A DNA stretch of 64,000 nt from Terrimicrobiaceae bacterium (lineage in GTDB: Bacteria; Verrucomicrobiota; Verrucomicrobiia; Chthoniobacterales; Terrimicrobiaceae): assembly GCA_045403045.1 (NCBI GenBank), contig JAXIPG010000028.1, forward strand, positions 8,086 through 72,085. The letters are read 5' to 3'. The notes under the pieces are model-generated. The model had not been told where the DNA came from and did not search any database. It saw nothing but the letters and a program-made list of their open reading frames with translations. Positions 1 through 64,000 of this stretch are shown here, one piece after another. Position 1 is the first letter of the stretch, and every line of letters starts with the position of its first letter. Position numbers and translations under genes: made by a program.

Positions 1-112
1 GAAGGTCACCGGGGCGCCGCAAACAATCATACAAACCATCGGGAGCCGGCCGTGATCACGGCGCCTGCTAATCTCGACCAAGCGAATGCTCAACCAATCC
101 CAGGAGGCTTCA

Positions 113-3100
113 ATGCGAAACGTTAGGATCTCGCGGAGCTTTTTTGCAATAGGAACGTTGCTCTTCCTCGGAGCGACTTCGATCTTCTCTGCCGAACCTG
201 TGCTGTCGCAGCTCAAGGTCGAGCAGAAAATAGGGAAAGACGACCACGGCATCTACCAAGTGACGCCGGCGTTGCAGATCTCCTTCACGTTGACGGAGCC
301 AGCGGATGTGACGGTGACCATCGCCCGGCACCTGGCGGGATACGAGGAGTTCAAATGGCCCTATCTGGCGGCGCCCTTTCCCGTGCGCACGCTGAAGCCT
401 GGCAAGCTTAAGGCCGGGCTGCAGACGGTGGATTGGGATGGCTTCGATGAAAATGGACAGCCGATCGTCGAGGTGCAAAATGTGAAGCCTGATGAACTGG
501 ATCGACTCAAGCTGAAGACGGCGACCGTGGAGCAACTGACCAGAACGCTTCCGGTCAGTCTCCTGCACGTGACCGTGGCAGCGGGCAAGGAGCAATTGTC
601 CGCCAACTTCGACCGTGCCATAGAGATGCTCCGGCCGAACCGCAGCGTCCGCCCGTTCCCTATGAGTGCGGTGGATCGCCAGGGAAATTTCCTGGTGCCG
701 GACTTCTGGGGGGGGAGCGTTCTGCGCTACTCGCCCGACTGGGTGCTGCTCGGGCAATGGCCGAAGGATCACAGCCGGGGACAGGGTTACGAGCCGGGTG
801 AATGTGGGGATGCGGGAACGGACAGCCAGGGCAATGTCTTCGCCGTCACTGGCTCGGGCGTTTACCGCTACGGCGTCAATGACGGCGGGGAACCCACGCC
901 CTGGCCTGAACAATCGGAATATACCAAGGCTCAAAACAAGGGCCACCTGCTTGGAAAGAGCGAGGAGAAATACAGCGGATTCGCTATCGATGATCAGGAC
1001 CGCATCTACACGGGGCGCAACCGACCGGATCCCTGCATCCTGGTGTTTGACAACAATGGCAAATTCCTGCGCAACCTGACGCTGCCTGAAGGCCGGCGCC
1101 CGGGGGAGATCCGCTGGCTGGGAAAGGACATCCTGGCGGTGACGGCGATCGGTTCGGACCCTGAGGGTGTGGTCTTCCTCATCGATGCCACGACGGGAGC
1201 GGTTACAAAGCGCATCGACATCGAAGACAACAGTCCGCTCCGCCTGTGGGCGGGACCGGATGGTTCTTTCATCACCGGTCACGGCGCAGGCATCGTCCGA
1301 CGCTATACGCGCGCAGGCGATCCTCTGCCGTTCGACCCCACCGTGGTCAATGTCCGTGGCAATGAGATCCGTTTCGCGCCACATGAATTCGGCCTGCCCA
1401 AGCAGTCGCCCGGGTTCCCCCTCGGTCCCCGAGGGTACGCGATCGCCACAGATGGCAGTTTCTCGATTTCCGAGGGGCTCGACTCCAATAATGCGCTCGC
1501 GACGAGCGAGGTATTCAACTACTCGAAGGGCGGCGTCTATCAGCCGGAAAACATCCTGGCCAGCCTTGGCCAGCGCACAGCTGGCAACGTCTTCCTTGAC
1601 GACGCGCCGGCTGCCTTCGACCTTTTCGTGACGAACTTCTTCGAACAGCAGCAGTCGCTCACCGTGCATTGGACACTGACCGACTTCGATGGCCGGAAGA
1701 CGATGGGAACGTCCACGGTGGTGGCGGAGCCGCTGCGCCGTCAGACGCTGCCGTTCACCGTGGATGCGCCGGCGCTTGGCCACTACCGCTTGGCGGTGGA
1801 GGTGCGTCACGGCAAGAAGCTGGTCGAGGCGCTGGGAGCGCAACTGGCGCGCATTCCGTCGCGGGACCTGAAGGAGAACCGCTATTCGCCCTTTGCCATG
1901 TGCCTCGTCGGTGAATTCGAGGTGATGAAGCTGGCCGGCGTCAAGAGCCACCGCGGAGATTCCGCTTCGTGGGCCCGGCAGGTCGAGCCGCTGGACGGCG
2001 TCTTCTATCCGGACCGGCCCGAGGCACGTCAATTTCCGCGGGGAGGCGCCGACAGCCTGCGCGCCTATGGACGGCGTGAGGGCTTTCTGCTGCTCAACGG
2101 CTTGAACTATGGCGAAGGCTGGCTGGGTGGCGACTGGGTCGGTCAGCCCACCCACTTCCTCTACAGCTACGATCGCTTCTACGGGTATTGCCTGCGGATC
2201 CTGGATCAGTTTGCAGGCAAGGGCGAGGCGTTCTATCAGTTCTGGAACGAGCCCGACAACTTCTGGGGGCCACGGGGCGCGTTTGGCCGTGAGCACTTCG
2301 CCATGGTTCAGAAGCACGTCTGGAGCATGGTCAAGGCGCGTGACAAGAATGCGCTGGCGATCGCCGACGGCGATGCGGGCGGCGTGAGGATGATGGAGGA
2401 ATTCGCCGAATACGGCGCAGCCGATTCGAACGACACCGTGCAGATGCACTATCCAGCCGCCACGGTCTATTCCTGGGATAACATGAAGTTTCCGGATCTG
2501 CCGGAGACGAAGGCGCCCGTCATCGCAAAGCTGGTGCAAATCCGCAACGAATCGTTTCCTGGCAAGGAAGTTTGGAACACGGAGGATACCGTTCCGGCCA
2601 ATCCGAAAACCGCCGAGATAACGGCCGCCAATCTGCCCCGGATGTATATCTCGCAAATCGCGGCGGGCGTGGACAAAGTCTACTTGTTTCCCCAGACCGG
2701 CATCTACAGCAGCCGGCATGACGTTGCTGGTTGCCTGGATGAGAACGGACATCCGTTCCCGACCTTCGTAAGCTACGCAACCGTTTCGCGATTGATTGAC
2801 GGGGCCCTATACGCGGGGCAGGCCGATTTCGGAGAAGGGGCTTATGGATATCTGTTTGCTCGTGGCCAGGATTTTGTGCTGGCCGCAAATACTATTTCCG
2901 GAACGCGGGAAGTGACCGTGGATGCGGGGGCTCCGAATGTGACGGTCGTTGACTTGATGGGCCGCTCAAAAGCCGTGACGATGCAGGGAGGCAGGCTGAA
3001 ACTCACGCTATCGCCCCAGATGCAGTATGTGTTGCTGCCGCGCAACAGCGCCGGGGCTCTGAGGATTGCCAATGGAGAGCTCAAGAAGCGTCTCGAGGTC

Positions 3101-3853
3101 TTGCAAGTCAGAACGGTGGGGGAGTTGCCGGGAAAAATCATCGAGGCGGCGAAAACGGCGGCCACCGATCCTGCGATGATGAATCGCCTTTATCATTTGG
3201 TCAAAGCGGCCGAAGTCTCCGCGGCGGCTAGTAGCACGCCAGAATCGAAGATGGAAATCGGCGGCGTGGCGAAAACCGCGCGCCAAGCCGTGGAAAAACG
3301 TGAAGGCGCGGACGGCTATCTCCGCCAGGCCCGGGTGGCGCTCGACTGGATGGAGCGACTGACCCAACAAGCCGGACGGGACCCGAGAATGGCCAGACCC
3401 GCCTGGCTGGCCGCCCAAGCCACGCAAGGTCTGGCAGCAGTCGAGAGGCCTGTGTACCCCGGCGTCGTCGTGAACGCCTTCATCGGCGACCCCGGCGAAA
3501 TCCAGAAGATCCGCGCCATTGTGCCTGTGGCGAACGAGCGCGCCACGTCCATTGATGACAAGTTCCGATTCCAAATCGACCGCAAGGCGGGAGAGACCTT
3601 TGATCTGGAATTAACGGTGAGCAACTATTACCGGCACAAGATCGAGGGCAGGGTGGCGCCGCGTTTGCCGGATGGCTGGAAAGCGGTGCAAGAGCCAGTC
3701 CCGTACTCCCTGGAACCCGGCGGTTGGCAACGCCATGTCTTTACGATCCAAATTCCTGAAAGCGCCGAACCAGGAACCTATAACGTGGGCGGCCAGACAC
3801 AATATCAGGGCGGCGAAATCAAGGAAATCCATGCCTCGCGGGTGAAACTGTGA
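113..3853 (+). CDS. Large secreted multidomain glycoside-hydrolase-like protein (FlgD-Ig-like N-domain, NHL/beta-propeller-like repeats, TIM-barrel-like core, NEW3-like C-domain)
   Basis: ORF 86..3853. The second ATG at 113 is preceded by AGGAGG (102-107). Signal peptide MRNVRISRSFFAIGTLLFLGATSIFSAEP. 'LKAGLQTVDWDGFDENGQPI' is FlgD-Ig-like. 'YQFWNEPDNFWGP' resembles the clan GH-A NEP acid/base motif. C-terminal 'GETFDLELTVSN...RLPDGWKA' is NEW3-like. Confidence 0.6.
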   Translation: MRNVRISRSFFAIGTLLFLGATSIFSAEPVLSQLKVEQKIGKDDHGIYQVTPALQISFTLTEPADVTVTIARHLAGYEEFKWPYLAAPFPVRTLKPGKLKAGLQTVDWDGFDENGQPIVEVQNVKPDELDRLKLKTATVEQLTRTLPVSLLHVTVAAGKEQLSANFDRAIEMLRPNRSVRPFPMSAVDRQGNFLVPDFWGGSVLRYSPDWVLLGQWPKDHSRGQGYEPGECGDAGTDSQGNVFAVTGSGVYRYGVNDGGEPTPWPEQSEYTKAQNKGHLLGKSEEKYSGFAIDDQDRIYTGRNRPDPCILVFDNNGKFLRNLTLPEGRRPGEIRWLGKDILAVTAIGSDPEGVVFLIDATTGAVTKRIDIEDNSPLRLWAGPDGSFITGHGAGIVRRYTRAGDPLPFDPTVVNVRGNEIRFAPHEFGLPKQSPGFPLGPRGYAIATDGSFSISEGLDSNNALATSEVFNYSKGGVYQPENILASLGQRTAGNVFLDDAPAAFDLFVTNFFEQQQSLTVHWTLTDFDGRKTMGTSTVVAEPLRRQTLPFTVDAPALGHYRLAVEVRHGKKLVEALGAQLARIPSRDLKENRYSPFAMCLVGEFEVMKLAGVKSHRGDSASWARQVEPLDGVFYPDRPEARQFPRGGADSLRAYGRREGFLLLNGLNYGEGWLGGDWVGQPTHFLYSYDRFYGYCLRILDQFAGKGEAFYQFWNEPDNFWGPRGAFGREHFAMVQKHVWSMVKARDKNALAIADGDAGGVRMMEEFAEYGAADSNDTVQMHYPAATVYSWDNMKFPDLPETKAPVIAKLVQIRNESFPGKEVWNTEDTVPANPKTAEITAANLPRMYISQIAAGVDKVYLFPQTGIYSSRHDVAGCLDENGHPFPTFVSYATVSRLIDGALYAGQADFGEGAYGYLFARGQDFVLAANTISGTREVTVDAGAPNVTVVDLMGRSKAVTMQGGRLKLTLSPQMQYVLLPRNSAGALRIANGELKKRLEVLQVRTVGELPGKIIEAAKTAATDPAMMNRLYHLVKAAEVSAAASSTPESKMEIGGVAKTARQAVEKREGADGYLRQARVALDWMERLTQQAGRDPRMARPAWLAAQATQGLAAVERPVYPGVVVNAFIGDPGEIQKIRAIVPVANERATSIDDKFRFQIDRKAGETFDLELTVSNYYRHKIEGRVAPRLPDGWKAVQEPVPYSLEPGGWQRHVFTIQIPESAEPGTYNVGGQTQYQGGEIKEIHASRVKL

Positions 3854-3888
3854 AAACCTGTTATTCAAGCGAAAAGAACAATAGTGCT

Positions 3889-4956
3889 ATGAAGAAAATG
3901 ATCTTTCATGCCATACACGGAGCTTCATCGCTCAGTCTTCTTTGGGTCGTTTGCTGGCTGCCGGCAGCGGACGTGCGGGCCGCGGACGCCCGCAAGGGAA
4001 GCGGCTCTCAAACCAATCAGGCGGCCGCCGCTTCCAAGGTGCAAGAACAAGGCCCGCCGGCTTCTCCCATCCTCAGCGTGATTTTCGACGATCCCAACGG
4101 CCTATTCACTTCCTATACCGAAGGGATATCTCGTTCGGATGCACAGAACAACCCGGAGATTCAGAAACAGGAGATCGCCACAGGCGTGGGCGCTTCGGCG
4201 AAGGTGGAGATAGGCGATGGCGACTGGGGAGAAGGAGGCGAAGAGCCGCCAAAATCCTTTTCGCTTTTGAGCAAGCCCGCGGAAGGAATCAAGTCGGCCC
4301 TGCGTCTCAACGGCAACAAGCTCGTTCCCGGAACCAGCGGCAGCGTGCGGATTATTCCGCAAGGCGTGGAGACCTCCATGGCGTCACTGTCTTCTTTTAA
4401 AAACGGAAAGGTGTTCCTCAACGGCGGGATCGATATGTTCCTCCGATACTCAGAAGAGCCTCCCTCGGCCAATCTCATGCCCGGTATTTTTGGCTCACAG
4501 GGCCTCGGCCTGCATTTCCTTGTCGAGGCGCATGAGGGAAGCGTCATTGCGAGGTTGGATGACGAGAAGGGCGAGCTTATTTTCGACACAGATCTGGACG
4601 GCGCAGCCGATGCGGTAAGAGTGGATACCACTTTCGTGAATCCGGCGGAATTCGATCCTGAAAAGTTCCAGCACCTCGCGGTTTGGTTTCAAACGGGGGA
4701 GGATGGAACCGTGACACTGAAGGTTTTTTTCAAGGTGGGAGCGGGCTCGATTAATACCGGAGAGGATGCGGACCTGGCTTCCATGGCTAGCTTCCGGGTA
4801 ATCACCCAAGACAGCACAAAACTCTTCGAGAATGGCTCGCTGGTCTTCGGGGCAAACTCAAGGAACCAGCCAGAAGTCGTTCATAACGACATCGCGGCGT
4901 TCCGGCTTTTCACGCCCGCGCCGGCCGTTTTTCCGGATCTTACAGGCGAGAAGTAG
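3889..4956 (+). CDS. Secreted hypothetical protein (possible LamG/concanavalin-like fold)
   Basis: ORF 3850..4956. ATG at 3889 gives MKKMIFHAIHGASSLSLLWVVCWLPAADVRA, a signal-peptide-like N-terminus. It starts just after the stop of the upstream gene. No catalytic motif recognised. Confidence 0.45.
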   Translation: MKKMIFHAIHGASSLSLLWVVCWLPAADVRAADARKGSGSQTNQAAAASKVQEQGPPASPILSVIFDDPNGLFTSYTEGISRSDAQNNPEIQKQEIATGVGASAKVEIGDGDWGEGGEEPPKSFSLLSKPAEGIKSALRLNGNKLVPGTSGSVRIIPQGVETSMASLSSFKNGKVFLNGGIDMFLRYSEEPPSANLMPGIFGSQGLGLHFLVEAHEGSVIARLDDEKGELIFDTDLDGAADAVRVDTTFVNPAEFDPEKFQHLAVWFQTGEDGTVTLKVFFKVGAGSINTGEDADLASMASFRVITQDSTKLFENGSLVFGANSRNQPEVVHNDIAAFRLFTPAPAVFPDLTGEK

Positions 4957-5084
4957 CCAGGACCATTCCATTTTTGCGAGGACACCATCGGGAGATAAAC
5001 ATGAAATTTTTCTTTGTCCTTTCTTCATTGGCCCGGCGCACCCTGCATGCGCGAATCGCAAAGGAAGGGCTTAGAAAGCCTCCA

Positions 5085-6200
5085 TTACCGGCTAAAAGCG
5101 CGCAGCATCTCAAGCGTAACCGCCGCACTCCGCTCCCATGAGTATTTTCTGGCTTGAACTTTTCCGTCTTCGATAAGCTTTGATCTTAGGACGGAGTCAT
5201 TTTCCAGCCTCAAATAAGCGTCGCAAAGCGCCTCAGGATCATCAAGCGGAACAAATAAGGCGGCACTATTCGTAACTTCCCTGAAAACGGGGATATCGGA
5301 AACTATCGTAGGTGTGCCATTCCCAATTGCTTCCACAACCGGGATCCCAAATCCCTCGTAGATTGAAGGATATACCATCAGCCGAGCATTCCGGTAGAGA
5401 TAGCACAATTCAGCATCGGAAACAAAGCCCAAAAGGCGAACTCGCTTCTTAAGCGCCGGCTTTTGCTCCAGATGTGCGGTCAAGGGCTCGTCATTCGCGC
5501 CAAGCTTGCCGGCCAGTATAAGCTGGGTTTCTTCATCGCCGCTGCGAGCCAAATAGAGCTCAAATCCATCTAAGACAAGTCTCCAATTCTTTCGAATGTC
5601 GCTCGGATTAACCATCAGAAAAAATCGGGCCGCCTCCGGAAGCGATGCCGGCTTGCTTGCGATTTTGGTGTGCTCATCGATGTTTGGGGCATTTGGAGCC
5701 ACCACCACGCGATCCTCTGACAGGCCGGAGAACTCCAAAATCTCCTGCTTGACGGTCTCGGATACCGTAACGATACGGTCACGGCGAGGCATCCATTTCT
5801 TAGCGTCACGCGCAAAGTCAGAGCAATATTTCTCGCCGTAGATTTGAGGGCACAAAACAAATCGCATATCGTGCAAAAGCACAATGGAAGGGCATGGTAC
5901 CCAAACTCGCAGCCAGCCAATATTACCATTGAGGAGATAGTATGAGCTGCTCCTGGTTCGGAGGATATTCGCTACAGGAACAAGATGCCGGCCGACGGCC
6001 CCGTGGTGGCGGTGGGCAACGGTATTCGGCGCCTCAAGCAGCCTATCGATCACAGAATGCCACCCTTCCATTGCAAAGTGCAGATGAAAGGTGGCGTCTG
6101 GCGCCAGGCGAAACAGGTTTTCCAGAACGCGAGTAACATAGACCTGGGAGCCTGTATAATGCGGAACCTGAAGTATGCTTGCCTCAAAGTAACAGTTCAC
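5085..6200 (-). CDS. Glycosyltransferase family 4 (GT-B, Glycos_transf_1)
   Basis: 371-aa ORF with the C-terminal E-x7-E signature 'EGFGIPVVEAIGNGTPTIVSDIPVFREV'. Confidence 0.8.
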   Translation of the reverse strand: MNCYFEASILQVPHYTGSQVYVTRVLENLFRLAPDATFHLHFAMEGWHSVIDRLLEAPNTVAHRHHGAVGRHLVPVANILRTRSSSYYLLNGNIGWLRVWVPCPSIVLLHDMRFVLCPQIYGEKYCSDFARDAKKWMPRRDRIVTVSETVKQEILEFSGLSEDRVVVAPNAPNIDEHTKIASKPASLPEAARFFLMVNPSDIRKNWRLVLDGFELYLARSGDEETQLILAGKLGANDEPLTAHLEQKPALKKRVRLLGFVSDAELCYLYRNARLMVYPSIYEGFGIPVVEAIGNGTPTIVSDIPVFREVTNSAALFVPLDDPEALCDAYLRLENDSVLRSKLIEDGKVQARKYSWERSAAVTLEMLRAFSR

Positions 6201-6401
6201 TTTCCGAGCTTTGTCGATAGCTCTTAACTGTCAATCCTTTCTTGATTTCCAAACATCGTTTTGCCGCCTCGATTTTCTGCTCGCCCTCGGACCCTGTCGC
6301 GTCGTCGAATTCTTGACAAGGAACGCGCTGCGAAACCTACCCTGAAATCACGAAAACGTCGATTGTCGCGTAACCAAATCCTCCTTCCACACGAAAAAAG
6401 C

Positions 6402-6830
6402 ATGAGCATGCCCGATTACAAACGCTCCGAGCTTTCCGTCTCCCTCCGGGTAAGCGATCTCCTGGCAAGGATGACACCGGAGGAAAAGGCGCGTCAGCTC
6501 GAAGTGATTTTTATCCAACCAGGGTCGAGGTCTCCAATGATCTGCGGCGTTGGTTCGGTGCCAACGCCGCTCGGCATTCCAGTGCTGCTCGTCGAGGAAG
6601 GGCTGCACGGATTCAACCGCGCATACAGGCACGGTGTTTCCCCAATGCCTTGGCTTGGGTGCAACATTCGATCCGGGCTTGGTCGAGCGTATTGGCGCAG
6701 CGATCGCCGCGGAGTTGCGCACCGTCGGTGTGCAACCTCGCCTACGATGACCTGAGCGTTTCGAGAGCCGAGATGAAGGTCGAATTTTCGTCGGAAATCC
6801 CGCCTCGCAGCGCAGGCCCACGCCCGACAG
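6402..6830 (+). pseudogene. Truncated, frameshifted remnant of a GH3 beta-glucosidase (N-terminal ~140 codons only)
   Basis: Frame 1 reads 'MSMPDYKRSELSVSLRVSDLLARMTPEEKARQL...GIPVLLVEEGLHGF'. It then shifts frame to 'TVFPQCLGLGATFDPGLVERIGAAIAAELRTVGV' (ORF 6550..6750). Both are typical GH3 N-domain motifs. Degenerate 'SRDEGRIFVGNPAS' follows, where RDPRWGR..FGEDP would be expected. There is no C-terminal domain. Confidence 0.7.
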
Positions 6831-6952
6831 GTAAAGAGCCAACTTGGCGCCACTTACACGACAGAAAAAACTGCAGGGAACAGCACGCTCCGGTTGGTTC
6901 AAACCTTCTACCTTATAAGGAAATCTTCTTTGTTTTATCCAGCGAACTTCCT

Positions 6953-6980
6953 TTGACGATTTTGAACAGCTTGCTAAAAA
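6953..6980 (+). promoter_or_regulatory. Candidate sigma70-like promoter in the AT-rich leader of the TPR/Exb operon
   Basis: TTGACG (6953-6958), 16-nt spacer, TAAAAA (6975-6980), inside the AT-rich stretch 6900-7140. Confidence 0.2.
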
Positions 6981-7148
6981 AACCGCCCACCACAGGAATC
7001 ATTTTCTTGTTGAAAAAATATCAAAACTGTTTCTATTGGATAAAATCTACTCAGGACCTTTTCTTCCTAGTTCCATTGCACATTGATAAATTCATAGGGG
7101 CATCCTCCCTGCTCCTCCACAAGCAGACGGATTACTTCCGAAGTGCGC

Positions 7149-7176
7149 GGCAGGCAATATTTTGCTGCCTTTTTTT
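7149..7176 (+). terminator. Terminator-like hairpin plus T7 run immediately upstream of ATG 7184
   Basis: GGCAG(G)CAA-tatt-TTGCTGCC followed by TTTTTTT (7170-7176). It lies 7 nt before the first ATG of the TPR ORF and overlaps a signal-peptide-like coding stretch, so its role is ambiguous. Confidence 0.35.
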
Positions 7177-7183
7177 GCTTCTT

Positions 7184-9883
7184 ATGACTGGGCGCCTTAC
7201 TGCTCAGGAACAAGCGCAGCCCGAACTCGCGCAGCTACCAACGGGCGAACTTGAAAAGCAGGCGGTTTTTATGGTGGGAGCCCAGAAGTATGTCGAAGCC
7301 ATCCCTCTCCTCGCCGAACTGGTGAACCGTCTGGGGGAATCCAAAGATACCCAAACCCAATCCAAAGTGGAGGGATTCCGCTACTTTTTGGGTTTGGGCC
7401 ATGTCTTCAATAGCAATTGGGAGGCCGCAGCGACCACCTTCGAGAATTTCCTGAAATCTCATCCCAAGAGCAATCGTTACCGAAAAGTCTTGGAACTCTA
7501 TGGAGACACTCTTTCGCAAACCAAGCGCTATGCGGAAGCCGCTGAGCAGTATAAGAAGCTTCTCGAACTGAAGATGACAGATCTCGAAAGTTTCCCGATC
7601 TGGGAGAAGCTCGCTTCGTGCTACATGCGCGACCAGAAATGGAGCGACGCGGTGCCGGTCCTTCTGATCATGCTGCAAAAAAGCCGAACCGAGGCCCAGC
7701 GGGAACAGGCGGTCGTGTGGCTCGCGCAATCCTACATCGAATCCGATCAGGGGAGCAAGGTGATCGAACTCCTTCCCGACATGTTGACCAAGGCGCCCAA
7801 GGCCAGACTTAGCATCGATTTCAACCTGGCCCTCCTCAACGGAGGCGACAAGATGTTCGCCGCTCAGCAGGATCTTCTTGCCCTGCTGTTCTATAATCTG
7901 GTGCTTCCTCCGGCGCGATTGCTCGAAGCCAATCAAAAATTGGAAGCCGATCTCATGCGTCAGCGAAGCCAGGTGATCAAAGCCGGCCAGATGGAATTCG
8001 TGGTGGATATCAATCGCCGGATTCAGGACCTTCAGAACGAGCGTGCCCTTCTGGAGCAGACGCCGGACTTTTCCGAGGAACTCCTTATGCGCATCGCCCA
8101 GGCATATTTTAGTTCAAACAGGTTCTATGAGGCATTTTGGACGTTCTGGAAGATCTACCAGGACTATCCGAACGGGAAGCTCGCGGAAGACTCCTGCTAC
8201 GGTGCGTTCGCTCTTGCCGCCCAGCTTGAGCAGGACGCGAAAGCGAAGGAGGCGGGGCTGAAGTATATGGGATCTTTTCCCGAAGGCAAACACTGGGAGG
8301 ACGTAAGCCTTCAGCTTGGTCAAGTCTTTGTCCGAAACAAGGAGTATGCGACGGCTATCGAGTATTATGCGGAGATCCTTAAGGCCAGGCCAGAGCACCC
8401 TTATAAGGACCAGATTCTTTACATGCTCGGCTTCTCCCAGTTTCAGGAGGCCCGCCTCGCGGATTCCCGCCAGACCTTTCAGACCCTCAGCAGAGACTTT
8501 CCAGGAAGCGACAAAGCGTCGCTTGCCCTCTACTGGGTCGGCATGACCTATCTTTTTGAAGACAACTACAAAGATGCCCTCGAGGCATTCAATCGATTCA
8601 CCGAAAAAAGTACGGACGGCAAACTCTATGAGGATGCCAGCTTCCGAAAGTCTGTTTGCCTCTTCGGACTTGAAAATTATCCCCTTGCCGCGGAGAAGCT
8701 TGAGGAATTCCTAAAAGAGTTCCCAGTAGACACTCTCACACCCGAGGCGCATACGCTGCTTGGGGACTGTTACGGCGCGACCGGGGATCTGGAAAAGTCT
8801 CTCGAGCACTACAAGCAGGTGGAGGATTGCGCCGTCAAGCAGAGCCAGATCGATTATGCGGCCCTTCAAGTCGGGCGCGTCCATGAGCAGTTGGAACAAT
8901 TCAAGGAAATGGAGGATTGGTTTGGCCGCTACCTGGAAAAATACGGCATTAGCGGAGATTACACGCAGGCGATCTACCGGAAGGGTTTCGCGCAGCAAGC
9001 GCAAGGGAGATCCAAAGAAGCATTGGATACCTACTGGCAAGCGATTGAGAAATACGGCAACGATCCCAAGGCGATGGGTATCGATATCATCATCGACGCT
9101 TACTGCGAAGAGTCTCGCGCGCTTAACGCCGCTCAGCCATTGGACGTGATTCGCTCGGCCGCGCTTACGGCAACGCAGCAAAAAGAGCGCACCCGTGCGC
9201 TGAGATTTGAGCGCGCCCTCGCTCAAATGAATGCCCCCGACGCTCCCTCCGCTCTAATTCTCGCCGATATCGATGCGGCCAGCCCGGCCGTCTTGCTCTG
9301 GATGGCGCAGGTTGCGGCGAAAACCGACCCGGCGCTCGCGGAGAGCGCCGCGCGCGCGGCCATCGACAAGTTTGGACCTACCCAGTGGACCGCTGAGGCT
9401 TTCTTGAGGCTTGGGGACTTCGCTTTCGAAAAGAGAGACTGGAAGCAGGCGGAATCCGCATTCAACAAAACGGTCAGAAACTCTCCGATGAACGCGACCG
9501 CCGCCCGCGCAACAATACGACTCGGCGACGTTCAATTTGCTCAGGCACACTACGACGAGGCGATCAAACGCTACGAACAAGTGCTGCAGGTCAAGGAATG
9601 GAAGGGGGAATTGTGGCCGGAAGCCCTCTACATGGTCGCCGAGAGCCTCAAGAGTCAGGGCAAGGAAAAAGAAGCGTATGCATACTACCAACGGATCTAC
9701 GTTCTTTATCCCCACTATAAGGAGTGGACGGCCAAAGCTTATCTGCGCTGCGCCGAGATCTCCGAGAAACTTGGCCTGAAAGACGACGCTGTGCGCACGC
9801 TTGGAGAAATGCTCGCCAATCAATCTCTTCGTTCCACGTCGGAATACGTGTCGGCCGAGAAAAGACTCAAGGAACTTCAGTAG
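7184..9883 (+). CDS. Large tetratricopeptide-repeat (TPR) protein, first gene of the Exb-vWA operon
   Basis: ORF 6650..9883; first ATG in frame is at 7184. Repeated TPR-like helices throughout (e.g. 'YAEAAEQYKKLLEL', 'YATAIEYYAEILKARPEHPY', 'YDEAIKRYEQVLQV'). The start is uncertain (see findings). Confidence 0.7.
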   Translation: MTGRLTAQEQAQPELAQLPTGELEKQAVFMVGAQKYVEAIPLLAELVNRLGESKDTQTQSKVEGFRYFLGLGHVFNSNWEAAATTFENFLKSHPKSNRYRKVLELYGDTLSQTKRYAEAAEQYKKLLELKMTDLESFPIWEKLASCYMRDQKWSDAVPVLLIMLQKSRTEAQREQAVVWLAQSYIESDQGSKVIELLPDMLTKAPKARLSIDFNLALLNGGDKMFAAQQDLLALLFYNLVLPPARLLEANQKLEADLMRQRSQVIKAGQMEFVVDINRRIQDLQNERALLEQTPDFSEELLMRIAQAYFSSNRFYEAFWTFWKIYQDYPNGKLAEDSCYGAFALAAQLEQDAKAKEAGLKYMGSFPEGKHWEDVSLQLGQVFVRNKEYATAIEYYAEILKARPEHPYKDQILYMLGFSQFQEARLADSRQTFQTLSRDFPGSDKASLALYWVGMTYLFEDNYKDALEAFNRFTEKSTDGKLYEDASFRKSVCLFGLENYPLAAEKLEEFLKEFPVDTLTPEAHTLLGDCYGATGDLEKSLEHYKQVEDCAVKQSQIDYAALQVGRVHEQLEQFKEMEDWFGRYLEKYGISGDYTQAIYRKGFAQQAQGRSKEALDTYWQAIEKYGNDPKAMGIDIIIDAYCEESRALNAAQPLDVIRSAALTATQQKERTRALRFERALAQMNAPDAPSALILADIDAASPAVLLWMAQVAAKTDPALAESAARAAIDKFGPTQWTAEAFLRLGDFAFEKRDWKQAESAFNKTVRNSPMNATAARATIRLGDVQFAQAHYDEAIKRYEQVLQVKEWKGELWPEALYMVAESLKSQGKEKEAYAYYQRIYVLYPHYKEWTAKAYLRCAEISEKLGLKDDAVRTLGEMLANQSLRSTSEYVSAEKRLKELQ

Positions 9884-9888
9884 CTGCC

Positions 9889-10977
9889 ATGAGAAGCTCT
9901 CTTGCCGCATTCCTCTTGCTTGGAAGCCTTAGTCTTTCCCACGGTCAGGCAAGTCCTGAGACGACGACGGAAGCCGCCGGATTTCCTGCGATCATCACCG
10001 ATAGCAAGACGGGAAGAACCAGCGCCGCAAATGTCACCAGGCTTGCAGGAGGACAGTTGTATCTGGTCGCAGGAAACGGCAGTGTCGCAATCCCTGCGAG
10101 CACCGTTTCCGCCGCGGAATTCGATCTTCCCGCGCCCGTCAAACAGGCCTCGGAAGCTTACCAGGCGGGCGATATCGACAAAGCCGCCTCACTCTATCCC
10201 GCGCTCACGCCGATGCGCAGCCTGGCCGGCCTGACAAAATGCAACGTCACGGAAGAATTCCTCAATTTCGCCGACACCTACCGCCAGATTCGCAAGTACG
10301 CAGAGGCCGAGGCATTGCTGGACTCTCTGAAGCTTGGAGAAAACAAGGAGGCGGAGCTGCGCGCAAAGCTCATCCGCGCCTTCATTTTCTGCGACAAAAA
10401 CCAAATCGACAAAGCGGATGAGTTGATGAAAGACTTTCCCCGCGTGAGCTCAGACGATCTTAATTTTCCCCTGGATCGTATCGTCCGCACAAGAATCTTT
10501 TTGGCCAAAGGGATATACCACGAAGCGGCCCTCGAAGCCGGGGAGGCCGTCGCCGTGACGCGTATCGAAGCCCCTGTCTATCCCGAGTCGCTCTATCTTG
10601 CGGCTGCTTGTTACGAGAAGATGGGGGAAGTCCTTGCGAATAAGAAAGCCGGCATGAATCGCGCCGAGAGCGAGAAGATCATGGATGACACGATTGACTA
10701 TGCAGCGGTTGGTCAGGCAGTGCGCCAGGAACTCTGCCTCCTCTTTTCGAAGAACTATTGGGCGAAAAAAGAGCCTGCCAACGTTGACCAACTCCTTGCT
10801 GCAGCCGCTTCAATCACCCTCAAGACCGGCAAAAAGCCCGCCGAAACAAAGAATGCGACCCAATCGCCCGAGGCTGCTAAGCAATCCGAAAAGAACGAGG
10901 AAAAGCCCGTTTGGGAAAACTTTCTTAACAAACCAGAAGCCAAACCAGAAAATGACGACATCGATAGCAATCTCTAA
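9889..10977 (+). CDS. Secreted TPR-like/helical repeat protein
   Basis: ATG 9889 lies 5 nt after the upstream stop. Signal peptide MRSSLAAFLLLGSLSLSHGQA. Helical repeats ('YRQIRKYAEAEALLDSL'). Lys/Glu/Pro-rich C-terminal tail. Confidence 0.55.
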   Translation: MRSSLAAFLLLGSLSLSHGQASPETTTEAAGFPAIITDSKTGRTSAANVTRLAGGQLYLVAGNGSVAIPASTVSAAEFDLPAPVKQASEAYQAGDIDKAASLYPALTPMRSLAGLTKCNVTEEFLNFADTYRQIRKYAEAEALLDSLKLGENKEAELRAKLIRAFIFCDKNQIDKADELMKDFPRVSSDDLNFPLDRIVRTRIFLAKGIYHEAALEAGEAVAVTRIEAPVYPESLYLAAACYEKMGEVLANKKAGMNRAESEKIMDDTIDYAAVGQAVRQELCLLFSKNYWAKKEPANVDQLLAAAASITLKTGKKPAETKNATQSPEAAKQSEKNEEKPVWENFLNKPEAKPENDDIDSNL

Positions 10978-11842
10978 ATCCTTTGGCGGCGCTTTGCGCC
11001 TCGCCGTTCTCGCGATCCTTCTCGGATTTCTTCCACTCGTCCTTGACGCGCGGGCACAGGAGGCTCCCGTTTCGACGGAACAATCCGCTTCTTCTCAGGC
11101 ACAGCAGCCTCCGGCCGGCTCGCACAGGAAAGACAAGACGTTCTTCGAGGTGCTCAAGGACGGCGGGATCGTCATGTTTCCACTTGCCGCAGTCTCGGTA
11201 TACATGCTCACGCTCATCATCGACAGCGTTCGCCGGATTCAAAACAAGGTGGTTTGTCCGGCGGATGTTGTGAATCTCCTCCGATCCCAGTTTAGCGCCG
11301 GCGACTACAACGCGGCGTTTCAAACGTGCCGTTCGAAGGCGTGCTTCTTGACGAATGTCGTAAGGGCGGGCCTGAGCATGCTTGGCCAGGGGAAAGAGAT
11401 CACAGAAAAGGCGATGGAGGATGTGATGGCCAAGGAAATCGCATCAATGAGCACGCGAATCTATTATCTGAACCTTATCGGCGTCGTGACCCCGATGATC
11501 GGTCTGACCGGAACCGTGCTGGGTATGATGAGCGCGTTCAAAACTTTGGGAACCAGCGGAATCGGCGATCCTTCCGCGCTGGCTGGCGCGATCGGCGAGG
11601 TTCTCGTTGCTACAGCCACCGGTCTGTTTGTGGCTATTCCGGGATTTGCCAGCTACTACTTCTTCCGAAACCGCATCCAAGCTGTTTCAAGCTATACCGA
11701 AGAGGTCATCAACAACCTATTTCGCGGCATGCCCTATGCCTATCTTGCCGGAATGAACATCGGTGATGACCCGGTGTATGCCGCGATTCCCAAGGAATAT
11801 CTTAACGCAGACCGGCCGACGGAGTACGCCGAGCAGCAATAG
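10952..11842 (+). CDS. exbB: MotA/TolQ/ExbB-family proton channel with signal peptide and N-terminal extension
   Basis: 'GLTGTVLGMMSAFKTLG' and 'GAIGEVLVATATGLFVAIPGFASYYFFRNR' are canonical ExbB/TolQ TM2-TM3 motifs. N-terminus MTTSIAISKSFGGALRLAVLAILLGFLPLVLDARAQE. Confidence 0.85.
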   Translation: MTTSIAISKSFGGALRLAVLAILLGFLPLVLDARAQEAPVSTEQSASSQAQQPPAGSHRKDKTFFEVLKDGGIVMFPLAAVSVYMLTLIIDSVRRIQNKVVCPADVVNLLRSQFSAGDYNAAFQTCRSKACFLTNVVRAGLSMLGQGKEITEKAMEDVMAKEIASMSTRIYYLNLIGVVTPMIGLTGTVLGMMSAFKTLGTSGIGDPSALAGAIGEVLVATATGLFVAIPGFASYYFFRNRIQAVSSYTEEVINNLFRGMPYAYLAGMNIGDDPVYAAIPKEYLNADRPTEYAEQQ

Positions 11843-11868
11843 CCGCCAGAAATCGACGAAGCCTGGCC

Positions 11869-12297
11869 ATGAAGATCAGACAGCAACACGCGGAGGAACT
11901 CGGATTTCAAATCGCGCCAATGTGCGATGTCCTCCTGGTTCTGCTTGTCTTTTTCATCTCGATCACGGCCACGAGTTCGCTGCGTTCCGATCGTGCCATC
12001 GAACTGCCCGTTGGACCGGATGCGACGAAAAAGGCAACCGCGCGCTCGGAGGCTCTCATCAACGTAAAATGGCTTCCCGAGAAGTCTGAAGGAGTCGTCG
12101 CCATCGAGAGCAAAGTGATGACGGAGCTGCCGGCGGTGACTGAGCTTCTGGCGCCGCGTTCAAAAACCGACCCGAACTATAGAGTGGTCATCCGCGCGGA
12201 TCGCAAAACCCCCGCACAGTACGTCGAGAAGGTCATGGGCGCATGCGCTGAGGCAGGAATCACCGATATCGCCTTCTCCGTCTTGAATCACGAATAA
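11869..12297 (+). CDS. exbD: ExbD/TolR-family biopolymer transport protein
   Basis: 142 aa. 'ELGFQIAPMCDVLLVLLVFFI' is the typical ExbD N-terminal TM with the conserved Asp. Confidence 0.85.
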   Translation: MKIRQQHAEELGFQIAPMCDVLLVLLVFFISITATSSLRSDRAIELPVGPDATKKATARSEALINVKWLPEKSEGVVAIESKVMTELPAVTELLAPRSKTDPNYRVVIRADRKTPAQYVEKVMGACAEAGITDIAFSVLNHE

Positions 12298-12303
12298 ATT
12301 CCC

Positions 12304-12744
12304 ATGCGCATTCATTCGGAACCCGCCGGAAACCTGGAATTTCAAATCGCTCCCATGGTTGACGTGATCTTCATCCTGATTTTGTTTTTCATGTGCTCTG
12401 CAGGCGCCACCAAGGTGGAGAACGAGCTGAGTCTGAAGCTTCCAGGGAGACTTTCGCAAGATCAACCATTGAGGATGCTGGACGAGCAGATCATCGAGAT
12501 CGAGGAAAGTGGACAGATTATCCTGAACAACCAGCAAATGGACGCTTCGGCCTTGGGCGCGACGCTTCAGCGCTACAAGGCCATCTCTGACGACAGCAAA
12601 TCCGCGACCGTGATCACCATCCTCACCGCCAAGAACACGAAATACCAGAGGATCATTGACGTCCTCAACGAATGCGCGGTGGCAAAGATTGAGTCGGTCA
12701 CGTTCATGACCCAGCCGGACGAAAAGAAATTGGCAGCCCGATGA
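12304..12744 (+). CDS. exbD: ExbD/TolR-family biopolymer transport protein (second copy)
   Basis: 146 aa. 'NLEFQIAPMVDVIFILILFFM' with the conserved Asp in the TM. Confidence 0.85.
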   Translation: MRIHSEPAGNLEFQIAPMVDVIFILILFFMCSAGATKVENELSLKLPGRLSQDQPLRMLDEQIIEIEESGQIILNNQQMDASALGATLQRYKAISDDSKSATVITILTAKNTKYQRIIDVLNECAVAKIESVTFMTQPDEKKLAAR

Positions 12745-14126
12745 GCGAGACCACCGCTAATGTTGAAGAGTTCGCCACCAAGCGCAAGCAGCCGATCTTG
12801 GGGACGTTTTCCCTAAGCATCGTTATTCATGCAGCGGTCATCGCTATCCTTGGAGGAGTCGTCGTTTTCAAAGTTCTCGAGAGACCTCCGGCACAGTTCA
12901 AACCGCCTCCTCCTCCTGCAAAAACCACCAAGATTGAGCCCCGCAAGATCCAGCATAGGATCAAGATCCGCGAGCAGCAGCAAAACAGCGGCCGCCCGCG
13001 TGTGTCGCCCCGACTCACCGCAAACCGCGTCTCCGGCATTTCCCTGCCGGAAATCGAGGTCGATCCGATGGCCGCGCCGGTAAAGTCCAATATTCAGAAG
13101 AATGTTGGCAAGAATTTTTCGATGGGAGGGCTAGGCACCGGGCTGGGCAGCGGAACCGGCTCGGGCGGACTCGGGCTCGGCACATCCACGGTAAGCTTTT
13201 TCGGCATCCAAGCTGCGGGTGAACGCATCGCCTTCCTCATCGATCTTTCGCGCAGCATGGTCGAGGATGACAAAGGTGGCTTGAACGGTATTATTGTGCT
13301 CAAGAACGAGCTCAAGAACATGGTTCAAAAGCTGAACGATGGCACGTTCTTCAATCTGATTTTCTTCGACGACAACGTTGACCTCTTCAAGCCGAAGCTT
13401 GTCGTCGCCAAGCCCCCCACTAAGAAGGAGGCCGACGAGTTCATCTCCCCATACTATGCGGATTTTGGCAAGGAAACGCTGCAAAACTACTCGCAGGACA
13501 AAAGGGATTGGCCCTCGGCAACACGGTTGCGCAACTACAATCATCCGATGTTGGAATCCACGGCGAAATACGTGAGCGGAGGTAGCAATAGCCAGATGGA
13601 TACTCCTCTTGCGGCGGCCTTCCAAATGCAAGCGGATACCATTTTCATTATCAGCGATGGATATCCGTCCTTTCAGCGGGCTCTTTTTGGCAAGGAGCTC
13701 GAGGAGTACGAAAGGAGAGTAGCGGAAGCAGAGGAAAAATGGGCGAAAGTCACTCCGAAGGAACGCGAGAGAATTGAGAAGGCGAACAAGGAGATCGCCG
13801 AGAAATACTGGAAGGCCATCGATGCCGAGAATGCAAAGAGAGCCCGCCACGGATTACCGCCGAAAGTTTTCGAGAATGGGGGTCCGGGCGGAATCGGTGG
13901 CTCTGGTGTGGGCCGGCCGAGCTTAACGCCGGGGCAAACCGTTGAATATATTCGTGCGATGGCAGTGGAACTATACGGAGACCCAAAGAAAATGCCGAAG
14001 ATCTACACGGTGGCCTATGGCGCAGAGGCCGGAGGCGAAGCGTTCCTTCAGGCGCTCGCACGGGAATTTCACGGCCGTTATCGGAAGATTCGCGGACTGG
14101 CGCCTCCCGTGAAAGTTAAGAACTGA
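12741..14126 (+). CDS. TonB-like N-terminus (TM plus Pro-rich) fused to a von Willebrand factor A (vWA/MIDAS) domain
   Basis: ATGA overlap with the exbD stop. TM 'ILGTFSLSIVIHAAVIAILGGVVVF', then 'PPAQFKPPPPPAKT', then a Gly-rich linker. vWA strands: 'IAFLIDLSRSM' (DxSxS MIDAS), 'FNLIFFDD', 'TIFIISDG'. No TonB C-terminal motif seen. Confidence 0.7.
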   Translation: MSETTANVEEFATKRKQPILGTFSLSIVIHAAVIAILGGVVVFKVLERPPAQFKPPPPPAKTTKIEPRKIQHRIKIREQQQNSGRPRVSPRLTANRVSGISLPEIEVDPMAAPVKSNIQKNVGKNFSMGGLGTGLGSGTGSGGLGLGTSTVSFFGIQAAGERIAFLIDLSRSMVEDDKGGLNGIIVLKNELKNMVQKLNDGTFFNLIFFDDNVDLFKPKLVVAKPPTKKEADEFISPYYADFGKETLQNYSQDKRDWPSATRLRNYNHPMLESTAKYVSGGSNSQMDTPLAAAFQMQADTIFIISDGYPSFQRALFGKELEEYERRVAEAEEKWAKVTPKERERIEKANKEIAEKYWKAIDAENAKRARHGLPPKVFENGGPGGIGGSGVGRPSLTPGQTVEYIRAMAVELYGDPKKMPKIYTVAYGAEAGGEAFLQALAREFHGRYRKIRGLAPPVKVKN

Positions 14127-14177
14127 GCGGCGGTGCTAGGGAAATCGCGCCAACCGCACTCTACTGTCTGATGAAGG

Positions 14178-14837
14178 CTATGGTGCGGGCGGGAGCGGCT
14201 TATCGGTTTCTGCGGTTTTCCCGCTGGCGACTTCATTAAACTTGGATCCCACCGCCTCTACAAGCTTGGGTGTTACGTCCTCCTTTTTTAAGGGACTCAC
14301 AGCAACAATCCTCCAAACTCTTGGAATCTCAGTCTTCTCATCCGGAAGGGCCTTAAACCAAGCTTCCCTGGTAACCGCTGTGACAATCAGACCCGCCTTC
14401 AGCTGCTCTGGCGCAGGTGCCGCAGACCCGAATTCGAATCCCAGATTCCGTAAGGCGTTCTGCGATTCCATCGTGTTGGCCCTGCCCAAACCGTAAGAGA
14501 GGTCGAACGAACGCCATGCTCTTGGAAGAGGCGTCGTGCCGGCGCTAGGCGGCTTGGAACGTTCAATCGTGGGGATTACTACGAGTTCCGCTTCGTTCTC
14601 TTTCTCCTGAACTTTGAACCCGTTGGCAGTGAGTTGGTTGCGTATCAACCCAGCAAGCTTGTCGGCTTCGTCCTGGTCATCCATGTATAGATCCGCAACA
14701 ACCGCGACCGAACGTTTCTTCGCCTTCTCCGCGTCGAACACCTCCGCCGCGACTTTCACCTTGGGAGCGCTCGCGCAGCCCACTAGGAGAAAGCCCAAGC
14801 TCCAAACCAATAACAACAGACGCCAAGTCTCCGGCAT
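14178..14837 (-). CDS. Lipoprotein, unknown function
   Basis: ATG 14837 gives MPETWRLLLLVWSLGFLLVGCASAPK, which contains a lipobox (L-V-G-C). Confidence 0.6.
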   Translation of the reverse strand: MPETWRLLLLVWSLGFLLVGCASAPKVKVAAEVFDAEKAKKRSVAVVADLYMDDQDEADKLAGLIRNQLTANGFKVQEKENEAELVVIPTIERSKPPSAGTTPLPRAWRSFDLSYGLGRANTMESQNALRNLGFEFGSAAPAPEQLKAGLIVTAVTREAWFKALPDEKTEIPRVWRIVAVSPLKKEDVTPKLVEAVGSKFNEVASGKTAETDKPLPPAP

Positions 14838-14915
14838 GCGGTCATCAATATGCGTGGGATCGCAAAGTGCACGCACTGATCATCATTGAGCAAACAAAAA
14901 GACCCTCAGAAATGG

Positions 14916-14938
14916 AAAAAGCCCTTAAGGGCCTCTTC
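14916..14938 (-). terminator. Weak Rho-independent terminator candidate after the WbaP-like gene
   Basis: Minus strand: AGGCCC-TTAA-GGGCTT followed by TTTCC. Short stem, located 75 nt after the stop at 15013. Confidence 0.3.
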
Positions 14939-15012
14939 CATTCGCTCAAGTCTTTTCCTTTTATCTGTTCTCGCATCTCCACGCACAGCATTCTGCAGCC
15001 GCAAGTGCCCTT

Positions 15013-16437
15013 TCAATATGCCGTTTTCGGAGGCTTAACGACCTGAAGCATCGTTTGGAAGATTATCCAGAAATCGAGAGGCAGCGACCAGTTCTCGATA
15101 TATTTGATGTCCAGCTTCGCGCGTTCTATCACATCCTTTTCATCTTTCGCTTCGCCCCGGAATCCACTCATTTGCGCCAGACCGGTAATCCCCGGTTTGG
15201 CGAAGGTCCGAACGTGATACTTTTCCATGATATCGCTGAATCTCCTGTTGTGGATGATCATGTGCGGACGCGGGCCAACCAGGCTCATGTGACCCAGGAA
15301 CACATTCAGAAATTGTGGCATTTCATCGAGGCTGGTTTTGCGCAAAAGCCGCCCCATCGGATAGATTCGAGGGTCACCGGCTGTTGCCTGCTTTGAAGCA
15401 GCATCGCCTTTATCAACTCGCATGGTCCGAAACTTGAAGATGCGAAACGGGCGCATGGCCAAGCCGGCGCGGGTCTGCCTATAGAACAGCGGGCCGGGAG
15501 ACTGAATGGCCTGAAAGATCTTCACCAAAATGGACAGCGGCGGCAGAACAAAGATCACAACAGGCAGGCTCGCAACAAGATCTATCGTTCGTTTCAGGAT
15601 GCGGCTCAGCGGGTCTTCCAGGGGTTCAGGCCTCAAACTTATGAAGTTTCTATTATGCAGATTAAAGAACGTGATATCATGCTTGAAGATCTCCGGGAGG
15701 TTATTGAGGACAAGGAGGCGAACGCCTGCCTTGTTTGCGGCACCGACGACGAGGTCGAGCCCTTCCTGATCGAGGGGAATCTCCAGGAGAAGGATCTGTT
15801 TGATGCCTTCATAACTGATGATTCGCTCAAGCATCGCAACGTCCGACACACGTGCTAAATGCAAGACCCGTGATTCCTCGCTATCGTCGTCGGCCACGGA
15901 ACCGCGCATGCCGAAATTAAAAGCAGCAGTTTCTTCGATCCATCTGGCGATGTCTCGCGCTTTTTCAACCGGACCGATCAGCAACGTTCTTTGCTCGTGT
16001 GCCTCCGAGAAGAGATGGTCGGCCAGCTTGCGCAGCAGAAAAAGATGGCAGATCAGAAAGACAACATAGAGGGCAAGCAAGAAACCGAATAGCAGCGTCA
16101 GCTTCAGGGGACGGGACCCCGGTGGATCCACGGCAGCCAACATCACAACAAGCATCGTCACGCCAACATACACGGTTTGCTTGAAGGCCAGAGTGTGACT
16201 GTCCACAAAACCTCCCGCAAGCATCGTCGGCGCAGTCCCTCGCACGCGAATTGCGGCGACCGCCAGGCCGGCGACTGCAGCGAGATTGTACAAGATGAAT
16301 CGCTGAAATTCTTCGGTGCCAACGGACTTGAAGACTGCCGCGATGATCGTCAGGTAACTCCAGAAGACGAGCGTAAGAATAACCGCGAGAATACCGTGGT
16401 AAGCATTCCACAACCCTCTGATGCGATGCCAAAGCAT
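15013..16437 (-). CDS. Polyprenyl-phosphate hexose-1-phosphate transferase (WbaP/Bac_transf family), initiating enzyme
   Basis: Multiple N-terminal TMs. The C-terminal domain carries 'LDEMPQFLNVFLGHMSLVGPRP' and 'KPGITGLAQMSGFRG', which are bacterial sugar transferase signatures. Confidence 0.85.
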   Translation of the reverse strand: MLWHRIRGLWNAYHGILAVILTLVFWSYLTIIAAVFKSVGTEEFQRFILYNLAAVAGLAVAAIRVRGTAPTMLAGGFVDSHTLAFKQTVYVGVTMLVVMLAAVDPPGSRPLKLTLLFGFLLALYVVFLICHLFLLRKLADHLFSEAHEQRTLLIGPVEKARDIARWIEETAAFNFGMRGSVADDDSEESRVLHLARVSDVAMLERIISYEGIKQILLLEIPLDQEGLDLVVGAANKAGVRLLVLNNLPEIFKHDITFFNLHNRNFISLRPEPLEDPLSRILKRTIDLVASLPVVIFVLPPLSILVKIFQAIQSPGPLFYRQTRAGLAMRPFRIFKFRTMRVDKGDAASKQATAGDPRIYPMGRLLRKTSLDEMPQFLNVFLGHMSLVGPRPHMIIHNRRFSDIMEKYHVRTFAKPGITGLAQMSGFRGEAKDEKDVIERAKLDIKYIENWSLPLDFWIIFQTMLQVVKPPKTAY

Positions 16438-16647
16438 TAGCTATTGAGAAAGTAGGTTGCCGCCATCACGCTGATCAAAGCGAATTCTTCACTGCGCATA
16501 GGATGCTCAAATGAAAAGAAGATCCATTGAGATCGCACAATTGCAGGGCGAGATGCTCTTTGCCACTAAAAGAAATAGTGATTTTGGATTGGGACTCTAG
16601 TTTCGCAACACGCTTGCTTCTAGTGTCCTGGCATTCAAGTTGCAAGG

Positions 16648-17058
16648 TCACTTTTTCGAGCCGCATCGCCTCGCAATTTGCCAGATCCACCACACAACCG
16701 CGTAAAGGGCGCAAGCTACTCCGAGACCCAACCATCCATTCAGCACATCCTTAAAATCCACGTGGCGTTCTGGCATCCAAATTTGAGCAAATTCAACGGC
16801 TGGAATTAGCAATGCGATCAAGGAGACTGCCAGGATTTGTCTTCGATTCAGAAAGCTTTTCGTCATCAGCGAGCAGATCGCAGCAATCCCGAATAAGCCG
16901 AATGCGAGTTGATTCCGTAACGCGTCGTTGCTATTGAGGTAAATCCTCACTTCTTCCGGCGCCAGAGCGCGCGGAACTTCAGGTCCGGCCTTAAGCGCAA
17001 AGAATAGGACGACTCCCAAACAGAAAAGAATGGCAAGACGCCGGAGGAAGGTTGCCAT
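16648..17058 (-). CDS. VanZ-like small membrane protein
   Basis: 136 aa, 4 predicted TMs. 'PERHVDFKDVLNGWLGLGVACALY' resembles the VanZ C-terminal motif. Confidence 0.5.
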   Translation of the reverse strand: MATFLRRLAILFCLGVVLFFALKAGPEVPRALAPEEVRIYLNSNDALRNQLAFGLFGIAAICSLMTKSFLNRRQILAVSLIALLIPAVEFAQIWMPERHVDFKDVLNGWLGLGVACALYAVVWWIWQIARRCGSKK

Positions 17059-17129
17059 GACGAACCAGCTAACCCTTCAAACGATGGGACCGGATCCTTG
17101 AAAACGAGAGCCTCGCTCTTTCGAAAGTG

Positions 17130-18269
17130 TCAAAGGCCCAGCAAAGCCTCCCATCCCTGGCAATTCTTTCTGACAAAATCGGCAAAATGCTTCCTGAAGA
17201 CCTCCGCGCTGAACCTTTCCGCCTGGCGGCGGATTGCTGCGGGTGTAAAGCTCATCTTCTCAAACTGGCGCACCGCATCGACGAGAGACTCCACGGACTG
17301 TTCGGCAAACAACACGCCGGTTTCGCCCGGGTTTATGGTCTCCGCGACGCCACCTCGGCCGAAAGCGATCACCGGTGTTCCACAGGCCTGCGCTTCCACA
17401 GGGAGAATTCCGAAATCCTCCTCGGCGGCGAAGACAAACGCCTTGGCCCGCTGCAGATGCGAACGAAGCGTCGCGTTGTCCATATATCCAAGCAGGTTCA
17501 CATTGGGCCCGGCCTTTGCGCGAACCCTCTCCATTTCAGGGCCATCTCCGATAATGATCAGCCGTTTTTCCGGAATCCGGCTGAATGCTTCGGCGATCAG
17601 ATCGATTCTCTTGTAAGGGACCATCCGGGACGCGGTCAGATAGAAATCTTCCCTTTTCTCTCCGAGTTCAAAATCCTGCACGGCAACCGGCGGAAAAATC
17701 ACTTCCGCCTCACGGCGGTAAACCTTCATAATCCGGCGCGCGATATAGGCTGAATTCGCAGCGAAGGCGTCCACGCCGCCGGCAGTCCGATAATCCCAGA
17801 TACGGATATAGTGCAACAAGATCCGCACCATCCAGCTCTTCCATCCTTTGGTCAGACCGGCCTGCTGAAGATATTGATGCTGCATATCCCAGGCGTAGCG
17901 GATTGGGGAATGACAGTAGCAGAGATGGCGTTGATCGGGACCAGTCAGGACTCCCTTTGCGAAGGAGTAACTGCTCGAAATGACCAGATCGTAAGCGGAA
18001 AGATCAAACTGCTCAACAGCAAGAGGCATCAGGGGGAAATAGGACCGATAGCGCGTCTTCCCACCGGGGAGATTTTGCACAAAGGACGTCTTGACCTCCT
18101 TGTTCTGAAGAAAGCCGCGCTGCTCCGGCGGGATGGCATCGATCATGCTGAAGACGTCCGCCTGCGGAAAGACCAGGAGGATCTGCTCCAAGACGCGTTC
18201 GGCTCCGCCGTAAAGCGGCAGCCAGTCATGCACGACGGCGATTCTCCGGGTAGCAAGCGTATCAGTCAT
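17130..18269 (-). CDS. Glycosyltransferase family 4
   Basis: 'EDFGILPVEAQACGTPVIAFGRGGVAETI'. Start chosen at MTDTLATRRIAVVHDW, which gives an ATGA overlap with the upstream gene stop (18266). Confidence 0.8.
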   Translation of the reverse strand: MTDTLATRRIAVVHDWLPLYGGAERVLEQILLVFPQADVFSMIDAIPPEQRGFLQNKEVKTSFVQNLPGGKTRYRSYFPLMPLAVEQFDLSAYDLVISSSYSFAKGVLTGPDQRHLCYCHSPIRYAWDMQHQYLQQAGLTKGWKSWMVRILLHYIRIWDYRTAGGVDAFAANSAYIARRIMKVYRREAEVIFPPVAVQDFELGEKREDFYLTASRMVPYKRIDLIAEAFSRIPEKRLIIIGDGPEMERVRAKAGPNVNLLGYMDNATLRSHLQRAKAFVFAAEEDFGILPVEAQACGTPVIAFGRGGVAETINPGETGVLFAEQSVESLVDAVRQFEKMSFTPAAIRRQAERFSAEVFRKHFADFVRKNCQGWEALLGL

Positions 18270-19504
18270 TTTACGTTCGCAACGTCCCTGAGAAGCTGGT
18301 GCATTTGACCGACGGTTTTCTCCATACAAAATCTTTCGCGCGCACTATCCAGCGCGGCAGTGGTCAACTTCGAGGCCAACTCGCTGTTCTGCATGATGCG
18401 GCCCACCGCCAAGGCCAACGCCGCCGGATCAGCTGGGGGAACAAGAAATCCATCCTGGCCGTCAGTGATAATTTCGTCGACTCCGCCCCCGCGAGTCGCG
18501 ACCACCGGCGTGCCAGCCATCATCGCCTCGACAATGACGCGTCCAAAAGGCTCCGCAGCGACCGAGCAATGGGCGACGACATCCATGGCCTGCAGAAGCG
18601 GAGTGACGTCGGATTGGAATCCCAGAAAATGGACCCGCCCCTGCAAACCGGGTTCCTCCGCAACGCGATGCAGTTCATCGCGGTACGCGCGATCGTCCTC
18701 CGTAAAAAGCGCTTCACCTACCACCGCAAGATGCACGCCAGGCAGCGAGCGCAAGGCCTCAAGGGCTACATGCTGTCCTTTCCACCGGGTCAGGCGTCCG
18801 AAAACTCCGAACATGAGTCCGGTGGGGAGGCCGAGTTTGGCGCGCAACGCCTCCTGCGAGAACTTTGACGGACGTGCGAAGTGCGATGGTTCGAATCCAT
18901 TGTAAACCACTTCCACCACTGAAGGCTTCCCGCCCGTCGCTGTGAAGGTCTCCGCCGTCGCTTTGGAATTGGCGATGACAAGCCCCGCCCTTCGCGCAAA
19001 GAACCCAAGGAGCTTCAGGTTCATAGGGCTGAAATGCTCGTCGGTGAGCAGATCATGAAGATGGACAACGAGATTCCGCCTCGTTAACCAGGCAACCAGC
19101 CCGCCAAGCACAATCGCTTTGGGCGTGTTGCAATAGATCAGATTCGCGCCCTCCAAGCGCCGGCGAACTTCCCGATAGAGGGCAAGCAACTGCGGAGCGA
19201 CTTGCAGCATCGCTGAAATTCCTGCGCTCTTGCTCAATTGCTTTGCATCAGCCGGAAGCGCAATGGTCTCTACAAAGACGCCCCGCTCGCGCAGAAAGTC
19301 GACAAACGGCCCATCTTCAAGAAGCAGGACGCGAGACCACCGCGCACAAGCCTGCGCGAGGTCCGCGAGGAAGAGCTCAGCACCTCCAAGCTGGCCGCTT
19401 TGATCTAGAAACACCACTGGCACCGCGTGGCGGGGGCGAGAGGTCGCTGTTCGATTAACGATTTCGGAAGGCATTTCTGTAGACGCCGACAACTCTCTTG
19501 GCAA
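18266..19504 (-). CDS. Glycosyltransferase family 4
   Basis: 'EPFGRVIVEAMMAGTPVVATRGGGVDEII'. The start is either 19504 or the ATG at 19474. Confidence 0.8.
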   Translation of the reverse strand: MPRELSASTEMPSEIVNRTATSRPRHAVPVVFLDQSGQLGGAELFLADLAQACARWSRVLLLEDGPFVDFLRERGVFVETIALPADAKQLSKSAGISAMLQVAPQLLALYREVRRRLEGANLIYCNTPKAIVLGGLVAWLTRRNLVVHLHDLLTDEHFSPMNLKLLGFFARRAGLVIANSKATAETFTATGGKPSVVEVVYNGFEPSHFARPSKFSQEALRAKLGLPTGLMFGVFGRLTRWKGQHVALEALRSLPGVHLAVVGEALFTEDDRAYRDELHRVAEEPGLQGRVHFLGFQSDVTPLLQAMDVVAHCSVAAEPFGRVIVEAMMAGTPVVATRGGGVDEIITDGQDGFLVPPADPAALALAVGRIMQNSELASKLTTAALDSARERFCMEKTVGQMHQLLRDVANVK

Positions 19505-20600
19505 TCACCGGCCAATCGAAGTTGTCTTTGGCATAGGCTTGGCAGGCTGTGTCTGATGGGAGCTTGCCAAGCGCACTGAGACGCGTGGCCAAGCCCTCCG
19601 CGAGGTGATTCGCTGAGGAGCCGTCAAGGATGAGATCCTTGGAGAGAGCGCTCACCACTTCGGGAAGCCCTCCCACGGGAGTGACGACGACCGGAGTTCC
19701 GGCTGCGAGAGATTCCAACACCACCAGACCGAATCCCTCGAGGGCGATAGACGGAACCACGCTTAGGTCAGCAGCCCTGTACGCAACCGGCAAATCGGCA
19801 TCCGGAACAAATCCCGCCAGCTTCACATGGTCCTTCAAATTCTTCTGTTCCACCAAATCGGCCAGCTCGGCTGCCAGAGGTCCGGTTCCCGCAAGCACAG
19901 CGAGGATGCCAGGTTCTCGCTTGCGGAGCTGGTCCACGGCATCGATGAAATTCTCCAAACCCATTCGGCGAGCAAGCCGCCGGACAGTGACCAAAATGGC
20001 CCGGTCCTTCGGCCAACCGAGCTTCTCCCTCGCCCCCACACGAGAAAGGCCGGTGTTAAAGGCGTCCGCTTGAACTCCCCCCGGCACAATGTCAACGCGA
20101 TCCTCCCGAACGCCGAACCGGCGGACCAATAGGTCCCGAAACGCTTGCGAGAGCACGACAAATCGGCGGGCCGAAGCGTAAATCGCTCGTTCGATTGCAT
20201 GCTTGAAAAAAACCGAACGGGAGCTTTCTCCCTCGGCCGCCGACTCATCAGACCAAGGACCGTGAAAATGCACGACATGCGCATTCCGCCAGAGCACATC
20301 GAGCAACGGAAAACCATACAACGCAAAATGCGAGGCAATCAGGGCGGGTTCCGCTGGTCCCTCCGACATCGCTTCCTTAATTCCTTTCCGCAACATCCTA
20401 AAGCGCTGCGGCAACGATTGCCTCCGGCTGCCCAAGAACCGGACTTGTCTCCCTGCGCTTCCGTCTCCACCGTCTCCAAAAACCAGAGCTCTCGCCGAAG
20501 GATCGTTCTTGACGAGTTCCAAGACAAGTCCGTGAAAGTAACGATCCGCTCCTCCGCCGCCCTCCGGAAACCAATGCATGCCGACTTCAATAATTCGCAT
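19455..20600 (-). CDS. Glycosyltransferase family 4
   Basis: 'EGFGLVVLESLAAGTPVVVTPVGGLPEVV'. Confidence 0.8.
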   Translation of the reverse strand: MRIIEVGMHWFPEGGGGADRYFHGLVLELVKNDPSARALVFGDGGDGSAGRQVRFLGSRRQSLPQRFRMLRKGIKEAMSEGPAEPALIASHFALYGFPLLDVLWRNAHVVHFHGPWSDESAAEGESSRSVFFKHAIERAIYASARRFVVLSQAFRDLLVRRFGVREDRVDIVPGGVQADAFNTGLSRVGAREKLGWPKDRAILVTVRRLARRMGLENFIDAVDQLRKREPGILAVLAGTGPLAAELADLVEQKNLKDHVKLAGFVPDADLPVAYRAADLSVVPSIALEGFGLVVLESLAAGTPVVVTPVGGLPEVVSALSKDLILDGSSANHLAEGLATRLSALGKLPSDTACQAYAKDNFDWPVIAKRVVGVYRNAFRNR

Positions 20601-20641
20601 CGGTCGTGTCTATCTTTCGAGAATCGCGGGCAAAGGTTCGG

Positions 20642-21796
20642 TCACGCTTTCTTCGATGTGGAGCCGGCGACCTGCTCCAAAGTGGCGGCCATTTTCTTTG
20701 CGACGGCGGACAGTGAAACTTCGCTCTCGACCCATTTGCGACCATTTTCGCCGAGTTTTTGACGCAAATCTTTTTGCGTAATCATTTGTCGAAGAGATTT
20801 TGCAAATTCGGCGGCATTTTTCTCTGGAAAAACGAGCCCCCCGTCGCTCTTGCGAATCAAGTTGGGTATCTCGCCGGAAGAGGATCCGATCACCGGAGTT
20901 CCGCAGGCCATGGCCTCTGTAATTACCCGCCCGAATTGTTCCTTCCAATTCGGCTGTGTTTCCGAAGGGACGACCAGCACATCGAAGGCGCTGAGATAGC
21001 GAGGAGTTTCTGCATGCGGAACATAGCCTGAAAACACGACCCGGTTTATGATGCCGCCTTCCGTCAGGAGTCGCCTGAAAGTCGCCTCGAATTCCCCAGT
21101 GCCAATAACAACCAGTCGCCAGTTCAAATCCTGCAAAGAAACCAAGGCTTTCACCAGTGTGCGCAAGCCTTTTGCTTCAACGAGCCGGCCGACATATCCT
21201 ATAATCGTCTCGTCGCTGCTCCGGGGGATGAGTTTGAGATCTTCTTCCACGCCCCGCGGGCGGTAAATCCCCGGATCAAGGGGAAGAGCACACACCGTCG
21301 ACATTCCGCGAAACCCCTTGGCAATAATTACTTCTTCCACGGCTTCCGTTATCGGAAAGGCGAAGGAGCTCTTACGGAAAACCGTTCGCTCAAACCAGGA
21401 AAAGGGCGGCGGATATTTCTTAAGAATATTCTGGCACGAGTAGAACCCGAACGGCGCCTTCAATGTCCTCGAGTTGGCCCAACAAAGTTGGGCCGTGGCC
21501 AACGCGTAGGGTTCGTGATTTACATAAATTGCGTCGAAGCGCCCAGCGTCCAGGAACGCCCCCCAATTCTCTTTGTAGATATGGAGGATGATGTTCCCGC
21601 TGTTCCAAACAGGGATTCTTATCAAATCGCCGGAAAATTCCGGCCCTTTCTCCCTGCTGAGGATATTCCCAAATTCATCTTTCCAAGCATCGGGAACGAC
21701 CAGCGTGATCTTCCAGCCCGTTTGGCGTTCCAATTCCGCGTAGATTTGCTGGTTGATTGGCGTAGCGCAAGAATGACTTACGACGAGAAGGTACAT
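20642..21796 (-). CDS. Glycosyltransferase family 4
   Basis: 'EQFGRVITEAMACGTPVIGSSSGEIPNLI'. Confidence 0.8.
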   Translation of the reverse strand: MYLLVVSHSCATPINQQIYAELERQTGWKITLVVPDAWKDEFGNILSREKGPEFSGDLIRIPVWNSGNIILHIYKENWGAFLDAGRFDAIYVNHEPYALATAQLCWANSRTLKAPFGFYSCQNILKKYPPPFSWFERTVFRKSSFAFPITEAVEEVIIAKGFRGMSTVCALPLDPGIYRPRGVEEDLKLIPRSSDETIIGYVGRLVEAKGLRTLVKALVSLQDLNWRLVVIGTGEFEATFRRLLTEGGIINRVVFSGYVPHAETPRYLSAFDVLVVPSETQPNWKEQFGRVITEAMACGTPVIGSSSGEIPNLIRKSDGGLVFPEKNAAEFAKSLRQMITQKDLRQKLGENGRKWVESEVSLSAVAKKMAATLEQVAGSTSKKA

Positions 21797-21798
21797 AG

Positions 21799-22968
21799 TC
21801 AGGTCTCCTTGGGATTCCGGGAACTCAAATATTCTTTATAGGCACTTTCTGTTGCCTCTGTTACCCGATCCCAAGTGTAATTTTGCTCCACCAACTGGCG
21901 CGCATTTCGTCCCATCTCCCTCCGTTTCTGCGTATTCCCAATTAATGGATCGAGGACTTGGGCGATATGCTGGGGATCACTCTTGACGAACTCTCCAGTG
22001 ATTCCCGGCTGAATAAAGTCCTCTGTCCCATTGATTGAGGTTGCCACGATGGGCAATCCGCATGCGGCCGCCTCGATGGTTGCCAGACTAAACGCTTCAT
22101 ACCAGCTGGGAAAAAGAAAAATATCGGAGCTTGCCAAGGCGATTGGAACATCCTTCCGGAAGCCCCCAAAAATTACGCGATTCGACACTCCGCATTCGGA
22201 AGCCAAGGCCTTGAGCGTCTCCTTGCCTGGATCATCACCCGCGATATACAGCTTGGCCCGCCCATCCGGCACGAAGGACAAACCGCTAATGGCAAGATCT
22301 AACCCTTTGCGAACCCACTCGCCACCGGCGAAAATGAGCACGACATCGTCAGCGCCAAGCCCGTTTTCTCTTCTCCACGCGAGCCGCTGCTCTTCAGGAA
22401 TCGGTTTGAAAATACTCAAATCCGCGGCATTGGGTACGATCTTTACCGGGGCGGGTCCGATATCGTAATGCTCCCGCAGCTCGCTTTCCACACCACGCGA
22501 AACGGGCAGGAAGAGAGGCGTCCGTTCTCCCAACCGGTGCGTGTAAAGCTTATGTTCCGCTTCGCTTGTCACTTTAAGATAGAGAGCTCTCGTCGTTCGC
22601 CGGGGCAGCGAAACCCTTTCAAGGCCTCCCAAGCGGTCGAGAATTTTCTTCTTGGCGGGCTGGATATTCTGAATGGTAATTACGTTGGCTCGCAAAGTAT
22701 TGCAGCCAATGCCATGGATGATGTCGAAATATCGCCGTGGAATAGCCCGGTTGACCTTCACATGGTAGCTCAAGAAGTCCGCCACCTCGGGCCACCCAAC
22801 TCCAGGTACTTTATGCCAGCGAATCTTGTTTAAATCCAGATCTTCCGCCTTACGGGCGAAGAGATGAACCTCGTGTCCACGATCAGCCAGCCTCTCGGCT
22901 ACCTCATTGACCGCCCGGGCGCTCCCGTCCCGACGGTTGCAGTTGATCATCGAAAATGCGATTTTCAC
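21799..22968 (-). CDS. Glycosyltransferase family 4
   Basis: 'EAFSLATIEAAACGLPIVATSINGTEDFI'. 2-nt gap to the next gene. Confidence 0.8.
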   Translation of the reverse strand: MKIAFSMINCNRRDGSARAVNEVAERLADRGHEVHLFARKAEDLDLNKIRWHKVPGVGWPEVADFLSYHVKVNRAIPRRYFDIIHGIGCNTLRANVITIQNIQPAKKKILDRLGGLERVSLPRRTTRALYLKVTSEAEHKLYTHRLGERTPLFLPVSRGVESELREHYDIGPAPVKIVPNAADLSIFKPIPEEQRLAWRRENGLGADDVVLIFAGGEWVRKGLDLAISGLSFVPDGRAKLYIAGDDPGKETLKALASECGVSNRVIFGGFRKDVPIALASSDIFLFPSWYEAFSLATIEAAACGLPIVATSINGTEDFIQPGITGEFVKSDPQHIAQVLDPLIGNTQKRREMGRNARQLVEQNYTWDRVTEATESAYKEYLSSRNPKET

Positions 22969-23386
22969 GTGTTTTTTAGCCTCCTTTTCTCACTGTTCCG
23001 CCTTGGAGGTCCGGATACGAGTAAGCTGGCTCTCCGCTGGTAACTTCCGGACCCAATTTCCGCCTCAGGATGACGATCCCCATAGCATTAGTGCTCACGC
23101 GTCGGGCCCCTCTCCATCGATTGCCTCTTCCGGCAAGGGACATTCTCGGATCAGAGAGAAAAGCGCCCCGAACCGGCTCGGGAGGCCGCTTATCTCACAC
23201 TCGGGTGGTTCAGATTGCGTACTGCTTTGGTCAGCCCAGGGGTGAGGACGACCAAGGCATATCAGGGTGATAGAGTGCGGGAGGACGAATCCGCTGGCGA
23301 CTAAATGATTAGCAAGATGGGCCGCCAGACTGTGAGATACGCCGGCTAGGCCTCATGACTGACGTTGCAGAAAATGTCCCCGTCCA

Positions 23387-24715
23387 CTAGGACACGGCAA
23401 CTTGTTTACGAGGCGCCGCACTCCTCATCAGTTGCAGCCTGGCTACGAAAGCACGGAATGCCTTTGGATCCAGCGCTGCGCCGAACACGATCCAAAGAAT
23501 CGAAAACGTGGTGATGAGATTCCCGACGAAACAAGCCGGGATTAGGGCGATCATAAATGCTCTGCCGAGCATCACCTCGGAGGGCCTGTATCCCACTCGG
23601 TATCTTATTGCCATCTCCTGCCACATGCGCCATAGCGCATAAAGCAGAAGCCCGGTTCCAATCCAGCCGAGTTGGGTCATGATTTCCAAATAGCCGGCGT
23701 CGCCGATCACGGGCGCACTGCCGCCACCGACTCGGCCAGAAAGGCCGGTGGCGCCCAGTCCGGAGCCAAGGGGATTTGACAGAATGGCACCGACAGAGGT
23801 TTGATAAATCTCTACCCTGCCTTGAAAGGATCCGTCATCTTGCATGCTCCCAAGCGTCGCAAAGCGGTCCTGGACTTGCTGGCCCATGGCACCCATGCCG
23901 AAATACGCTGCACCACCGATGACGACGAAGCTGATCGCCAGTTGCCAGAATCCGGTTCCGCGATTGACCATCACATAGATCATTGTTGACAATGCCGCGA
24001 GGATTATCCCGGTTCGCGTGCCGGAGAGCAGAATGACCGACAACACAAGGACCACTCCAAGCCAGCTGAGGGGTCGCCATTTCGGCGCCAAGATCATCGG
24101 CACCACGGCAAAGCCAAGAAATCCTCCAAGAACCCCACGCTCAGCCATCGTTGAGAAGACGGCCATTTTTGTCGGTTCCAGGGTTCCCAAGTAGCCCTCG
24201 AATCCTACCGCCCTCACCCAAAAAGCGTCCCACGGCGGAATCGTAAAATATTGGTACCAGCCATACGCGGATGCCCCGATCGCGCACCAGGCGGAAGTGC
24301 GAAGCCAACGATCCTTCGTATTCGAAGTCGGTGACAAGCTCACGATGTATCCAAATACCGCTATTGGAGCCAAGACCTCCCCCAGTGCGAAAACCGCACC
24401 AAACTGGATGCGGAGAAACCCGATGATAAACGCATATCCGATTGCAATGAACAGACAGGTAAAAATGGTCCTCAAGGCCTTCGGCAACATGCCGAAGTGC
24501 GGCAGAAAGGGGATGAGCATAAGCCCGGTAACAAGCAACGGCGTCAAACTGACGGGAGAAAAGGGGTTGAATGAACCGGCATTGTAGTCCAAAATGCGCC
24601 GCAGTTCCCGGTTAAAGACGTAAACGATTACGACATAGTCCACCAAATAGCTGGACCGCTGAGCAGCCAGGGCTACAGCAATCGCAACAATACTTCCGGC
24701 GCAGATCCAATCCAT
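23387..24715 (-). CDS. Wzy-like polysaccharide polymerase / O-antigen-ligase-family membrane protein
   Basis: 442 aa, roughly 10-12 hydrophobic spans. Central 'LLSGTRTGIILAALSTMIYV' followed by a large loop, typical of the Wzy_C family. Confidence 0.6.
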   Translation of the reverse strand: MDWICAGSIVAIAVALAAQRSSYLVDYVVIVYVFNRELRRILDYNAGSFNPFSPVSLTPLLVTGLMLIPFLPHFGMLPKALRTIFTCLFIAIGYAFIIGFLRIQFGAVFALGEVLAPIAVFGYIVSLSPTSNTKDRWLRTSAWCAIGASAYGWYQYFTIPPWDAFWVRAVGFEGYLGTLEPTKMAVFSTMAERGVLGGFLGFAVVPMILAPKWRPLSWLGVVLVLSVILLSGTRTGIILAALSTMIYVMVNRGTGFWQLAISFVVIGGAAYFGMGAMGQQVQDRFATLGSMQDDGSFQGRVEIYQTSVGAILSNPLGSGLGATGLSGRVGGGSAPVIGDAGYLEIMTQLGWIGTGLLLYALWRMWQEMAIRYRVGYRPSEVMLGRAFMIALIPACFVGNLITTFSILWIVFGAALDPKAFRAFVARLQLMRSAAPRKQVAVS

Positions 24716-24808
24716 CAGAGAGAATTCCTAACTGATTATAAGCGAAGATAGACGTTTTTCACGGCGTTGGCAACGCCTTTTCAGTCGCCGGACAAGCCAA
24801 AATCCCCT

Positions 24809-25918
24809 CTACTTCAAAAGCTCTCTCAGAGCATCACCAAGTCGCTTCGCGTATTTTTCCATTGAATATTCGCCACTGCGTTGCTTGGCGCGCTGACCGA
24901 CAGAACGGGCCCATTCCGGGTCGCGAAGATATTTGAGGATGGCTTCTGCCAATTCATCAGGCTTGTTCCAGGTGACGAGCTGCCCTTCGGAATCATGAGT
25001 AATGATCTCTTCGGGTCCGCCCGGCCGGGTTGCCACCACTGGTTTGCCGAGTGACATGGCCTCAACAACGACAATTCCGAATGGTTCGCGCTCCGAAGCG
25101 TGCACTACAATATCCATCGCCTGCATCCATTCCGGAACATTCCGCTGCACGCCAACCATTCGAATCTTTTCCGCCATCCCAAGCGCCTTGATGCGGTCCC
25201 GCAGCCAGGATTCGTATTCGGGCTCGAGATCATGCATGCCACCGACGATGACTCCGCGCGCATTCGGAAATTCCTTGCAAACGGTGGCCATTGCCTCCGC
25301 GTAAACATGAACTCCCTTCCAGTGTTGCAGCCGCCCGACAATCCCTACCAGGGGGCCCTGCTCTTCCAGCCCCAGTTTGCGCCTCATCTCAGGAATGGGG
25401 ATCCCGGCCACGGCCTCAAAGCGCTTCGTATCCGCAGCTACCGGAACGCCGATTACCCTGTGAGGAACGCGTGCCTGTTGTTCACGCGCGACGAAATTCG
25501 AGCAGCTCAGTGCTCCCGCCGCAGGAACCCTCCGAGAGAGCCGATCCACCACGCCATCATCAGGTAGCCCGTGCTGATAATACACCGCCGGCAAGCCACC
25601 AAGTTTGGCCGCGATTCCAGAATAAATATGCGCCTTTGTCATCCATCCGAGCACCATATCAATTCGGTGACTCTTGAGCAGGCGTCGGATTCGCAGAACC
25701 GCTAAGGCATGCTTCCATGGCTCGCGCAACCGTCCGCTCTCAACCACTGCAACCGCTGTGCCTAAGCCTTCGAACACTCGCTTGAGCTCGCCATCCTCAA
25801 GCAATATCACCAGGGGAACCACTAATATTGCCTGTTGCTGGCTTCGAAGGAACTGGACGAGCGCCTCCTCCGCTCCTCCGCGAAGATGGGCTGACGGCAT
25901 AACAATTGCAAGTCTCAC
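24809..25918 (-). CDS. Glycosyltransferase family 4
   Basis: 'EPFGIVVVEAMSLGKPVVATRPGGPEEII'. Confidence 0.8.
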   Translation of the reverse strand: MRLAIVMPSAHLRGGAEEALVQFLRSQQQAILVVPLVILLEDGELKRVFEGLGTAVAVVESGRLREPWKHALAVLRIRRLLKSHRIDMVLGWMTKAHIYSGIAAKLGGLPAVYYQHGLPDDGVVDRLSRRVPAAGALSCSNFVAREQQARVPHRVIGVPVAADTKRFEAVAGIPIPEMRRKLGLEEQGPLVGIVGRLQHWKGVHVYAEAMATVCKEFPNARGVIVGGMHDLEPEYESWLRDRIKALGMAEKIRMVGVQRNVPEWMQAMDIVVHASEREPFGIVVVEAMSLGKPVVATRPGGPEEIITHDSEGQLVTWNKPDELAEAILKYLRDPEWARSVGQRAKQRSGEYSMEKYAKRLGDALRELLK

Positions 25919-25990
25919 AAGAAATTGACCTCGCGTTGCTCTGTCACAAGTTCGCCTTCTTAAAGGGATCGAACCGCAGGCACAAGCACT

Positions 25991-26953
25991 TCAGCCCTTT
26001 TGACAATGCCTGACAGCCTCCAGACGGCCGCGCATCGATGCCCGAAGACGACTGAACATATGGGACTCGCGTTGCACAAGTTGTCGAAGGGCATGCGCCA
26101 CACCTGGACAAACCCCGGACCCAACCAGAATTTGCCAAGTGAATGCCGTGAACCGGAACAATCCGCGTCCGTGCTTTAAAATGACGAGCGTTTCGTTAAA
26201 TGCAATATCTACGGCGCCCGCAAAATCAAAGCCGCCGCGATGGATACTGTCGCTATCAAAGCGCGGCCCTACATGATGGATGATTTCAACCTCAGGATCG
26301 TAAATGAACTTCCCTCCTCTTAGGCGAGCTTGAAGCGCGAGCGCGAGTTCCCAATTCACCTGGGCGCCCTTCCCTCGCAAGTCGGTTTCGAAACCAACCT
26401 CCCTCAGGAAATCGCCACGAAGCATAAAGTTTGAACCTCGAAGGATATCGACCTTTCGGGCTTTTCCGCCGCCTCGGTGGTGATTTCCGGTGATGCGACC
26501 AAACCAATAAAAACGCCCAACATCCTCTGTCACCGGCTCATTGCGGCGCATCTCAGGATGATCCTGAAGCAAATCCCGCCCCCCGGCCGCATAGACATCG
26601 GAATGCGACCGAATATGCCCTACCATTCGCTCAATCCAATTGGGTGGCAATTCAATGTCATCATCCAAAAGCGCGATATAATCGCCGCTCGCTTCGCGTA
26701 GACACGAGTTCATCGAGCCGACCACGCCTACCCCCTTTGCCTCCACCGGCCGCACCGACAGCCGCTCGCGATACGTCTTCAGGACGTCGTCGTTCGAATG
26801 GTCATCGGCGCGAATCCCAACCAATATCTCATTAGCTGGCTTTGTTTGAGGAACTAGGGAGCCCAAACACCTGGCGAGATGTTCCGGCCTGCGAAGCGTC
26901 GGAATGATCAAGGAAACTTTTCCTTCTTTAGGACTCTGATTGTCCACGGGCAT
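25991..26953 (-). CDS. Glycosyltransferase family 2 (GT-A)
   Basis: 'VSLIIPTLRRPEHLARCLGSL' and 'ALLDDD', an N-terminal GT2 fold with an acidic motif. Confidence 0.7.
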   Translation of the reverse strand: MPVDNQSPKEGKVSLIIPTLRRPEHLARCLGSLVPQTKPANEILVGIRADDHSNDDVLKTYRERLSVRPVEAKGVGVVGSMNSCLREASGDYIALLDDDIELPPNWIERMVGHIRSHSDVYAAGGRDLLQDHPEMRRNEPVTEDVGRFYWFGRITGNHHRGGGKARKVDILRGSNFMLRGDFLREVGFETDLRGKGAQVNWELALALQARLRGGKFIYDPEVEIIHHVGPRFDSDSIHRGGFDFAGAVDIAFNETLVILKHGRGLFRFTAFTWQILVGSGVCPGVAHALRQLVQRESHMFSRLRASMRGRLEAVRHCQKG

Positions 26954-27062
26954 GATGTTGATACTAATCTCCTCTCGAAAAAGCCCAGGCGGAAGAAAGG
27001 TGCAGTTTCTGACCCGCCGATCACAATCGAGACGGGATTTACGGCTCTCTTCATGAGAGAAC

Positions 27063-28298
27063 TCAGCGTGCCGCGCGTTCCAGAATTTCTGACAGTGCGG
27101 TAGTTACCTTCTCCAACGAGAAACAGCGTTCAGCGCATTGCCGCGAGATCGTGGGATCCCCCCACTGACCATGAGTCTTTCGAGAGCTCAACTGGCTCAA
27201 CCCTTCAGCCAATGTTTCCGGCCGATCGTCCCTCAAGTGGATATCCCGCGTACACAGATAATCCGCATTTCCGTTCGTGTGCCCCACGATCACCGGAAGT
27301 CCGCACGCTTGCGCCTCTGCGACAGACGATCCAAAATTCTCTTCATCGCTGGGCTGGATAAGAACATCGTGCCGATGCAGAAGGGCAGGCACTGTCTCCC
27401 TGGGGATTCCTTTCTCCCAGCGAATGCGGTCCGGGAAGGCAAACGCATTGATTAACCTGTCGTATCCCGGGATGAATCCAATGCCTCCGATAATCGTGAG
27501 CCGCACATCGACGCCTTGGCGAATCGCCAATGCGGCACCACTAAGAAAAAGATCCAATCTCTTGCGCGGTATGATTCTGCCGAGCCAGCAAACCCGCAAA
27601 GATGCGTCGGCTCCGTTTCCGCTGGCGCCTTTTGCATCACGGGGTAGCGTGAAAAGCTCGAGATCGATCGGATACGGCAGCGTGTCGATGCGGTCATGCG
27701 CAATGCCGTAAAGCTTGCTCAGCGTCCGCTTCGATTCCTGGCTCCCCACAATGAACTGATCGGTCAACTGCAGGGGCGGCAAGCCGATGCGCGACAGCCT
27801 AAGTTTCGCAAGAATCAGCCACTTGATGGCATTTGCCGGCCCCGCAAGCGTCTTGATTTCCCCAAAACGCTGAACGATCGAGCGAGCGTCCGTCCCTGGC
27901 GCCCCCTGAAGAAAACTGACCACAGGAACCCTAGCGGTTCGGCCACGAGCAAACTCTCCGAGCCAGAGACTAAGATTGTATTTCTCGGCGGAATGAACCC
28001 GTGCCATCTCGCTTACCAGCATGCGGTTGTAGGTCCACGCGTCGAAGAGGCCCGCCGGGAACCCGACTAAGGGAATCTTCTCCACACGCCTTCTGAACTG
28101 ATCAGGTCCAAAGTTGGTCACATCGAAAAAGCGAAATCCCGGACGCTTTCCGATTGCGGGTCTTGGATCGACAAATGAGGCCTTGGAATAGAAATGAATT
28201 TCGTGGCCGCGCAACAACAACTCGCCTAACAGCAACGCATTGGCCGAGGCGACACTCCCGGCATGTTCGGATACAAAGCCGGAAACCGCGAGCTTCAT
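27063..28298 (-). CDS. Glycosyltransferase family 4
   Basis: 'ENFGSSVAEAQACGLPVIVGHTNGNADYL'. Confidence 0.75.
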   Translation of the reverse strand: MKLAVSGFVSEHAGSVASANALLLGELLLRGHEIHFYSKASFVDPRPAIGKRPGFRFFDVTNFGPDQFRRRVEKIPLVGFPAGLFDAWTYNRMLVSEMARVHSAEKYNLSLWLGEFARGRTARVPVVSFLQGAPGTDARSIVQRFGEIKTLAGPANAIKWLILAKLRLSRIGLPPLQLTDQFIVGSQESKRTLSKLYGIAHDRIDTLPYPIDLELFTLPRDAKGASGNGADASLRVCWLGRIIPRKRLDLFLSGAALAIRQGVDVRLTIIGGIGFIPGYDRLINAFAFPDRIRWEKGIPRETVPALLHRHDVLIQPSDEENFGSSVAEAQACGLPVIVGHTNGNADYLCTRDIHLRDDRPETLAEGLSQLSSRKTHGQWGDPTISRQCAERCFSLEKVTTALSEILERAAR

Positions 28299-28649
28299 GA
28301 GGATCTCCGAATCTGCGCAAGCGCCCTCGTGGACCGGACTCTGAGAGCGAATGGCGTTCGCGCCGTCACACTTTCGCCATCCTTATTGCCACCCTGTTTT
28401 CCATCTGTTTGTCTATGTTGTCTCTCATCCGTTGAATTTACCGGATGAAACCCAAGATCGCCGCCATCCCATCTCATTGCAGCGAGAATTCCCCTCATTC
28501 CCTCCTGCAAACCCTGGCAACGCGCTGGCGAAAATCGAGCTTTCGGAGCACGAGATCAGGACCGAAAAAGGGACGAATTGCGCCCGAGGCGAAGCTCAAA
28601 AATCGGGCGCCCGCCCGCCGGAGCGGCCCCACGCTCGGCACGTTGGCTA

Positions 28650-29603
28650 TCACTTTCCAAATATCCTGAGCCTTATAGTGCGGGCAACTTCCCTGAGCAT
28701 TGACGGCTCGAAGAGGGCCCAGCGCGCGAACTTCGCTGCATTTTTTATCCATCTTGTTCCCCGCGAGCGATCTCCCGCCATAACGGCGGACAGGCCATGC
28801 AGAAATAGGCTCTTTCCGAAATCGACCCGAAGCCTCTTTGCCAGCTCGCTTCCGCGCGGATGCGCCCGGAAGAGATCATCGGCATCATTCGCAAACACGA
28901 TCATCTCCTCTTGAAGGCGACCTGATCTTGAGAACAGGGAAGTCACGCCCTCCTCGTTCCGCCGGTAACGCATCACCACCTTTGGGATCGCCCGACAGCG
29001 ACGCGCCACCATGGGAAGCCGCAGGAAATACCACCGATCGCAGAGCATCCCGAATCGCGGATCAGGAGATCCGGCGCGTTGCGCGACTTCGCGGGTGAAC
29101 GCCGTAGCGGATGGCAGCGTATGATTATTGTCCACCAGCCAGGAACAGGCGTCATTGCCGTTCATTTCCTTTGGAATCGTCACCGGCGCCGAACGCTGCC
29201 GGATTTTCAAGCCGGTATCATAAAAGTCCCAGTTTGCCCACACCAAATCCAGATCGTCCTGCTCCCGAAATGCATTGGCAAAGGTCTGAAGGGCACCCGG
29301 TTCCCACGCATCGTCCGCATGGAGCGTGGCGATGATCGGCGCCGAGGTGTTCGCGATGGCAAAGGCCCAGTTGTTTGCCTGCTTGAGATTCTCGCGATGG
29401 AGAACGTAGCGAATCCTGGAGTCTTCGAGGTAGGGCTTGACCAGGTTTCCTGTTTCATCGGTCGAAGCATCGTCCGAAACGAGTAACTCCCAATCCTGGA
29501 AGCTTTGAGCAAGAACGCTTTCCAAGGCTGTCGTGATGTAGCTGGCGCTGTTATGAGCCAGCAGGCAAACGCTGATAAATGGTCTAGCCAATGTAAATGA
29601 CAA
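28650..29603 (-). CDS. Glycosyltransferase family 2
   Basis: 'ISVCLLAHNSASYITTALESVLAQSFQDWELLVSDDASTDETG' and 'LHADD'. Confidence 0.8.
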   Translation of the reverse strand: MSFTLARPFISVCLLAHNSASYITTALESVLAQSFQDWELLVSDDASTDETGNLVKPYLEDSRIRYVLHRENLKQANNWAFAIANTSAPIIATLHADDAWEPGALQTFANAFREQDDLDLVWANWDFYDTGLKIRQRSAPVTIPKEMNGNDACSWLVDNNHTLPSATAFTREVAQRAGSPDPRFGMLCDRWYFLRLPMVARRCRAIPKVVMRYRRNEEGVTSLFSRSGRLQEEMIVFANDADDLFRAHPRGSELAKRLRVDFGKSLFLHGLSAVMAGDRSRGTRWIKNAAKFARWALFEPSMLREVARTIRLRIFGK

Positions 29604-29679
29604 TCTGTTCGCTCAAAAACGCTCCGGCGATGTCAAGGACGAATGTGTCGGATGCTGGGAGCATTGCTCGCGGTTCGTC

Positions 29680-30540
29680 TTACGTCCGGGGCGGTGAGAT
29701 TTTCTGCCAGATGCTGGACAAGAGACTTGCGACTTTCTCGATCCAAGCGACGCGAGGTTGATCGGGCTTGATGCGTCCCGCTTTCATCTCGATCTCCCAG
29801 CGCTTTGCCCAGCAATGGAAATTGTACTGGGCAAAAAACAGCGACATGATGAGTCCAAAGGCGCCCTCGCGGTAGCTCTGCTTGTAAACATAGAGATTAA
29901 GGAATGTGCGAAGCATGCCCGGAAACGGAGATTTCGCCAGCTGCAAACCATCGACAACAGCCTGTTCTGCTTCCAAGGTCGTGTAACGGTTTTGAGTCGA
30001 CAAGTAATCGCTAACAGAATCCTTTGAGAAATGGAGCAGATGGCCGTCCAGGCTATCTGTCTTTCCTTCCGTCAGGAGCCCCTCATGCACGAGACGCGCA
30101 TCCCATTTCGCTGCGCCCCTACGAAGCATTCGCGTCTGCCACCCTTCTGCGTGGGTATATGGGGTATGAACGCCAAAGAAATGCTCCCGGCGACGGACGC
30201 GAAAAATCGCGACCTCCGTGGCAATGCCATTTTGGAGGCGTTGTCGAATCTCCTTGGCGAGTTCCGATGTAAATCGCTCGTCTGCGTCGATAAAGAAGGC
30301 CCACTCACATGCCGCCTGTTCCAGCCCAAAATTGCGCTGCTCAGCGAACCCTCCCGGCTTCGATGGCCCCAAGCGGTCGCTCAGAAACACTTTGTCGGTG
30401 AACTCGCGGGCCACGGCCACAGTGTCGTCGGTGCTGTGACCGTCCACAACGACCACCTCATCGCACCAGGCGGCGCTGGCCAAACACTCCCGCAAGCGGG
30501 TCTGCTCATTATAGGTCAAAATTATTGCGGAAATCGTCAT
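29680..30540 (-). CDS. Glycosyltransferase family 2 (WaaE/KdtX-like)
   Basis: 'ISAIILTYNEQTRLRECLASAAWCDEVVVVDGHSTDDT' and 'FFIDADE'. Confidence 0.75.
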   Translation of the reverse strand: MTISAIILTYNEQTRLRECLASAAWCDEVVVVDGHSTDDTVAVAREFTDKVFLSDRLGPSKPGGFAEQRNFGLEQAACEWAFFIDADERFTSELAKEIRQRLQNGIATEVAIFRVRRREHFFGVHTPYTHAEGWQTRMLRRGAAKWDARLVHEGLLTEGKTDSLDGHLLHFSKDSVSDYLSTQNRYTTLEAEQAVVDGLQLAKSPFPGMLRTFLNLYVYKQSYREGAFGLIMSLFFAQYNFHCWAKRWEIEMKAGRIKPDQPRVAWIEKVASLLSSIWQKISPPRT

Positions 30541-30619
30541 TTAAGCTATGGGTGAATGCTATCATTAGTCGAGTGAATCACACTCTTTTTCCGAGCGCGA
30601 AGTGAAATTGAAGACATCG

Positions 30620-31822
30620 CTAGTTGAGATCGTCGCCAAGCGCCTGAAGGTGGATTTTTACGACATTCTCTGCAGAGAAGTCACGATTTTGCCGTGCGCG
30701 TCCCTCTCGACCCAGGCGCTCTCGAAGCTCGGGTTGCTGAAGCAGCAGCAATATCTGCTTGGCAAGCGAGGCCGGATCTTGTTCCGCCCAGAGCCCTGTC
30801 ACGCCGTCTTCGATCAACTCGCGGCAGGCAGGCGCCCGTCCACAGATGACAGGTTTACTGTACGCCCAAGCTTCGACGTAAGCGATGCCGAACGATTCGT
30901 GCGAGGAAGGAAGACAGAAGACATCGCAAGCCGCCAATGCGTCGGCCTTGCCTAACTCATCCGGCACTCCCAAGTCCCGTAACGAGGCGGGAGGCAAAGC
31001 CGCTCTAAGATTCTCGAATTCCGATCCGGCAGGCCCGGCCAGAAGGAGCACTGCCTGCGGGCACTTCTGCAAAGCGAGACGCCAAGCCTCAAGCAAGGCT
31101 GGATATCCCTTACCATCGTCCCTGCGGCCCAGGAAGAGAACTGAGGGCGTGTCTTCGCCGAGATGGTGAACGGTTCGAAACCGCTCGCGATTCCCGTCCA
31201 TCCGGCACATGGGCGGCAATCCGCAGCCTATCAGATTGCGCTCGGGTACACCAAGCGTCGCCAAATGCCGCATCTCATACTTGCTTTGACAGAAAACGCC
31301 ATCGGCTTGAGCGTAGAGGCGGAGGTCTATCGCGTCATCGCCCCACGCCTTTGGATGAACAGCAGGCCATACCGTGAAGCGGGCGCCGCAGGCTCGCGCC
31401 GCATTAAGGAGAGCGAAACCAAAGAAATCCCACCCCGTTCCGACGAAATGAATCCAATCCGCCGCTCCGTCAATTTTCCTCAGGGATTTCGCAGGAATCA
31501 CCATGGAGACCAAGCGCTCCAAAAGCGGGTGCAAAACCGGACGCGATGCCATCGAGCGGAACACTTTTTGCACTCTTGCCCAGGCCTGTTGGACCCTCAA
31601 CGTCACAACCGGCCACGCAAGGCTTTCTTCGGAGTTTCGAAAACTCGAATGCCGGGGATATATTGCCAGAAAAGTCCCCTGCATTCCGCAATATTCGGTA
31701 AGAGAGCGCGCCAAAAACCGTTGGTAGCTGCCCAGCCCGCCTATGTAGGTCGGAGCCGTATTAGACGCGATAATAGCTTTCTTGTTTGTCACAATTCGAG
31801 AGAATGAGGCGACGTCCCGCAT
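30620..31822 (-). CDS. Glycosyltransferase family 4
   Basis: 'ESFGIAYVEAWAYSKPVICGRAPACRELI'. Confidence 0.75.
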   Translation of the reverse strand: MRDVASFSRIVTNKKAIIASNTAPTYIGGLGSYQRFLARSLTEYCGMQGTFLAIYPRHSSFRNSEESLAWPVVTLRVQQAWARVQKVFRSMASRPVLHPLLERLVSMVIPAKSLRKIDGAADWIHFVGTGWDFFGFALLNAARACGARFTVWPAVHPKAWGDDAIDLRLYAQADGVFCQSKYEMRHLATLGVPERNLIGCGLPPMCRMDGNRERFRTVHHLGEDTPSVLFLGRRDDGKGYPALLEAWRLALQKCPQAVLLLAGPAGSEFENLRAALPPASLRDLGVPDELGKADALAACDVFCLPSSHESFGIAYVEAWAYSKPVICGRAPACRELIEDGVTGLWAEQDPASLAKQILLLLQQPELRERLGREGRARQNRDFSAENVVKIHLQALGDDLN

Positions 31823-31898
31823 TTGCCAGCAAGAGTTGGCTTCTAGAATTTTGGCTGCACATGGAAGCGCGGATCGGTCTTCCCTAAGATATTTCCGT

Positions 31899-33221
31899 TT
31901 AGCTTGTCCCGACGAGATTCAACGCCATCCTGTACGCTTGCGCCACCCTTTCGGCGGAGGACTCCCAAGAGAATTTGCTAGCTTGTCGAATGCTGAGCGC
32001 CACAAGCTCGTTACGGCGAGCGGGATTGGAAAGAAGGCCGACTATGGCTTCCGCGAGTGCCACTTCATCCTTCGGATCCACCAGGATGGCCGCATCATCG
32101 GCAACTTCCGGGAGGGAGCTGCTATTGGAGCAAATGACGGGCGCCCCACACTTCATCGCTTCCAGAACGGGCAGCCCGAAACCTTCAGAAATCGAAGGAA
32201 AAACAAAGGCTTCGCAGGCGCCGTAGAGACGGGCGAGATCTTCATCAGAGACAGCGCCCGTACGAATGACTCGCTTCGCAAATTCCGGCTCCTTGTGGAT
32301 CTCTTCTTGGATGACCTCGGTGCCCCAACCCGCTTTAGCCTCGCCGACCAATACCAGATTCCCCTCCCAAGAAGGAAGTCGGCGAAGAGCGATGTAGAAG
32401 CTGCGGACGAGCAGCGGGAGGTTCTTGCGGGGTTGAGGATTAGATACGGAAAGCAGAAATGGCTTTTCGCCCAACCCCAGCCGCGCGCGAAGGCCTGCAA
32501 TCTGCGCCCTATCGTTGACCGGACGGAAGCGGTCCCCCGCCGAAAGCGGGGCGACAACCACGCGCTCGGGCGGAAAGCCCGACAGGGAACAAAAATCATC
32601 CTTGGTGAACTGCGACACGGCCGTAACCACATCCCTCTTCGCCTCCAGGCTGGCAAGGACAGACTCGAGCGTTCCTACCACGGCTGGGCCATACTCGTCC
32701 CTGGTCTGGAGGGGGATAACATCATGAATTGTAATCACGCGCGGCACGGCTGGAGAGAGCCAATCGGGCGCTGCTCGGAATGTACAATGAAACACGTCGA
32801 TTTGATCTGGCCCCAGCCCCCAGTCCACGCGAGAGTGAGCGAATCGCCTCAGAACGGCGAGGGCAAGATTTCCTATCCGCTGAAGCGCTCCTGACCTCTT
32901 CGAGTTGCGGGAGCGATTCAATCGCTCCTGAAACCGATAGAGCGTCTCGGCAGCCAACCCACCGAGCCTGGAGCGCGTCCGATATCCTGCCAGCGACGGA
33001 GTCGGCAACTTCACAACCGTAGACGCCCACTTTCTTGCGGCGAGGCTCGTTATCATCGGGTTCCAGTCCCCCGCAAAGCCCCCAACGATCTTGAGGTCCA
33101 GATCGGGGTTTACCCGTAGACATTTGAACAACTCTTCGGTGACTCGCCCTACTCCCGTAACAACCGAAGGCTGGCCCGGCTCAGGAGCGGCAGACGAGAC
33201 ATCGAAAGCAACTCTTATCAT
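31899..33221 (-). CDS. Glycosyltransferase family 4
   Basis: 'EGFGLPVLEAMKCGAPVICSNSSSLPEVA'. Confidence 0.8.
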   Translation of the reverse strand: MIRVAFDVSSAAPEPGQPSVVTGVGRVTEELFKCLRVNPDLDLKIVGGFAGDWNPMITSLAARKWASTVVKLPTPSLAGYRTRSRLGGLAAETLYRFQERLNRSRNSKRSGALQRIGNLALAVLRRFAHSRVDWGLGPDQIDVFHCTFRAAPDWLSPAVPRVITIHDVIPLQTRDEYGPAVVGTLESVLASLEAKRDVVTAVSQFTKDDFCSLSGFPPERVVVAPLSAGDRFRPVNDRAQIAGLRARLGLGEKPFLLSVSNPQPRKNLPLLVRSFYIALRRLPSWEGNLVLVGEAKAGWGTEVIQEEIHKEPEFAKRVIRTGAVSDEDLARLYGACEAFVFPSISEGFGLPVLEAMKCGAPVICSNSSSLPEVADDAAILVDPKDEVALAEAIVGLLSNPARRNELVALSIRQASKFSWESSAERVAQAYRMALNLVGTS

Positions 33222-33310
33222 TTCGAAAATACGCTATTAAAAAAGCAGGTAAGCGAAAACTCGGCAGAGAGGCGTCCGAGAAGCCAGCCGGGCGGGCTCG
33301 ATTCTCTGAA

Positions 33311-35155
33311 TCACACAGAGGCGCTTGCCAGACGGAAAAACTCCGATTTGGACTCCATCAACTCGTCGTAGGTTCCCGCTTCGCTAATCTTGCCATTCAC
33401 GAGGACGCAAATGACATTACACCCGCGCACCGTGGTCAGTCTATGTGCAATCGAAATCATCGTTATCTCGCCCTGCAGCGACTCGACGGCGCGCATGAAC
33501 TTGGCCTCGGTTTCATTGTCCAAGGCGCTAGTGCCTTCATCCAAAATCAGCATTTCCGGATCAAAATACAGCGCCCTCGCCAGTCCCACCCTTTGGCGCT
33601 GGCCGCCACTGAGCATGACTCCCCGCTCGCCCACCTGGGTTTCAAGCCCCTGGGGCATCTTTTCGATTACTTCCTGAAGCTGCGCCGAAGCAATGGCCTT
33701 CTTCATGCGTTCGTGATCAACCTGATCGTCCGGCACACCAATGGCGATATTGCTTAACAGAGTGTCATCCATCAGAAAGATTTCTTGAGGGACATATCCG
33801 ATCCGTGTTTGCCATTTGGGCGAGACTGGTTTTCCGAGAGGTTTCCCGTCGACAAGAATCTCGCCACTTACCGGATCATAGAGCCCCAGCAAGAGATTGA
33901 TCAGGGTAGATTTCCCCGAACCTGTCTGGCCCACGAAGCCGATCGACTGGCCCTTTTCGATGCGGAGACTGATACCCTGGAGGGTAGGACGTTCAGCGCC
34001 AGCATAGCTAAAAGTGATGTTACGAAGTTCAATCGACTTGGAAAACAAGGGGCCCTTATCAGCCAGGGCACCCGGCGCACCAGCAGCGGCCCTCTTTGAA
34101 ATCCGAATCGGATACGAGGGTGATGAAAAGTCCAACTCTTCGCCGAGTTCGTCCAAAGAGAATCGATTGGTCGCCACCATATGGAGATTGTTGTAAAGTC
34201 CTTGAAGATTGGGCAGCAGACGGTACCCGGCCATGGCCATCACACCGAGCGTCGGTAGCACCGACTCAAGACGGCCCGCGCTCAAGGCGACCATTGCCCA
34301 AATGATGGTGCCTGCAAACGCAAACGGCTCAATCAGGTTGCGCGGAAGTCCTCCGATCCACGCGCTCATCACCGCCGCCGTCACCTGGCGACCCGAAATA
34401 GCATCAATCTTATTGATAAAGAACGGACCCGCGTCCCTCAATTTGAAATCCCTTATCCCGGAGATGAATTGCTGGACTAAGCGGCTGAGATTCTGGCTGG
34501 CCTCCTTGCCCACCTGGTTGATCGTCCTCACATACGTGCGCGTCAGGCTCATAAATAGCAGGTAAAAGCACCCGAGAAATGCTGCCGCAACGAGTGTGAC
34601 AACTGGCTCAATCACCAGCAGACCGGCAAGCATTACTAAGGTAGTGACAAGCTTCGCCGCAAGATCGAAAAGCGGGGCGAGTAGGAAGGCAGTGAAGACG
34701 AAGACATCGTGATTTACCTTTTTTGTGAGGACTGCAGAGTTGCGGGACACGAAGTACGCGTAGGGCTGACGGTAGTACTTAAGAAGGAGCTGCATCCGCA
34801 TGAAATGTCCGAGAGATCCGACATATCGTGAGACGATGACCTGGCTAGCCATTGCAGATCCGCTCGCAAGCAAAAGCGCGATGATCGCAAGAATCCCTGT
34901 CACATACACCAAATACTTTGGGTCGGTAATCTGAAACGTGGAAACCAGGAAATGGCCAAACTTCGAAGTTGCAAAGCCTTCAGGGTTGGCCGCTACCGAA
35001 AGGAATGGCAAGACAGAGGCGACCCCACCTAGTTGCAGGACTGCCTGAAAGATCATGCTTCCCACGACCACGAAGAGCTTGCCCCTCCCGAACGGAAGGG
35101 CAACGCTCAGGATTCTTTTCACGAACGCAACGATTCTGGACAGCATTGATATCAT
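33311..35155 (-). CDS. Fused TMD-NBD ABC exporter (MsbA/PglK-like)
   Basis: N-terminal 6-TM-like domain. Walker A 'GQTGSGKST', signature 'LSGGQRQR', Walker B 'MLILDEGTSALD'. Confidence 0.85.
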   Translation of the reverse strand: MISMLSRIVAFVKRILSVALPFGRGKLFVVVGSMIFQAVLQLGGVASVLPFLSVAANPEGFATSKFGHFLVSTFQITDPKYLVYVTGILAIIALLLASGSAMASQVIVSRYVGSLGHFMRMQLLLKYYRQPYAYFVSRNSAVLTKKVNHDVFVFTAFLLAPLFDLAAKLVTTLVMLAGLLVIEPVVTLVAAAFLGCFYLLFMSLTRTYVRTINQVGKEASQNLSRLVQQFISGIRDFKLRDAGPFFINKIDAISGRQVTAAVMSAWIGGLPRNLIEPFAFAGTIIWAMVALSAGRLESVLPTLGVMAMAGYRLLPNLQGLYNNLHMVATNRFSLDELGEELDFSSPSYPIRISKRAAAGAPGALADKGPLFSKSIELRNITFSYAGAERPTLQGISLRIEKGQSIGFVGQTGSGKSTLINLLLGLYDPVSGEILVDGKPLGKPVSPKWQTRIGYVPQEIFLMDDTLLSNIAIGVPDDQVDHERMKKAIASAQLQEVIEKMPQGLETQVGERGVMLSGGQRQRVGLARALYFDPEMLILDEGTSALDNETEAKFMRAVESLQGEITMISIAHRLTTVRGCNVICVLVNGKISEAGTYDELMESKSEFFRLASASV

Positions 35156-35470
35156 TAGCTCCTACCAGTTTGTGCGCTTGTCACCAATCCAAGCGATCTT
35201 GAGAGCAAGGCGCGAGGGAGAGGCTTTGCTCCTCGACGCAAAATGCGGTTCCAACCCCTCCGCCTCCGGCTGCGAGACTTAAACGAACGTCTCGTTGGCC
35301 AGGATTCATAATGTGCTCGAGACAATTTTTGGTCGGCAGAAAGCGAGTCAACGATGAACCCATTACGTTCACGGGGGCGCCCTGTGCAAACCCTCGCCCG
35401 GCCAAATTCCCAACGCTCGCGAACTTCTAGGGTTGGAGCCGGCCGGGAAGTGAAGGAGGGACAAAGCTCG

Positions 35471-36874
35471 TCAGATTGACTCCGGCTTTCCAATGCTGTA
35501 AACGTAAAAACCTAGGCTCCGCAGCTTAGCCATGTCAAGGACATTGCGTCCGTCAAAGACCCACGCCGGCTTGTGCATCGCTTTGTAGATCTTGTCAAAA
35601 TCGAGATCGCGAAACTCGTTCCATTCCGTGAGCACCAGCATCGCATGAGCCCCTTGGAGGGCTTGATTGGCATCCGAGCAAATCTCAACCCGGGGATCGT
35701 CATCCTTGATTTCAAGATCGGCGAAAATCTGAGAGCTTTCGACCTTCGGATCGTAGATCGCCAGGCGGGCTTGCTCGTCGAGCAACGCCTTGCAAATCGA
35801 GATCGCTGGAGACTCGCGCGTATCGTTGGTATCCTTCTTGAAGGCAAATCCCAGGACCGCAAGGCGCTTCCCGGACACCGTGTTGAAAAGAGTCTTGATA
35901 ACGCGTGCGACGTACCGGCTCTTCTGCCAGTCATTGAGTCGCACCACATGCTCCCAATAATCCGCGACCTCCGGAATCCCAAAAGCTCCGCAAAGATACA
36001 CAAGATTAAGGACGTCCTTTTGGAAGCAGGAACCGCCAAATCCCACCGAGGCCTTAAGGAACTTTGGTCCAATGCGGGAGTCGGTCCCGATAGCGCGGCC
36101 TACCTCTTCAACGTCGGCGCCCGTCGTTTCGCAAAGCGCGGAAATCGCGTTGATCGACGAGATTCGCTGGGCAAGAAACGCGTTCGCGACGAGCTTGGCA
36201 AGTTCGGAGGACCAAAGATTCGTCGTCAAAATACGTTCACGCGGCACCCAGCGGGCATACACCGACACAAGCTTCTCGATTGCCGCGAGGCCTTCCGGTG
36301 TCTGTTCACCGCCAATCAGAATGCGATCCGGACTCTTCAGATCCTCCACCGCCGTGCCCTCCGCGAGAAACTCAGGATTCGAGAGAACCTGGTGATTCAG
36401 CTTCCTTCCACTCGCGCTGAGGATCGTCAGGATCGTTTCAGCGGTTTTCACCGGGATTGTGCTCTTCTCGACGATGATTTTCGGCTCGTCGACCACCGTA
36501 GCGATCATGCGGGCGACGGCCTCGATATAGCGGAGGTCCGCGGCGCGACCGGCGCCAAGCCCAAAAGTCTTGGTCGGTGTGTTGACACTCACGAAAATGA
36601 TGTCCGCACTGCGAACGGCGTCCTCCACGCCGGTCGAGAAAAACAAATTCCTTCCTCTGGCGGATTTCACGACTTCGTCGAGACCCGGCTCATAAACCGG
36701 AAGGTTATCGGAGTTCCAAGCGTTGATTCGAGCCTGGTTGAGATCGACCACTTCCACACGAATGTCGGGGCACTTCGCGGCGATCATCGCCATGGTTGGG
36801 CCACCGACATAGCCGGCGCCGATACAGCAAATCTTCAATACAGGTTCCTGGGTTTCTGACGTTTCTTGCGACAT
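35471..36874 (-). CDS. ugd: UDP-glucose 6-dehydrogenase (long, animal-type form)
   Basis: '[52 protein letters not shown]', '[10 protein letters not shown]' (catalytic Cys), '[15 protein letters not shown]'. Confidence 0.9.
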
Positions 36875-36910
36875 AGGACTAAAATTAGCTGGGGTGCGTG
36901 TTAAAAAGCG

Positions 36911-37837
36911 TCAGATAGCCTGACGAAAGTATTCGATCGTGCGGTTAAGACCTTCCTCGAGCGGAACCTTGGGCTCCCAGCCAAGGGCCTCCTTAGCAAG
37001 GGTAATGTCGGGACGGCGTTGCTTCGGATCATCGGCAGGAAGCGGAAGATTGGTGATTTTCGATTTTCCCCCCACCTTCTTGAGGACCAACTCCGCTAAC
37101 TCCAACATTGTAAACTCACCTGGGTTTCCAATGTTAACTGGACCCACCGTCTTTTCTTGATTCATCAGGCGTACGAAGCCCTCAATGAGATCGTCCACGT
37201 AGCAAAACGAACGCGTTTGTGAGCCGTCGCCGTAGACGGTCAAGTTTTCCCCTTTCAGCGCCTGCACGATGAAGTTGGACACCACGCGGCCGTCATCAGC
37301 CAGCATGCGAGGCCCGTAAGTGTTAAATATTCGCACCACGCGAATATCGACTCCATTTTGACGATGATAATCGAAGAACAACGTTTCTGCACATCGCTTA
37401 CCCTCATCGTAACACGAGCGCCGCCCGATTGGGTTCACGTTTCCCCAATAGGACTCACTTTGGGGATGGACCGCCGGATCGCCGTAGACTTCCGACGTGG
37501 ACGCTAAAAAGACTCTGGCTTTGACCCGCTTTGCCAGGCCTAAAGAGTTGATCGCGCCCATGACCGACGTCTTGGTCGTCTTGATGGGATTATACTGATA
37601 ATGCGGAGGAGAAGCTGGGCAGGCCAGGTTGTAAATCTGGTCGACTTCTACACGAAAGGGTTCAGTAACATCGTGCCGGATCAATTCAAATTTCGGATTC
37701 TGGAGGAGATGAGAAATGTTTTGTTTCCGACCCGTAAAGAAATTGTCGAGACACAAAATCTCATGGCCTTCGTTAAGTAGTCGATCACATAAATGCGAGC
37801 CAAGGAAGCCCGCTCCGCCGGTGATGAGAATACGCAT
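36911..37837 (-). CDS. uxs: UDP-glucuronate decarboxylase (UDP-xylose synthase), SDR family
   Basis: '[20 protein letters not shown]', '[12 protein letters not shown]', 'STSEVYGDP', 'YDEGKR'. Close to my recollection of UXS1-type enzymes. Confidence 0.85.
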
Positions 37838-38135
37838 AAGTGTGTGGTTAAATGGTGCTCAAAGCGGCCTCTTGCTGCAACTGAAAAAATGCCTAAGGAA
37901 CGCCTGGAGCAAAAGAAACTCCAAACTGGCTGACCCGAATGGCGCTCGGAATGGTTATCCGCCGTCGAAACATATTCATCACTAACAAGCTACCGCCCTT
38001 GGTCATTCTCCGCGTTTGCGCTTCGAGACCATCTTCCTTTGCCAATTGTTGCGGAAAGCGCCGAATCAAGCGAACACGGGACCGTCCGACATGACTGCCA
38101 TGATTTTGTCTTGAAGATGCGCCGGGCGCGACTAG

Positions 38136-40307
38136 CTACGAAGATCCTTTCTTGGAACCTCGCGCCGCATCGGCTTCGGTATCTCCGTAGGCGTAGTTAT
38201 AAAAGTAATAAGCTGAGTCTCGCCCGAGGTGGACGCGATTAAGGATGAAGCCCGCAAGCTTTCCTTTGGCGTTCTCAATCAGCTTGCAAGCGCGGGAAAT
38301 TGCCTTCTTCGGGGTCTTGGCCGCGCGGATCACCAAGCACACGTAACTTACGAGAGGCGTAATGCGCAAGGTATCGCTCACCGCATTCACTGGGGCGGAG
38401 TCGATGATCACACGGTCAAATCTCTCCACCAAAGTCTGAAGAAGCGTGGCAAAAGCACCCGCGCCGAGCAACTCGCCGGGATTAGGCGTCTTGTTTCCCG
38501 CGCAGATGACAGTAAGGTTTTCCTGAGGTCCCGCCATCAGGATCTTCTCGATGTCCGCATTTCCTGCAAGATAATCGGCCAGTCCCAAATGCCTCCGGGC
38601 AACTTCGGGGTCAGAACAGATCCTATGAAGGGCTGGCAGACGCAAGTCGGCATCCATCAGCACGGTTTTTTGTCCTTCCAAAGCGAACGCCATGGCAGCG
38701 TTGAAGGCGCAAAATGTCTTGCCCTCTCCAGGAATCGCGCTTGTCACGAGAAAGACGCGGCGGTGCGCCTCATCGCTAAGCAAGGAGAGTGAAGTGCGCA
38801 TGCTGCGAAAGGCCTCCGCGACCTGGGATTGAGCCCCGTCAGCAAATGCGTTCGGGATCGTGTCGCCGCCCTTCCCTTCGACTTCGGAAACCACCGCCAG
38901 AACAGGCAGGCCAAGAAAGCTTTCAGCTTGATCGACGTAACGCAGACTGCTGTCGAGAAGATCCAGACCAAATATAGCGCCCGCACCCAGCGCGAGTCCA
39001 AGGAACAGGCCTATCCCCAGCATTTTCAGGAGGGGTGACCCCACCGGGGAAGCGGACATCGGTTCCTCAACGATCCGAAAGGGATTCTTCTCGATCCCCA
39101 GAGACACGGTGGTTTCTCTCAAACGGTTATTTACGGATTCGTACATGGCACGATCTGAATCCACCTCGTTCTTCAAGACACCGTAAGGAATGGCGATCTT
39201 GTTGAGTTCGAGGGCCGCCTTTTCTTGCTCCTTAAGAGCTTCCTTCAATTTGTTCTCAGTGTCTGTTGCAGCTTGATACTGCGTGGCGAGAATTTTTCCG
39301 GCATCCTTTAAGGTTTCTTTGAGAGACTCCTTCAACTGTTTGACCTGGGTGGCCGCCTGGATATTCTTCGGATGCTTCGCGAGGTAACGCTTCTGTACAG
39401 CCGCGAGATCGGCTTCCGCGGTGTTAATCTGGGAACGCAGCACCTGTACCTGAGAAATTGCGCTGACACTAGGGACTTGCAACATTCGGTCGACATCGTC
39501 GGGAGGTATCGAACGCAAGAGCTCCATATCGGACTCGAGTTTGATTCGCTCGCTGTCCGCCTGAGTGACCTGCGAGCTGAGCTCCTTCAGTTTTGCAACC
39601 GTAATGTTCTGGGTGTCTTCAAGCGAGACGGCGTTCTGTTCTTCCTTGTAGCTCTGAAGTTTCTGTTCTGATTCCTGTAGTTTTGCCTGAAGCTTGCTCG
39701 CCTCGTCGCGCAGGAAATCGTTTGCAGCGCGCGCGAGACTCATGCGCTGTTCGAGAGTCTGGAGAAGGAACTCTTTGACAACGGCGTCGGCGATACTCTT
39801 CGACCATTCCGGGTTGGTAGTTGTTGCTGTAATGTCTATGAATCTTGTCAACTTGCGGACACTGGCCGATACCAATCCCTTCATACGGTTGGCGATTTCG
39901 ACATCCGTGTAGGGCTGCCCGTCCGGGCGGGGAGGGAAGAAGGCCGGATCGTTCAAAAGGCCCGCAGCCTTTGCAACCCGCACGAGAAACGGATCGCTGG
40001 TGAGAGACGCAACGATCGTCGTGATGTAATCCGGCGCTTCCAGCTTGAGCGTTTGGAGATCGTCCGAACCCAGCACCTTCTGTTCCTGCGCTTCAACCTG
40101 CAAAACAGCGCGCGCAGCGTACATCTTCGGCTGCTGGAGCGCCAAGATCAGGGAGATCGCCACCGAAAGAATGACGATCGTGAGGAGAAGCCAAAGATAG
40201 CGCTTTAAGAGATGGAAGTAATAACCAATGTCCAGACCCGGAGCGGATTCTTTCTCCCCAAGGAGCTCGGAGAGCGGAAGCTGTTGATCGGAAGGATTTT
40301 CAGGCAT
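38136..40307 (-). CDS. Polysaccharide co-polymerase / BY-tyrosine kinase (Wzc/GumC-like, PCP-2a)
   Basis: N-terminal TM, long coiled-coil periplasmic region, second TM. Walker A 'PGEGKT', 'VLMDADLRLP', 'VIIDSAPV'. C-terminal Tyr cluster 'YYFYNYAYG'. Confidence 0.85.
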   Translation of the reverse strand: MPENPSDQQLPLSELLGEKESAPGLDIGYYFHLLKRYLWLLLTIVILSVAISLILALQQPKMYAARAVLQVEAQEQKVLGSDDLQTLKLEAPDYITTIVASLTSDPFLVRVAKAAGLLNDPAFFPPRPDGQPYTDVEIANRMKGLVSASVRKLTRFIDITATTTNPEWSKSIADAVVKEFLLQTLEQRMSLARAANDFLRDEASKLQAKLQESEQKLQSYKEEQNAVSLEDTQNITVAKLKELSSQVTQADSERIKLESDMELLRSIPPDDVDRMLQVPSVSAISQVQVLRSQINTAEADLAAVQKRYLAKHPKNIQAATQVKQLKESLKETLKDAGKILATQYQAATDTENKLKEALKEQEKAALELNKIAIPYGVLKNEVDSDRAMYESVNNRLRETTVSLGIEKNPFRIVEEPMSASPVGSPLLKMLGIGLFLGLALGAGAIFGLDLLDSSLRYVDQAESFLGLPVLAVVSEVEGKGGDTIPNAFADGAQSQVAEAFRSMRTSLSLLSDEAHRRVFLVTSAIPGEGKTFCAFNAAMAFALEGQKTVLMDADLRLPALHRICSDPEVARRHLGLADYLAGNADIEKILMAGPQENLTVICAGNKTPNPGELLGAGAFATLLQTLVERFDRVIIDSAPVNAVSDTLRITPLVSYVCLVIRAAKTPKKAISRACKLIENAKGKLAGFILNRVHLGRDSAYYFYNYAYGDTEADAARGSKKGSS

Positions 40308-40309
40308 GA

Positions 40310-41002
40310 TTAAAAAATGGATTCCCCCACAGTGATGACATCCCCTGGCTGAACACGAAATGTTGAGTCGGAACTCGACCTTGCCATCTTTTTAGCATCA
40401 ACGCGGATAACCGTTTCCTGTCCGCCTACGCGCCGCTTTACGGTGACTTTGCCCGGATTAGCGATCCGGGTGTAGCCGCCAGCCATGCCGATCGCGTCAA
40501 GAAGGCTGATGGACGCGCTTCCCTCAATCGCGTAGGACCCCGGCCTCACAACCTGTCCCAAGATCGTGAAGACCTTGCGTGCATACGTTCGAACCGTCAG
40601 GGTGATCTGCGGATTAGCGAGGTAGCCCCCCATATAACGTTGACGCAACAACTCAGTGGCATCGCCGATGGTCTTGCCTCCAATGGGAATCGACCCCACC
40701 AAAGGGAATATGGCGTTGCCATCCCCGGCCACGCGAATCACAGCGTCCAACTCGGGCTCCTGAAAAACCCGGAAGTCCAAAAGATCGTCGGCAGCCAAAC
40801 GGTAGTTCGAATCGCTCTGCGCCATCAAGACCCCAGACACAAAGAGGGCAACAATCGCGGCGAGCCTGCCAACAACGCCCCTCCCTCCTTCGTACAATGC
40901 ACTGATTCGAATCCGCCGCTCAAATTGGCATGAGCTCCTTGGCGCCTCGGTAGTCAAATCGCTGCCTTTTGCGTCCGTGAGAAAACAACTTCTAAACTTC
41001 AT
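40310..41002 (-). CDS. Short outer-membrane polysaccharide export (OPX, Wza-like) protein lacking an OM-spanning C-terminal domain
   Basis: Poly_export motif 'YRLAADDLLDFRVFQEPELDAVIRVAGDGNAIFPLVG' and SLBB-like 'SLLDAIGMAGGYT'. Only 230 aa. Confidence 0.8.
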   Translation of the reverse strand: MKFRSCFLTDAKGSDLTTEAPRSSCQFERRIRISALYEGGRGVVGRLAAIVALFVSGVLMAQSDSNYRLAADDLLDFRVFQEPELDAVIRVAGDGNAIFPLVGSIPIGGKTIGDATELLRQRYMGGYLANPQITLTVRTYARKVFTILGQVVRPGSYAIEGSASISLLDAIGMAGGYTRIANPGKVTVKRRVGGQETVIRVDAKKMARSSSDSTFRVQPGDVITVGESIF

Positions 41003-41018
41003 GTGCGGTAATCAAAAA

Positions 41019-42602
41019 TTAGAACTCCGCAGCAATCTCCATGCCAATTCGATTGTCATAAAAGCTGCTAATAGTTTGGCTGGAATTGGTCCTCCTATGC
41101 TCGTAAAAAACATTTGCCGAACACCATCTAACGAATGAATAGCTCAACCTCGAGCGCACGTATAGGTAGTTGTCCACGCGATTAGTCTGGGTGGTGGTTT
41201 CTCCGGGGATGGTGGTTTCTCCCGGGTTAGCGGAATATACGTCATTTTCATATCCGAAGCTGATTCCGGCAATAAATTTCTGCAAAAATCGCTGCGTCGC
41301 CGAAATATTGAAGCCGGTGGCGGTAATGTCCTGTCCCGTGATGGAGGTGGCAGGGGAAATATTCCTGTAGCCTACCACGCTGATTGTGGTTCCATCGAAC
41401 GGGCGATAGTCCAAGCCCAGGCTGAAGACGGGACTGATCGTGATGCGGTTGGTTCCTTGGTATTCCCGGACTTCGACGCCCCCGCTGAATTTAAGATTCA
41501 GCTTTCCGGTGGCAACATAAATTAGGCGCACACGCGCCTGCTGGTAGTATTGAAGCGGGCTTTCGGACTGGTCGGAAATGCCCCCAGCGGCTTCGAGACC
41601 TATACTGGTCTTCGGAAACATCTGGTAGTTCACGCCAGCTCTTGTTTGATACTCATTGTTGGTCGTTTTCCCGGACTCTGGAGTTGGCGTCGCGGACGTG
41701 CCCCCGGAGGGAGTGGAGGGATTGGAGGACGCGGAGTACTCTTGCCTGAATTGCAAATCAAAGCTGGTTTTCTCGCTATAGTCGTATTGGAACCGCAAGC
41801 TATTGGCGAACGTTTGCGTCGTAGTAATTGTGTTCACCTCCCGGTTAGCCTCTCTGGAAACTCCGAAACCGCTCCGGAATTGCCCGACGAGCTTCGTCCA
41901 CCGATACTGGGCGAGCAAGGAGCCCGCTTGGTTGAAGCTATTCTCCCTCGGGTTGTTGGTATAAAAGGTGGGGATGCCTATCCACTGCGCTGTCACATAG
42001 TTCTCAAAGCCGCCCCGAAAGTCGCCCAACTCGAAGGACAAGCCGAATGGAAACGTCCAAATGACATCCGCGACGCGATCCGTGTTTGTAACGAAAATGT
42101 TGTCGTCATAGACGACGCCCGCCGAAAAAAGCGGACTAATTCGCCAGAGTTTACGACTTGGTTCCGGGGGGATCACTGCTTGATCGGCGACCACAGTCTC
42201 CGCACGGGGCGCGATCGGCTCCGCACCGGGCGCAATCGGCTCCGCACCGGGCGCGATCGGCTCCGCACCGGGCGCAATCGGCTCCGCACCGGGCGCAATC
42301 GGCTCCGCACCGGGCGCAATCGGCTCCGCACCGGGCGCAATCGGCTCCTCAACGGGCGCAACCGGCTCCGGCTGCATCGTTGTTCCCACCCCCGTGTCCG
42401 GGCTCTCACCCGGCGCTTGCGGAGCCAAGGGCTGCGCTTCTGCGTTCGCATCGGCATCGGAAGTCGGTGTCGTAACGGAGGCAGGCTTCTGTTCATCAGC
42501 GATCGGCGGATTTTCGGCTTGATTAATATCGGACTGGGCGAAAGCCGCAATCACGACGACCCACGCACAAGCTGACCAAAGACTGAGTATGCGTCCCTTC
42601 AC
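41019..42602 (-). CDS. Outer-membrane beta-barrel protein with an N-terminal EPIAPGA heptad-repeat linker
   Basis: Signal peptide MKGRILSLWSACAWVVVIAAFAQS. Alternating beta-strand pattern and a C-terminal 'GMEIAAEF' ending in Phe. First gene of the EPS locus. Confidence 0.7.
   Translation of the reverse strand: MKGRILSLWSACAWVVVIAAFAQSDINQAENPPIADEQKPASVTTPTSDADANAEAQPLAPQAPGESPDTGVGTTMQPEPVAPVEEPIAPGAEPIAPGAEPIAPGAEPIAPGAEPIAPGAEPIAPGAEPIAPRAETVVADQAVIPPEPSRKLWRISPLFSAGVVYDDNIFVTNTDRVADVIWTFPFGLSFELGDFRGGFENYVTAQWIGIPTFYTNNPRENSFNQAGSLLAQYRWTKLVGQFRSGFGVSREANREVNTITTTQTFANSLRFQYDYSEKTSFDLQFRQEYSASSNPSTPSGGTSATPTPESGKTTNNEYQTRAGVNYQMFPKTSIGLEAAGGISDQSESPLQYYQQARVRLIYVATGKLNLKFSGGVEVREYQGTNRITISPVFSLGLDYRPFDGTTISVVGYRNISPATSITGQDITATGFNISATQRFLQKFIAGISFGYENDVYSANPGETTIPGETTTQTNRVDNYLYVRSRLSYSFVRWCSANVFYEHRRTNSSQTISSFYDNRIGMEIAAEF
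42198..42365 (-). repeat. 8 x 21-bp head-to-tail tandem repeat (6 near-perfect units) encoding (EPIAPGA)n
   Basis: The unit ctccgcaccgggcgcaatcgg repeats in register from 42198 to 42365. Internal units differ only at one synonymous position (gcaatc/gcgatc). Confidence 0.95.
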
Positions 42603-43048
42603 CGCCTGCCTCTCTCAGATCCTAGGTTGACAGGCGGGGAACAGTTCTTCCCGAGCAAGAAAAGCGCGATCGTTTTCCTCAACGGCATCCTACCATCTAG
42701 CTGGTTTCGCTTATTCGGCGCAACAGAAAAGCTCCCCTCCTCCCAAGAAATTGATGCTCGTAAGAAATTCATTGTAAAGATCTTTCCAAGAACGATATGG
42801 ATTCGGGATCCGCTCGCTTCGCCTGGCAATCCGAATCTGCTCACAGGAGCAGGAATCGAAAACGCATGCAAGGTCGATTTGGGTGCAGGTTCCACCTCCT
42901 CGGTCATCTTCCCCGGAAACCACGGGAATCGTGCTTAAGATTGGGCGCCCTCCGGGTGCATTCCGGGACAGAATTCTCCGCTCCGAGTCGCTCCAAACTC
43001 TGTTTTCCCGTTCATCGAGCAGGCCATGTATTAGAAATATTTATATAG

Positions 43049-43072
43049 TAAATATGCTTTTCTACATATTTA
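43049..43072. promoter_or_regulatory. Perfect 8-bp inverted repeat (operator candidate) in the AT-rich divergent intergenic region
   Basis: TAAATATG-N8-CATATTTA at 43049-43072, inside the AT-rich block ~43028-43100 between the EPS locus (minus) and ccsA (plus). Confidence 0.35.
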
Positions 43073-43213
43073 GATCTTCTTTATATTCAAATCCCTACAA
43101 CAAGGCAAGTGATAGGGTTTGACGTGTTCAAGGCGAGAAGTGTCTCCGCGAACTCACGATCTTCCCGCCTTCCGGCTTGCACAAGCCAGCACGAGCGGCA
43201 ACCTTAACCTCCG

Positions 43214-44833
43214 ATGATCCGCTATTTTCTCGCCCTTCTCATCGCGTTTCAAGCGGCTGGTGCCATTGATCTCTCGCCATTGGAGCAAATCACCGTGCAG
43301 GAAGGCGGGCGCAAGAAACCTTTCCTGGTCTTTGCCGAGGAATCGCTCCTGGGCCTGTCAGGAAAGACCGCACTGACAATCGAGGGTCGGAAAATGAGCG
43401 CAATGCAAGTCATCACGACGCTCTGGCTAAAGCCGCAGGGCTGGAACGACAAGCCGCTTCTCCTGGTCAATCATAAGCCTCTCAAGGAAGCTTGCGGCTT
43501 GGACACAACCCGGAAGCTATTCTCCTATCGGGAGCTGGCCTCCAACCGGGAACTGGTGAACCTCCTAAACGAAGCGCAAGCATTGCGGGCGCGCCCCGGC
43601 AATCAAAGGCTAACCGGGTTGCCCAAGGAAGCTGCCGAAGTCGGGTTGCGGATGGCGGAGTTTGAATCGCTCGTCAATGGGTCCGCCTTCCGCTTCGTGG
43701 CAAATCCGCGAGCGGCGGAAGCCCAATGGCTTTCGGTTCCCGGCGCCTCCGGCGCCCTCCACCCTCTGCGCGAGGCATTCGAAGGAAATGATACTGGCGT
43801 CTTCACCACAGAAGCCAAGGCCTTGCAAAAGGAATGGTCCGGAATCGAACCGCAATTTCAACCGCCCCCCTGGAAGATCGAGCTCGAGATGCTCTATCAG
43901 AAGGCGCATCCTTTCCGCTGGGCGTGGATGTGCTATGCGGCAGCGGGGATCATTCTCTTGCCCTCCAATCTGGGACGAGCCGGCTACATTGCGGCTTGGG
44001 GCCTGGCCGGCGCTGGCTTTCTCTTGCAGATCATAGGCTTCGCCGCACGAGTGACCATCGCCGGTCGCGCCCCGGTGACCAACATGTACGAATCCGTCGT
44101 TTGGGTGGCGTTCGGTACGATTTTTTTCGCATTGGTCTTTGAGGCGCTCTATCGAAGCAGGTATTTCCTGCTTGGGGCTGTTCCGGTGGCCGTGGCCTCG
44201 CTCATCCTCGCGGACACCCAAACGCTGGCGCTCAATCGCTCGATCAATCCGCTCGTTCCTGTTCTGCGTGATAATTTTTGGCTGACGACGCATGTGCTGA
44301 CAATCACACTGAGTTACGCCGCGTTAGCCCTTGCCCTCGGCATCGGCCATATCGCGCTCGGCAAGGTGATCAAAGGAAAACAACCGGATACCGAGCTCTA
44401 CAACTATCTGTACCGGACCTTGCAGGTTGGTGTTCTGCTTCTGGCGACCGGCACCATCCTCGGTGGCGTGTGGGCGAACTATTCGTGGGGAAGATTTTGG
44501 GACTGGGATCCCAAGGAGACATGGGCGCTCATCACGCTGCTCGGCTACTTGTTCGTCCTGCACGGCCAAATCGCCGGAAAGTGGGCGGGCTTCGGCATGG
44601 CCGTCGGTGCGGTGCTTGCCTTCCAAGGAGTGCTCATGGCTTGGTACGGTGTAAACTTCGTTCTTGGCGTCGGCCTGCACAGCTACGGTTTTGGAACAGG
44701 AGGCTTTGGCTTTGCGCTTTTGTTCGTCGCCGCGGAAATGGCCTTCGTTCTTGTTGCCGTAGTCCGGAACCAGAAATCCAGTCGGCCATCTTCCACCCCA
44801 TCGGCAGTCTCCAGACACCAACTCGTATCGTAG
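43214..44833 (+). CDS. ccsA: Cytochrome c biogenesis protein, CcsA/ResC family with a ~230-aa N-terminal periplasmic extension
   Basis: Tryptophan-rich heme-handling motif 'WANYSWGRFWDWDPKETWALITLLGY'. Multiple TMs. N-terminal signal peptide MIRYFLALLIAFQAAGA. Confidence 0.8.
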   Translation: MIRYFLALLIAFQAAGAIDLSPLEQITVQEGGRKKPFLVFAEESLLGLSGKTALTIEGRKMSAMQVITTLWLKPQGWNDKPLLLVNHKPLKEACGLDTTRKLFSYRELASNRELVNLLNEAQALRARPGNQRLTGLPKEAAEVGLRMAEFESLVNGSAFRFVANPRAAEAQWLSVPGASGALHPLREAFEGNDTGVFTTEAKALQKEWSGIEPQFQPPPWKIELEMLYQKAHPFRWAWMCYAAAGIILLPSNLGRAGYIAAWGLAGAGFLLQIIGFAARVTIAGRAPVTNMYESVVWVAFGTIFFALVFEALYRSRYFLLGAVPVAVASLILADTQTLALNRSINPLVPVLRDNFWLTTHVLTITLSYAALALALGIGHIALGKVIKGKQPDTELYNYLYRTLQVGVLLLATGTILGGVWANYSWGRFWDWDPKETWALITLLGYLFVLHGQIAGKWAGFGMAVGAVLAFQGVLMAWYGVNFVLGVGLHSYGFGTGGFGFALLFVAAEMAFVLVAVVRNQKSSRPSSTPSAVSRHQLVS

Positions 44834-45088
44834 CGACCGGGACGCCCTCGCGACAAACTCGATCCACTTCTCAGCCCGGAAGGGGCGCTTCCGCCGCTGG
44901 AAAGATGCCTTCCGTCACGCACTTTCCTCACATAGAGGCTTGTAGTTTCCCGCTGAATTATCTACGGGAGACGAGATAAGGACTTCCAATAATGCTTCAG
45001 AGTGGACACAGCTCGGCCAACAAGGGGGCATACCAGCCGCTGGGGCGATTGTTGTAAAGCCGGCTTGTCCGCGGTTCCACACCTACCC

Positions 45089-45991
45089 ATGAACATCGTT
45101 TTTTGTTGCGACAGGAACGCACTTGCCGGTCTTCATATCTCTATTTTCAGCTTGTTGGAGTCTCATCTTCGGAAAGACGCTGATACCCCGATCCATCTTT
45201 TCATCTTCCATGAGGGCCTGTCAGCCGCCGATTGCGAAGGCCTTCGCCAGACGGCTGCCATCAACCAAAACGCAACAGTTTCCCTTCGCCCCTTTTCTAC
45301 CGCCAAGGTCCGCCATCTTCGAGGGCTACACGGGAACTACATGGCTTATGCGCGGCTCTTTTTGAAAGATCTGCTTCCTACGGTTAACCGAGTACTGTAC
45401 TTGGATAGCGATGTGCTCGTTAACTGTTCCCTGACTCCCTTATGGAACACGGATTTAAGTCCCCACCTGCTGGGGGCAATATCCAGGGCCACCATCGAGT
45501 GGTCTCTGGATAAATATCTTTTGCCGGAGCTTGGACTTTCCCTCAATGATCCCCATTTCAACTCGGGGATCCTCCTCATCGACTTGGATCGCTGGCGGAA
45601 TGAGGACGTTACCGAGCGATGTTTGGCATTCTTAGAGACCTACAGGGATCGCGCTCTGTCGCATGACCAAACCGCGTTGAACTTTTTCTTCTCGACGAAG
45701 CACTGTCACCTGCCCATTCAGTACAATATCCCAATCTCTGCGAGCGAGCCGTCGATTGCCGACAATATGCCTGAGGGGATACTTCATTTCGTCGCGTCAC
45801 CCAAGCCGTGGGACTTCGGCGGGAAGGTTATCCACCGAAGCGGAGCATTTGTGCACGACCTTCTTAAGCAAACGGCGTTCTTTCGCTTCAGCCATCGTCA
45901 CATGAGCTTTTCCCCGAAACGAATTCTGCTTTTGTCTCGTTCTTATTACCGCGTTATCAAAGCGCGCCTTTCCAAACCATCCGGTGCGTAA
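45089..45991 (+). CDS. Glycosyltransferase family 8 (LPS glycosyltransferase-like)
   Basis: 'MNIVFCCDRNALAGLHISIFSLL', DxD 'YLDSDVLV', 'FNSGILLIDLDRWR', 'DQTALN'. Confidence 0.75.
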   Translation: MNIVFCCDRNALAGLHISIFSLLESHLRKDADTPIHLFIFHEGLSAADCEGLRQTAAINQNATVSLRPFSTAKVRHLRGLHGNYMAYARLFLKDLLPTVNRVLYLDSDVLVNCSLTPLWNTDLSPHLLGAISRATIEWSLDKYLLPELGLSLNDPHFNSGILLIDLDRWRNEDVTERCLAFLETYRDRALSHDQTALNFFFSTKHCHLPIQYNIPISASEPSIADNMPEGILHFVASPKPWDFGGKVIHRSGAFVHDLLKQTAFFRFSHRHMSFSPKRILLLSRSYYRVIKARLSKPSGA

Positions 45992-46209
45992 TAGACCGTC
46001 AATCGGCTCATTGCAGCCCGGCGGCTGCATCGGCACTGGGATGCACGTAGGGGATCGATTCGCGAACTCCTTTGAGATCAGTAAGTTTTGAGACGATGAA
46101 TATGTGGAGCGGGATACTTGCCGGTCCCCCTTGTCGTCGATCCTCAGCGGGTAACCGCGGCTATTCCCAATGACGGGCACGGAACCTTTCGTCAGCACTG
46201 CCCGGGGCG

Positions 46210-49197
46210 TCATTGAGTGAGCGTCCAGCGCACGCCGCAGTTGGAATGCGCTTCCCAGTAGGGATGCAGGCTGAGACCGTTGGTTTTGGCGACAGCCTTG
46301 TCTTTGCCGTATTCCACACTTGCACCCTCCTCGCCGTTGCCAATCTTGAATACGAAGCCAAAGATGGTTCCGGTCTGGAGCTTGAGATCCGCGAGCTCCG
46401 ATTTTGGAATCGCCATTTCGTAGAGGTAAACGTTTCCGTTGCGCTTGACCACATGGCGCGCCTCCTTCACGACTCCAGTCGTGTTCCTCCCACGCGGCTG
46501 GCGCGGAAAGTCGTGTATGCGCGGCACACCCGGCGCCAGATGACGCCAGAGTTCGCTCTTGCCTCCATCACAGCCATAGAGACTGAACTCGTAATCAGTG
46601 TCCGGCACCGCATGGAACCCATAAGGCACCCGGTCGGCGTCCCCGTCCATGTCGTGCCAGCCGTCGGTCACGTCAAAACCGACCTGCAATCGGTCTCGGC
46701 GGAACGGCAAGGCCGGGAGGTCCGCCTGGCGCGGGCTTTCGGGGCTGTCGGCATAGACATACGGCACCTCGGCGAAGCTTCGACCGGGCGCATTCTTCGC
46801 CAGCCAACTCTTGTACGGTTCGCGCTCGTCGGAGGCCTTGCTATGAAAATACTTGTTCTCATCGCGACCTTCCATCGGGAGAGCATTCTTCTGGTCCGTC
46901 GGATCATTGACCTCCGCGCAAAAGTAAATGTTCTCGTCGTCCCAAGCCATTTTCAAGCGGCCCGACACCAGACCCGGATGTGACTCCTTGAGCGCCAGCC
47001 ACGGACGGCGGAGGACCTCGATGCTGTCCACGCTGTCATCTTGGCCGAAGATGGTCACCCCGGGGATGTCCTTCCAATCGTCCAGATTCCCATCGACAGC
47101 GATTTTCGCCTTCGGTGCCACGGCGCAGTTGAGCACCTCTTTGTAAGCGGCGTTGCCCGCGTCGGAGGTGAAGGCGAATTCGAACGGATACGCATTCGAC
47201 CCCTGCGGCGTGGCGGCCGTGACCGCGAAGGTCACGGTCTTCGTCTCGCCGGCGCCGAGTTCGACCTCCTGCGCGTCGGTTGCCAGCGTGATGTCAGACG
47301 GCGCTTTCACCGTTAGCCTGCCCTTGATTGGGCGGTTCAGGCAGTTGTGCACGCCGACGTTCAGCACGGCGTTCTTGCCCGTGAGCAGGGTCGTAAAATC
47401 GCGCGGCAGAATTTCGACCGGGCGCTTGCCGGTGATCTTCGCCTCGGCCAGGCGCTCGGCGGCGGCCTTCGGTCCTTTCTTGCACGTAATGTAGGACGGG
47501 AAAATGCTCATCGGCAGCTTCACGCTCTTCTCGCCGACATAGCAGGGATTGCCGCTCAGATCGTAGAACTGCAACAACCCGTCGGCATTGTCGATCACCA
47601 TCTCGCCGCCCGGCGAGCCATCCACCTGTGCCCACAGCCGGTCTCTCGCATCAGTCGAGCCGATGCTCACAAGCTGGCCGAAGACCACAAGCAGGGCGTT
47701 GGGGTCCTCGTCCTTCCCGAACTGATAGACCCATGGCAGGTGATTTTGGAAAACGATTTTCTCGAACGGCCGGCCCGTGACGAAATAGTTGAACGCAGCC
47801 GTGGCGGCCACCACGGGACTGGGGATAATGGATCTCTCGTTTCCACCGGGAACATTTTCGAAGAGCACCCGCGGATGCCACGGCGACGCACGATTCTGGC
47901 CGCTGGCCAAAATCTGCGCCGCGCCCTGGGGCAATTGATACTCGGTGCCCACAAACCAAGTCTCCGTCTCCATCGACTCTTTGCCGCGGGCGCGGGCAAC
48001 CATTGGCCCGTAACACCCCCGCGGCACCACGTAGTGATCGGTAAAGATATCAATATGGTGATTGAATTCATCGGAGTCGTCTGAATAGAGCTTGTCTTCG
48101 GTGTTCATGATCGAAGACGTGCCGAGAACCCGCACCCTGGGGTCAACCGATTTCGCAGCACGATAGATGAGCTTCTGAATCTCGCGGTATTGGAGGCAGT
48201 CCCGCGCCCAGCCGGAAATTCCGCCGCCCTCCCAAGGTTCGTTGTAGTTTTCCACACCCCACAGCGCGCCGTTGCCGTTGTCCCAGTAACGCTTGACGAA
48301 CTCCTTCATCCATTTCTCGTATGCCGGGTAGTATTTGGGATCGCACACCCAGTCCGCTCTGCCGCCATACGGGCTGCCATCCCAGCCTGGCTCAACCGCT
48401 GCTGGCGTCTGATTCGGAGCGAACGGCCAGCTCCAGTTCGGAGTCGCCCCTGGCATCGACATGATTTTGCAACCTGCCTCTTTGGCCGCTTCGTACATGC
48501 TATCGTAATCTGCCCAGTCGAAGCTGCCGTCTTTCTTTTCGTTCCAGCTTCCTTCCGCCCGCCAGCCCCGAATACCCATGCGTGCATAGACTTTAGCCTT
48601 CCACGGCTTGTCGATAAATCCGCCTTCGCCGAAGATCGGGACGTTGTCGATGGTGCCGTCAGCCCGCGGAGCGGGCACGCGGGCCACTGTGCCAAGGAAC
48701 TGGCGCTCGTTACCACGGCAAAGGATCAAGGCGTAGGTACCGAAGCGCTTGGGCACAGGAAGATTCTTGAGTTCGACCGGAATTTCGTCTGCGCCTCCGA
48801 AATCCACCGTGAAATCATGCTTCACCGGGATGCCGGTCAGGTCAAAGAGCGGCGCTTTGCCGCTTGTATCAGTCCAACCCGTCATGCCCCCAGCAACTTT
48901 CCCCGGAGTCCGGGTGCCAACCTCCTGAATCTCCAGCGAGAAAGGAACGTTTCCGTTCAAATCGCCCTTCTTGAACGCAAGCTTTAGATCAACCGGCTCG
49001 TCGCTCAAAAATAGCTGGCCTGGCGAGCTGCTTTCCACGAAACGGAAGCGGTCATTCGGGAGCGAGCATTTCAACTCCTTCATGTTGTCTTCCTGGACCA
49101 TGATCTCATCAGCCCGGATTGCGGCGACAGATGCGAAGCAAACCGCGCCGATGAGGAGGGTAAAGCGGATTGCTGGGGAGATTCTTGCTTTGTTCAT
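46210..49197 (-). CDS. Secreted ~995-aa glycoside-hydrolase-like protein with CBM9/DOMON-like C-domain (paralogue A)
   Basis: ATG 49197 gives MNKARISPAIRFTLLIGAVCFASVAAIRA (signal peptide). 'WGVENYNEPWEGGGISGWA' is NEP-type. C-terminal 'VDGNLDDWKDIPGVTIFG...MAWDDENIYFCAEVND' is CBM9-like. Paralogue of 54603..57584. Confidence 0.7.
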   Translation of the reverse strand: MNKARISPAIRFTLLIGAVCFASVAAIRADEIMVQEDNMKELKCSLPNDRFRFVESSSPGQLFLSDEPVDLKLAFKKGDLNGNVPFSLEIQEVGTRTPGKVAGGMTGWTDTSGKAPLFDLTGIPVKHDFTVDFGGADEIPVELKNLPVPKRFGTYALILCRGNERQFLGTVARVPAPRADGTIDNVPIFGEGGFIDKPWKAKVYARMGIRGWRAEGSWNEKKDGSFDWADYDSMYEAAKEAGCKIMSMPGATPNWSWPFAPNQTPAAVEPGWDGSPYGGRADWVCDPKYYPAYEKWMKEFVKRYWDNGNGALWGVENYNEPWEGGGISGWARDCLQYREIQKLIYRAAKSVDPRVRVLGTSSIMNTEDKLYSDDSDEFNHHIDIFTDHYVVPRGCYGPMVARARGKESMETETWFVGTEYQLPQGAAQILASGQNRASPWHPRVLFENVPGGNERSIIPSPVVAATAAFNYFVTGRPFEKIVFQNHLPWVYQFGKDEDPNALLVVFGQLVSIGSTDARDRLWAQVDGSPGGEMVIDNADGLLQFYDLSGNPCYVGEKSVKLPMSIFPSYITCKKGPKAAAERLAEAKITGKRPVEILPRDFTTLLTGKNAVLNVGVHNCLNRPIKGRLTVKAPSDITLATDAQEVELGAGETKTVTFAVTAATPQGSNAYPFEFAFTSDAGNAAYKEVLNCAVAPKAKIAVDGNLDDWKDIPGVTIFGQDDSVDSIEVLRRPWLALKESHPGLVSGRLKMAWDDENIYFCAEVNDPTDQKNALPMEGRDENKYFHSKASDEREPYKSWLAKNAPGRSFAEVPYVYADSPESPRQADLPALPFRRDRLQVGFDVTDGWHDMDGDADRVPYGFHAVPDTDYEFSLYGCDGGKSELWRHLAPGVPRIHDFPRQPRGRNTTGVVKEARHVVKRNGNVYLYEMAIPKSELADLKLQTGTIFGFVFKIGNGEEGASVEYGKDKAVAKTNGLSLHPYWEAHSNCGVRWTLTQ

Positions 49198-49317
49198 AGG
49201 CTTGATTGGTCCACTTTCATGAGGCCTTCCATGAGCTGAAGGACTTCGATTTGCAGTCCCGGAATCGTTACTTCTCAAATTCCGCCTCCCGATGGCTTGA
49301 GCGAATCCCTTAAGCGG

Positions 49318-49520
49318 AATGCAAGCGAGCGCTGCTTTTATCCCGGGGCAGGAAGCTACCACCAAAATACATGGGCAATACGGACCACGGCCTTGAGGCC
49401 AATGGTTGTCTAAGTTGTTTCTTTTCGGCTTTCGAGGGCCAGGACTGGTCGACGTAGTTTTGCAAAAGAATTTCCAGGATGAGAATGTGTTGAATTGGCG
49501 TTATAAGTCAAGCGTGCGTT
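49318..49520 (+). repeat. Copy of the ~200-bp upstream/leader region of the exostosin-like gene (partner 59700-59905)
   Basis: Shared blocks include gcgagcgctgctttt, tttcttttcggct, ctggtcgac.tagttt, gaatgtgttgaa and ataagtcaagcg.gcgttg. Confidence 0.8.
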
Positions 49521-49700
49521 GCACTCCAGGATCTGCCTCGCTCCGAGGGGACATCCTTCGAGACCTTCCGGCACGACGAGGCCGCGAGCGTGGGCTGTGT
49601 TGTCGTCTCGGGCGCACTTCCTCCGACGTATCGGAAAATGCTTGCGGACTCCGGATGGATCCCACGACATCTGGTTATTCCCTGGACAATCGGCTGGCTG
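49521..49700 (+). pseudogene. 3'-terminal remnant of an exostosin-like glycosyltransferase gene (internal ~850 bp deleted, frameshifted)
   Basis: 'atctgcct.gctccg.gggacatccttcgagaccttccggcac.acgaggccgcgagcgtgggctg' matches 60759-60840 of the intact gene. It is joined directly to the duplicated leader. Confidence 0.75.
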
Positions 49701-49815
49701 GCATCCGCAGTTCGCGCAGCGATCAGGCGCCGTTATTCGAAGCAGCTTCGCCGGCTTCTGATCGGCCTGATCTCAAGGCGCTGCCCCTGCGCTCGCAAGA
49801 GGTATGTTGCCTCGT

Positions 49816-50610
49816 TCAGCCCGAGAAAGCGCGGTATCCTTTCGGATCGATCTCGACGACACCAAACCCCACCTGGCGCAAACCCTGGCAGACCTGATCG
49901 CGCAACCCCGCCAGGCGCTCCATCTCCTCCGGCGCAATCTGCACGCGCGCGCCTGAGGGCGCCAGGTAACGAACGCGAAAAACACGAAATCCCAGCGCGC
50001 GCACCGTCTCCTCGCCACGCTCAATCAATCCCAGAGCCTCGCGTGTCACGGTCGTGCCGTGCGGAATGCGCGAGGACAAGCAAGGTTGGGCCGGCGCGTC
50101 GGCAGTTGGCAGACCATAGACGCGGGAGAGTTCGCGCACTTCTGCCTTGGTTAAGCCTGCCTCCCTCAGCGGGGCAACCACCGCGAACTCGGCGGCGGCT
50201 TTTGAGCCAGGGCGCAGGTGCGCGGGGTCATCGGCGTTCTCGCCATACGCAATGGCGGAAAATCCGCGCTCGCGCGCCAGGGCATTCATCTTCGCAAACA
50301 GTTCCGCTTTGCAATAGTAGCAGCGGTTCGGAGGGTTGCTCGCATACTGCTCATTCTCAAATTCTTGGGTTGCTATCACTTCGACTCTTGCGCCAAGGGA
50401 GCGCGCGACGTTGAGCGCTGCGGCCAGCGCCCGCCGCGGAAGACTCGGGCTATCGGCGACGACTCCGATCACGGAATCACCAAGCGCTTTATGCGCCATC
50501 GCCAGCAGGCACGTGCTATCCACACCGCCAGAATACGCCACCAGGAGCGGTGCATGCGCACGAAGCAACTCTTCCAGTCGGCGGATCTTTTCTAACATTT
50601 GAAGCTTCAT
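49816..50610 (-). CDS. PP-loop ATP pyrophosphatase, LarE-like (TIGR00268-type sulfur transferase family)
   Basis: 'LLVAYSGGVDSTCLLAMA' PP-loop. 'RCYYCK'. 'PAQPCLSSRIPHG' matches the LarE Cys-containing motif. 'FRVFRVRY'. Confidence 0.7.
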   Translation of the reverse strand: MKLQMLEKIRRLEELLRAHAPLLVAYSGGVDSTCLLAMAHKALGDSVIGVVADSPSLPRRALAAALNVARSLGARVEVIATQEFENEQYASNPPNRCYYCKAELFAKMNALARERGFSAIAYGENADDPAHLRPGSKAAAEFAVVAPLREAGLTKAEVRELSRVYGLPTADAPAQPCLSSRIPHGTTVTREALGLIERGEETVRALGFRVFRVRYLAPSGARVQIAPEEMERLAGLRDQVCQGLRQVGFGVVEIDPKGYRAFSG

Positions 50611-50619
50611 GCGTGCTGA

Positions 50620-51447
50620 TTACAAATTCAGCCGCGCGAAGAGCGAATCAAGAGGCATCTGAAGACCGATGAAAAACTCGCCAAACTCCGCGTACTGCGC
50701 ACTCACCTCATCGAAACGCATTTCATACACGATGACCTTGATCTCGGAGGTTGTCTTCGCAAAGAGCGTAACCGCCCACTCCATGTCGTCGAGACCCGTG
50801 GAGCCGGTGATGAGCTGGAGAACGCGTCCTGCATAAGTCCGTCCCACACGAGCGTGACCGCCCATAAGCTTCCTGCGGCTTGGGAAATCCAGCGCATACC
50901 AGTTCTGCCCCGGACTACCCCGGCGTTTGGACATTGGATAGAAGCAAATGACCGGCCAGTCGGGCAGATTTGGATTAAGCCGGTCGTTGAGATACTTCGC
51001 CATGCGCGCTCGAAAACCAGCCACCTTCTCTTCGAACTCCGGCGAGCCGGGAGCGAGCTTTTCCTCCTTTTCGAGCGTCTGGGCATATTCGTTTTCGCTC
51101 GTTGTGTATTCGCTGCGTTCGGTCATCGAAAGCCAGGAAAATTCCGGCGTGAGGATTCCCGGTCCAAGCGCAAGGCCGAGCTGTTTGGCAAAGGCGTCGG
51201 CCGTATGCAGATCGCGGGTGAGTAACATGAAACCCAAATCCGATTTCGGCGAAACGATGCTGAAGGTCAGCAGCTGGGTGGCGGGAGTGGCGCGGATCTC
51301 CTGAACCAGTGAGGCCAGTGCCGTCTTTGCCGCAATTTTCTGCGTGCCCTCAAGCAGATCCCACGCGGCATAATCGACGCGAAAAAAGAGATGGAGCACG
51401 TGCCGGCCTTCAACCGGAAGAACGGGATCGAGCAAAGGCGTTTCCAT
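50620..51447 (-). CDS. Chlorite dismutase-family protein (HemQ/coproheme decarboxylase-like)
   Basis: 'HVLHLFFRVDY', 'ICFYPMSKRR', 'NWYALDF..RRKLMGGHARVGRTYAGRVLQLITGSTGLDDMEWAVTLFA', 'IVYEMRFDEVSAQYAEFG'. Start chosen at METPLL (51447); the longer ORF runs to 51648. Confidence 0.75.
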   Translation of the reverse strand: METPLLDPVLPVEGRHVLHLFFRVDYAAWDLLEGTQKIAAKTALASLVQEIRATPATQLLTFSIVSPKSDLGFMLLTRDLHTADAFAKQLGLALGPGILTPEFSWLSMTERSEYTTSENEYAQTLEKEEKLAPGSPEFEEKVAGFRARMAKYLNDRLNPNLPDWPVICFYPMSKRRGSPGQNWYALDFPSRRKLMGGHARVGRTYAGRVLQLITGSTGLDDMEWAVTLFAKTTSEIKVIVYEMRFDEVSAQYAEFGEFFIGLQMPLDSLFARLNL

Positions 51448-51764
51448 AAGCAGCTTGTCTGGCTTTGAATCGTGGCTGTTGTATCCGCGGAATGATTGTA
51501 GCTTCGAAAAAAAAGGCCTCCTTCCGACAGACTGCATGGTGCTTCGCGCCGAAGAAAGGCAAAACTCCACGCTCCCCTCCGCAACAGCAAATCGGAGCTT
51601 TCCCTCCGCAAAGCGGCTATTTGCCCGACGGTATCGCCGTCTTTGCATGCCGCCGATATTTCAATGCTTCGACGGGGGTGCTTTGCTCGCCGGCAAATTG
51701 CTGAAAAAACGATTGCAATCCGCAGGTGGGACCGTAGTTTGCGGCAACGGAGCAGGTAATACCT

Positions 51765-51998
51765 ATGGCAGATTTAGCAAACAAATATCCGCAAAATGTC
51801 ACCGGCAGATACTTCGTGGATGATCAATGCATCGACTGCGACCTTTGCCGCGAGACAGCGCCTGCGAATTTCACGCGAAATGACGATGGCGGTCACAGCT
51901 ATGTCTATAAGCAGCCGGAGTCACCCGAAGAGGAGGCTCTCTGCAAGGAGGCAATGGAAGGCTGCCCGGTCGAAGCCATCGGAGACGACGGCGAATAG
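51765..51998 (+). CDS. Small ferredoxin (single Fe-S cluster type)
   Basis: 77 aa. 'CIDCDLCRETAP' (CxxCxxC) and a distal 'CPVEAI'. Confidence 0.8.
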   Translation: MADLANKYPQNVTGRYFVDDQCIDCDLCRETAPANFTRNDDGGHSYVYKQPESPEEEALCKEAMEGCPVEAIGDDGE

Positions 51999-52026
51999 CT
52001 TGGCGCCTTTCCAAATCCTCATGTCG

Positions 52027-52057
52027 AGGCCTCCACTCTCACGGAGGCCTTTTTATT
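52027..52057 (+). terminator. Rho-independent terminator after the ferredoxin gene
   Basis: AGGCCTCC-actctcac-GGAGGCCT followed by TTTTATT. 8-bp GC-rich stem. Confidence 0.7.
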
Positions 52058-52058
52058 G

Positions 52059-52415
52059 ATGCGCGTCGAGGAAATCCGCAAGCGAGTTCTGGAGGACTGG
52101 CGTGGCATGCCCGAAGAAGCGACGCGCCCCGAGCGCTGCGTCCCCGCAGCTGATGCGCTGAAAAGGCTTCTTCACAGGCTCGGCCTGACCGAACGCCTCA
52201 ACGAGCAGGAGATTCAGGCCGCATGGCGCGAGATCGTGGGAGATTTCCTCGCTGAGCATTCGCTTCCTGTATCCATGCGCGACGGCGTTCTGGTCGTTCA
52301 GGTCATCCAGCCCGCGGTGCGCTACGAACTCGACCGCTCATGGAAACGAAGCATCTTGCGAAAACTCCAAGCCCGTTTCGAAAAGACTGTGCGCGAAGTG
52401 CGCTTCCGCGCGTAA
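52059..52415 (+). CDS. DUF721 (DciA-like) protein
   Basis: 'AWREIVGDFLAEHSLPVSMRDGVLVVQVIQPAVRYELD' matches the DUF721 pattern. ~118 aa. Confidence 0.55.
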   Translation: MRVEEIRKRVLEDWRGMPEEATRPERCVPAADALKRLLHRLGLTERLNEQEIQAAWREIVGDFLAEHSLPVSMRDGVLVVQVIQPAVRYELDRSWKRSILRKLQARFEKTVREVRFRA

Positions 52416-52442
52416 TCTCCATGCGCTTGGACGCTTGGTTTC

Positions 52443-52799
52443 ATGGACGTGATCATCATCAAGGGACTCGAAGTCAACGCGTGCGTCGGCGTCTCCGATG
52501 AGGAGCGAAGGAACTCTCAGCGGCTTCAGATCGATGCCATTCTCACCCCACTGACAGAGTTTTCGGCACTCGCGGACGATATCAGTCGCACCGTGGACTA
52601 CCACGCGGCAGCCCGGCGGATCGTCAGCGTTGCGGCCTCACGGCCGCGGCGCCTTATCGAAACGCTGGCTAGCGAGATCGCCGAGGCGCTTGTCGGCGAA
52701 TTTCGCGCCCTGCGCGCGGAAGTGGAAGTGCGCAAGTTCATTCTGCCTGACACCAAATACGTGGCGGTCCGCTGCATTTGCGACCGGCAGGCTGAATAA
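52443..52799 (+). CDS. folB: Dihydroneopterin aldolase
   Basis: 'IIIKGLEVNACVGVSDEERRNSQRLQIDAIL', 'DDISRTVDYHAAARRI', 'LIETLASEIAEAL', 'VEVRK'. Confidence 0.75.
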   Translation: MDVIIIKGLEVNACVGVSDEERRNSQRLQIDAILTPLTEFSALADDISRTVDYHAAARRIVSVAASRPRRLIETLASEIAEALVGEFRALRAEVEVRKFILPDTKYVAVRCICDRQAE

Positions 52800-52942
52800 T
52801 ACGGCGGATCCAAAGAATCTCGGCGGGCGCAAAGAATTGTGGAGTGTTCGCTTGTAAGCCAAATGCCGTTGTGTCTCCTGCTATTTTTCTTGCCTTCGCA
52901 AATCCGGAAACTAAGCAGGCTCATAGGAGTTTGCCCCTTAAG

Positions 52943-53518
52943 ATGATTCCGCCCTTCGCCAGCAAGGATGAAATTGATCCCGCCGTAATACGGCGCGTGG
53001 CGGAAGGCGATGCCGTCGCATTCGAGCGGGTCTATGACGCCTTTTCGGGGATTCTCTATTCGCTCGCGCTGCGCATGCTCGATCGGCCCGAGGATACAGA
53101 AGAACTCCTGCAGGAGGTCTTCACAAAAATCTGGAGGGATGCCGCCGACTACGACCCGCGCCGCGGCGCCCCGCTGGCCTGGGCCATCACGATCACTCGG
53201 CACAAGGCGATTGACAGGATCCGCGCCACGGCAAGACGCCTGCGCCTTTACGAAGCTGCGGAAGCAGAAGCAAAGGGCAACCTGCCCTCGATCTCCCAGC
53301 CCGCACACGCCGCCGAGCAGTCGGAGAACGCGAAGGCTGTCCGGGAGTCTCTCGGAATGCTCCCACCGGAGGTGCGCGAATCCATCGAGCTCGCTTTCTT
53401 CGGCGGGCTTTCGCACAGCCAGATCGCCGAAAGGCTTTCTGTTCCCCTTACGACGGTTAAAAGCCGCATACGTCGCGCCATGATGCATCTACGGCAATCC
53501 CTGAAACAATACGCATGA
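52943..53518 (+). CDS. ECF-type RNA polymerase sigma factor (SigK-like)
   Basis: Region 2 'LLQEVFTKIWRDAADYDPRRGAPLAWAITITRHKAIDRIR'. Region 4 'IELAFFGGLSHSQIAERLSVPLTTVKSRIRRAM'. Stop overlaps the next gene start. Confidence 0.85.
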   Translation: MIPPFASKDEIDPAVIRRVAEGDAVAFERVYDAFSGILYSLALRMLDRPEDTEELLQEVFTKIWRDAADYDPRRGAPLAWAITITRHKAIDRIRATARRLRLYEAAEAEAKGNLPSISQPAHAAEQSENAKAVRESLGMLPPEVRESIELAFFGGLSHSQIAERLSVPLTTVKSRIRRAMMHLRQSLKQYA

Positions 53519-54348
53519 GCTCGGAGGAACGAGAGGAATTGGCCTCGCTTTATGTCCTCGGTGTGCTTGAGGGAAGCGAGCTCGCCGCGTTTGAGCGTGA
53601 GCTGGTGGCTCACCCCGAGCTGGCAGCGCTGGTTGCTGAATTGGAGACGGCCTCCACACTCCTTGCCACGTCCGTTCCGCAACACCCGGCTCCTGATGTT
53701 TTGCGGCATTCCATCTTGCGCCAAATCAAGAGCCCCCGCCCGGCCGCAGAGCCCACTCCTCGATCAATCTTCTCCTTCGGCTGGGTGCCATGGGCGATTG
53801 CCGCAGGATTGACCGTTTGCTGCGCCGTGCTCTGGAATGAAAGATCCCGGCTGTCTACGGCAATCGGAAGTATCGAGAAGGAGAACCAATCCCTCACGGT
53901 CCGAATTGCCGGCCTTGACTCCGAGCGCGTCCGCCTTGAAACCCGCATCAGCACTCTCGAGAACGAAAAGAACAAACTTCAAGTGCGGGTCGCCTCCCTC
54001 GAAGCGCGTGATCCTCTCAGAGAGATCCAACCGGTTATGTTTGCCGCGCAACCGGGAGCCCCCGCCGGCGCCGAAGTCGTGGCACTATGGGATCCGCAGC
54101 GACGAGAAGGAGCCCTCCATCTTGCCAAGCTTCCTGAACCCGGACCCGACAAGGATTATCAGCTTTGGATCATAACGCCTGAATCGAAGCAGCCGCTGGA
54201 TGCCGGAGTCATTCCCGCTGCGTCAGATAGCCTCACCTTCAGTGCCGCGCAACCCGTCAGCCGGGTCGCGGCGCTAGCGATCTCCGTCGAGCCCAAGGGA
54301 GGATCTGTGACTCCGCGAGGCCCAGTAATTTATCTAGGGAAGTTGTGA
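53515..54348 (+). CDS. Anti-sigma factor, RskA-like
   Basis: ATGA overlap with the sigma gene. N-terminal 'LASLYVLGVLEGSELAAFERELVAHPELAALVAELE', central TM 'WVPWAIAAGLTVCCAVLW', C-terminal 'DKDYQLWII...LAISVEPKGGS' (RskA domain). Confidence 0.8.
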   Translation: MSSEEREELASLYVLGVLEGSELAAFERELVAHPELAALVAELETASTLLATSVPQHPAPDVLRHSILRQIKSPRPAAEPTPRSIFSFGWVPWAIAAGLTVCCAVLWNERSRLSTAIGSIEKENQSLTVRIAGLDSERVRLETRISTLENEKNKLQVRVASLEARDPLREIQPVMFAAQPGAPAGAEVVALWDPQRREGALHLAKLPEPGPDKDYQLWIITPESKQPLDAGVIPAASDSLTFSAAQPVSRVAALAISVEPKGGSVTPRGPVIYLGKL

Positions 54349-54602
54349 TCCGTTGGTGTGCGGAGTCATAGAGCAAATGCCGAAATAAATTTCCGAAATG
54401 GTGGCAGCGTTGATGGGGAGAAGGGGACCCCATCATCCCCTTCGGGGTCTCTGGCAAGGCGCGGAGGCAGGTCATGAAGACCCCATTTCAAAGGCTTGAT
54501 TTCAGCGATCGTGGAGCGTTGGGGAGGCGAGGCATGCGGCCCCGGTCATAGCGAGGTCAGGGTACACAAGATTGCCTCTCCGGCGCACCGTAGTCGATCG
54601 GT

Positions 54603-57584
54603 TCAATCCACCAACGTCCAGCGCACGGCGCAATTGGAATGGGATTCCCAGTAAGGATGCAGGCTGAGGCCGTTGGTTTTGGTGACAGCCTTGTCTTTCC
54701 CGTATTCCACGCTTGCGCCCTCGCCGTCGCCGATCTTGAACACGAAGCCAAAGTTGGTTCCAGCCTGGAGCTTGAGATCCGCGAGCTCCGATTTTGGAAT
54801 CGCCATTTCGTAGAGGTAAACGCTTCCGTTGCGCTTGACCACATGGCGCGCCGCCTTCGCGACTCCCGTCGTGTTCTTCCCACGCGGCTGGCGCGGAAAG
54901 TCGTGTATGCGCGGCACACCCGGCGCCAGATGACGCCAGAGTTCGCTCTTGCCTCCCTCACAACCATAGAGACTGAACTCGTAATCAGTGTCCGGCACCG
55001 CATGGAACCCATAAGGCACCCGGTCGGCGTCCCCGTCCATGTCGTGCCAGCCGTCTGTCACGTCAAAACCGACCTGCAATCGGTCTCGGCGGAACGGCAA
55101 GGCCGGGAGGTCCGGCTGGCGCGGGCTTTCGGGGCTGTCGGCATAGACATACGGCACCTCGGCGAAGCTTCGACCGGGCGCATTCTTTGCAAGCCAACTC
55201 TTGTACGGTTCGCGCTCGTCGGAGGCCTTGGTATGAAAATACTTGTTCTCATCGCGACCTTCCATTGGCAGCGCATTCTTTTGGCCCGTGGGATCGTTCA
55301 CCTCGGCGCAGATGTAGAGATTGTCTTCGTCCCAGGCCATCTTGAGGCGGCCCGACACAAGACCGGGGTGCGCCTCTTTGAGCGCCAGCCACGGACGACG
55401 AAGGACCTCGATACTGTCCACGCTGTCATCCTTACCAAGGACCGTCACGCCGGGAATTTCCTTCCACTCGTCGAGATTGCCATCAACGGTGATCGTCGCC
55501 TTAGGCGCCACGGCGCAATTGAGCGCCTCTTTATATTCCGCGTTGCCGGCATCGGAGGTAAAATTGAATTTGAAGGGATAGGCGCTCGATTCCTGGGGCC
55601 TCGCTTCCTTTACAGGGAAAGTCACGGTCTTGGTTTCGCCTGCGGCGAGTTCGACCTCCTGAGCGCTGGATTCAAGCGTGATCTCCGGCGGAGCCTCGAC
55701 CATCAGTTTGCCCTTGATGGGGCGGTTAATGCAATTGTGCAAGCCTACGGCCAGTGCGGCTTCCTTGCCCGTGAGTCGGGTCGTGAAATCGCGCGGCAAA
55801 ATCTCGACAGGACGTTTGCCGCTGATCTGCAACTTGGCCAAACGTTCCGCGGCAACCTTGGGGCCTTTCGCGCAGGTAATGTAGGTGGGGAAGACACTCA
55901 TCGGCAGCTTCACCTCTTTCTCTCCAACGTAGTACGGGTTGCCACTCAAGTCGTAGAACTGAAGCAGCCCGTCAGCGTTGTCGATGATCATTTCGCCGCC
56001 CGGCGAACCATCCACTTGCGCCCACAGCCGGTCTCTCACATCGGTCGAGCCGACGGTGAGAAGCTGGCCAAAGAGCACGAGCAGGGCCTTAGGGTCGTGG
56101 TCTTTCCCGAACTGGAAGACCCATGGCAGGTGATTTTGGAAGACGATTTTCTCGAACGGCCGGCCCGTCACGAAATAGTTGAACGCAGCCGTGGCGGCCA
56201 CCACGGGACTGGGGATAATGGATTTCTCGTTTCCGCCGGGGACATTCTCAAAAAGGACCCGCGGATGCCACGGCGACACGTGATTCTGGCCGGAGGCCAA
56301 GATCTGCGCTACGCCCTGGGGCAATTGATACTCCGTGCCCACAAACCAAGTCTCGGTCTCCATCGATTCTTTGCCGCGGGCGCGTGCAACCATTGGCCCG
56401 TAACACCCCCTAGGCACCACGTAGTGATCGGTAAAGACATCGATATAGTGATCGAATTCCTCGGAGCCGTCTGAATAGAGCTTGTCCTCGGTGTTCATGA
56501 TCGAAGACGTCCCGAGAACGCGCACCCTTGGGTCGACCGATTTCGCAGCGCGAGAGATGAGCTTCTGGATCTCGCGGTATTGGAGGCAGTCCCGCGCCCA
56601 GCCGGAGATTCCGCCGCCTTCCCAAGGTTCGTTGTAGTTTTCCACACCCCAAAGCGCGCCGTTGCCGTTATCCCAGTAACGCTTGACGAACTCTTTCATC
56701 CATTTCTCGTATTCCGGGTAATATTTCGGATCGCAGACCCAGTCCGACCTGCCGCCATACGGGCTGCCATCCCAGCCGGGCTCAACCGCTGCTGGAGTCT
56801 GATTCGGAGCGAACGGCCAGCTCCAGTCCGGAGTAGCCCCTGGCGTAGACATGATCTTGCAACCTGCCTCTTTGGCTGCGGCGAACATGGGATCGTATTC
56901 TTCCCATTCGGGCGTGCCGTCCTTCTTTGCATTCCAGCTTCCCTCCGCCCGCCAGCCCCGAATACCCATGCGTGCATATACTTTGGCCTTCCACGGCTTG
57001 TCGATAAATCCGCCTTCGCCGAAAATCGGGACATTGTCGATTGTGCCGTCAGCCCGTTGAGCGGGCACGCGGGCCACCGTGCCAAGGAACTGGCGCTCGC
57101 TGCCACGGCAAAGGATCAAGGCGTAGGTGCCGAAGCGCCTGGGGACAGGCAGATTCTTGAGTTCGACCGGAATCTCGTCTCCGCGGCTGAAATCCACCGC
57201 GAAATCATGCTTCACCGGAGTGCCGATCAGGTCGAAAAGCGGCGCTTTGCCGCTTGTATCCATCCACCCCTTCATACCACCGGCAACTTTCCCGGTCCGG
57301 GTGCCGACCTCCTGAATCTCCAGCGAGAAAGAAACGTTTCCGTTCAAATCGCCCTTCTTGAACGCAAGCTTGAGATCAACCGGTTCGTCGCTCAAAAATA
57401 GCTGGCCCGGCGCGTTGCTTTCCACGAGACGGAAGCGGTCATTCGGGAGCGAGCATTTCAACTCCTTTATGTTCTCGTCCTGGATCATGATCTCATCAGC
57501 CCGGATTGCAGCGACAGATGCGAAGCAAACTGCCCCGATCAAGAGGGTAAAGCGGATTGTTGTGAAGATTCTTGCTTTGTTCAT
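54603..57584 (-). CDS. Secreted ~993-aa glycoside-hydrolase-like protein with CBM9/DOMON-like C-domain (paralogue B)
   Basis: ATG 57584 gives MNKARIFTTIRFTLLIGAVCFASVAAIRA. Collinear with 46210..49197 over the whole length. Confidence 0.7.
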   Translation of the reverse strand: MNKARIFTTIRFTLLIGAVCFASVAAIRADEIMIQDENIKELKCSLPNDRFRLVESNAPGQLFLSDEPVDLKLAFKKGDLNGNVSFSLEIQEVGTRTGKVAGGMKGWMDTSGKAPLFDLIGTPVKHDFAVDFSRGDEIPVELKNLPVPRRFGTYALILCRGSERQFLGTVARVPAQRADGTIDNVPIFGEGGFIDKPWKAKVYARMGIRGWRAEGSWNAKKDGTPEWEEYDPMFAAAKEAGCKIMSTPGATPDWSWPFAPNQTPAAVEPGWDGSPYGGRSDWVCDPKYYPEYEKWMKEFVKRYWDNGNGALWGVENYNEPWEGGGISGWARDCLQYREIQKLISRAAKSVDPRVRVLGTSSIMNTEDKLYSDGSEEFDHYIDVFTDHYVVPRGCYGPMVARARGKESMETETWFVGTEYQLPQGVAQILASGQNHVSPWHPRVLFENVPGGNEKSIIPSPVVAATAAFNYFVTGRPFEKIVFQNHLPWVFQFGKDHDPKALLVLFGQLLTVGSTDVRDRLWAQVDGSPGGEMIIDNADGLLQFYDLSGNPYYVGEKEVKLPMSVFPTYITCAKGPKVAAERLAKLQISGKRPVEILPRDFTTRLTGKEAALAVGLHNCINRPIKGKLMVEAPPEITLESSAQEVELAAGETKTVTFPVKEARPQESSAYPFKFNFTSDAGNAEYKEALNCAVAPKATITVDGNLDEWKEIPGVTVLGKDDSVDSIEVLRRPWLALKEAHPGLVSGRLKMAWDEDNLYICAEVNDPTGQKNALPMEGRDENKYFHTKASDEREPYKSWLAKNAPGRSFAEVPYVYADSPESPRQPDLPALPFRRDRLQVGFDVTDGWHDMDGDADRVPYGFHAVPDTDYEFSLYGCEGGKSELWRHLAPGVPRIHDFPRQPRGKNTTGVAKAARHVVKRNGSVYLYEMAIPKSELADLKLQAGTNFGFVFKIGDGEGASVEYGKDKAVTKTNGLSLHPYWESHSNCAVRWTLVD

Positions 57585-57659
57585 AGTCTCGATTGGTTGA
57601 CTTTCCATAGGCTCGATCGGTTGCTTTCATCTCCGGGTGTCGATGCGATGTAAGTGTCT

Positions 57660-58853
57660 TTATCGTCGCCGTCGGGACCGGGCTTCGACCTTCCCAGAAG
57701 TAGAGCCAACTTGAGGGGAGGGCAGCGCTCTCCGTCCTCGTTTTCGCGACTGCGCTTCCGGTTGCCTTAGCGTGAACTCGCCTGCCGACAACCGGGCGGG
57801 ACGTTCGCAATTGCTTGTTAATTCGATATGCTTCCCCGCGTGGGAAGCCTCGTGGATAGCATGCATGATATCCAAGACATGATAGGCCAAATCGCCGCTT
57901 GCGCGGTGGGGGCGCTCGTCACGCTGGGCCAGCGCCATATCGGCCACGCCGAGCCCCCGCCAGTTTTCCACAAGCTCGCTGTTAAGCGGCATCTCTCGCC
58001 ATTCGCGCGCGTCGTGCCGCCACAGACGTACTGGTCCCCCGAACCCGTTGGGATCTGGGACACTCAGCGAGCCCTCCGAGCCGTAAATCTCGATTCGCGG
58101 GAGATTCGCATCCCACACGTCGAAGCTCATGATCATCGAGCAAACCGCCCCGCCAGCAAAATCGATGACAGCGGTGATATGTGTCGGCACTTCAACCTGG
58201 ATCTTCGCGCCAAACTTCGGCTGACTGGTGATCGTTCGTTCCGGAAAACTGATCCGCGCCGATCCCGTCACGCGCTGTGCAGGCCCAAGCAGCGCCACGA
58301 GCGCTGTCAGGTAATAGGGTCCCATGTCGAACAACGGCCCCCCGCCGAGTTGATAGTAGAAGCCGGGATCGGGATGCCAGCTCTCATGACCGCGGCACGT
58401 CATGAACGCAGTTGCCCCAATCGGTGTGCCAATCGCCCCTGCATCCATCAGTTGCCGGCACGTTTGCAAGCCTGCGCCCAGAAACGTATCCGGCGCACAG
58501 CCCACCCTCAGTCGCTTCGCGCTCGCCAGTTCCAGAATTTTACGCGCATCCTCCCGCTGGATGGCGAGCGGTTTCTCACTATAAGCACTCTTGCCCGCTT
58601 CCAACGCCGCCAGCCCAACCTCCGCGTGCGCCTTTGGGATCGTCAGGTTGATTACGATGTCGATTTCCGGCTCAGCCAGCAACTCGGCAACCGAGAGCGC
58701 CTTCGGAATGTGATATTCGTCCGCCCGTGCCTGGGCTCGCTGCTTGTCGATGTCCGAAACCGCGACAACTTCGATATCGGCGAGCCGGCGGCTGTTTCTC
58801 AGGTAGGTTTCGCTGATATTTCCACAGCCCACAATTCCCACTTTGGCGCTCAT
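57660..58853 (-). CDS. Gfo/Idh/MocA-family NAD(P)-dependent oxidoreductase
   Basis: '[15 protein letters not shown]' Rossmann N-terminus and 'EKPLA' motif. ATGA overlap with the upstream ThuA-like gene. Confidence 0.8.
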
Positions 58854-59509
58854 GACAGGGCTCCCCCGCGAGTTGCCCACAACAAACCGCGCCGGACGAT
58901 CTCACGAGCCTCCGGCACGTCAAAGTCCTTCGCCAAATGCCCGAGCGAGCAATAAAAAACCATGCCCCTTCCCCATTTGCGCTTCCACACCACTGGCATC
59001 ACGACACCTTCAATCCATGAAACAATGTCTCCCTTGAACGTCGTCGTGGCCAGCACCTCGTTCGAAGGATCGACGTGCATATAGTACTGCTCCGAGTGCA
59101 TATCAAAATCCGGGATATTGGCTACGATCGGGTCTTGATGGCTGACAATATTCACGCGGTAGTCGATGATATTGCCGGGATGCGCCACCCACTGCCCACC
59201 GACCATGAACTGGTATTCGGTATTGTTGCGAAAAGAATCCGCCATGCAACCGTGCCACCCGCCTAGCCCGACCCCGTTCCTGATCGCATCAAGCAGCCCT
59301 TTCTCCTGATCACTCGTAATCGTTCCCATTGTCCAGACCGGCACAATCAGGTCAAATTTGCCAAGCTTCTCTCCGTCCAAAAAAACATCCAGTGTCTCTG
59401 CCAATTCTGTGCGATATCCTTCTGCCTGGAGGCAGGCGGCGAATATCCCGGCTGTCAACTTTGGCTCGTGGCCATCCCACCCGCCCACTACGAATAAGGC
59501 CGATTTCAT
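58850..59509 (-). CDS. ThuA-like (trehalose utilisation domain) protein
   Basis: '[16 protein letters not shown]', '[11 protein letters not shown]', 'GGWHG', 'VFYCSLGH'. Typical ThuA pattern. Confidence 0.7.
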
Positions 59510-59699
59510 CGAAAAACCTTCTTGCCTACGAGGAACGCGACAGTGCTGCAAGCCCGGCGTAACTTGACGCAAGCCGCCCAAATGCATCAATCCGGCCTCG
59601 CGGGCATGAGCTCCAATAGCCTTCCGCGCAGTTGTCTGAGATGATATTCATGAGGCTGGTGGGCGCGGCGTGAAGTCAGCGGTGACACAAAATCGATGA

Positions 59700-59905
59700 G
59701 GGCGAGCGAGCGCTGCTTTTTATCCTGCGCAGGAAACTACCACGGAATGGACTACATGGACCGCGTACAAGCCGATGCCTGGCCACTTTTGTTTCTTTTC
59801 GGCTGTCTAGGACCAGAACTGGTCGACATAGTTTTTCAAAAGCATTTTACGGATCAGAATGTGTTGAAATGACGTCATAAGTCAAGCGAGCGTTGAAACT
59901 CGCCG
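59700..59905 (+). repeat. Upstream/leader region of the exostosin-like gene (partner copy 49318-49520)
   Basis: See 49318-49520. Collinear similarity read by eye. Confidence 0.8.
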
Positions 59906-59908
59906 GAA

Positions 59909-61075
59909 ATGGCCATGGCGATCAGCGTCCGTTGGCCTTGCCTTGACGTCCTGACTCGCTTGGACAATCATCGGGCTCTTGAAAAGAGCTTCGCAGTAAT
60001 GAAGGAGAATAACTGGACGAGTGACTTGTTACAACCTGGCCGCCCCACCGAATGGAGCCCACCGGAGGGAAAGCCGGCGGGCGTGGAACCATATTTTGCC
60101 GCCGCGTCTTCGATTATTGAATCCGCTCTTTCGGGACAGGGTTTTCACTTCCACTTCACGGCGAACATACACACCGCTCCCGACACAGGCGCCAAGACCG
60201 TCGTTTTCGTGATGTCGGAGGAAAACGGCCTTCTTCCTCGCTTTACTGGTTCAGTCGGCGCTGTCTTCAAATGCTATGGTGCCAAGCCGTTTTCGTCTGC
60301 CGAATGGCACTGGAACCATCCCTTACTTCTTGTGTCTTCGCTGGCCAGGGACGCTGTGGTGTGGAGGCGGGTGCTTGCAAGCCGCTGGCGCTGGCGGATT
60401 GATCATCTCACTGCTTCTTCGGGGCTGGCCGCCGTTTATCCTATCCAATTGGGTTACAATGCATTACCTCCGAACGAAACTCCCCCATGGGATGCTCGAG
60501 TCAATGATGTATTCTTTGCTGGAAGCACACGCCAGAAGGCAGTGAAACGCGAGAAACTTCTTCGCATTTCCAAGCCCAAAGAGATCATTCGACGCGACCT
60601 CGCACAATCCCTGGAGAGGTTCTCAGCCGCAAAGAATTGGAATCTAAAGCTCCTTCTCGCAGAGGGATTCGTGCCCCACGCGGTGGCGTGGGGTCTTGCG
60701 GCGAAGGGTACGACATTGAGTCCCGACGCCTACATGAAGGAAATGGCAAACTCCAAGATCTGCCTGGCTCCGCGGGGAACATCCTTCGAGACCTTCCGGC
60801 ACTACGAGGCCGCGAGCGTGGGCTGCGTCGTGGTTTCGGATAGACTCCCTCCAACGTGGTTCTATCGGAACGTTCCCTTCGTCTTCGTCAAAGACTGGCG
60901 GAAGCTCGATCAGCTTCTTGATCGACTATTGAAAGATCCTGCCAACCTCAAGAGACTTCATGAGGAAACGTTGAGATGGTGGAAATCCCGACTGTCTTCA
61001 GAAGCTCTTGCGGAATTCGTAATCGAGGTGCTAAGAAAACAGGCGGCACGAAGCTCTGCGTTCTGCGCTGGCTAG
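59909..61075 (+). CDS. Exostosin-like (GT47-like) putative glycosyltransferase, the intact copy
   Basis: C-terminal 'MANSKICLAPRGTSFETFRHYEAASVGCVVVSD' resembles the exostosin-family motif (S.FCL.P.G...R..EA...GC.PV..SD). Confidence 0.5.
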   Translation: MAMAISVRWPCLDVLTRLDNHRALEKSFAVMKENNWTSDLLQPGRPTEWSPPEGKPAGVEPYFAAASSIIESALSGQGFHFHFTANIHTAPDTGAKTVVFVMSEENGLLPRFTGSVGAVFKCYGAKPFSSAEWHWNHPLLLVSSLARDAVVWRRVLASRWRWRIDHLTASSGLAAVYPIQLGYNALPPNETPPWDARVNDVFFAGSTRQKAVKREKLLRISKPKEIIRRDLAQSLERFSAAKNWNLKLLLAEGFVPHAVAWGLAAKGTTLSPDAYMKEMANSKICLAPRGTSFETFRHYEAASVGCVVVSDRLPPTWFYRNVPFVFVKDWRKLDQLLDRLLKDPANLKRLHEETLRWWKSRLSSEALAEFVIEVLRKQAARSSAFCAG

Positions 61076-61109
61076 AGTTCATAAGATTCGGACCCTTTGA
61101 GCCGACCGC

Positions 61110-61236
61110 TCTGGAACCTCTGACATTCAGTGCCACGCGACCGGCCAGCCAAGTCGCAGTTCTCGCGATCTCCCTCGAGCCCAAGGAAAGCTTAGTTACC
61201 CCACGAAAGCCAGTGATTTATCCGGGGAGATTTTGA
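61110..61236 (+). pseudogene. C-terminal remnant of an RskA-like anti-sigma factor gene
   Basis: Translation 'LTFSATRPASQVAVLAISLEPKESLVTPRKPVIYPGRF*' compares with 'LTFSAAQPVSRVAALAISVEPKGGSVTPRGPVIYLGKL*' at 54226-54348. No N-terminal part is present. Confidence 0.75.
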
Positions 61237-61261
61237 AACCGTTTGTGACCGAAATCACGCA

Positions 61262-61289
61262 TTGACGTTCCCCTCCAAGCGGCTATGGT
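61262..61289 (+). promoter_or_regulatory. Candidate promoter of tRNA-Gly copy 1
   Basis: TTGACG-N16-TATGGT, about 17 nt upstream of the tRNA 5' end. Confidence 0.35.
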
Positions 61290-61305
61290 TTTGCGCGCCT
61301 AAGAC

Positions 61306-61378
<73 letters not shown>

Positions 61379-61590
61379 CCGTCCGTGATGGAGCCACGCG
61401 CGAAGCGCGAAATCGATAAGAGAGACGAGAACGCGTCCGGAAGAAAGTCTGCGGGACTGCGGTCAAGTCCTGTGCAAGCGTCATCACTCAATAGAGGGGC
61501 TGGTGCGCTGGATTATTCCGTCCCCGCCATTCATTTGTCCTGCCCTGCTGCGGAGAGGCGTGAGACGCGCAGGGGATTCCAAGTTTTTCC

Positions 61591-62059
61591 CTACGGACGC
61601 ATCAGCGGGTTTTCGCGAGGAATCCTCCGCCACGCCAGGACGCAGACAGTGCGTAGGATGATGGCGCCCGCCAGAATCGTGCCGCGAAACGTGCCGGAGA
61701 TTTTGGATGAACCGGCCATGCGCGGAAAGGAGCACGGGAATTTCGGCGATACGCAGCCCCTCCCCCACAGTGCGCACCTGCATCTCAACCGTCCAGCCGT
61801 AGCCGCGGTCCTGTATGTCGAGCCGGCGATAGGCGTCCAACGCGAATCGCCCCCTGCGAGCCGAGGTCGCGAAACCTATACCGCCAGATGAGATAAATGA
61901 GCCATTGTCCACCGCGCGAATGCAGCAGAATCCGCGCGCGTGCAATCGGCGGACGACTCTGCCAACGCACTCCTCCTCGTTATGCGCGGGAATAATGATC
62001 AGCGTCCTTTCGGCGAATTACGCGGCCGGTCGTACTTCTTGAAGGACCGTTGCTTTCAT
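61591..62059 (-). pseudogene. Decayed GT2 (dolichyl-phosphate-mannose-synthase-like) gene with in-frame stop, internal deletion and frameshift
   Basis: 'MKATVLQEVRPAA*FAERTLIIIPAHNEEECVGRVVRRLHARG..AVDNGS' (TAA at 62018-62020). It then jumps to 'GF..YRRLDIQDRGYGWTVEMQV..GLRIAEIPV'. It then shifts frame to 'RMAGSSKISGTFRGTILAGAIIL'. Confidence 0.7.
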
Positions 62060-62395
62060 AGGATCGCACGGAGGGAGAAATAAATCAGCGCCGCGAAGAG
62101 GGCTGACGGGGGAGGGATGACCCACACATGGAGCCAGAGAACGTTGAAACTTTCCGAATTCCCCTGCGTTCTGATGTCGATTTGCTCTATCGGACTTCGG
62201 ATAAAATCGGCTGACAAATTCGAAGGATCGGTCATCTGGTCTGATACCTTCACAGCTCGCACCACCCCAAAACGTGATAAACCAGACTTGGCTCACCCAC
62301 CTGACCTATCCAGTTCTGCCGCCGCGTAGGCACCCGCTGCAGAAAACCCAAAATACTGCGGTGAGCGCAATTGGGGAAGGCTCTCCCGCGCAGAT

Positions 62396-63406
62396 TCAAG
62401 GGCGGCGCCATACCCTGCCCATGGCGATAGCTGCCTTCAACGCAAGGCTCCGTTTCCGCACGACGGATTCGGAGAAGAGTCGTATCGGGTGTTCGCTGTT
62501 CTCCCAAAATCCTTTATCCGACAAACTTGGCGACTTTCCCTCCAAGGCAGCCTTTATATAGGTTCTTGCCCAAGGCTTGGGCGAGTTTACCGCGTGCGAC
62601 ATCACATAGCCGCCGGGACGAAAATCCATGCCCTCCGGTCCCAGCGTGCTGAGCGGAACGTCGGTGGTCATCACCACGATATTTAAGAGATCCTGGTCTG
62701 CTGCTTGCCAAGGCGAAGTGCGGTCCGCGCTGGTAAACGTCATAGGGTCATATTCGAACGCCCGCGCGGGATCCAGCAACGACTCCCACACGGAAAGCGT
62801 CTGCCGCAACCTTCCCGGCACACCAACGAAGCCACTATTATAGTAACGGCTTGGTGACCGCTTTTGGGTCAATCCTGCGCTGCTTGCCACCTTCAACCAT
62901 TGATAGCGCAGCGGATGATCACTCGGCAAATATGGGAAGGTGCAGTCTTCCACCAAGGCCAGCCCGTTTTGCACCCATTCCTCGAAAAAACTCCACCGGC
63001 ACTTAACTGTGATATCCGGGTCGAAGTAACACAAAATGTCCTCGGCCTGCAAAAACTGCTCGAACACTCGCCGCATGAAGATTGGTTTGTAACTGGCGAG
63101 ATGGAGCGAGGTATCAAGCGAGACAAATCGTATCTGGCAGCCATCCGCCACGGCAAAATCCGTAATGCCATCCTTGGTCGAAGCGGGCGTCGCCCAAGGC
63201 GGCAACGCGCCGCGATAACCCGCAAAGAGAGTTCCCCGGAACCCGTTCCGAAACAGAGAATTGAGCAGTGCGCCCAGACCGATGTGGTAAGTCCCCTCGA
63301 AAAGCGTGCAGACGTATGCAGTCATCTTCGCAAGGGTACCCGCCAAACAAAAGCCCGTCAATCCACCATCTGCGAACTGCTTTATCGTAGATTCCCTAAG
63401 CGGCAT
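62396..63406 (-). CDS. Putative GT-A fold nucleotide-sugar transferase (GT8-like), unknown specificity
   Basis: 'MTAYVCTLFEGTYHIGLGALLNSLFRNGF', 'YFDPDITV' (DxD-like), 'YYNSGFVGV', 'DQDLLN'. The start is either 63406 or ATG 63325. Confidence 0.45.
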   Translation of the reverse strand: MPLRESTIKQFADGGLTGFCLAGTLAKMTAYVCTLFEGTYHIGLGALLNSLFRNGFRGTLFAGYRGALPPWATPASTKDGITDFAVADGCQIRFVSLDTSLHLASYKPIFMRRVFEQFLQAEDILCYFDPDITVKCRWSFFEEWVQNGLALVEDCTFPYLPSDHPLRYQWLKVASSAGLTQKRSPSRYYNSGFVGVPGRLRQTLSVWESLLDPARAFEYDPMTFTSADRTSPWQAADQDLLNIVVMTTDVPLSTLGPEGMDFRPGGYVMSHAVNSPKPWARTYIKAALEGKSPSLSDKGFWENSEHPIRLFSESVVRKRSLALKAAIAMGRVWRRP

Positions 63407-63599
63407 CGGTCGTATCTCCAGCGGTCAGAGAGAGCGGCAACCCGCTCGCCCGCATGAACGCGCCCGCTCTGTGGCTTGAAATTTCGGCATCCGTTGCGCC
63501 AAGTCGCTCAGCCGTTCAGCGGCAGGGATTCAGTCAAGTTGCTCAGCCGGACACGTAAATCAGCACGGCGCTGAGTAGGCCGGCCGCCGGCACGGTTCC

Positions 63600-63840
63600 C
63601 AGCAGATCATTCAGGCATCCGCTGGCCTTGCCCTGACGTCCCGGCCTCGCTTCGACAATCTTATCGGGCTCATGAACGAGTTTGGCGGTAATGAAGGAGA
63701 ACAAGTAAACGAGTGACTTGTTGAACCCTGGCCGCTCTCGACGAAGCAGCCGCCGCAGGGGAAGCCGGCGTGCATGCAAACCATCCATTCCTTACCCCCC
63801 GGGGCGGAAATTCCCCGTGGGACGCTCGAACCAGTGACTG
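63600..63840 (+). pseudogene. 5' remnant of a third exostosin-like gene copy (internal deletion)
   Basis: Collinear with 59925-60100 (e.g. 'ggccttgcc.tgacgtcc', 'gtaatgaaggagaa.aa', 'acgagtgacttgtt'), then with ~60466-60520 ('ccc.tggga.gctcga'). No intact reading frame. Confidence 0.7.
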
Positions 63841-63854
63841 CCGCGAATCATGGA

Positions 63855-63882
63855 TTGACATTTCCTGCCCCGAGATTACCCT
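63855..63882 (+). promoter_or_regulatory. Candidate promoter of tRNA-Gly copy 2
   Basis: TTGACA-N16-TACCCT, about 15 nt upstream of the tRNA 5' end. Confidence 0.35.
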
Positions 63883-63896
63883 CACTCCCTCTCTTA

Positions 63897-63972
<76 letters not shown>

Positions 63973-64000
63973 AACCCTTAAGCTTTATGAGTTCATCTCG

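Follow-up and report, generated by a model that had tools for sequence, protein, structure and literature searches.

The six-gene locus described here most probably belongs to the vWA force transducer class, whose machines share the Ton/Tol build and run on the proton-motive force but have a different head. A sequence-only reading of the window (the whole 64,000-nt stretch of Terrimicrobiaceae DNA analysed) had placed a membrane-anchored, Pro-rich protein with a MIDAS-bearing vWA domain in the TonB/TolA slot of an Exb/Tol-type operon; the fold, the anchor motif, the transmembrane Asp residues and the synteny all support that placement. The same reading had recognised no described system. Both architecture and synteny are, however, already present in the accessible text of PMC12204202, where the class was described in 2025 from sequence and structure prediction.

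Operon, stator and TPR partners

The six-gene, co-directional envelope operon is real. An ORF check of the window returned all six genes on the + strand, as tightly packed as had been claimed: gaps of 5 nt between genes 1 and 2 (9883/9889), 26 nt between genes 3 and 4 (11842/11869) and 6 nt between genes 4 and 5 (12297/12304), a 26-nt overlap of genes 2 and 3 (10952/10977), and an ATGA at 12741-12744 in which the stop of gene 5 overlaps the start of gene 6.

7076..9883, + strand: gene 1, periplasmic TPR protein, ~935 aa from its probable start, with CpoB/YbgF-type and BamD/YfiO-type repeats (Pfam TPR_2, TPR_6, TPR_16, YfiO)
9889..10977, + strand: gene 2, secreted 362-aa TPR-like protein, signal peptide MRSSLAAFLLLGSLSLSHG cleaved before QA
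10952..11842, + strand: gene 3, TolQ/ExbB-like proton-channel subunit, 296 aa (PF01618 MotA_ExbB, 3.6e-26)
11869..12297, + strand: gene 4, TolR/ExbD-like subunit 1, 142 aa (PF02472 ExbD, 8.9e-19)
12304..12744, + strand: gene 5, TolR/ExbD-like subunit 2, 146 aa (PF02472, 6.7e-20; PDB TolR, 4e-6)
12741..14126, + strand: gene 6, vWA force transducer, 461 aa, with an N-terminal anchor of TonB/TolA type, then a disordered linker and a vWA head

Pfam and NCBIfam searches with the six proteins matched MotA_ExbB, ExbD and TPR families, and VWA_3 weakly for gene 6. The matches bear out the predicted ExbB followed by two ExbDs. The N-terminus of gene 3 resembles a signal peptide, and the protein carries a periplasmic extension; its closest solved structures are TolQ (1.7e-13) and then ExbB (3.2e-9), and its motifs GTV...G and E..L.AT align with TolQ. 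The best NCBIfam match of gene 4 is TIGR02801 tolR. Judged by sequence, the stator is nearer to TolQ/TolR than to ExbB/ExbD. The proton-relay (proton-binding) transmembrane Asp is kept in both ExbD paralogues: Asp20 of gene 4 lies inside the transmembrane segment (APMCDV), and Asp20 of gene 5 (APMVDV) aligns with the Asp of the conserved TolR transmembrane motif LLDVLL, which we take to be E. coli D23. At just 24% identity to each other, the two TolR-like proteins form a heterologous pair. Together with the TolQ-like protein they would make up a 5:2 stator in the inner membrane, with a heterodimer as its dimeric part.

Upstream of the stator lie two TPR proteins. The claim of a 900-aa TPR protein at 7184 stood as to its identity, with many Pfam TPR families matched (TPR_2 7e-34, TPR_6 3e-31), and failed as to its start. 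From ATG 7184 gene 1 would encode 899 aa without a signal peptide; its homologues have 900-973 aa and N-terminal signal peptides. With TTG 7076 the protein gains an h-region, AIFCCLFLLLMTG, and probably a cleavage site between LTA and QEQ, so that TTG 7076 (935 aa) is probably the start. The NCBIfam model tol_pal_ybgF scores 164 bits on gene 1, spread over nine stretches. Homologues of gene 1 occupy the first position of the module in loci L014-L018 and L022-L028. JGI labels such homologues 'TolA-binding protein'.

Pfam and NCBIfam searches with gene 2 gave no match. After the signal peptide, its N-terminal region is small and beta-rich; a core of TPR-like helical repeats follows, and the tail is charged and disordered. 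Its orthologue profile (A3) matched consensus TPR (4e-8), PPR and LapB (1.5e-4) in the PDB, in agreement with the secreted TPR-like protein proposed earlier. The single-sequence AlphaFold2 (AF2) model, at pLDDT 37, was too low to use. In the distant loci the protein at this position likewise gives no Pfam match; its length is 282-364 aa, except for one locus with 585 aa. The second TPR-like gene is a constant component of the module, and the two signal-peptide-bearing TPR proteins are always encoded together with motor and transducer.

The vWA transducer and its conservation

Gene 6 divides into the following parts.

12798..12869, + strand: transmembrane helix, aa 20-43, S26-x3-H30-x6-L37-G38 (AF2 helix 16-47)
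12882..13184, + strand: disordered periplasm-spanning linker, aa 48-148 (AF2 pLDDT below 60 throughout)
13185..14090, + strand: vWA domain, aa 149-450, interrupted at aa 317-369 by a long helical hairpin (AF2 pLDDT mostly 85-97)
13242..13256, + strand: MIDAS loop 1, D168-L-S170-R-S172, a complete MIDAS with S284 and D306

The N-terminus has the TonB/TolA-like arrangement of positive tail, membrane helix and polyproline that had been read from it. A KRK cytoplasmic tail precedes the helix, which bears Ser and His and no Asp, in the spacing of the SHLS motor-binding motif of TonB and TolA. The linker of ~100 residues is Pro- and Gly-rich, with a Gly-rich stretch GLGTGLGSGTGSGGLGLG, a conserved segment SGRPRVxPRLxANRV, and AQF(53)KPPPPP, a candidate 'motor box' followed by polyproline. 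F53 is kept in 73/86 family representatives; AF2 predicted no beta-strand 'motor box' in the linker, and the residue is a candidate only. The helix would be N-in and the head periplasmic, an orientation that rests on likeness to TonB/TolA and on the secreted partners. The positive-inside rule by itself does not settle the topology of gene 6.

Is the C-terminal half a vWA domain? The Pfam match to VWA_3 (2e-5, 25.2 bits) falls under the cut-off of 27 bits. The family profile, searched against the PDB, found the vWA domain of ITIH1 (4e-6), and a Foldseek search of the PDB with the AF2 model placed vWA-domain proteins at almost all top ranks, among them ITIH1 (2e-9), CaV alpha2delta, 4jdu, PilB and the LapA vWA. 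Both searches uphold a vWA output domain rather than TonB_C or TolA-III, and the intact DxSxS motif (DLSRS) is indeed present at aa 168-172, within a full MIDAS. As heads for gene 6, TonB_C and TolA-III were absent from the top-ranked fold matches. The earlier reading had seen neither a TonB_C-like sequence nor a TonB-dependent receptor in the window; neither was found among its scanned proteins, and no such receptor adjoins the module.

One of these fold matches, 4jdu, is an aerotolerance-related membrane protein of Bacteroides fragilis, and Bat operons are likewise accompanied by TPR proteins. Could gene 6 be a Bat-type (aerotolerance operon) or unrelated membrane vWA protein, with the true TonB of the motor encoded elsewhere? 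We consider this the least credible of the alternatives: MoxR ATPase and DUF58 genes were not found nearby, the start of gene 6 overlaps the ExbD stop, the synteny is conserved across phyla, and the transmembrane helix carries the TonB/TolA S-x3-H motif, better conserved than the MIDAS itself.

The transducer family comprises 247 representative clusters at E<=1e-30. Its strictest conservation, above all else, lies in the motor-binding motif (S26 in 75/86 representatives, H30 in 80/86, G38 in 79/86), with S26 and H30 jointly kept in 72/86. The full MIDAS (DxSxS, S/T284, D306) is invariant in 34/34 subfamily sequences, but complete in just 29/86 wider-family representatives, in an alignment of 20% mean column identity; it is degenerate in the second tandem transducer copy of Kiritimatiella glycovorans. 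The claimed metal-dependent head holds for the subfamily, then, and not family-wide, and because about two thirds of the wider-family representatives have a degenerate MIDAS, metal-mediated ligand capture is not a universal mechanism.

Gene order proved conserved among relatives, in Verrucomicrobiota (L014, L015, L016, L018, L022, L026) and in K. glycovorans (L028). It is also found in L024, whose short last gene (343 aa) matches the family profile at 99.6% probability. The six-gene order persists at 20-40% identity, in two phyla and between unrelated flanking genes. Some loci carry two or three transducer genes in tandem, orphan family members occur without an adjoining motor, and in the related locus L023 a third ExbD stands where the vWA gene would be.

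The flanking genes also bear on whether the operon energises export of exopolysaccharide (EPS) from the adjoining glycosyltransferase/Wzy/Wzz cluster. This large EPS biosynthesis cluster lies on the opposite strand and begins ~900 nt past the operon, and the neighbourhood is retained in most close relatives (L001-L013) and in L021. The adjacency is, however, confined to Terrimicrobiaceae, the EPS genes are divergently oriented, and distant loci have the same six genes beside unrelated housekeeping genes, which makes a role in EPS export highly improbable.

Proposed mechanism and possible outputs

The vWA fold, the S-x3-H-x6-L anchor motif and the recurrent six-gene order support a mechanistic reading of the locus as a vWA force transducer machine. 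By analogy with TonB and TolA, the conserved His would let the helix dock on the outside of the TolQ-like pentamer; in the AF3 models given in the accessible text of PMC12204202, the transducer His occupies the motor site that TonB/TolA use. The conserved segment right after the helix (AQF53) may act as a 'motor box' that touches the TolR-like dimer. A rotating motor would then tug the linker, and the vWA head would apply force to a partner, which it may grip by means of a cation bound in the MIDAS and an acidic residue on the partner's side. Such a partner would most likely be periplasmic or outer-membrane-associated, and the two TPR proteins are obvious candidates for adaptors or scaffolds.

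What, then, is the force used for? As far as its accessible text goes, PMC12204202 gives no function and states that a deletion phenotype has not been reported for the class. We rank envelope maintenance of Tol type above outer-membrane transport of Ton type, and the latter above gliding or adhesion. The module may, tentatively, be a PVC-group counterpart of Tol-Pal, in which the vWA protein stands for TolA and the large TPR protein for CpoB/YbgF, serving outer-membrane stabilisation or constriction. The affinity of the stator to TolQ/TolR, the location amid housekeeping genes in several genomes, the repeated TPR_6 units that lift the TPR protein over the tol_pal_ybgF cut-off, together with the JGI naming, and the discovery of the class in a species without recognisable TolA and TonB, as stated in the available part of PMC12204202, all speak for it. 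Against it, the YbgF match arises from generic repeats, a TolB or Pal gene adjoins the module in none of the loci examined, and tandem transducer paralogues resemble multiple TonBs, not a single TolA. As a sub-hypothesis about output, this reading does not conflict with the assignment to the vWA force transducer class.

The same paralogues, several around one motor, would suit a transducer that energises polymer or nutrient uptake across the outer membrane, perhaps related to the MUL1 locus of Akkermansia muciniphila. We find this rather doubtful, as the six-gene module contains no outer-membrane transporter gene and MUL1 has another gene order, in which nothing annotated as TPR lies upstream of ExbB. 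In the accessible accounts, moreover, aquatic Akkermansiaceae are reported to lack MUL1 synteny, whereas the present module is widespread, and Akkermansia carries two other ExbB loci as well as TonB-dependent receptors.

Gliding or adhesion is suggested as a possibility in the accessible text of PMC12204202, which cites a motor-linked vWA adhesin of Myxococcus. On this proposal the head would act as the CglB adhesin does, driven by an Agl/Tol-type motor; vWA domains are adhesion modules, and the fold matches include the adhesin vWA domains of PilB and LapA. We judge it improbable: the module lacks Glt-like outer-membrane platform genes, and the vWA head cannot get to the cell surface because it is tied to an inner-membrane anchor by a linker of ~100 residues.

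Comparison with known systems

Like TonB-ExbB-ExbD, the present system would combine a proton-motive-force-driven 5:2 stator with a transducer that has a putative N-in helix (S-x3-H-x6-L) and a Pro-rich periplasmic spacer, and in both one motor may serve several transducer paralogues. It differs in lacking TonB_C, in its stator, which is nearer to TolQ/TolR, and in a head that would bind via its MIDAS, whereas TonB binds by beta-strand addition. With TolQ-TolR-TolA and CpoB (YbgF) it shares a TolQ/TolR-like stator, an operon TPR protein with YbgF-type repeats and the anchor helix motif; unlike that system it has two TolR paralogues and neither TolA domain III nor tolB nor pal, and its TPR protein has ~935 aa, against the 263 positions of the CpoB NCBIfam model.

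Myxococcus Agl-Glt with CglB also functionally links a Tol/Exb-type motor to a MIDAS-bearing vWA protein. CglB, unlike an inner-membrane-anchored transducer, is an outer-membrane lipoprotein, and the Agl-Glt force transducers GltG and GltJ have TonB-like C-terminal domains. MUL1 (Amuc_0543-0548; mul1A is Amuc_0544), from the same phylum, has ExbB and ExbD genes with hypothetical envelope proteins and, in the available accounts, a genetic phenotype in mucin transport; it differs in gene order, a comparison that for Amuc_0543-0545 is one of order and annotation only.

Two of the closest systems are described in the accessible text of PMC12204202. Its second family, TPH-vWA proteins with TolQ only, likewise couples a vWA head to a TolQ-like pentamer, but has no tolR genes and a helix bearing the proton-binding Asp; the present locus has two tolR-like genes and a vWA-protein helix with Ser/His and no Asp. 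The vWA force transducer class itself, whose seed species is Tichowtungia (of one phylum with Kiritimatiella) and which spans Verrucomicrobia and other PVC phyla, shows no essential difference: it has a transmembrane helix with SHLS-type motif and conserved His, a Pro-rich disordered linker of ~100 residues and a C-terminal vWA domain, in the synteny TPR gene, tolQ-like gene, two heterologous tolR-like genes and vWA gene. The present locus is a Terrimicrobiaceae member. To that description, as far as it is accessible, our analysis adds that the second TPR-like gene is constant and the MIDAS unevenly conserved, that transducer copies also occur in tandem or as orphans, and that one variant (L023) has three ExbDs.

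Operon layout, TPR proteins and stator

The operon comprises six forward-strand open reading frames, which an ORF check of the window recovered where the sequence-only reading had placed them, apart from the start of gene 1.

Genes of the operon (window coordinates, strand, product)
7076-9883, +, gene 1, TPR protein (probable start)
9889-10977, +, gene 2, TPR-like protein
10952-11842, +, gene 3, ExbB
11869-12297, +, gene 4, ExbD
12304-12744, +, gene 5, ExbD
12741-14126, +, gene 6, vWA protein of 461 aa

The tight packing described from the sequence also holds: neighbouring genes are separated by 5, 26 and 6 nt, except that gene 3 begins 26 nt before gene 2 ends and that the stop of gene 5 and the start of gene 6 share ATGA at 12741-12744. 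Scanning for promoters and terminators revealed nothing of note inside the operon. In profile searches (Pfam, NCBIfam) gene 1 matches many TPR families and YbgF-type repeats. Its start had been set at ATG 7184, which yields an MTGRLTAQEQ N-terminus and no signal peptide; since the homologues (900-973 aa) begin with an N-terminal signal peptide, this start needs correcting. Translation from TTG 7076 recovers an n-region and the h-region AIFCCLFLLLMTG, with cleavage likely between LTA and QEQ.

Gene 2 carries a cleavable signal peptide and has no family match in the Pfam and NCBIfam profile searches. A profile built from its orthologues matches consensus TPR, PPR and LapB repeats, so that the earlier label 'TPR-like' is reasonable. 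In every distant locus examined, this slot holds a similar-sized protein that lacks a Pfam match, the one in locus L025 being longer (585 aa).

The remaining upstream genes encode the stator. By Pfam, gene 3 is MotA_ExbB (3.6e-26) and genes 4 and 5 are ExbD (9e-19 and 7e-20). Gene 3 lies nearer to solved TolQ (1.7e-13) than to ExbB (3.2e-9), in an alignment that spans the conserved Thr- and Glu-containing helices, and for both ExbD-like proteins the TolR models score highest in NCBIfam. The two ExbD paralogues share 24% identity; each has Asp20 within its transmembrane segment, and that of subunit 2 lines up with the Asp in the LLDVLL motif conserved in TolR. The operon thus contains PF01618, PF02472, the TolQ Thr and Glu residues and the transmembrane Asp of a MotA/TolQ/ExbB plus ExbD/TolR stator.

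Fold, anchor and conservation of the vWA protein

Pfam returns for gene 6 only a sub-threshold VWA_3 match (2e-5), at 25.2 bits where 27 are required. We built an AlphaFold2 model on an alignment of 34 homologues (mean pLDDT 75; globular part mostly 85-97). It shows a transmembrane helix at residues 16-47, a low-pLDDT linker at 48-148 with PPPPP and Gly-rich tracts, and an alpha/beta domain at 149-450 into which a helical hairpin (317-369) is inserted. When this model was compared with the PDB by Foldseek, nearly all top matches were vWA-domain proteins, including ITIH1 (2e-9), calcium-channel alpha2delta, PilB, LapA and an aerotolerance-related membrane protein of Bacteroides fragilis (4jdu), and none resembled TonB_C or TolA-III. 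The family profile reaches the ITIH1 vWA domain in the PDB by sequence as well (4e-6). At E<=0.1 neither Pfam nor NCBIfam matches TonB_C (PF03544), and TolA has no match in Pfam, NCBIfam or the fold search. The vWA domain called from the sequence, in place of a TonB_C or TolA-III head, is therefore borne out. An intact MIDAS had been claimed too: D168-x-S170-x-S172, S/T284 and D306 are kept in 34 of 34 aligned relatives, so the MIDAS of the window protein's subfamily is intact.

The anchor helix carries S26-x3-H30-x6-L37-G38, in register with the SHLS motif of TonB/TolA (fourth position V or T) and spaced as S16, H20 and L27 of TonB are. Ten residues past the helix lies a conserved A-x-F53-x-x-P-P segment, in which the AlphaFold2 monomer model shows no strand.

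Which of these features is kept across the wider family? In an alignment of 86 representatives at 50% identity, whose columns are on average only 20% identical, no feature is kept better than the anchor motif (S26 in 75, H30 in 80 and G38 in 79 of the 86), and F53, directly past the helix, is present in 73. S26 and H30 occur jointly in 72 of 86 sequences, as against only 29 of 86 with the complete DxSxS and D306; the second tandem copy of Kiritimatiella glycovorans has the Ser/His helix and lacks DxSxS. Motor coupling thus looks like a constraint common to the whole family, judging from these alignments. Predicted metal-mediated binding is a feature of the window protein's subfamily, and metal dependence is not to be presumed across the family at large.

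An exhaustive profile search, with representatives clustered at 50% identity, counts 5422 representative proteins in the family when the cut-off is E<=1e-3, and 247 when it is E<=1e-30. Named members are few and come from Verrucomicrobiota and Kiritimatiellota; thirty clusters that we looked up bear only the names Puniceicoccaceae, Verrucomicrobiales, Verrucomicrobiota and Kiritimatiella. Some members (P0124, P0155, P0111 and P0147) are 770-1424 aa long with profile matches in several stretches, and represent either tandem transducers that have fused or genes merged at the gene-calling step.

Gene order in relatives and in the window

Is the gene order peculiar to close relatives? A locus scan with one genome per species gave 22 loci, all from Verrucomicrobiota MAGs. 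By tblastn, the full order TPR, gene 2, ExbB, ExbD, ExbD, vWA is present in all close relatives, and it persists at only 20-40% protein identity in L014, L015, L016, L018 and L022. Contig look-up found the same six-gene module in L026, and L024 has it with a short family member (343 aa; hhalign probability 99.6%) as its last gene. In another PVC phylum, the complete genome of K. glycovorans (L028) encodes a 951-aa TPR protein, a 282-aa protein, ExbB, ExbD, ExbD, a 437-aa vWA protein and another protein of the family (440 aa). The survey of relatives that the sequence-only reading had proposed thus finds the order in distant Verrucomicrobiota and in K. glycovorans; the flanking genes vary by lineage. 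The loci also include variants of the module.

Variants of the module (coordinates within each locus)
L014 8633-11239; L015 7015-10930; L016 8675-11221; L028 9001-11787: tandem transducers, two or three per single motor
L017 9827-16052; L019 9890-15933: orphan transducer paralogues with the SxxxH helix and intact DxSxS, no adjoining motor
L023 9001-15371 (GCA_041582935.1): TPR protein of 1020 aa, 338-aa protein, ExbB, three ExbD, no vWA gene

By pattern search, at least six of the seven tandem copies in L014, L015 and L016 combine the SxxxH helix with DxSxS, a motif not found in the first L016 copy. Downstream of the L017 and L019 orphans, and co-oriented with them, come genes for a BamB-like PQQ_2 beta-propeller, a Cache/HAMP histidine kinase and a sigma-54-dependent response regulator, an arrangement that recurs in these two MAGs; L029 and L030 hold another orphan copy that has no adjoining motor. 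In L023, tryptophan synthase alpha directly follows the module with the third ExbD.

Around the operon, the window contains the following.

Neighbouring features (window coordinates, strand where noted, description)
86-3853, +, 1255-aa protein with a C-terminal NPCBM_assoc domain
3850-4956, +, 368-aa secreted protein, no family match, overlapping the 1255-aa gene
14178-14876, minus, 232-aa protein with a lipoprotein-type signal (LLVGC), no family match
14900-42600, mostly minus, large exopolysaccharide/capsule biosynthesis cluster, which includes at least seven GT4 glycosyltransferases and the next six entries
15013-16437, Bac_transf priming transferase
23387-24715, Wzy-like polymerase
33311-35155, ABC exporter
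35471-36874, UDP-glucose dehydrogenase
38136-40307, Wzz/tyrosine-kinase-like protein
41019-42602, putative beta-barrel porin

The first genes of the exopolysaccharide cluster adjoin the operon in most close Terrimicrobiaceae loci fetched. Downstream of the operon the cluster is kept only in close Terrimicrobiaceae (most of L001-L013, plus L021), and because the adjacency is confined to one lineage we reject a link between the operon and exopolysaccharide export. The 1255-aa and 368-aa pair is also found in the close relatives L002-L004, L007, L009 and L012, where it precedes the operon by a few kb. The 232-aa lipoprotein-type gene lies convergent to the 3' end of the vWA gene, a position conserved in Terrimicrobiaceae loci.

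Candidate roles and relation to known systems

To our knowledge, Ton and Tol were long the sole routes by which inner-membrane proton-motive energy was known to reach the outer membrane through a TonB/TolA-type tether. The vWA domain is a third head on the same anchor, so the anchor plus linker is a reusable module, and the vWA class is a candidate for energy-to-envelope coupling in some bacteria that lack a recognisable TonB or TolA. The mechanistic proposal made from the sequence, an envelope machine energised by proton-motive force with a vWA effector, is sound. As candidate outputs of the module we rank a Tol-like envelope role ahead of Ton-like uptake, and both ahead of gliding or adhesion.

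A broader reading is that the module stands in for Ton and/or Tol generally across the PVC group: one TolQR-like heterodimeric motor would serve several interchangeable vWA transducers, MIDAS intact or not, and the ExbB/ExbD-linked MUL1 genes, which Akkermansia requires for mucin import, would be a derived version of the module. We regard this as improbable. If true, it would give the vWA transducer class its first biological function, namely energised uptake of glycans or glycoproteins across the outer membrane with no TonB-dependent barrel. Amuc_0544 is mul1A, a mucin-transport gene of A. muciniphila. A transcriptome table lists Amuc_0543, Amuc_0544 and an unnamed gene (presumably Amuc_0545) as hypothetical, followed by Amuc_0546 (ExbD/TolR), Amuc_0547 (hypothetical), Amuc_0548 (MotA/TolQ/ExbB) and Amuc_0549 (endonuclease III). 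From these product names, MUL1 holds an Exb/Tol motor adjoining uncharacterised envelope proteins. Compared by product names only, its gene order is unlike that of the window module and none of its genes is annotated TPR. Aquatic Akkermansiaceae reportedly lack MUL1 synteny, and Akkermansia has two further ExbB loci besides MUL1, plus TonB-dependent receptors. The supplement to PMC11480725 lists three MotA/TolQ/ExbB loci in A. muciniphila, at Amuc_0283-0289, Amuc_0543-0548 (MUL1) and Amuc_1238-1240, and the runs of hypothetical proteins around the first might hide a TPR/vWA module. A word-indexed homologue search with the vWA protein, the wide vWA alignment and the TPR protein returned no sequence labelled Akkermansia; the alignment query gained almost nothing, and we suspect the Gly/Pro-rich linker of swamping the word index.

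Two known systems were rejected. The MoxR-type AAA ATPase and DUF58 protein of BatA/BatB (aerotolerance) operons are absent from the operon and its flanks, and none of the six proteins matches PADLOC, as anti-phage defence with MotAB-like parts (e.g. Zorya) would. Unlike TonB, gene 6 lacks the TonB_C domain (PF03544) that binds the TonB boxes of outer-membrane transporters. Among the window's large ORFs scanned, no TonB_C, TolA or TonB-dependent receptor gene was found, as the sequence-only reading had said for TonB_C and the receptor. In contrast to Tol-Pal, the module has no TolA domain III, tolB or pal, and no TolB or Pal gene adjoins it in the window or the related loci examined.

The sequence-only reading had not recognised a described system. 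A vWA force transducer class was, however, published on computational grounds in 2025 ('Origin and Evolution of Bacterial Periplasmic Force Transducers', Mol Biol Evol, PMC12204202), so the window operon adds a member and does not discover the class. That paper gives the function as unknown, states that no deletion phenotype has been reported and floats a gliding-related role; in its AF3 models the transducer His occupies, at the periphery of the motor, the site that TonB/TolA use. Tichowtungia aerotolerans, the seed species and a member of Kiritimatiellota, is cited there as a bacterium with no recognisable TonB or TolA. The paper also describes a TPH-vWA/TolQ-only family that lacks tolR/exbD and bears the proton-binding Asp on the vWA helix, whereas the window has two ExbD genes and a vWA protein helix (LGTFSLSIVIHAAVIAILGGVVVF) devoid of Asp. 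The window operon belongs to the vWA force transducer class as defined in that paper. It provides a clean Terrimicrobiaceae example, with H30 and S26 as the most conserved features. For the beta-strand 'motor box' of the class, the window protein offers a conserved candidate motif at F53 that forms no strand in the AlphaFold2 monomer. The SHLS-type helix with its conserved His is common to both, the disordered Pro-rich domain II of about 100 residues is matched by residues 48-148, the C-terminal head has the same vWA fold, and the synteny of the class is matched by the window and by L014, L015, L016, L018, L022, L024, L026 and L028.
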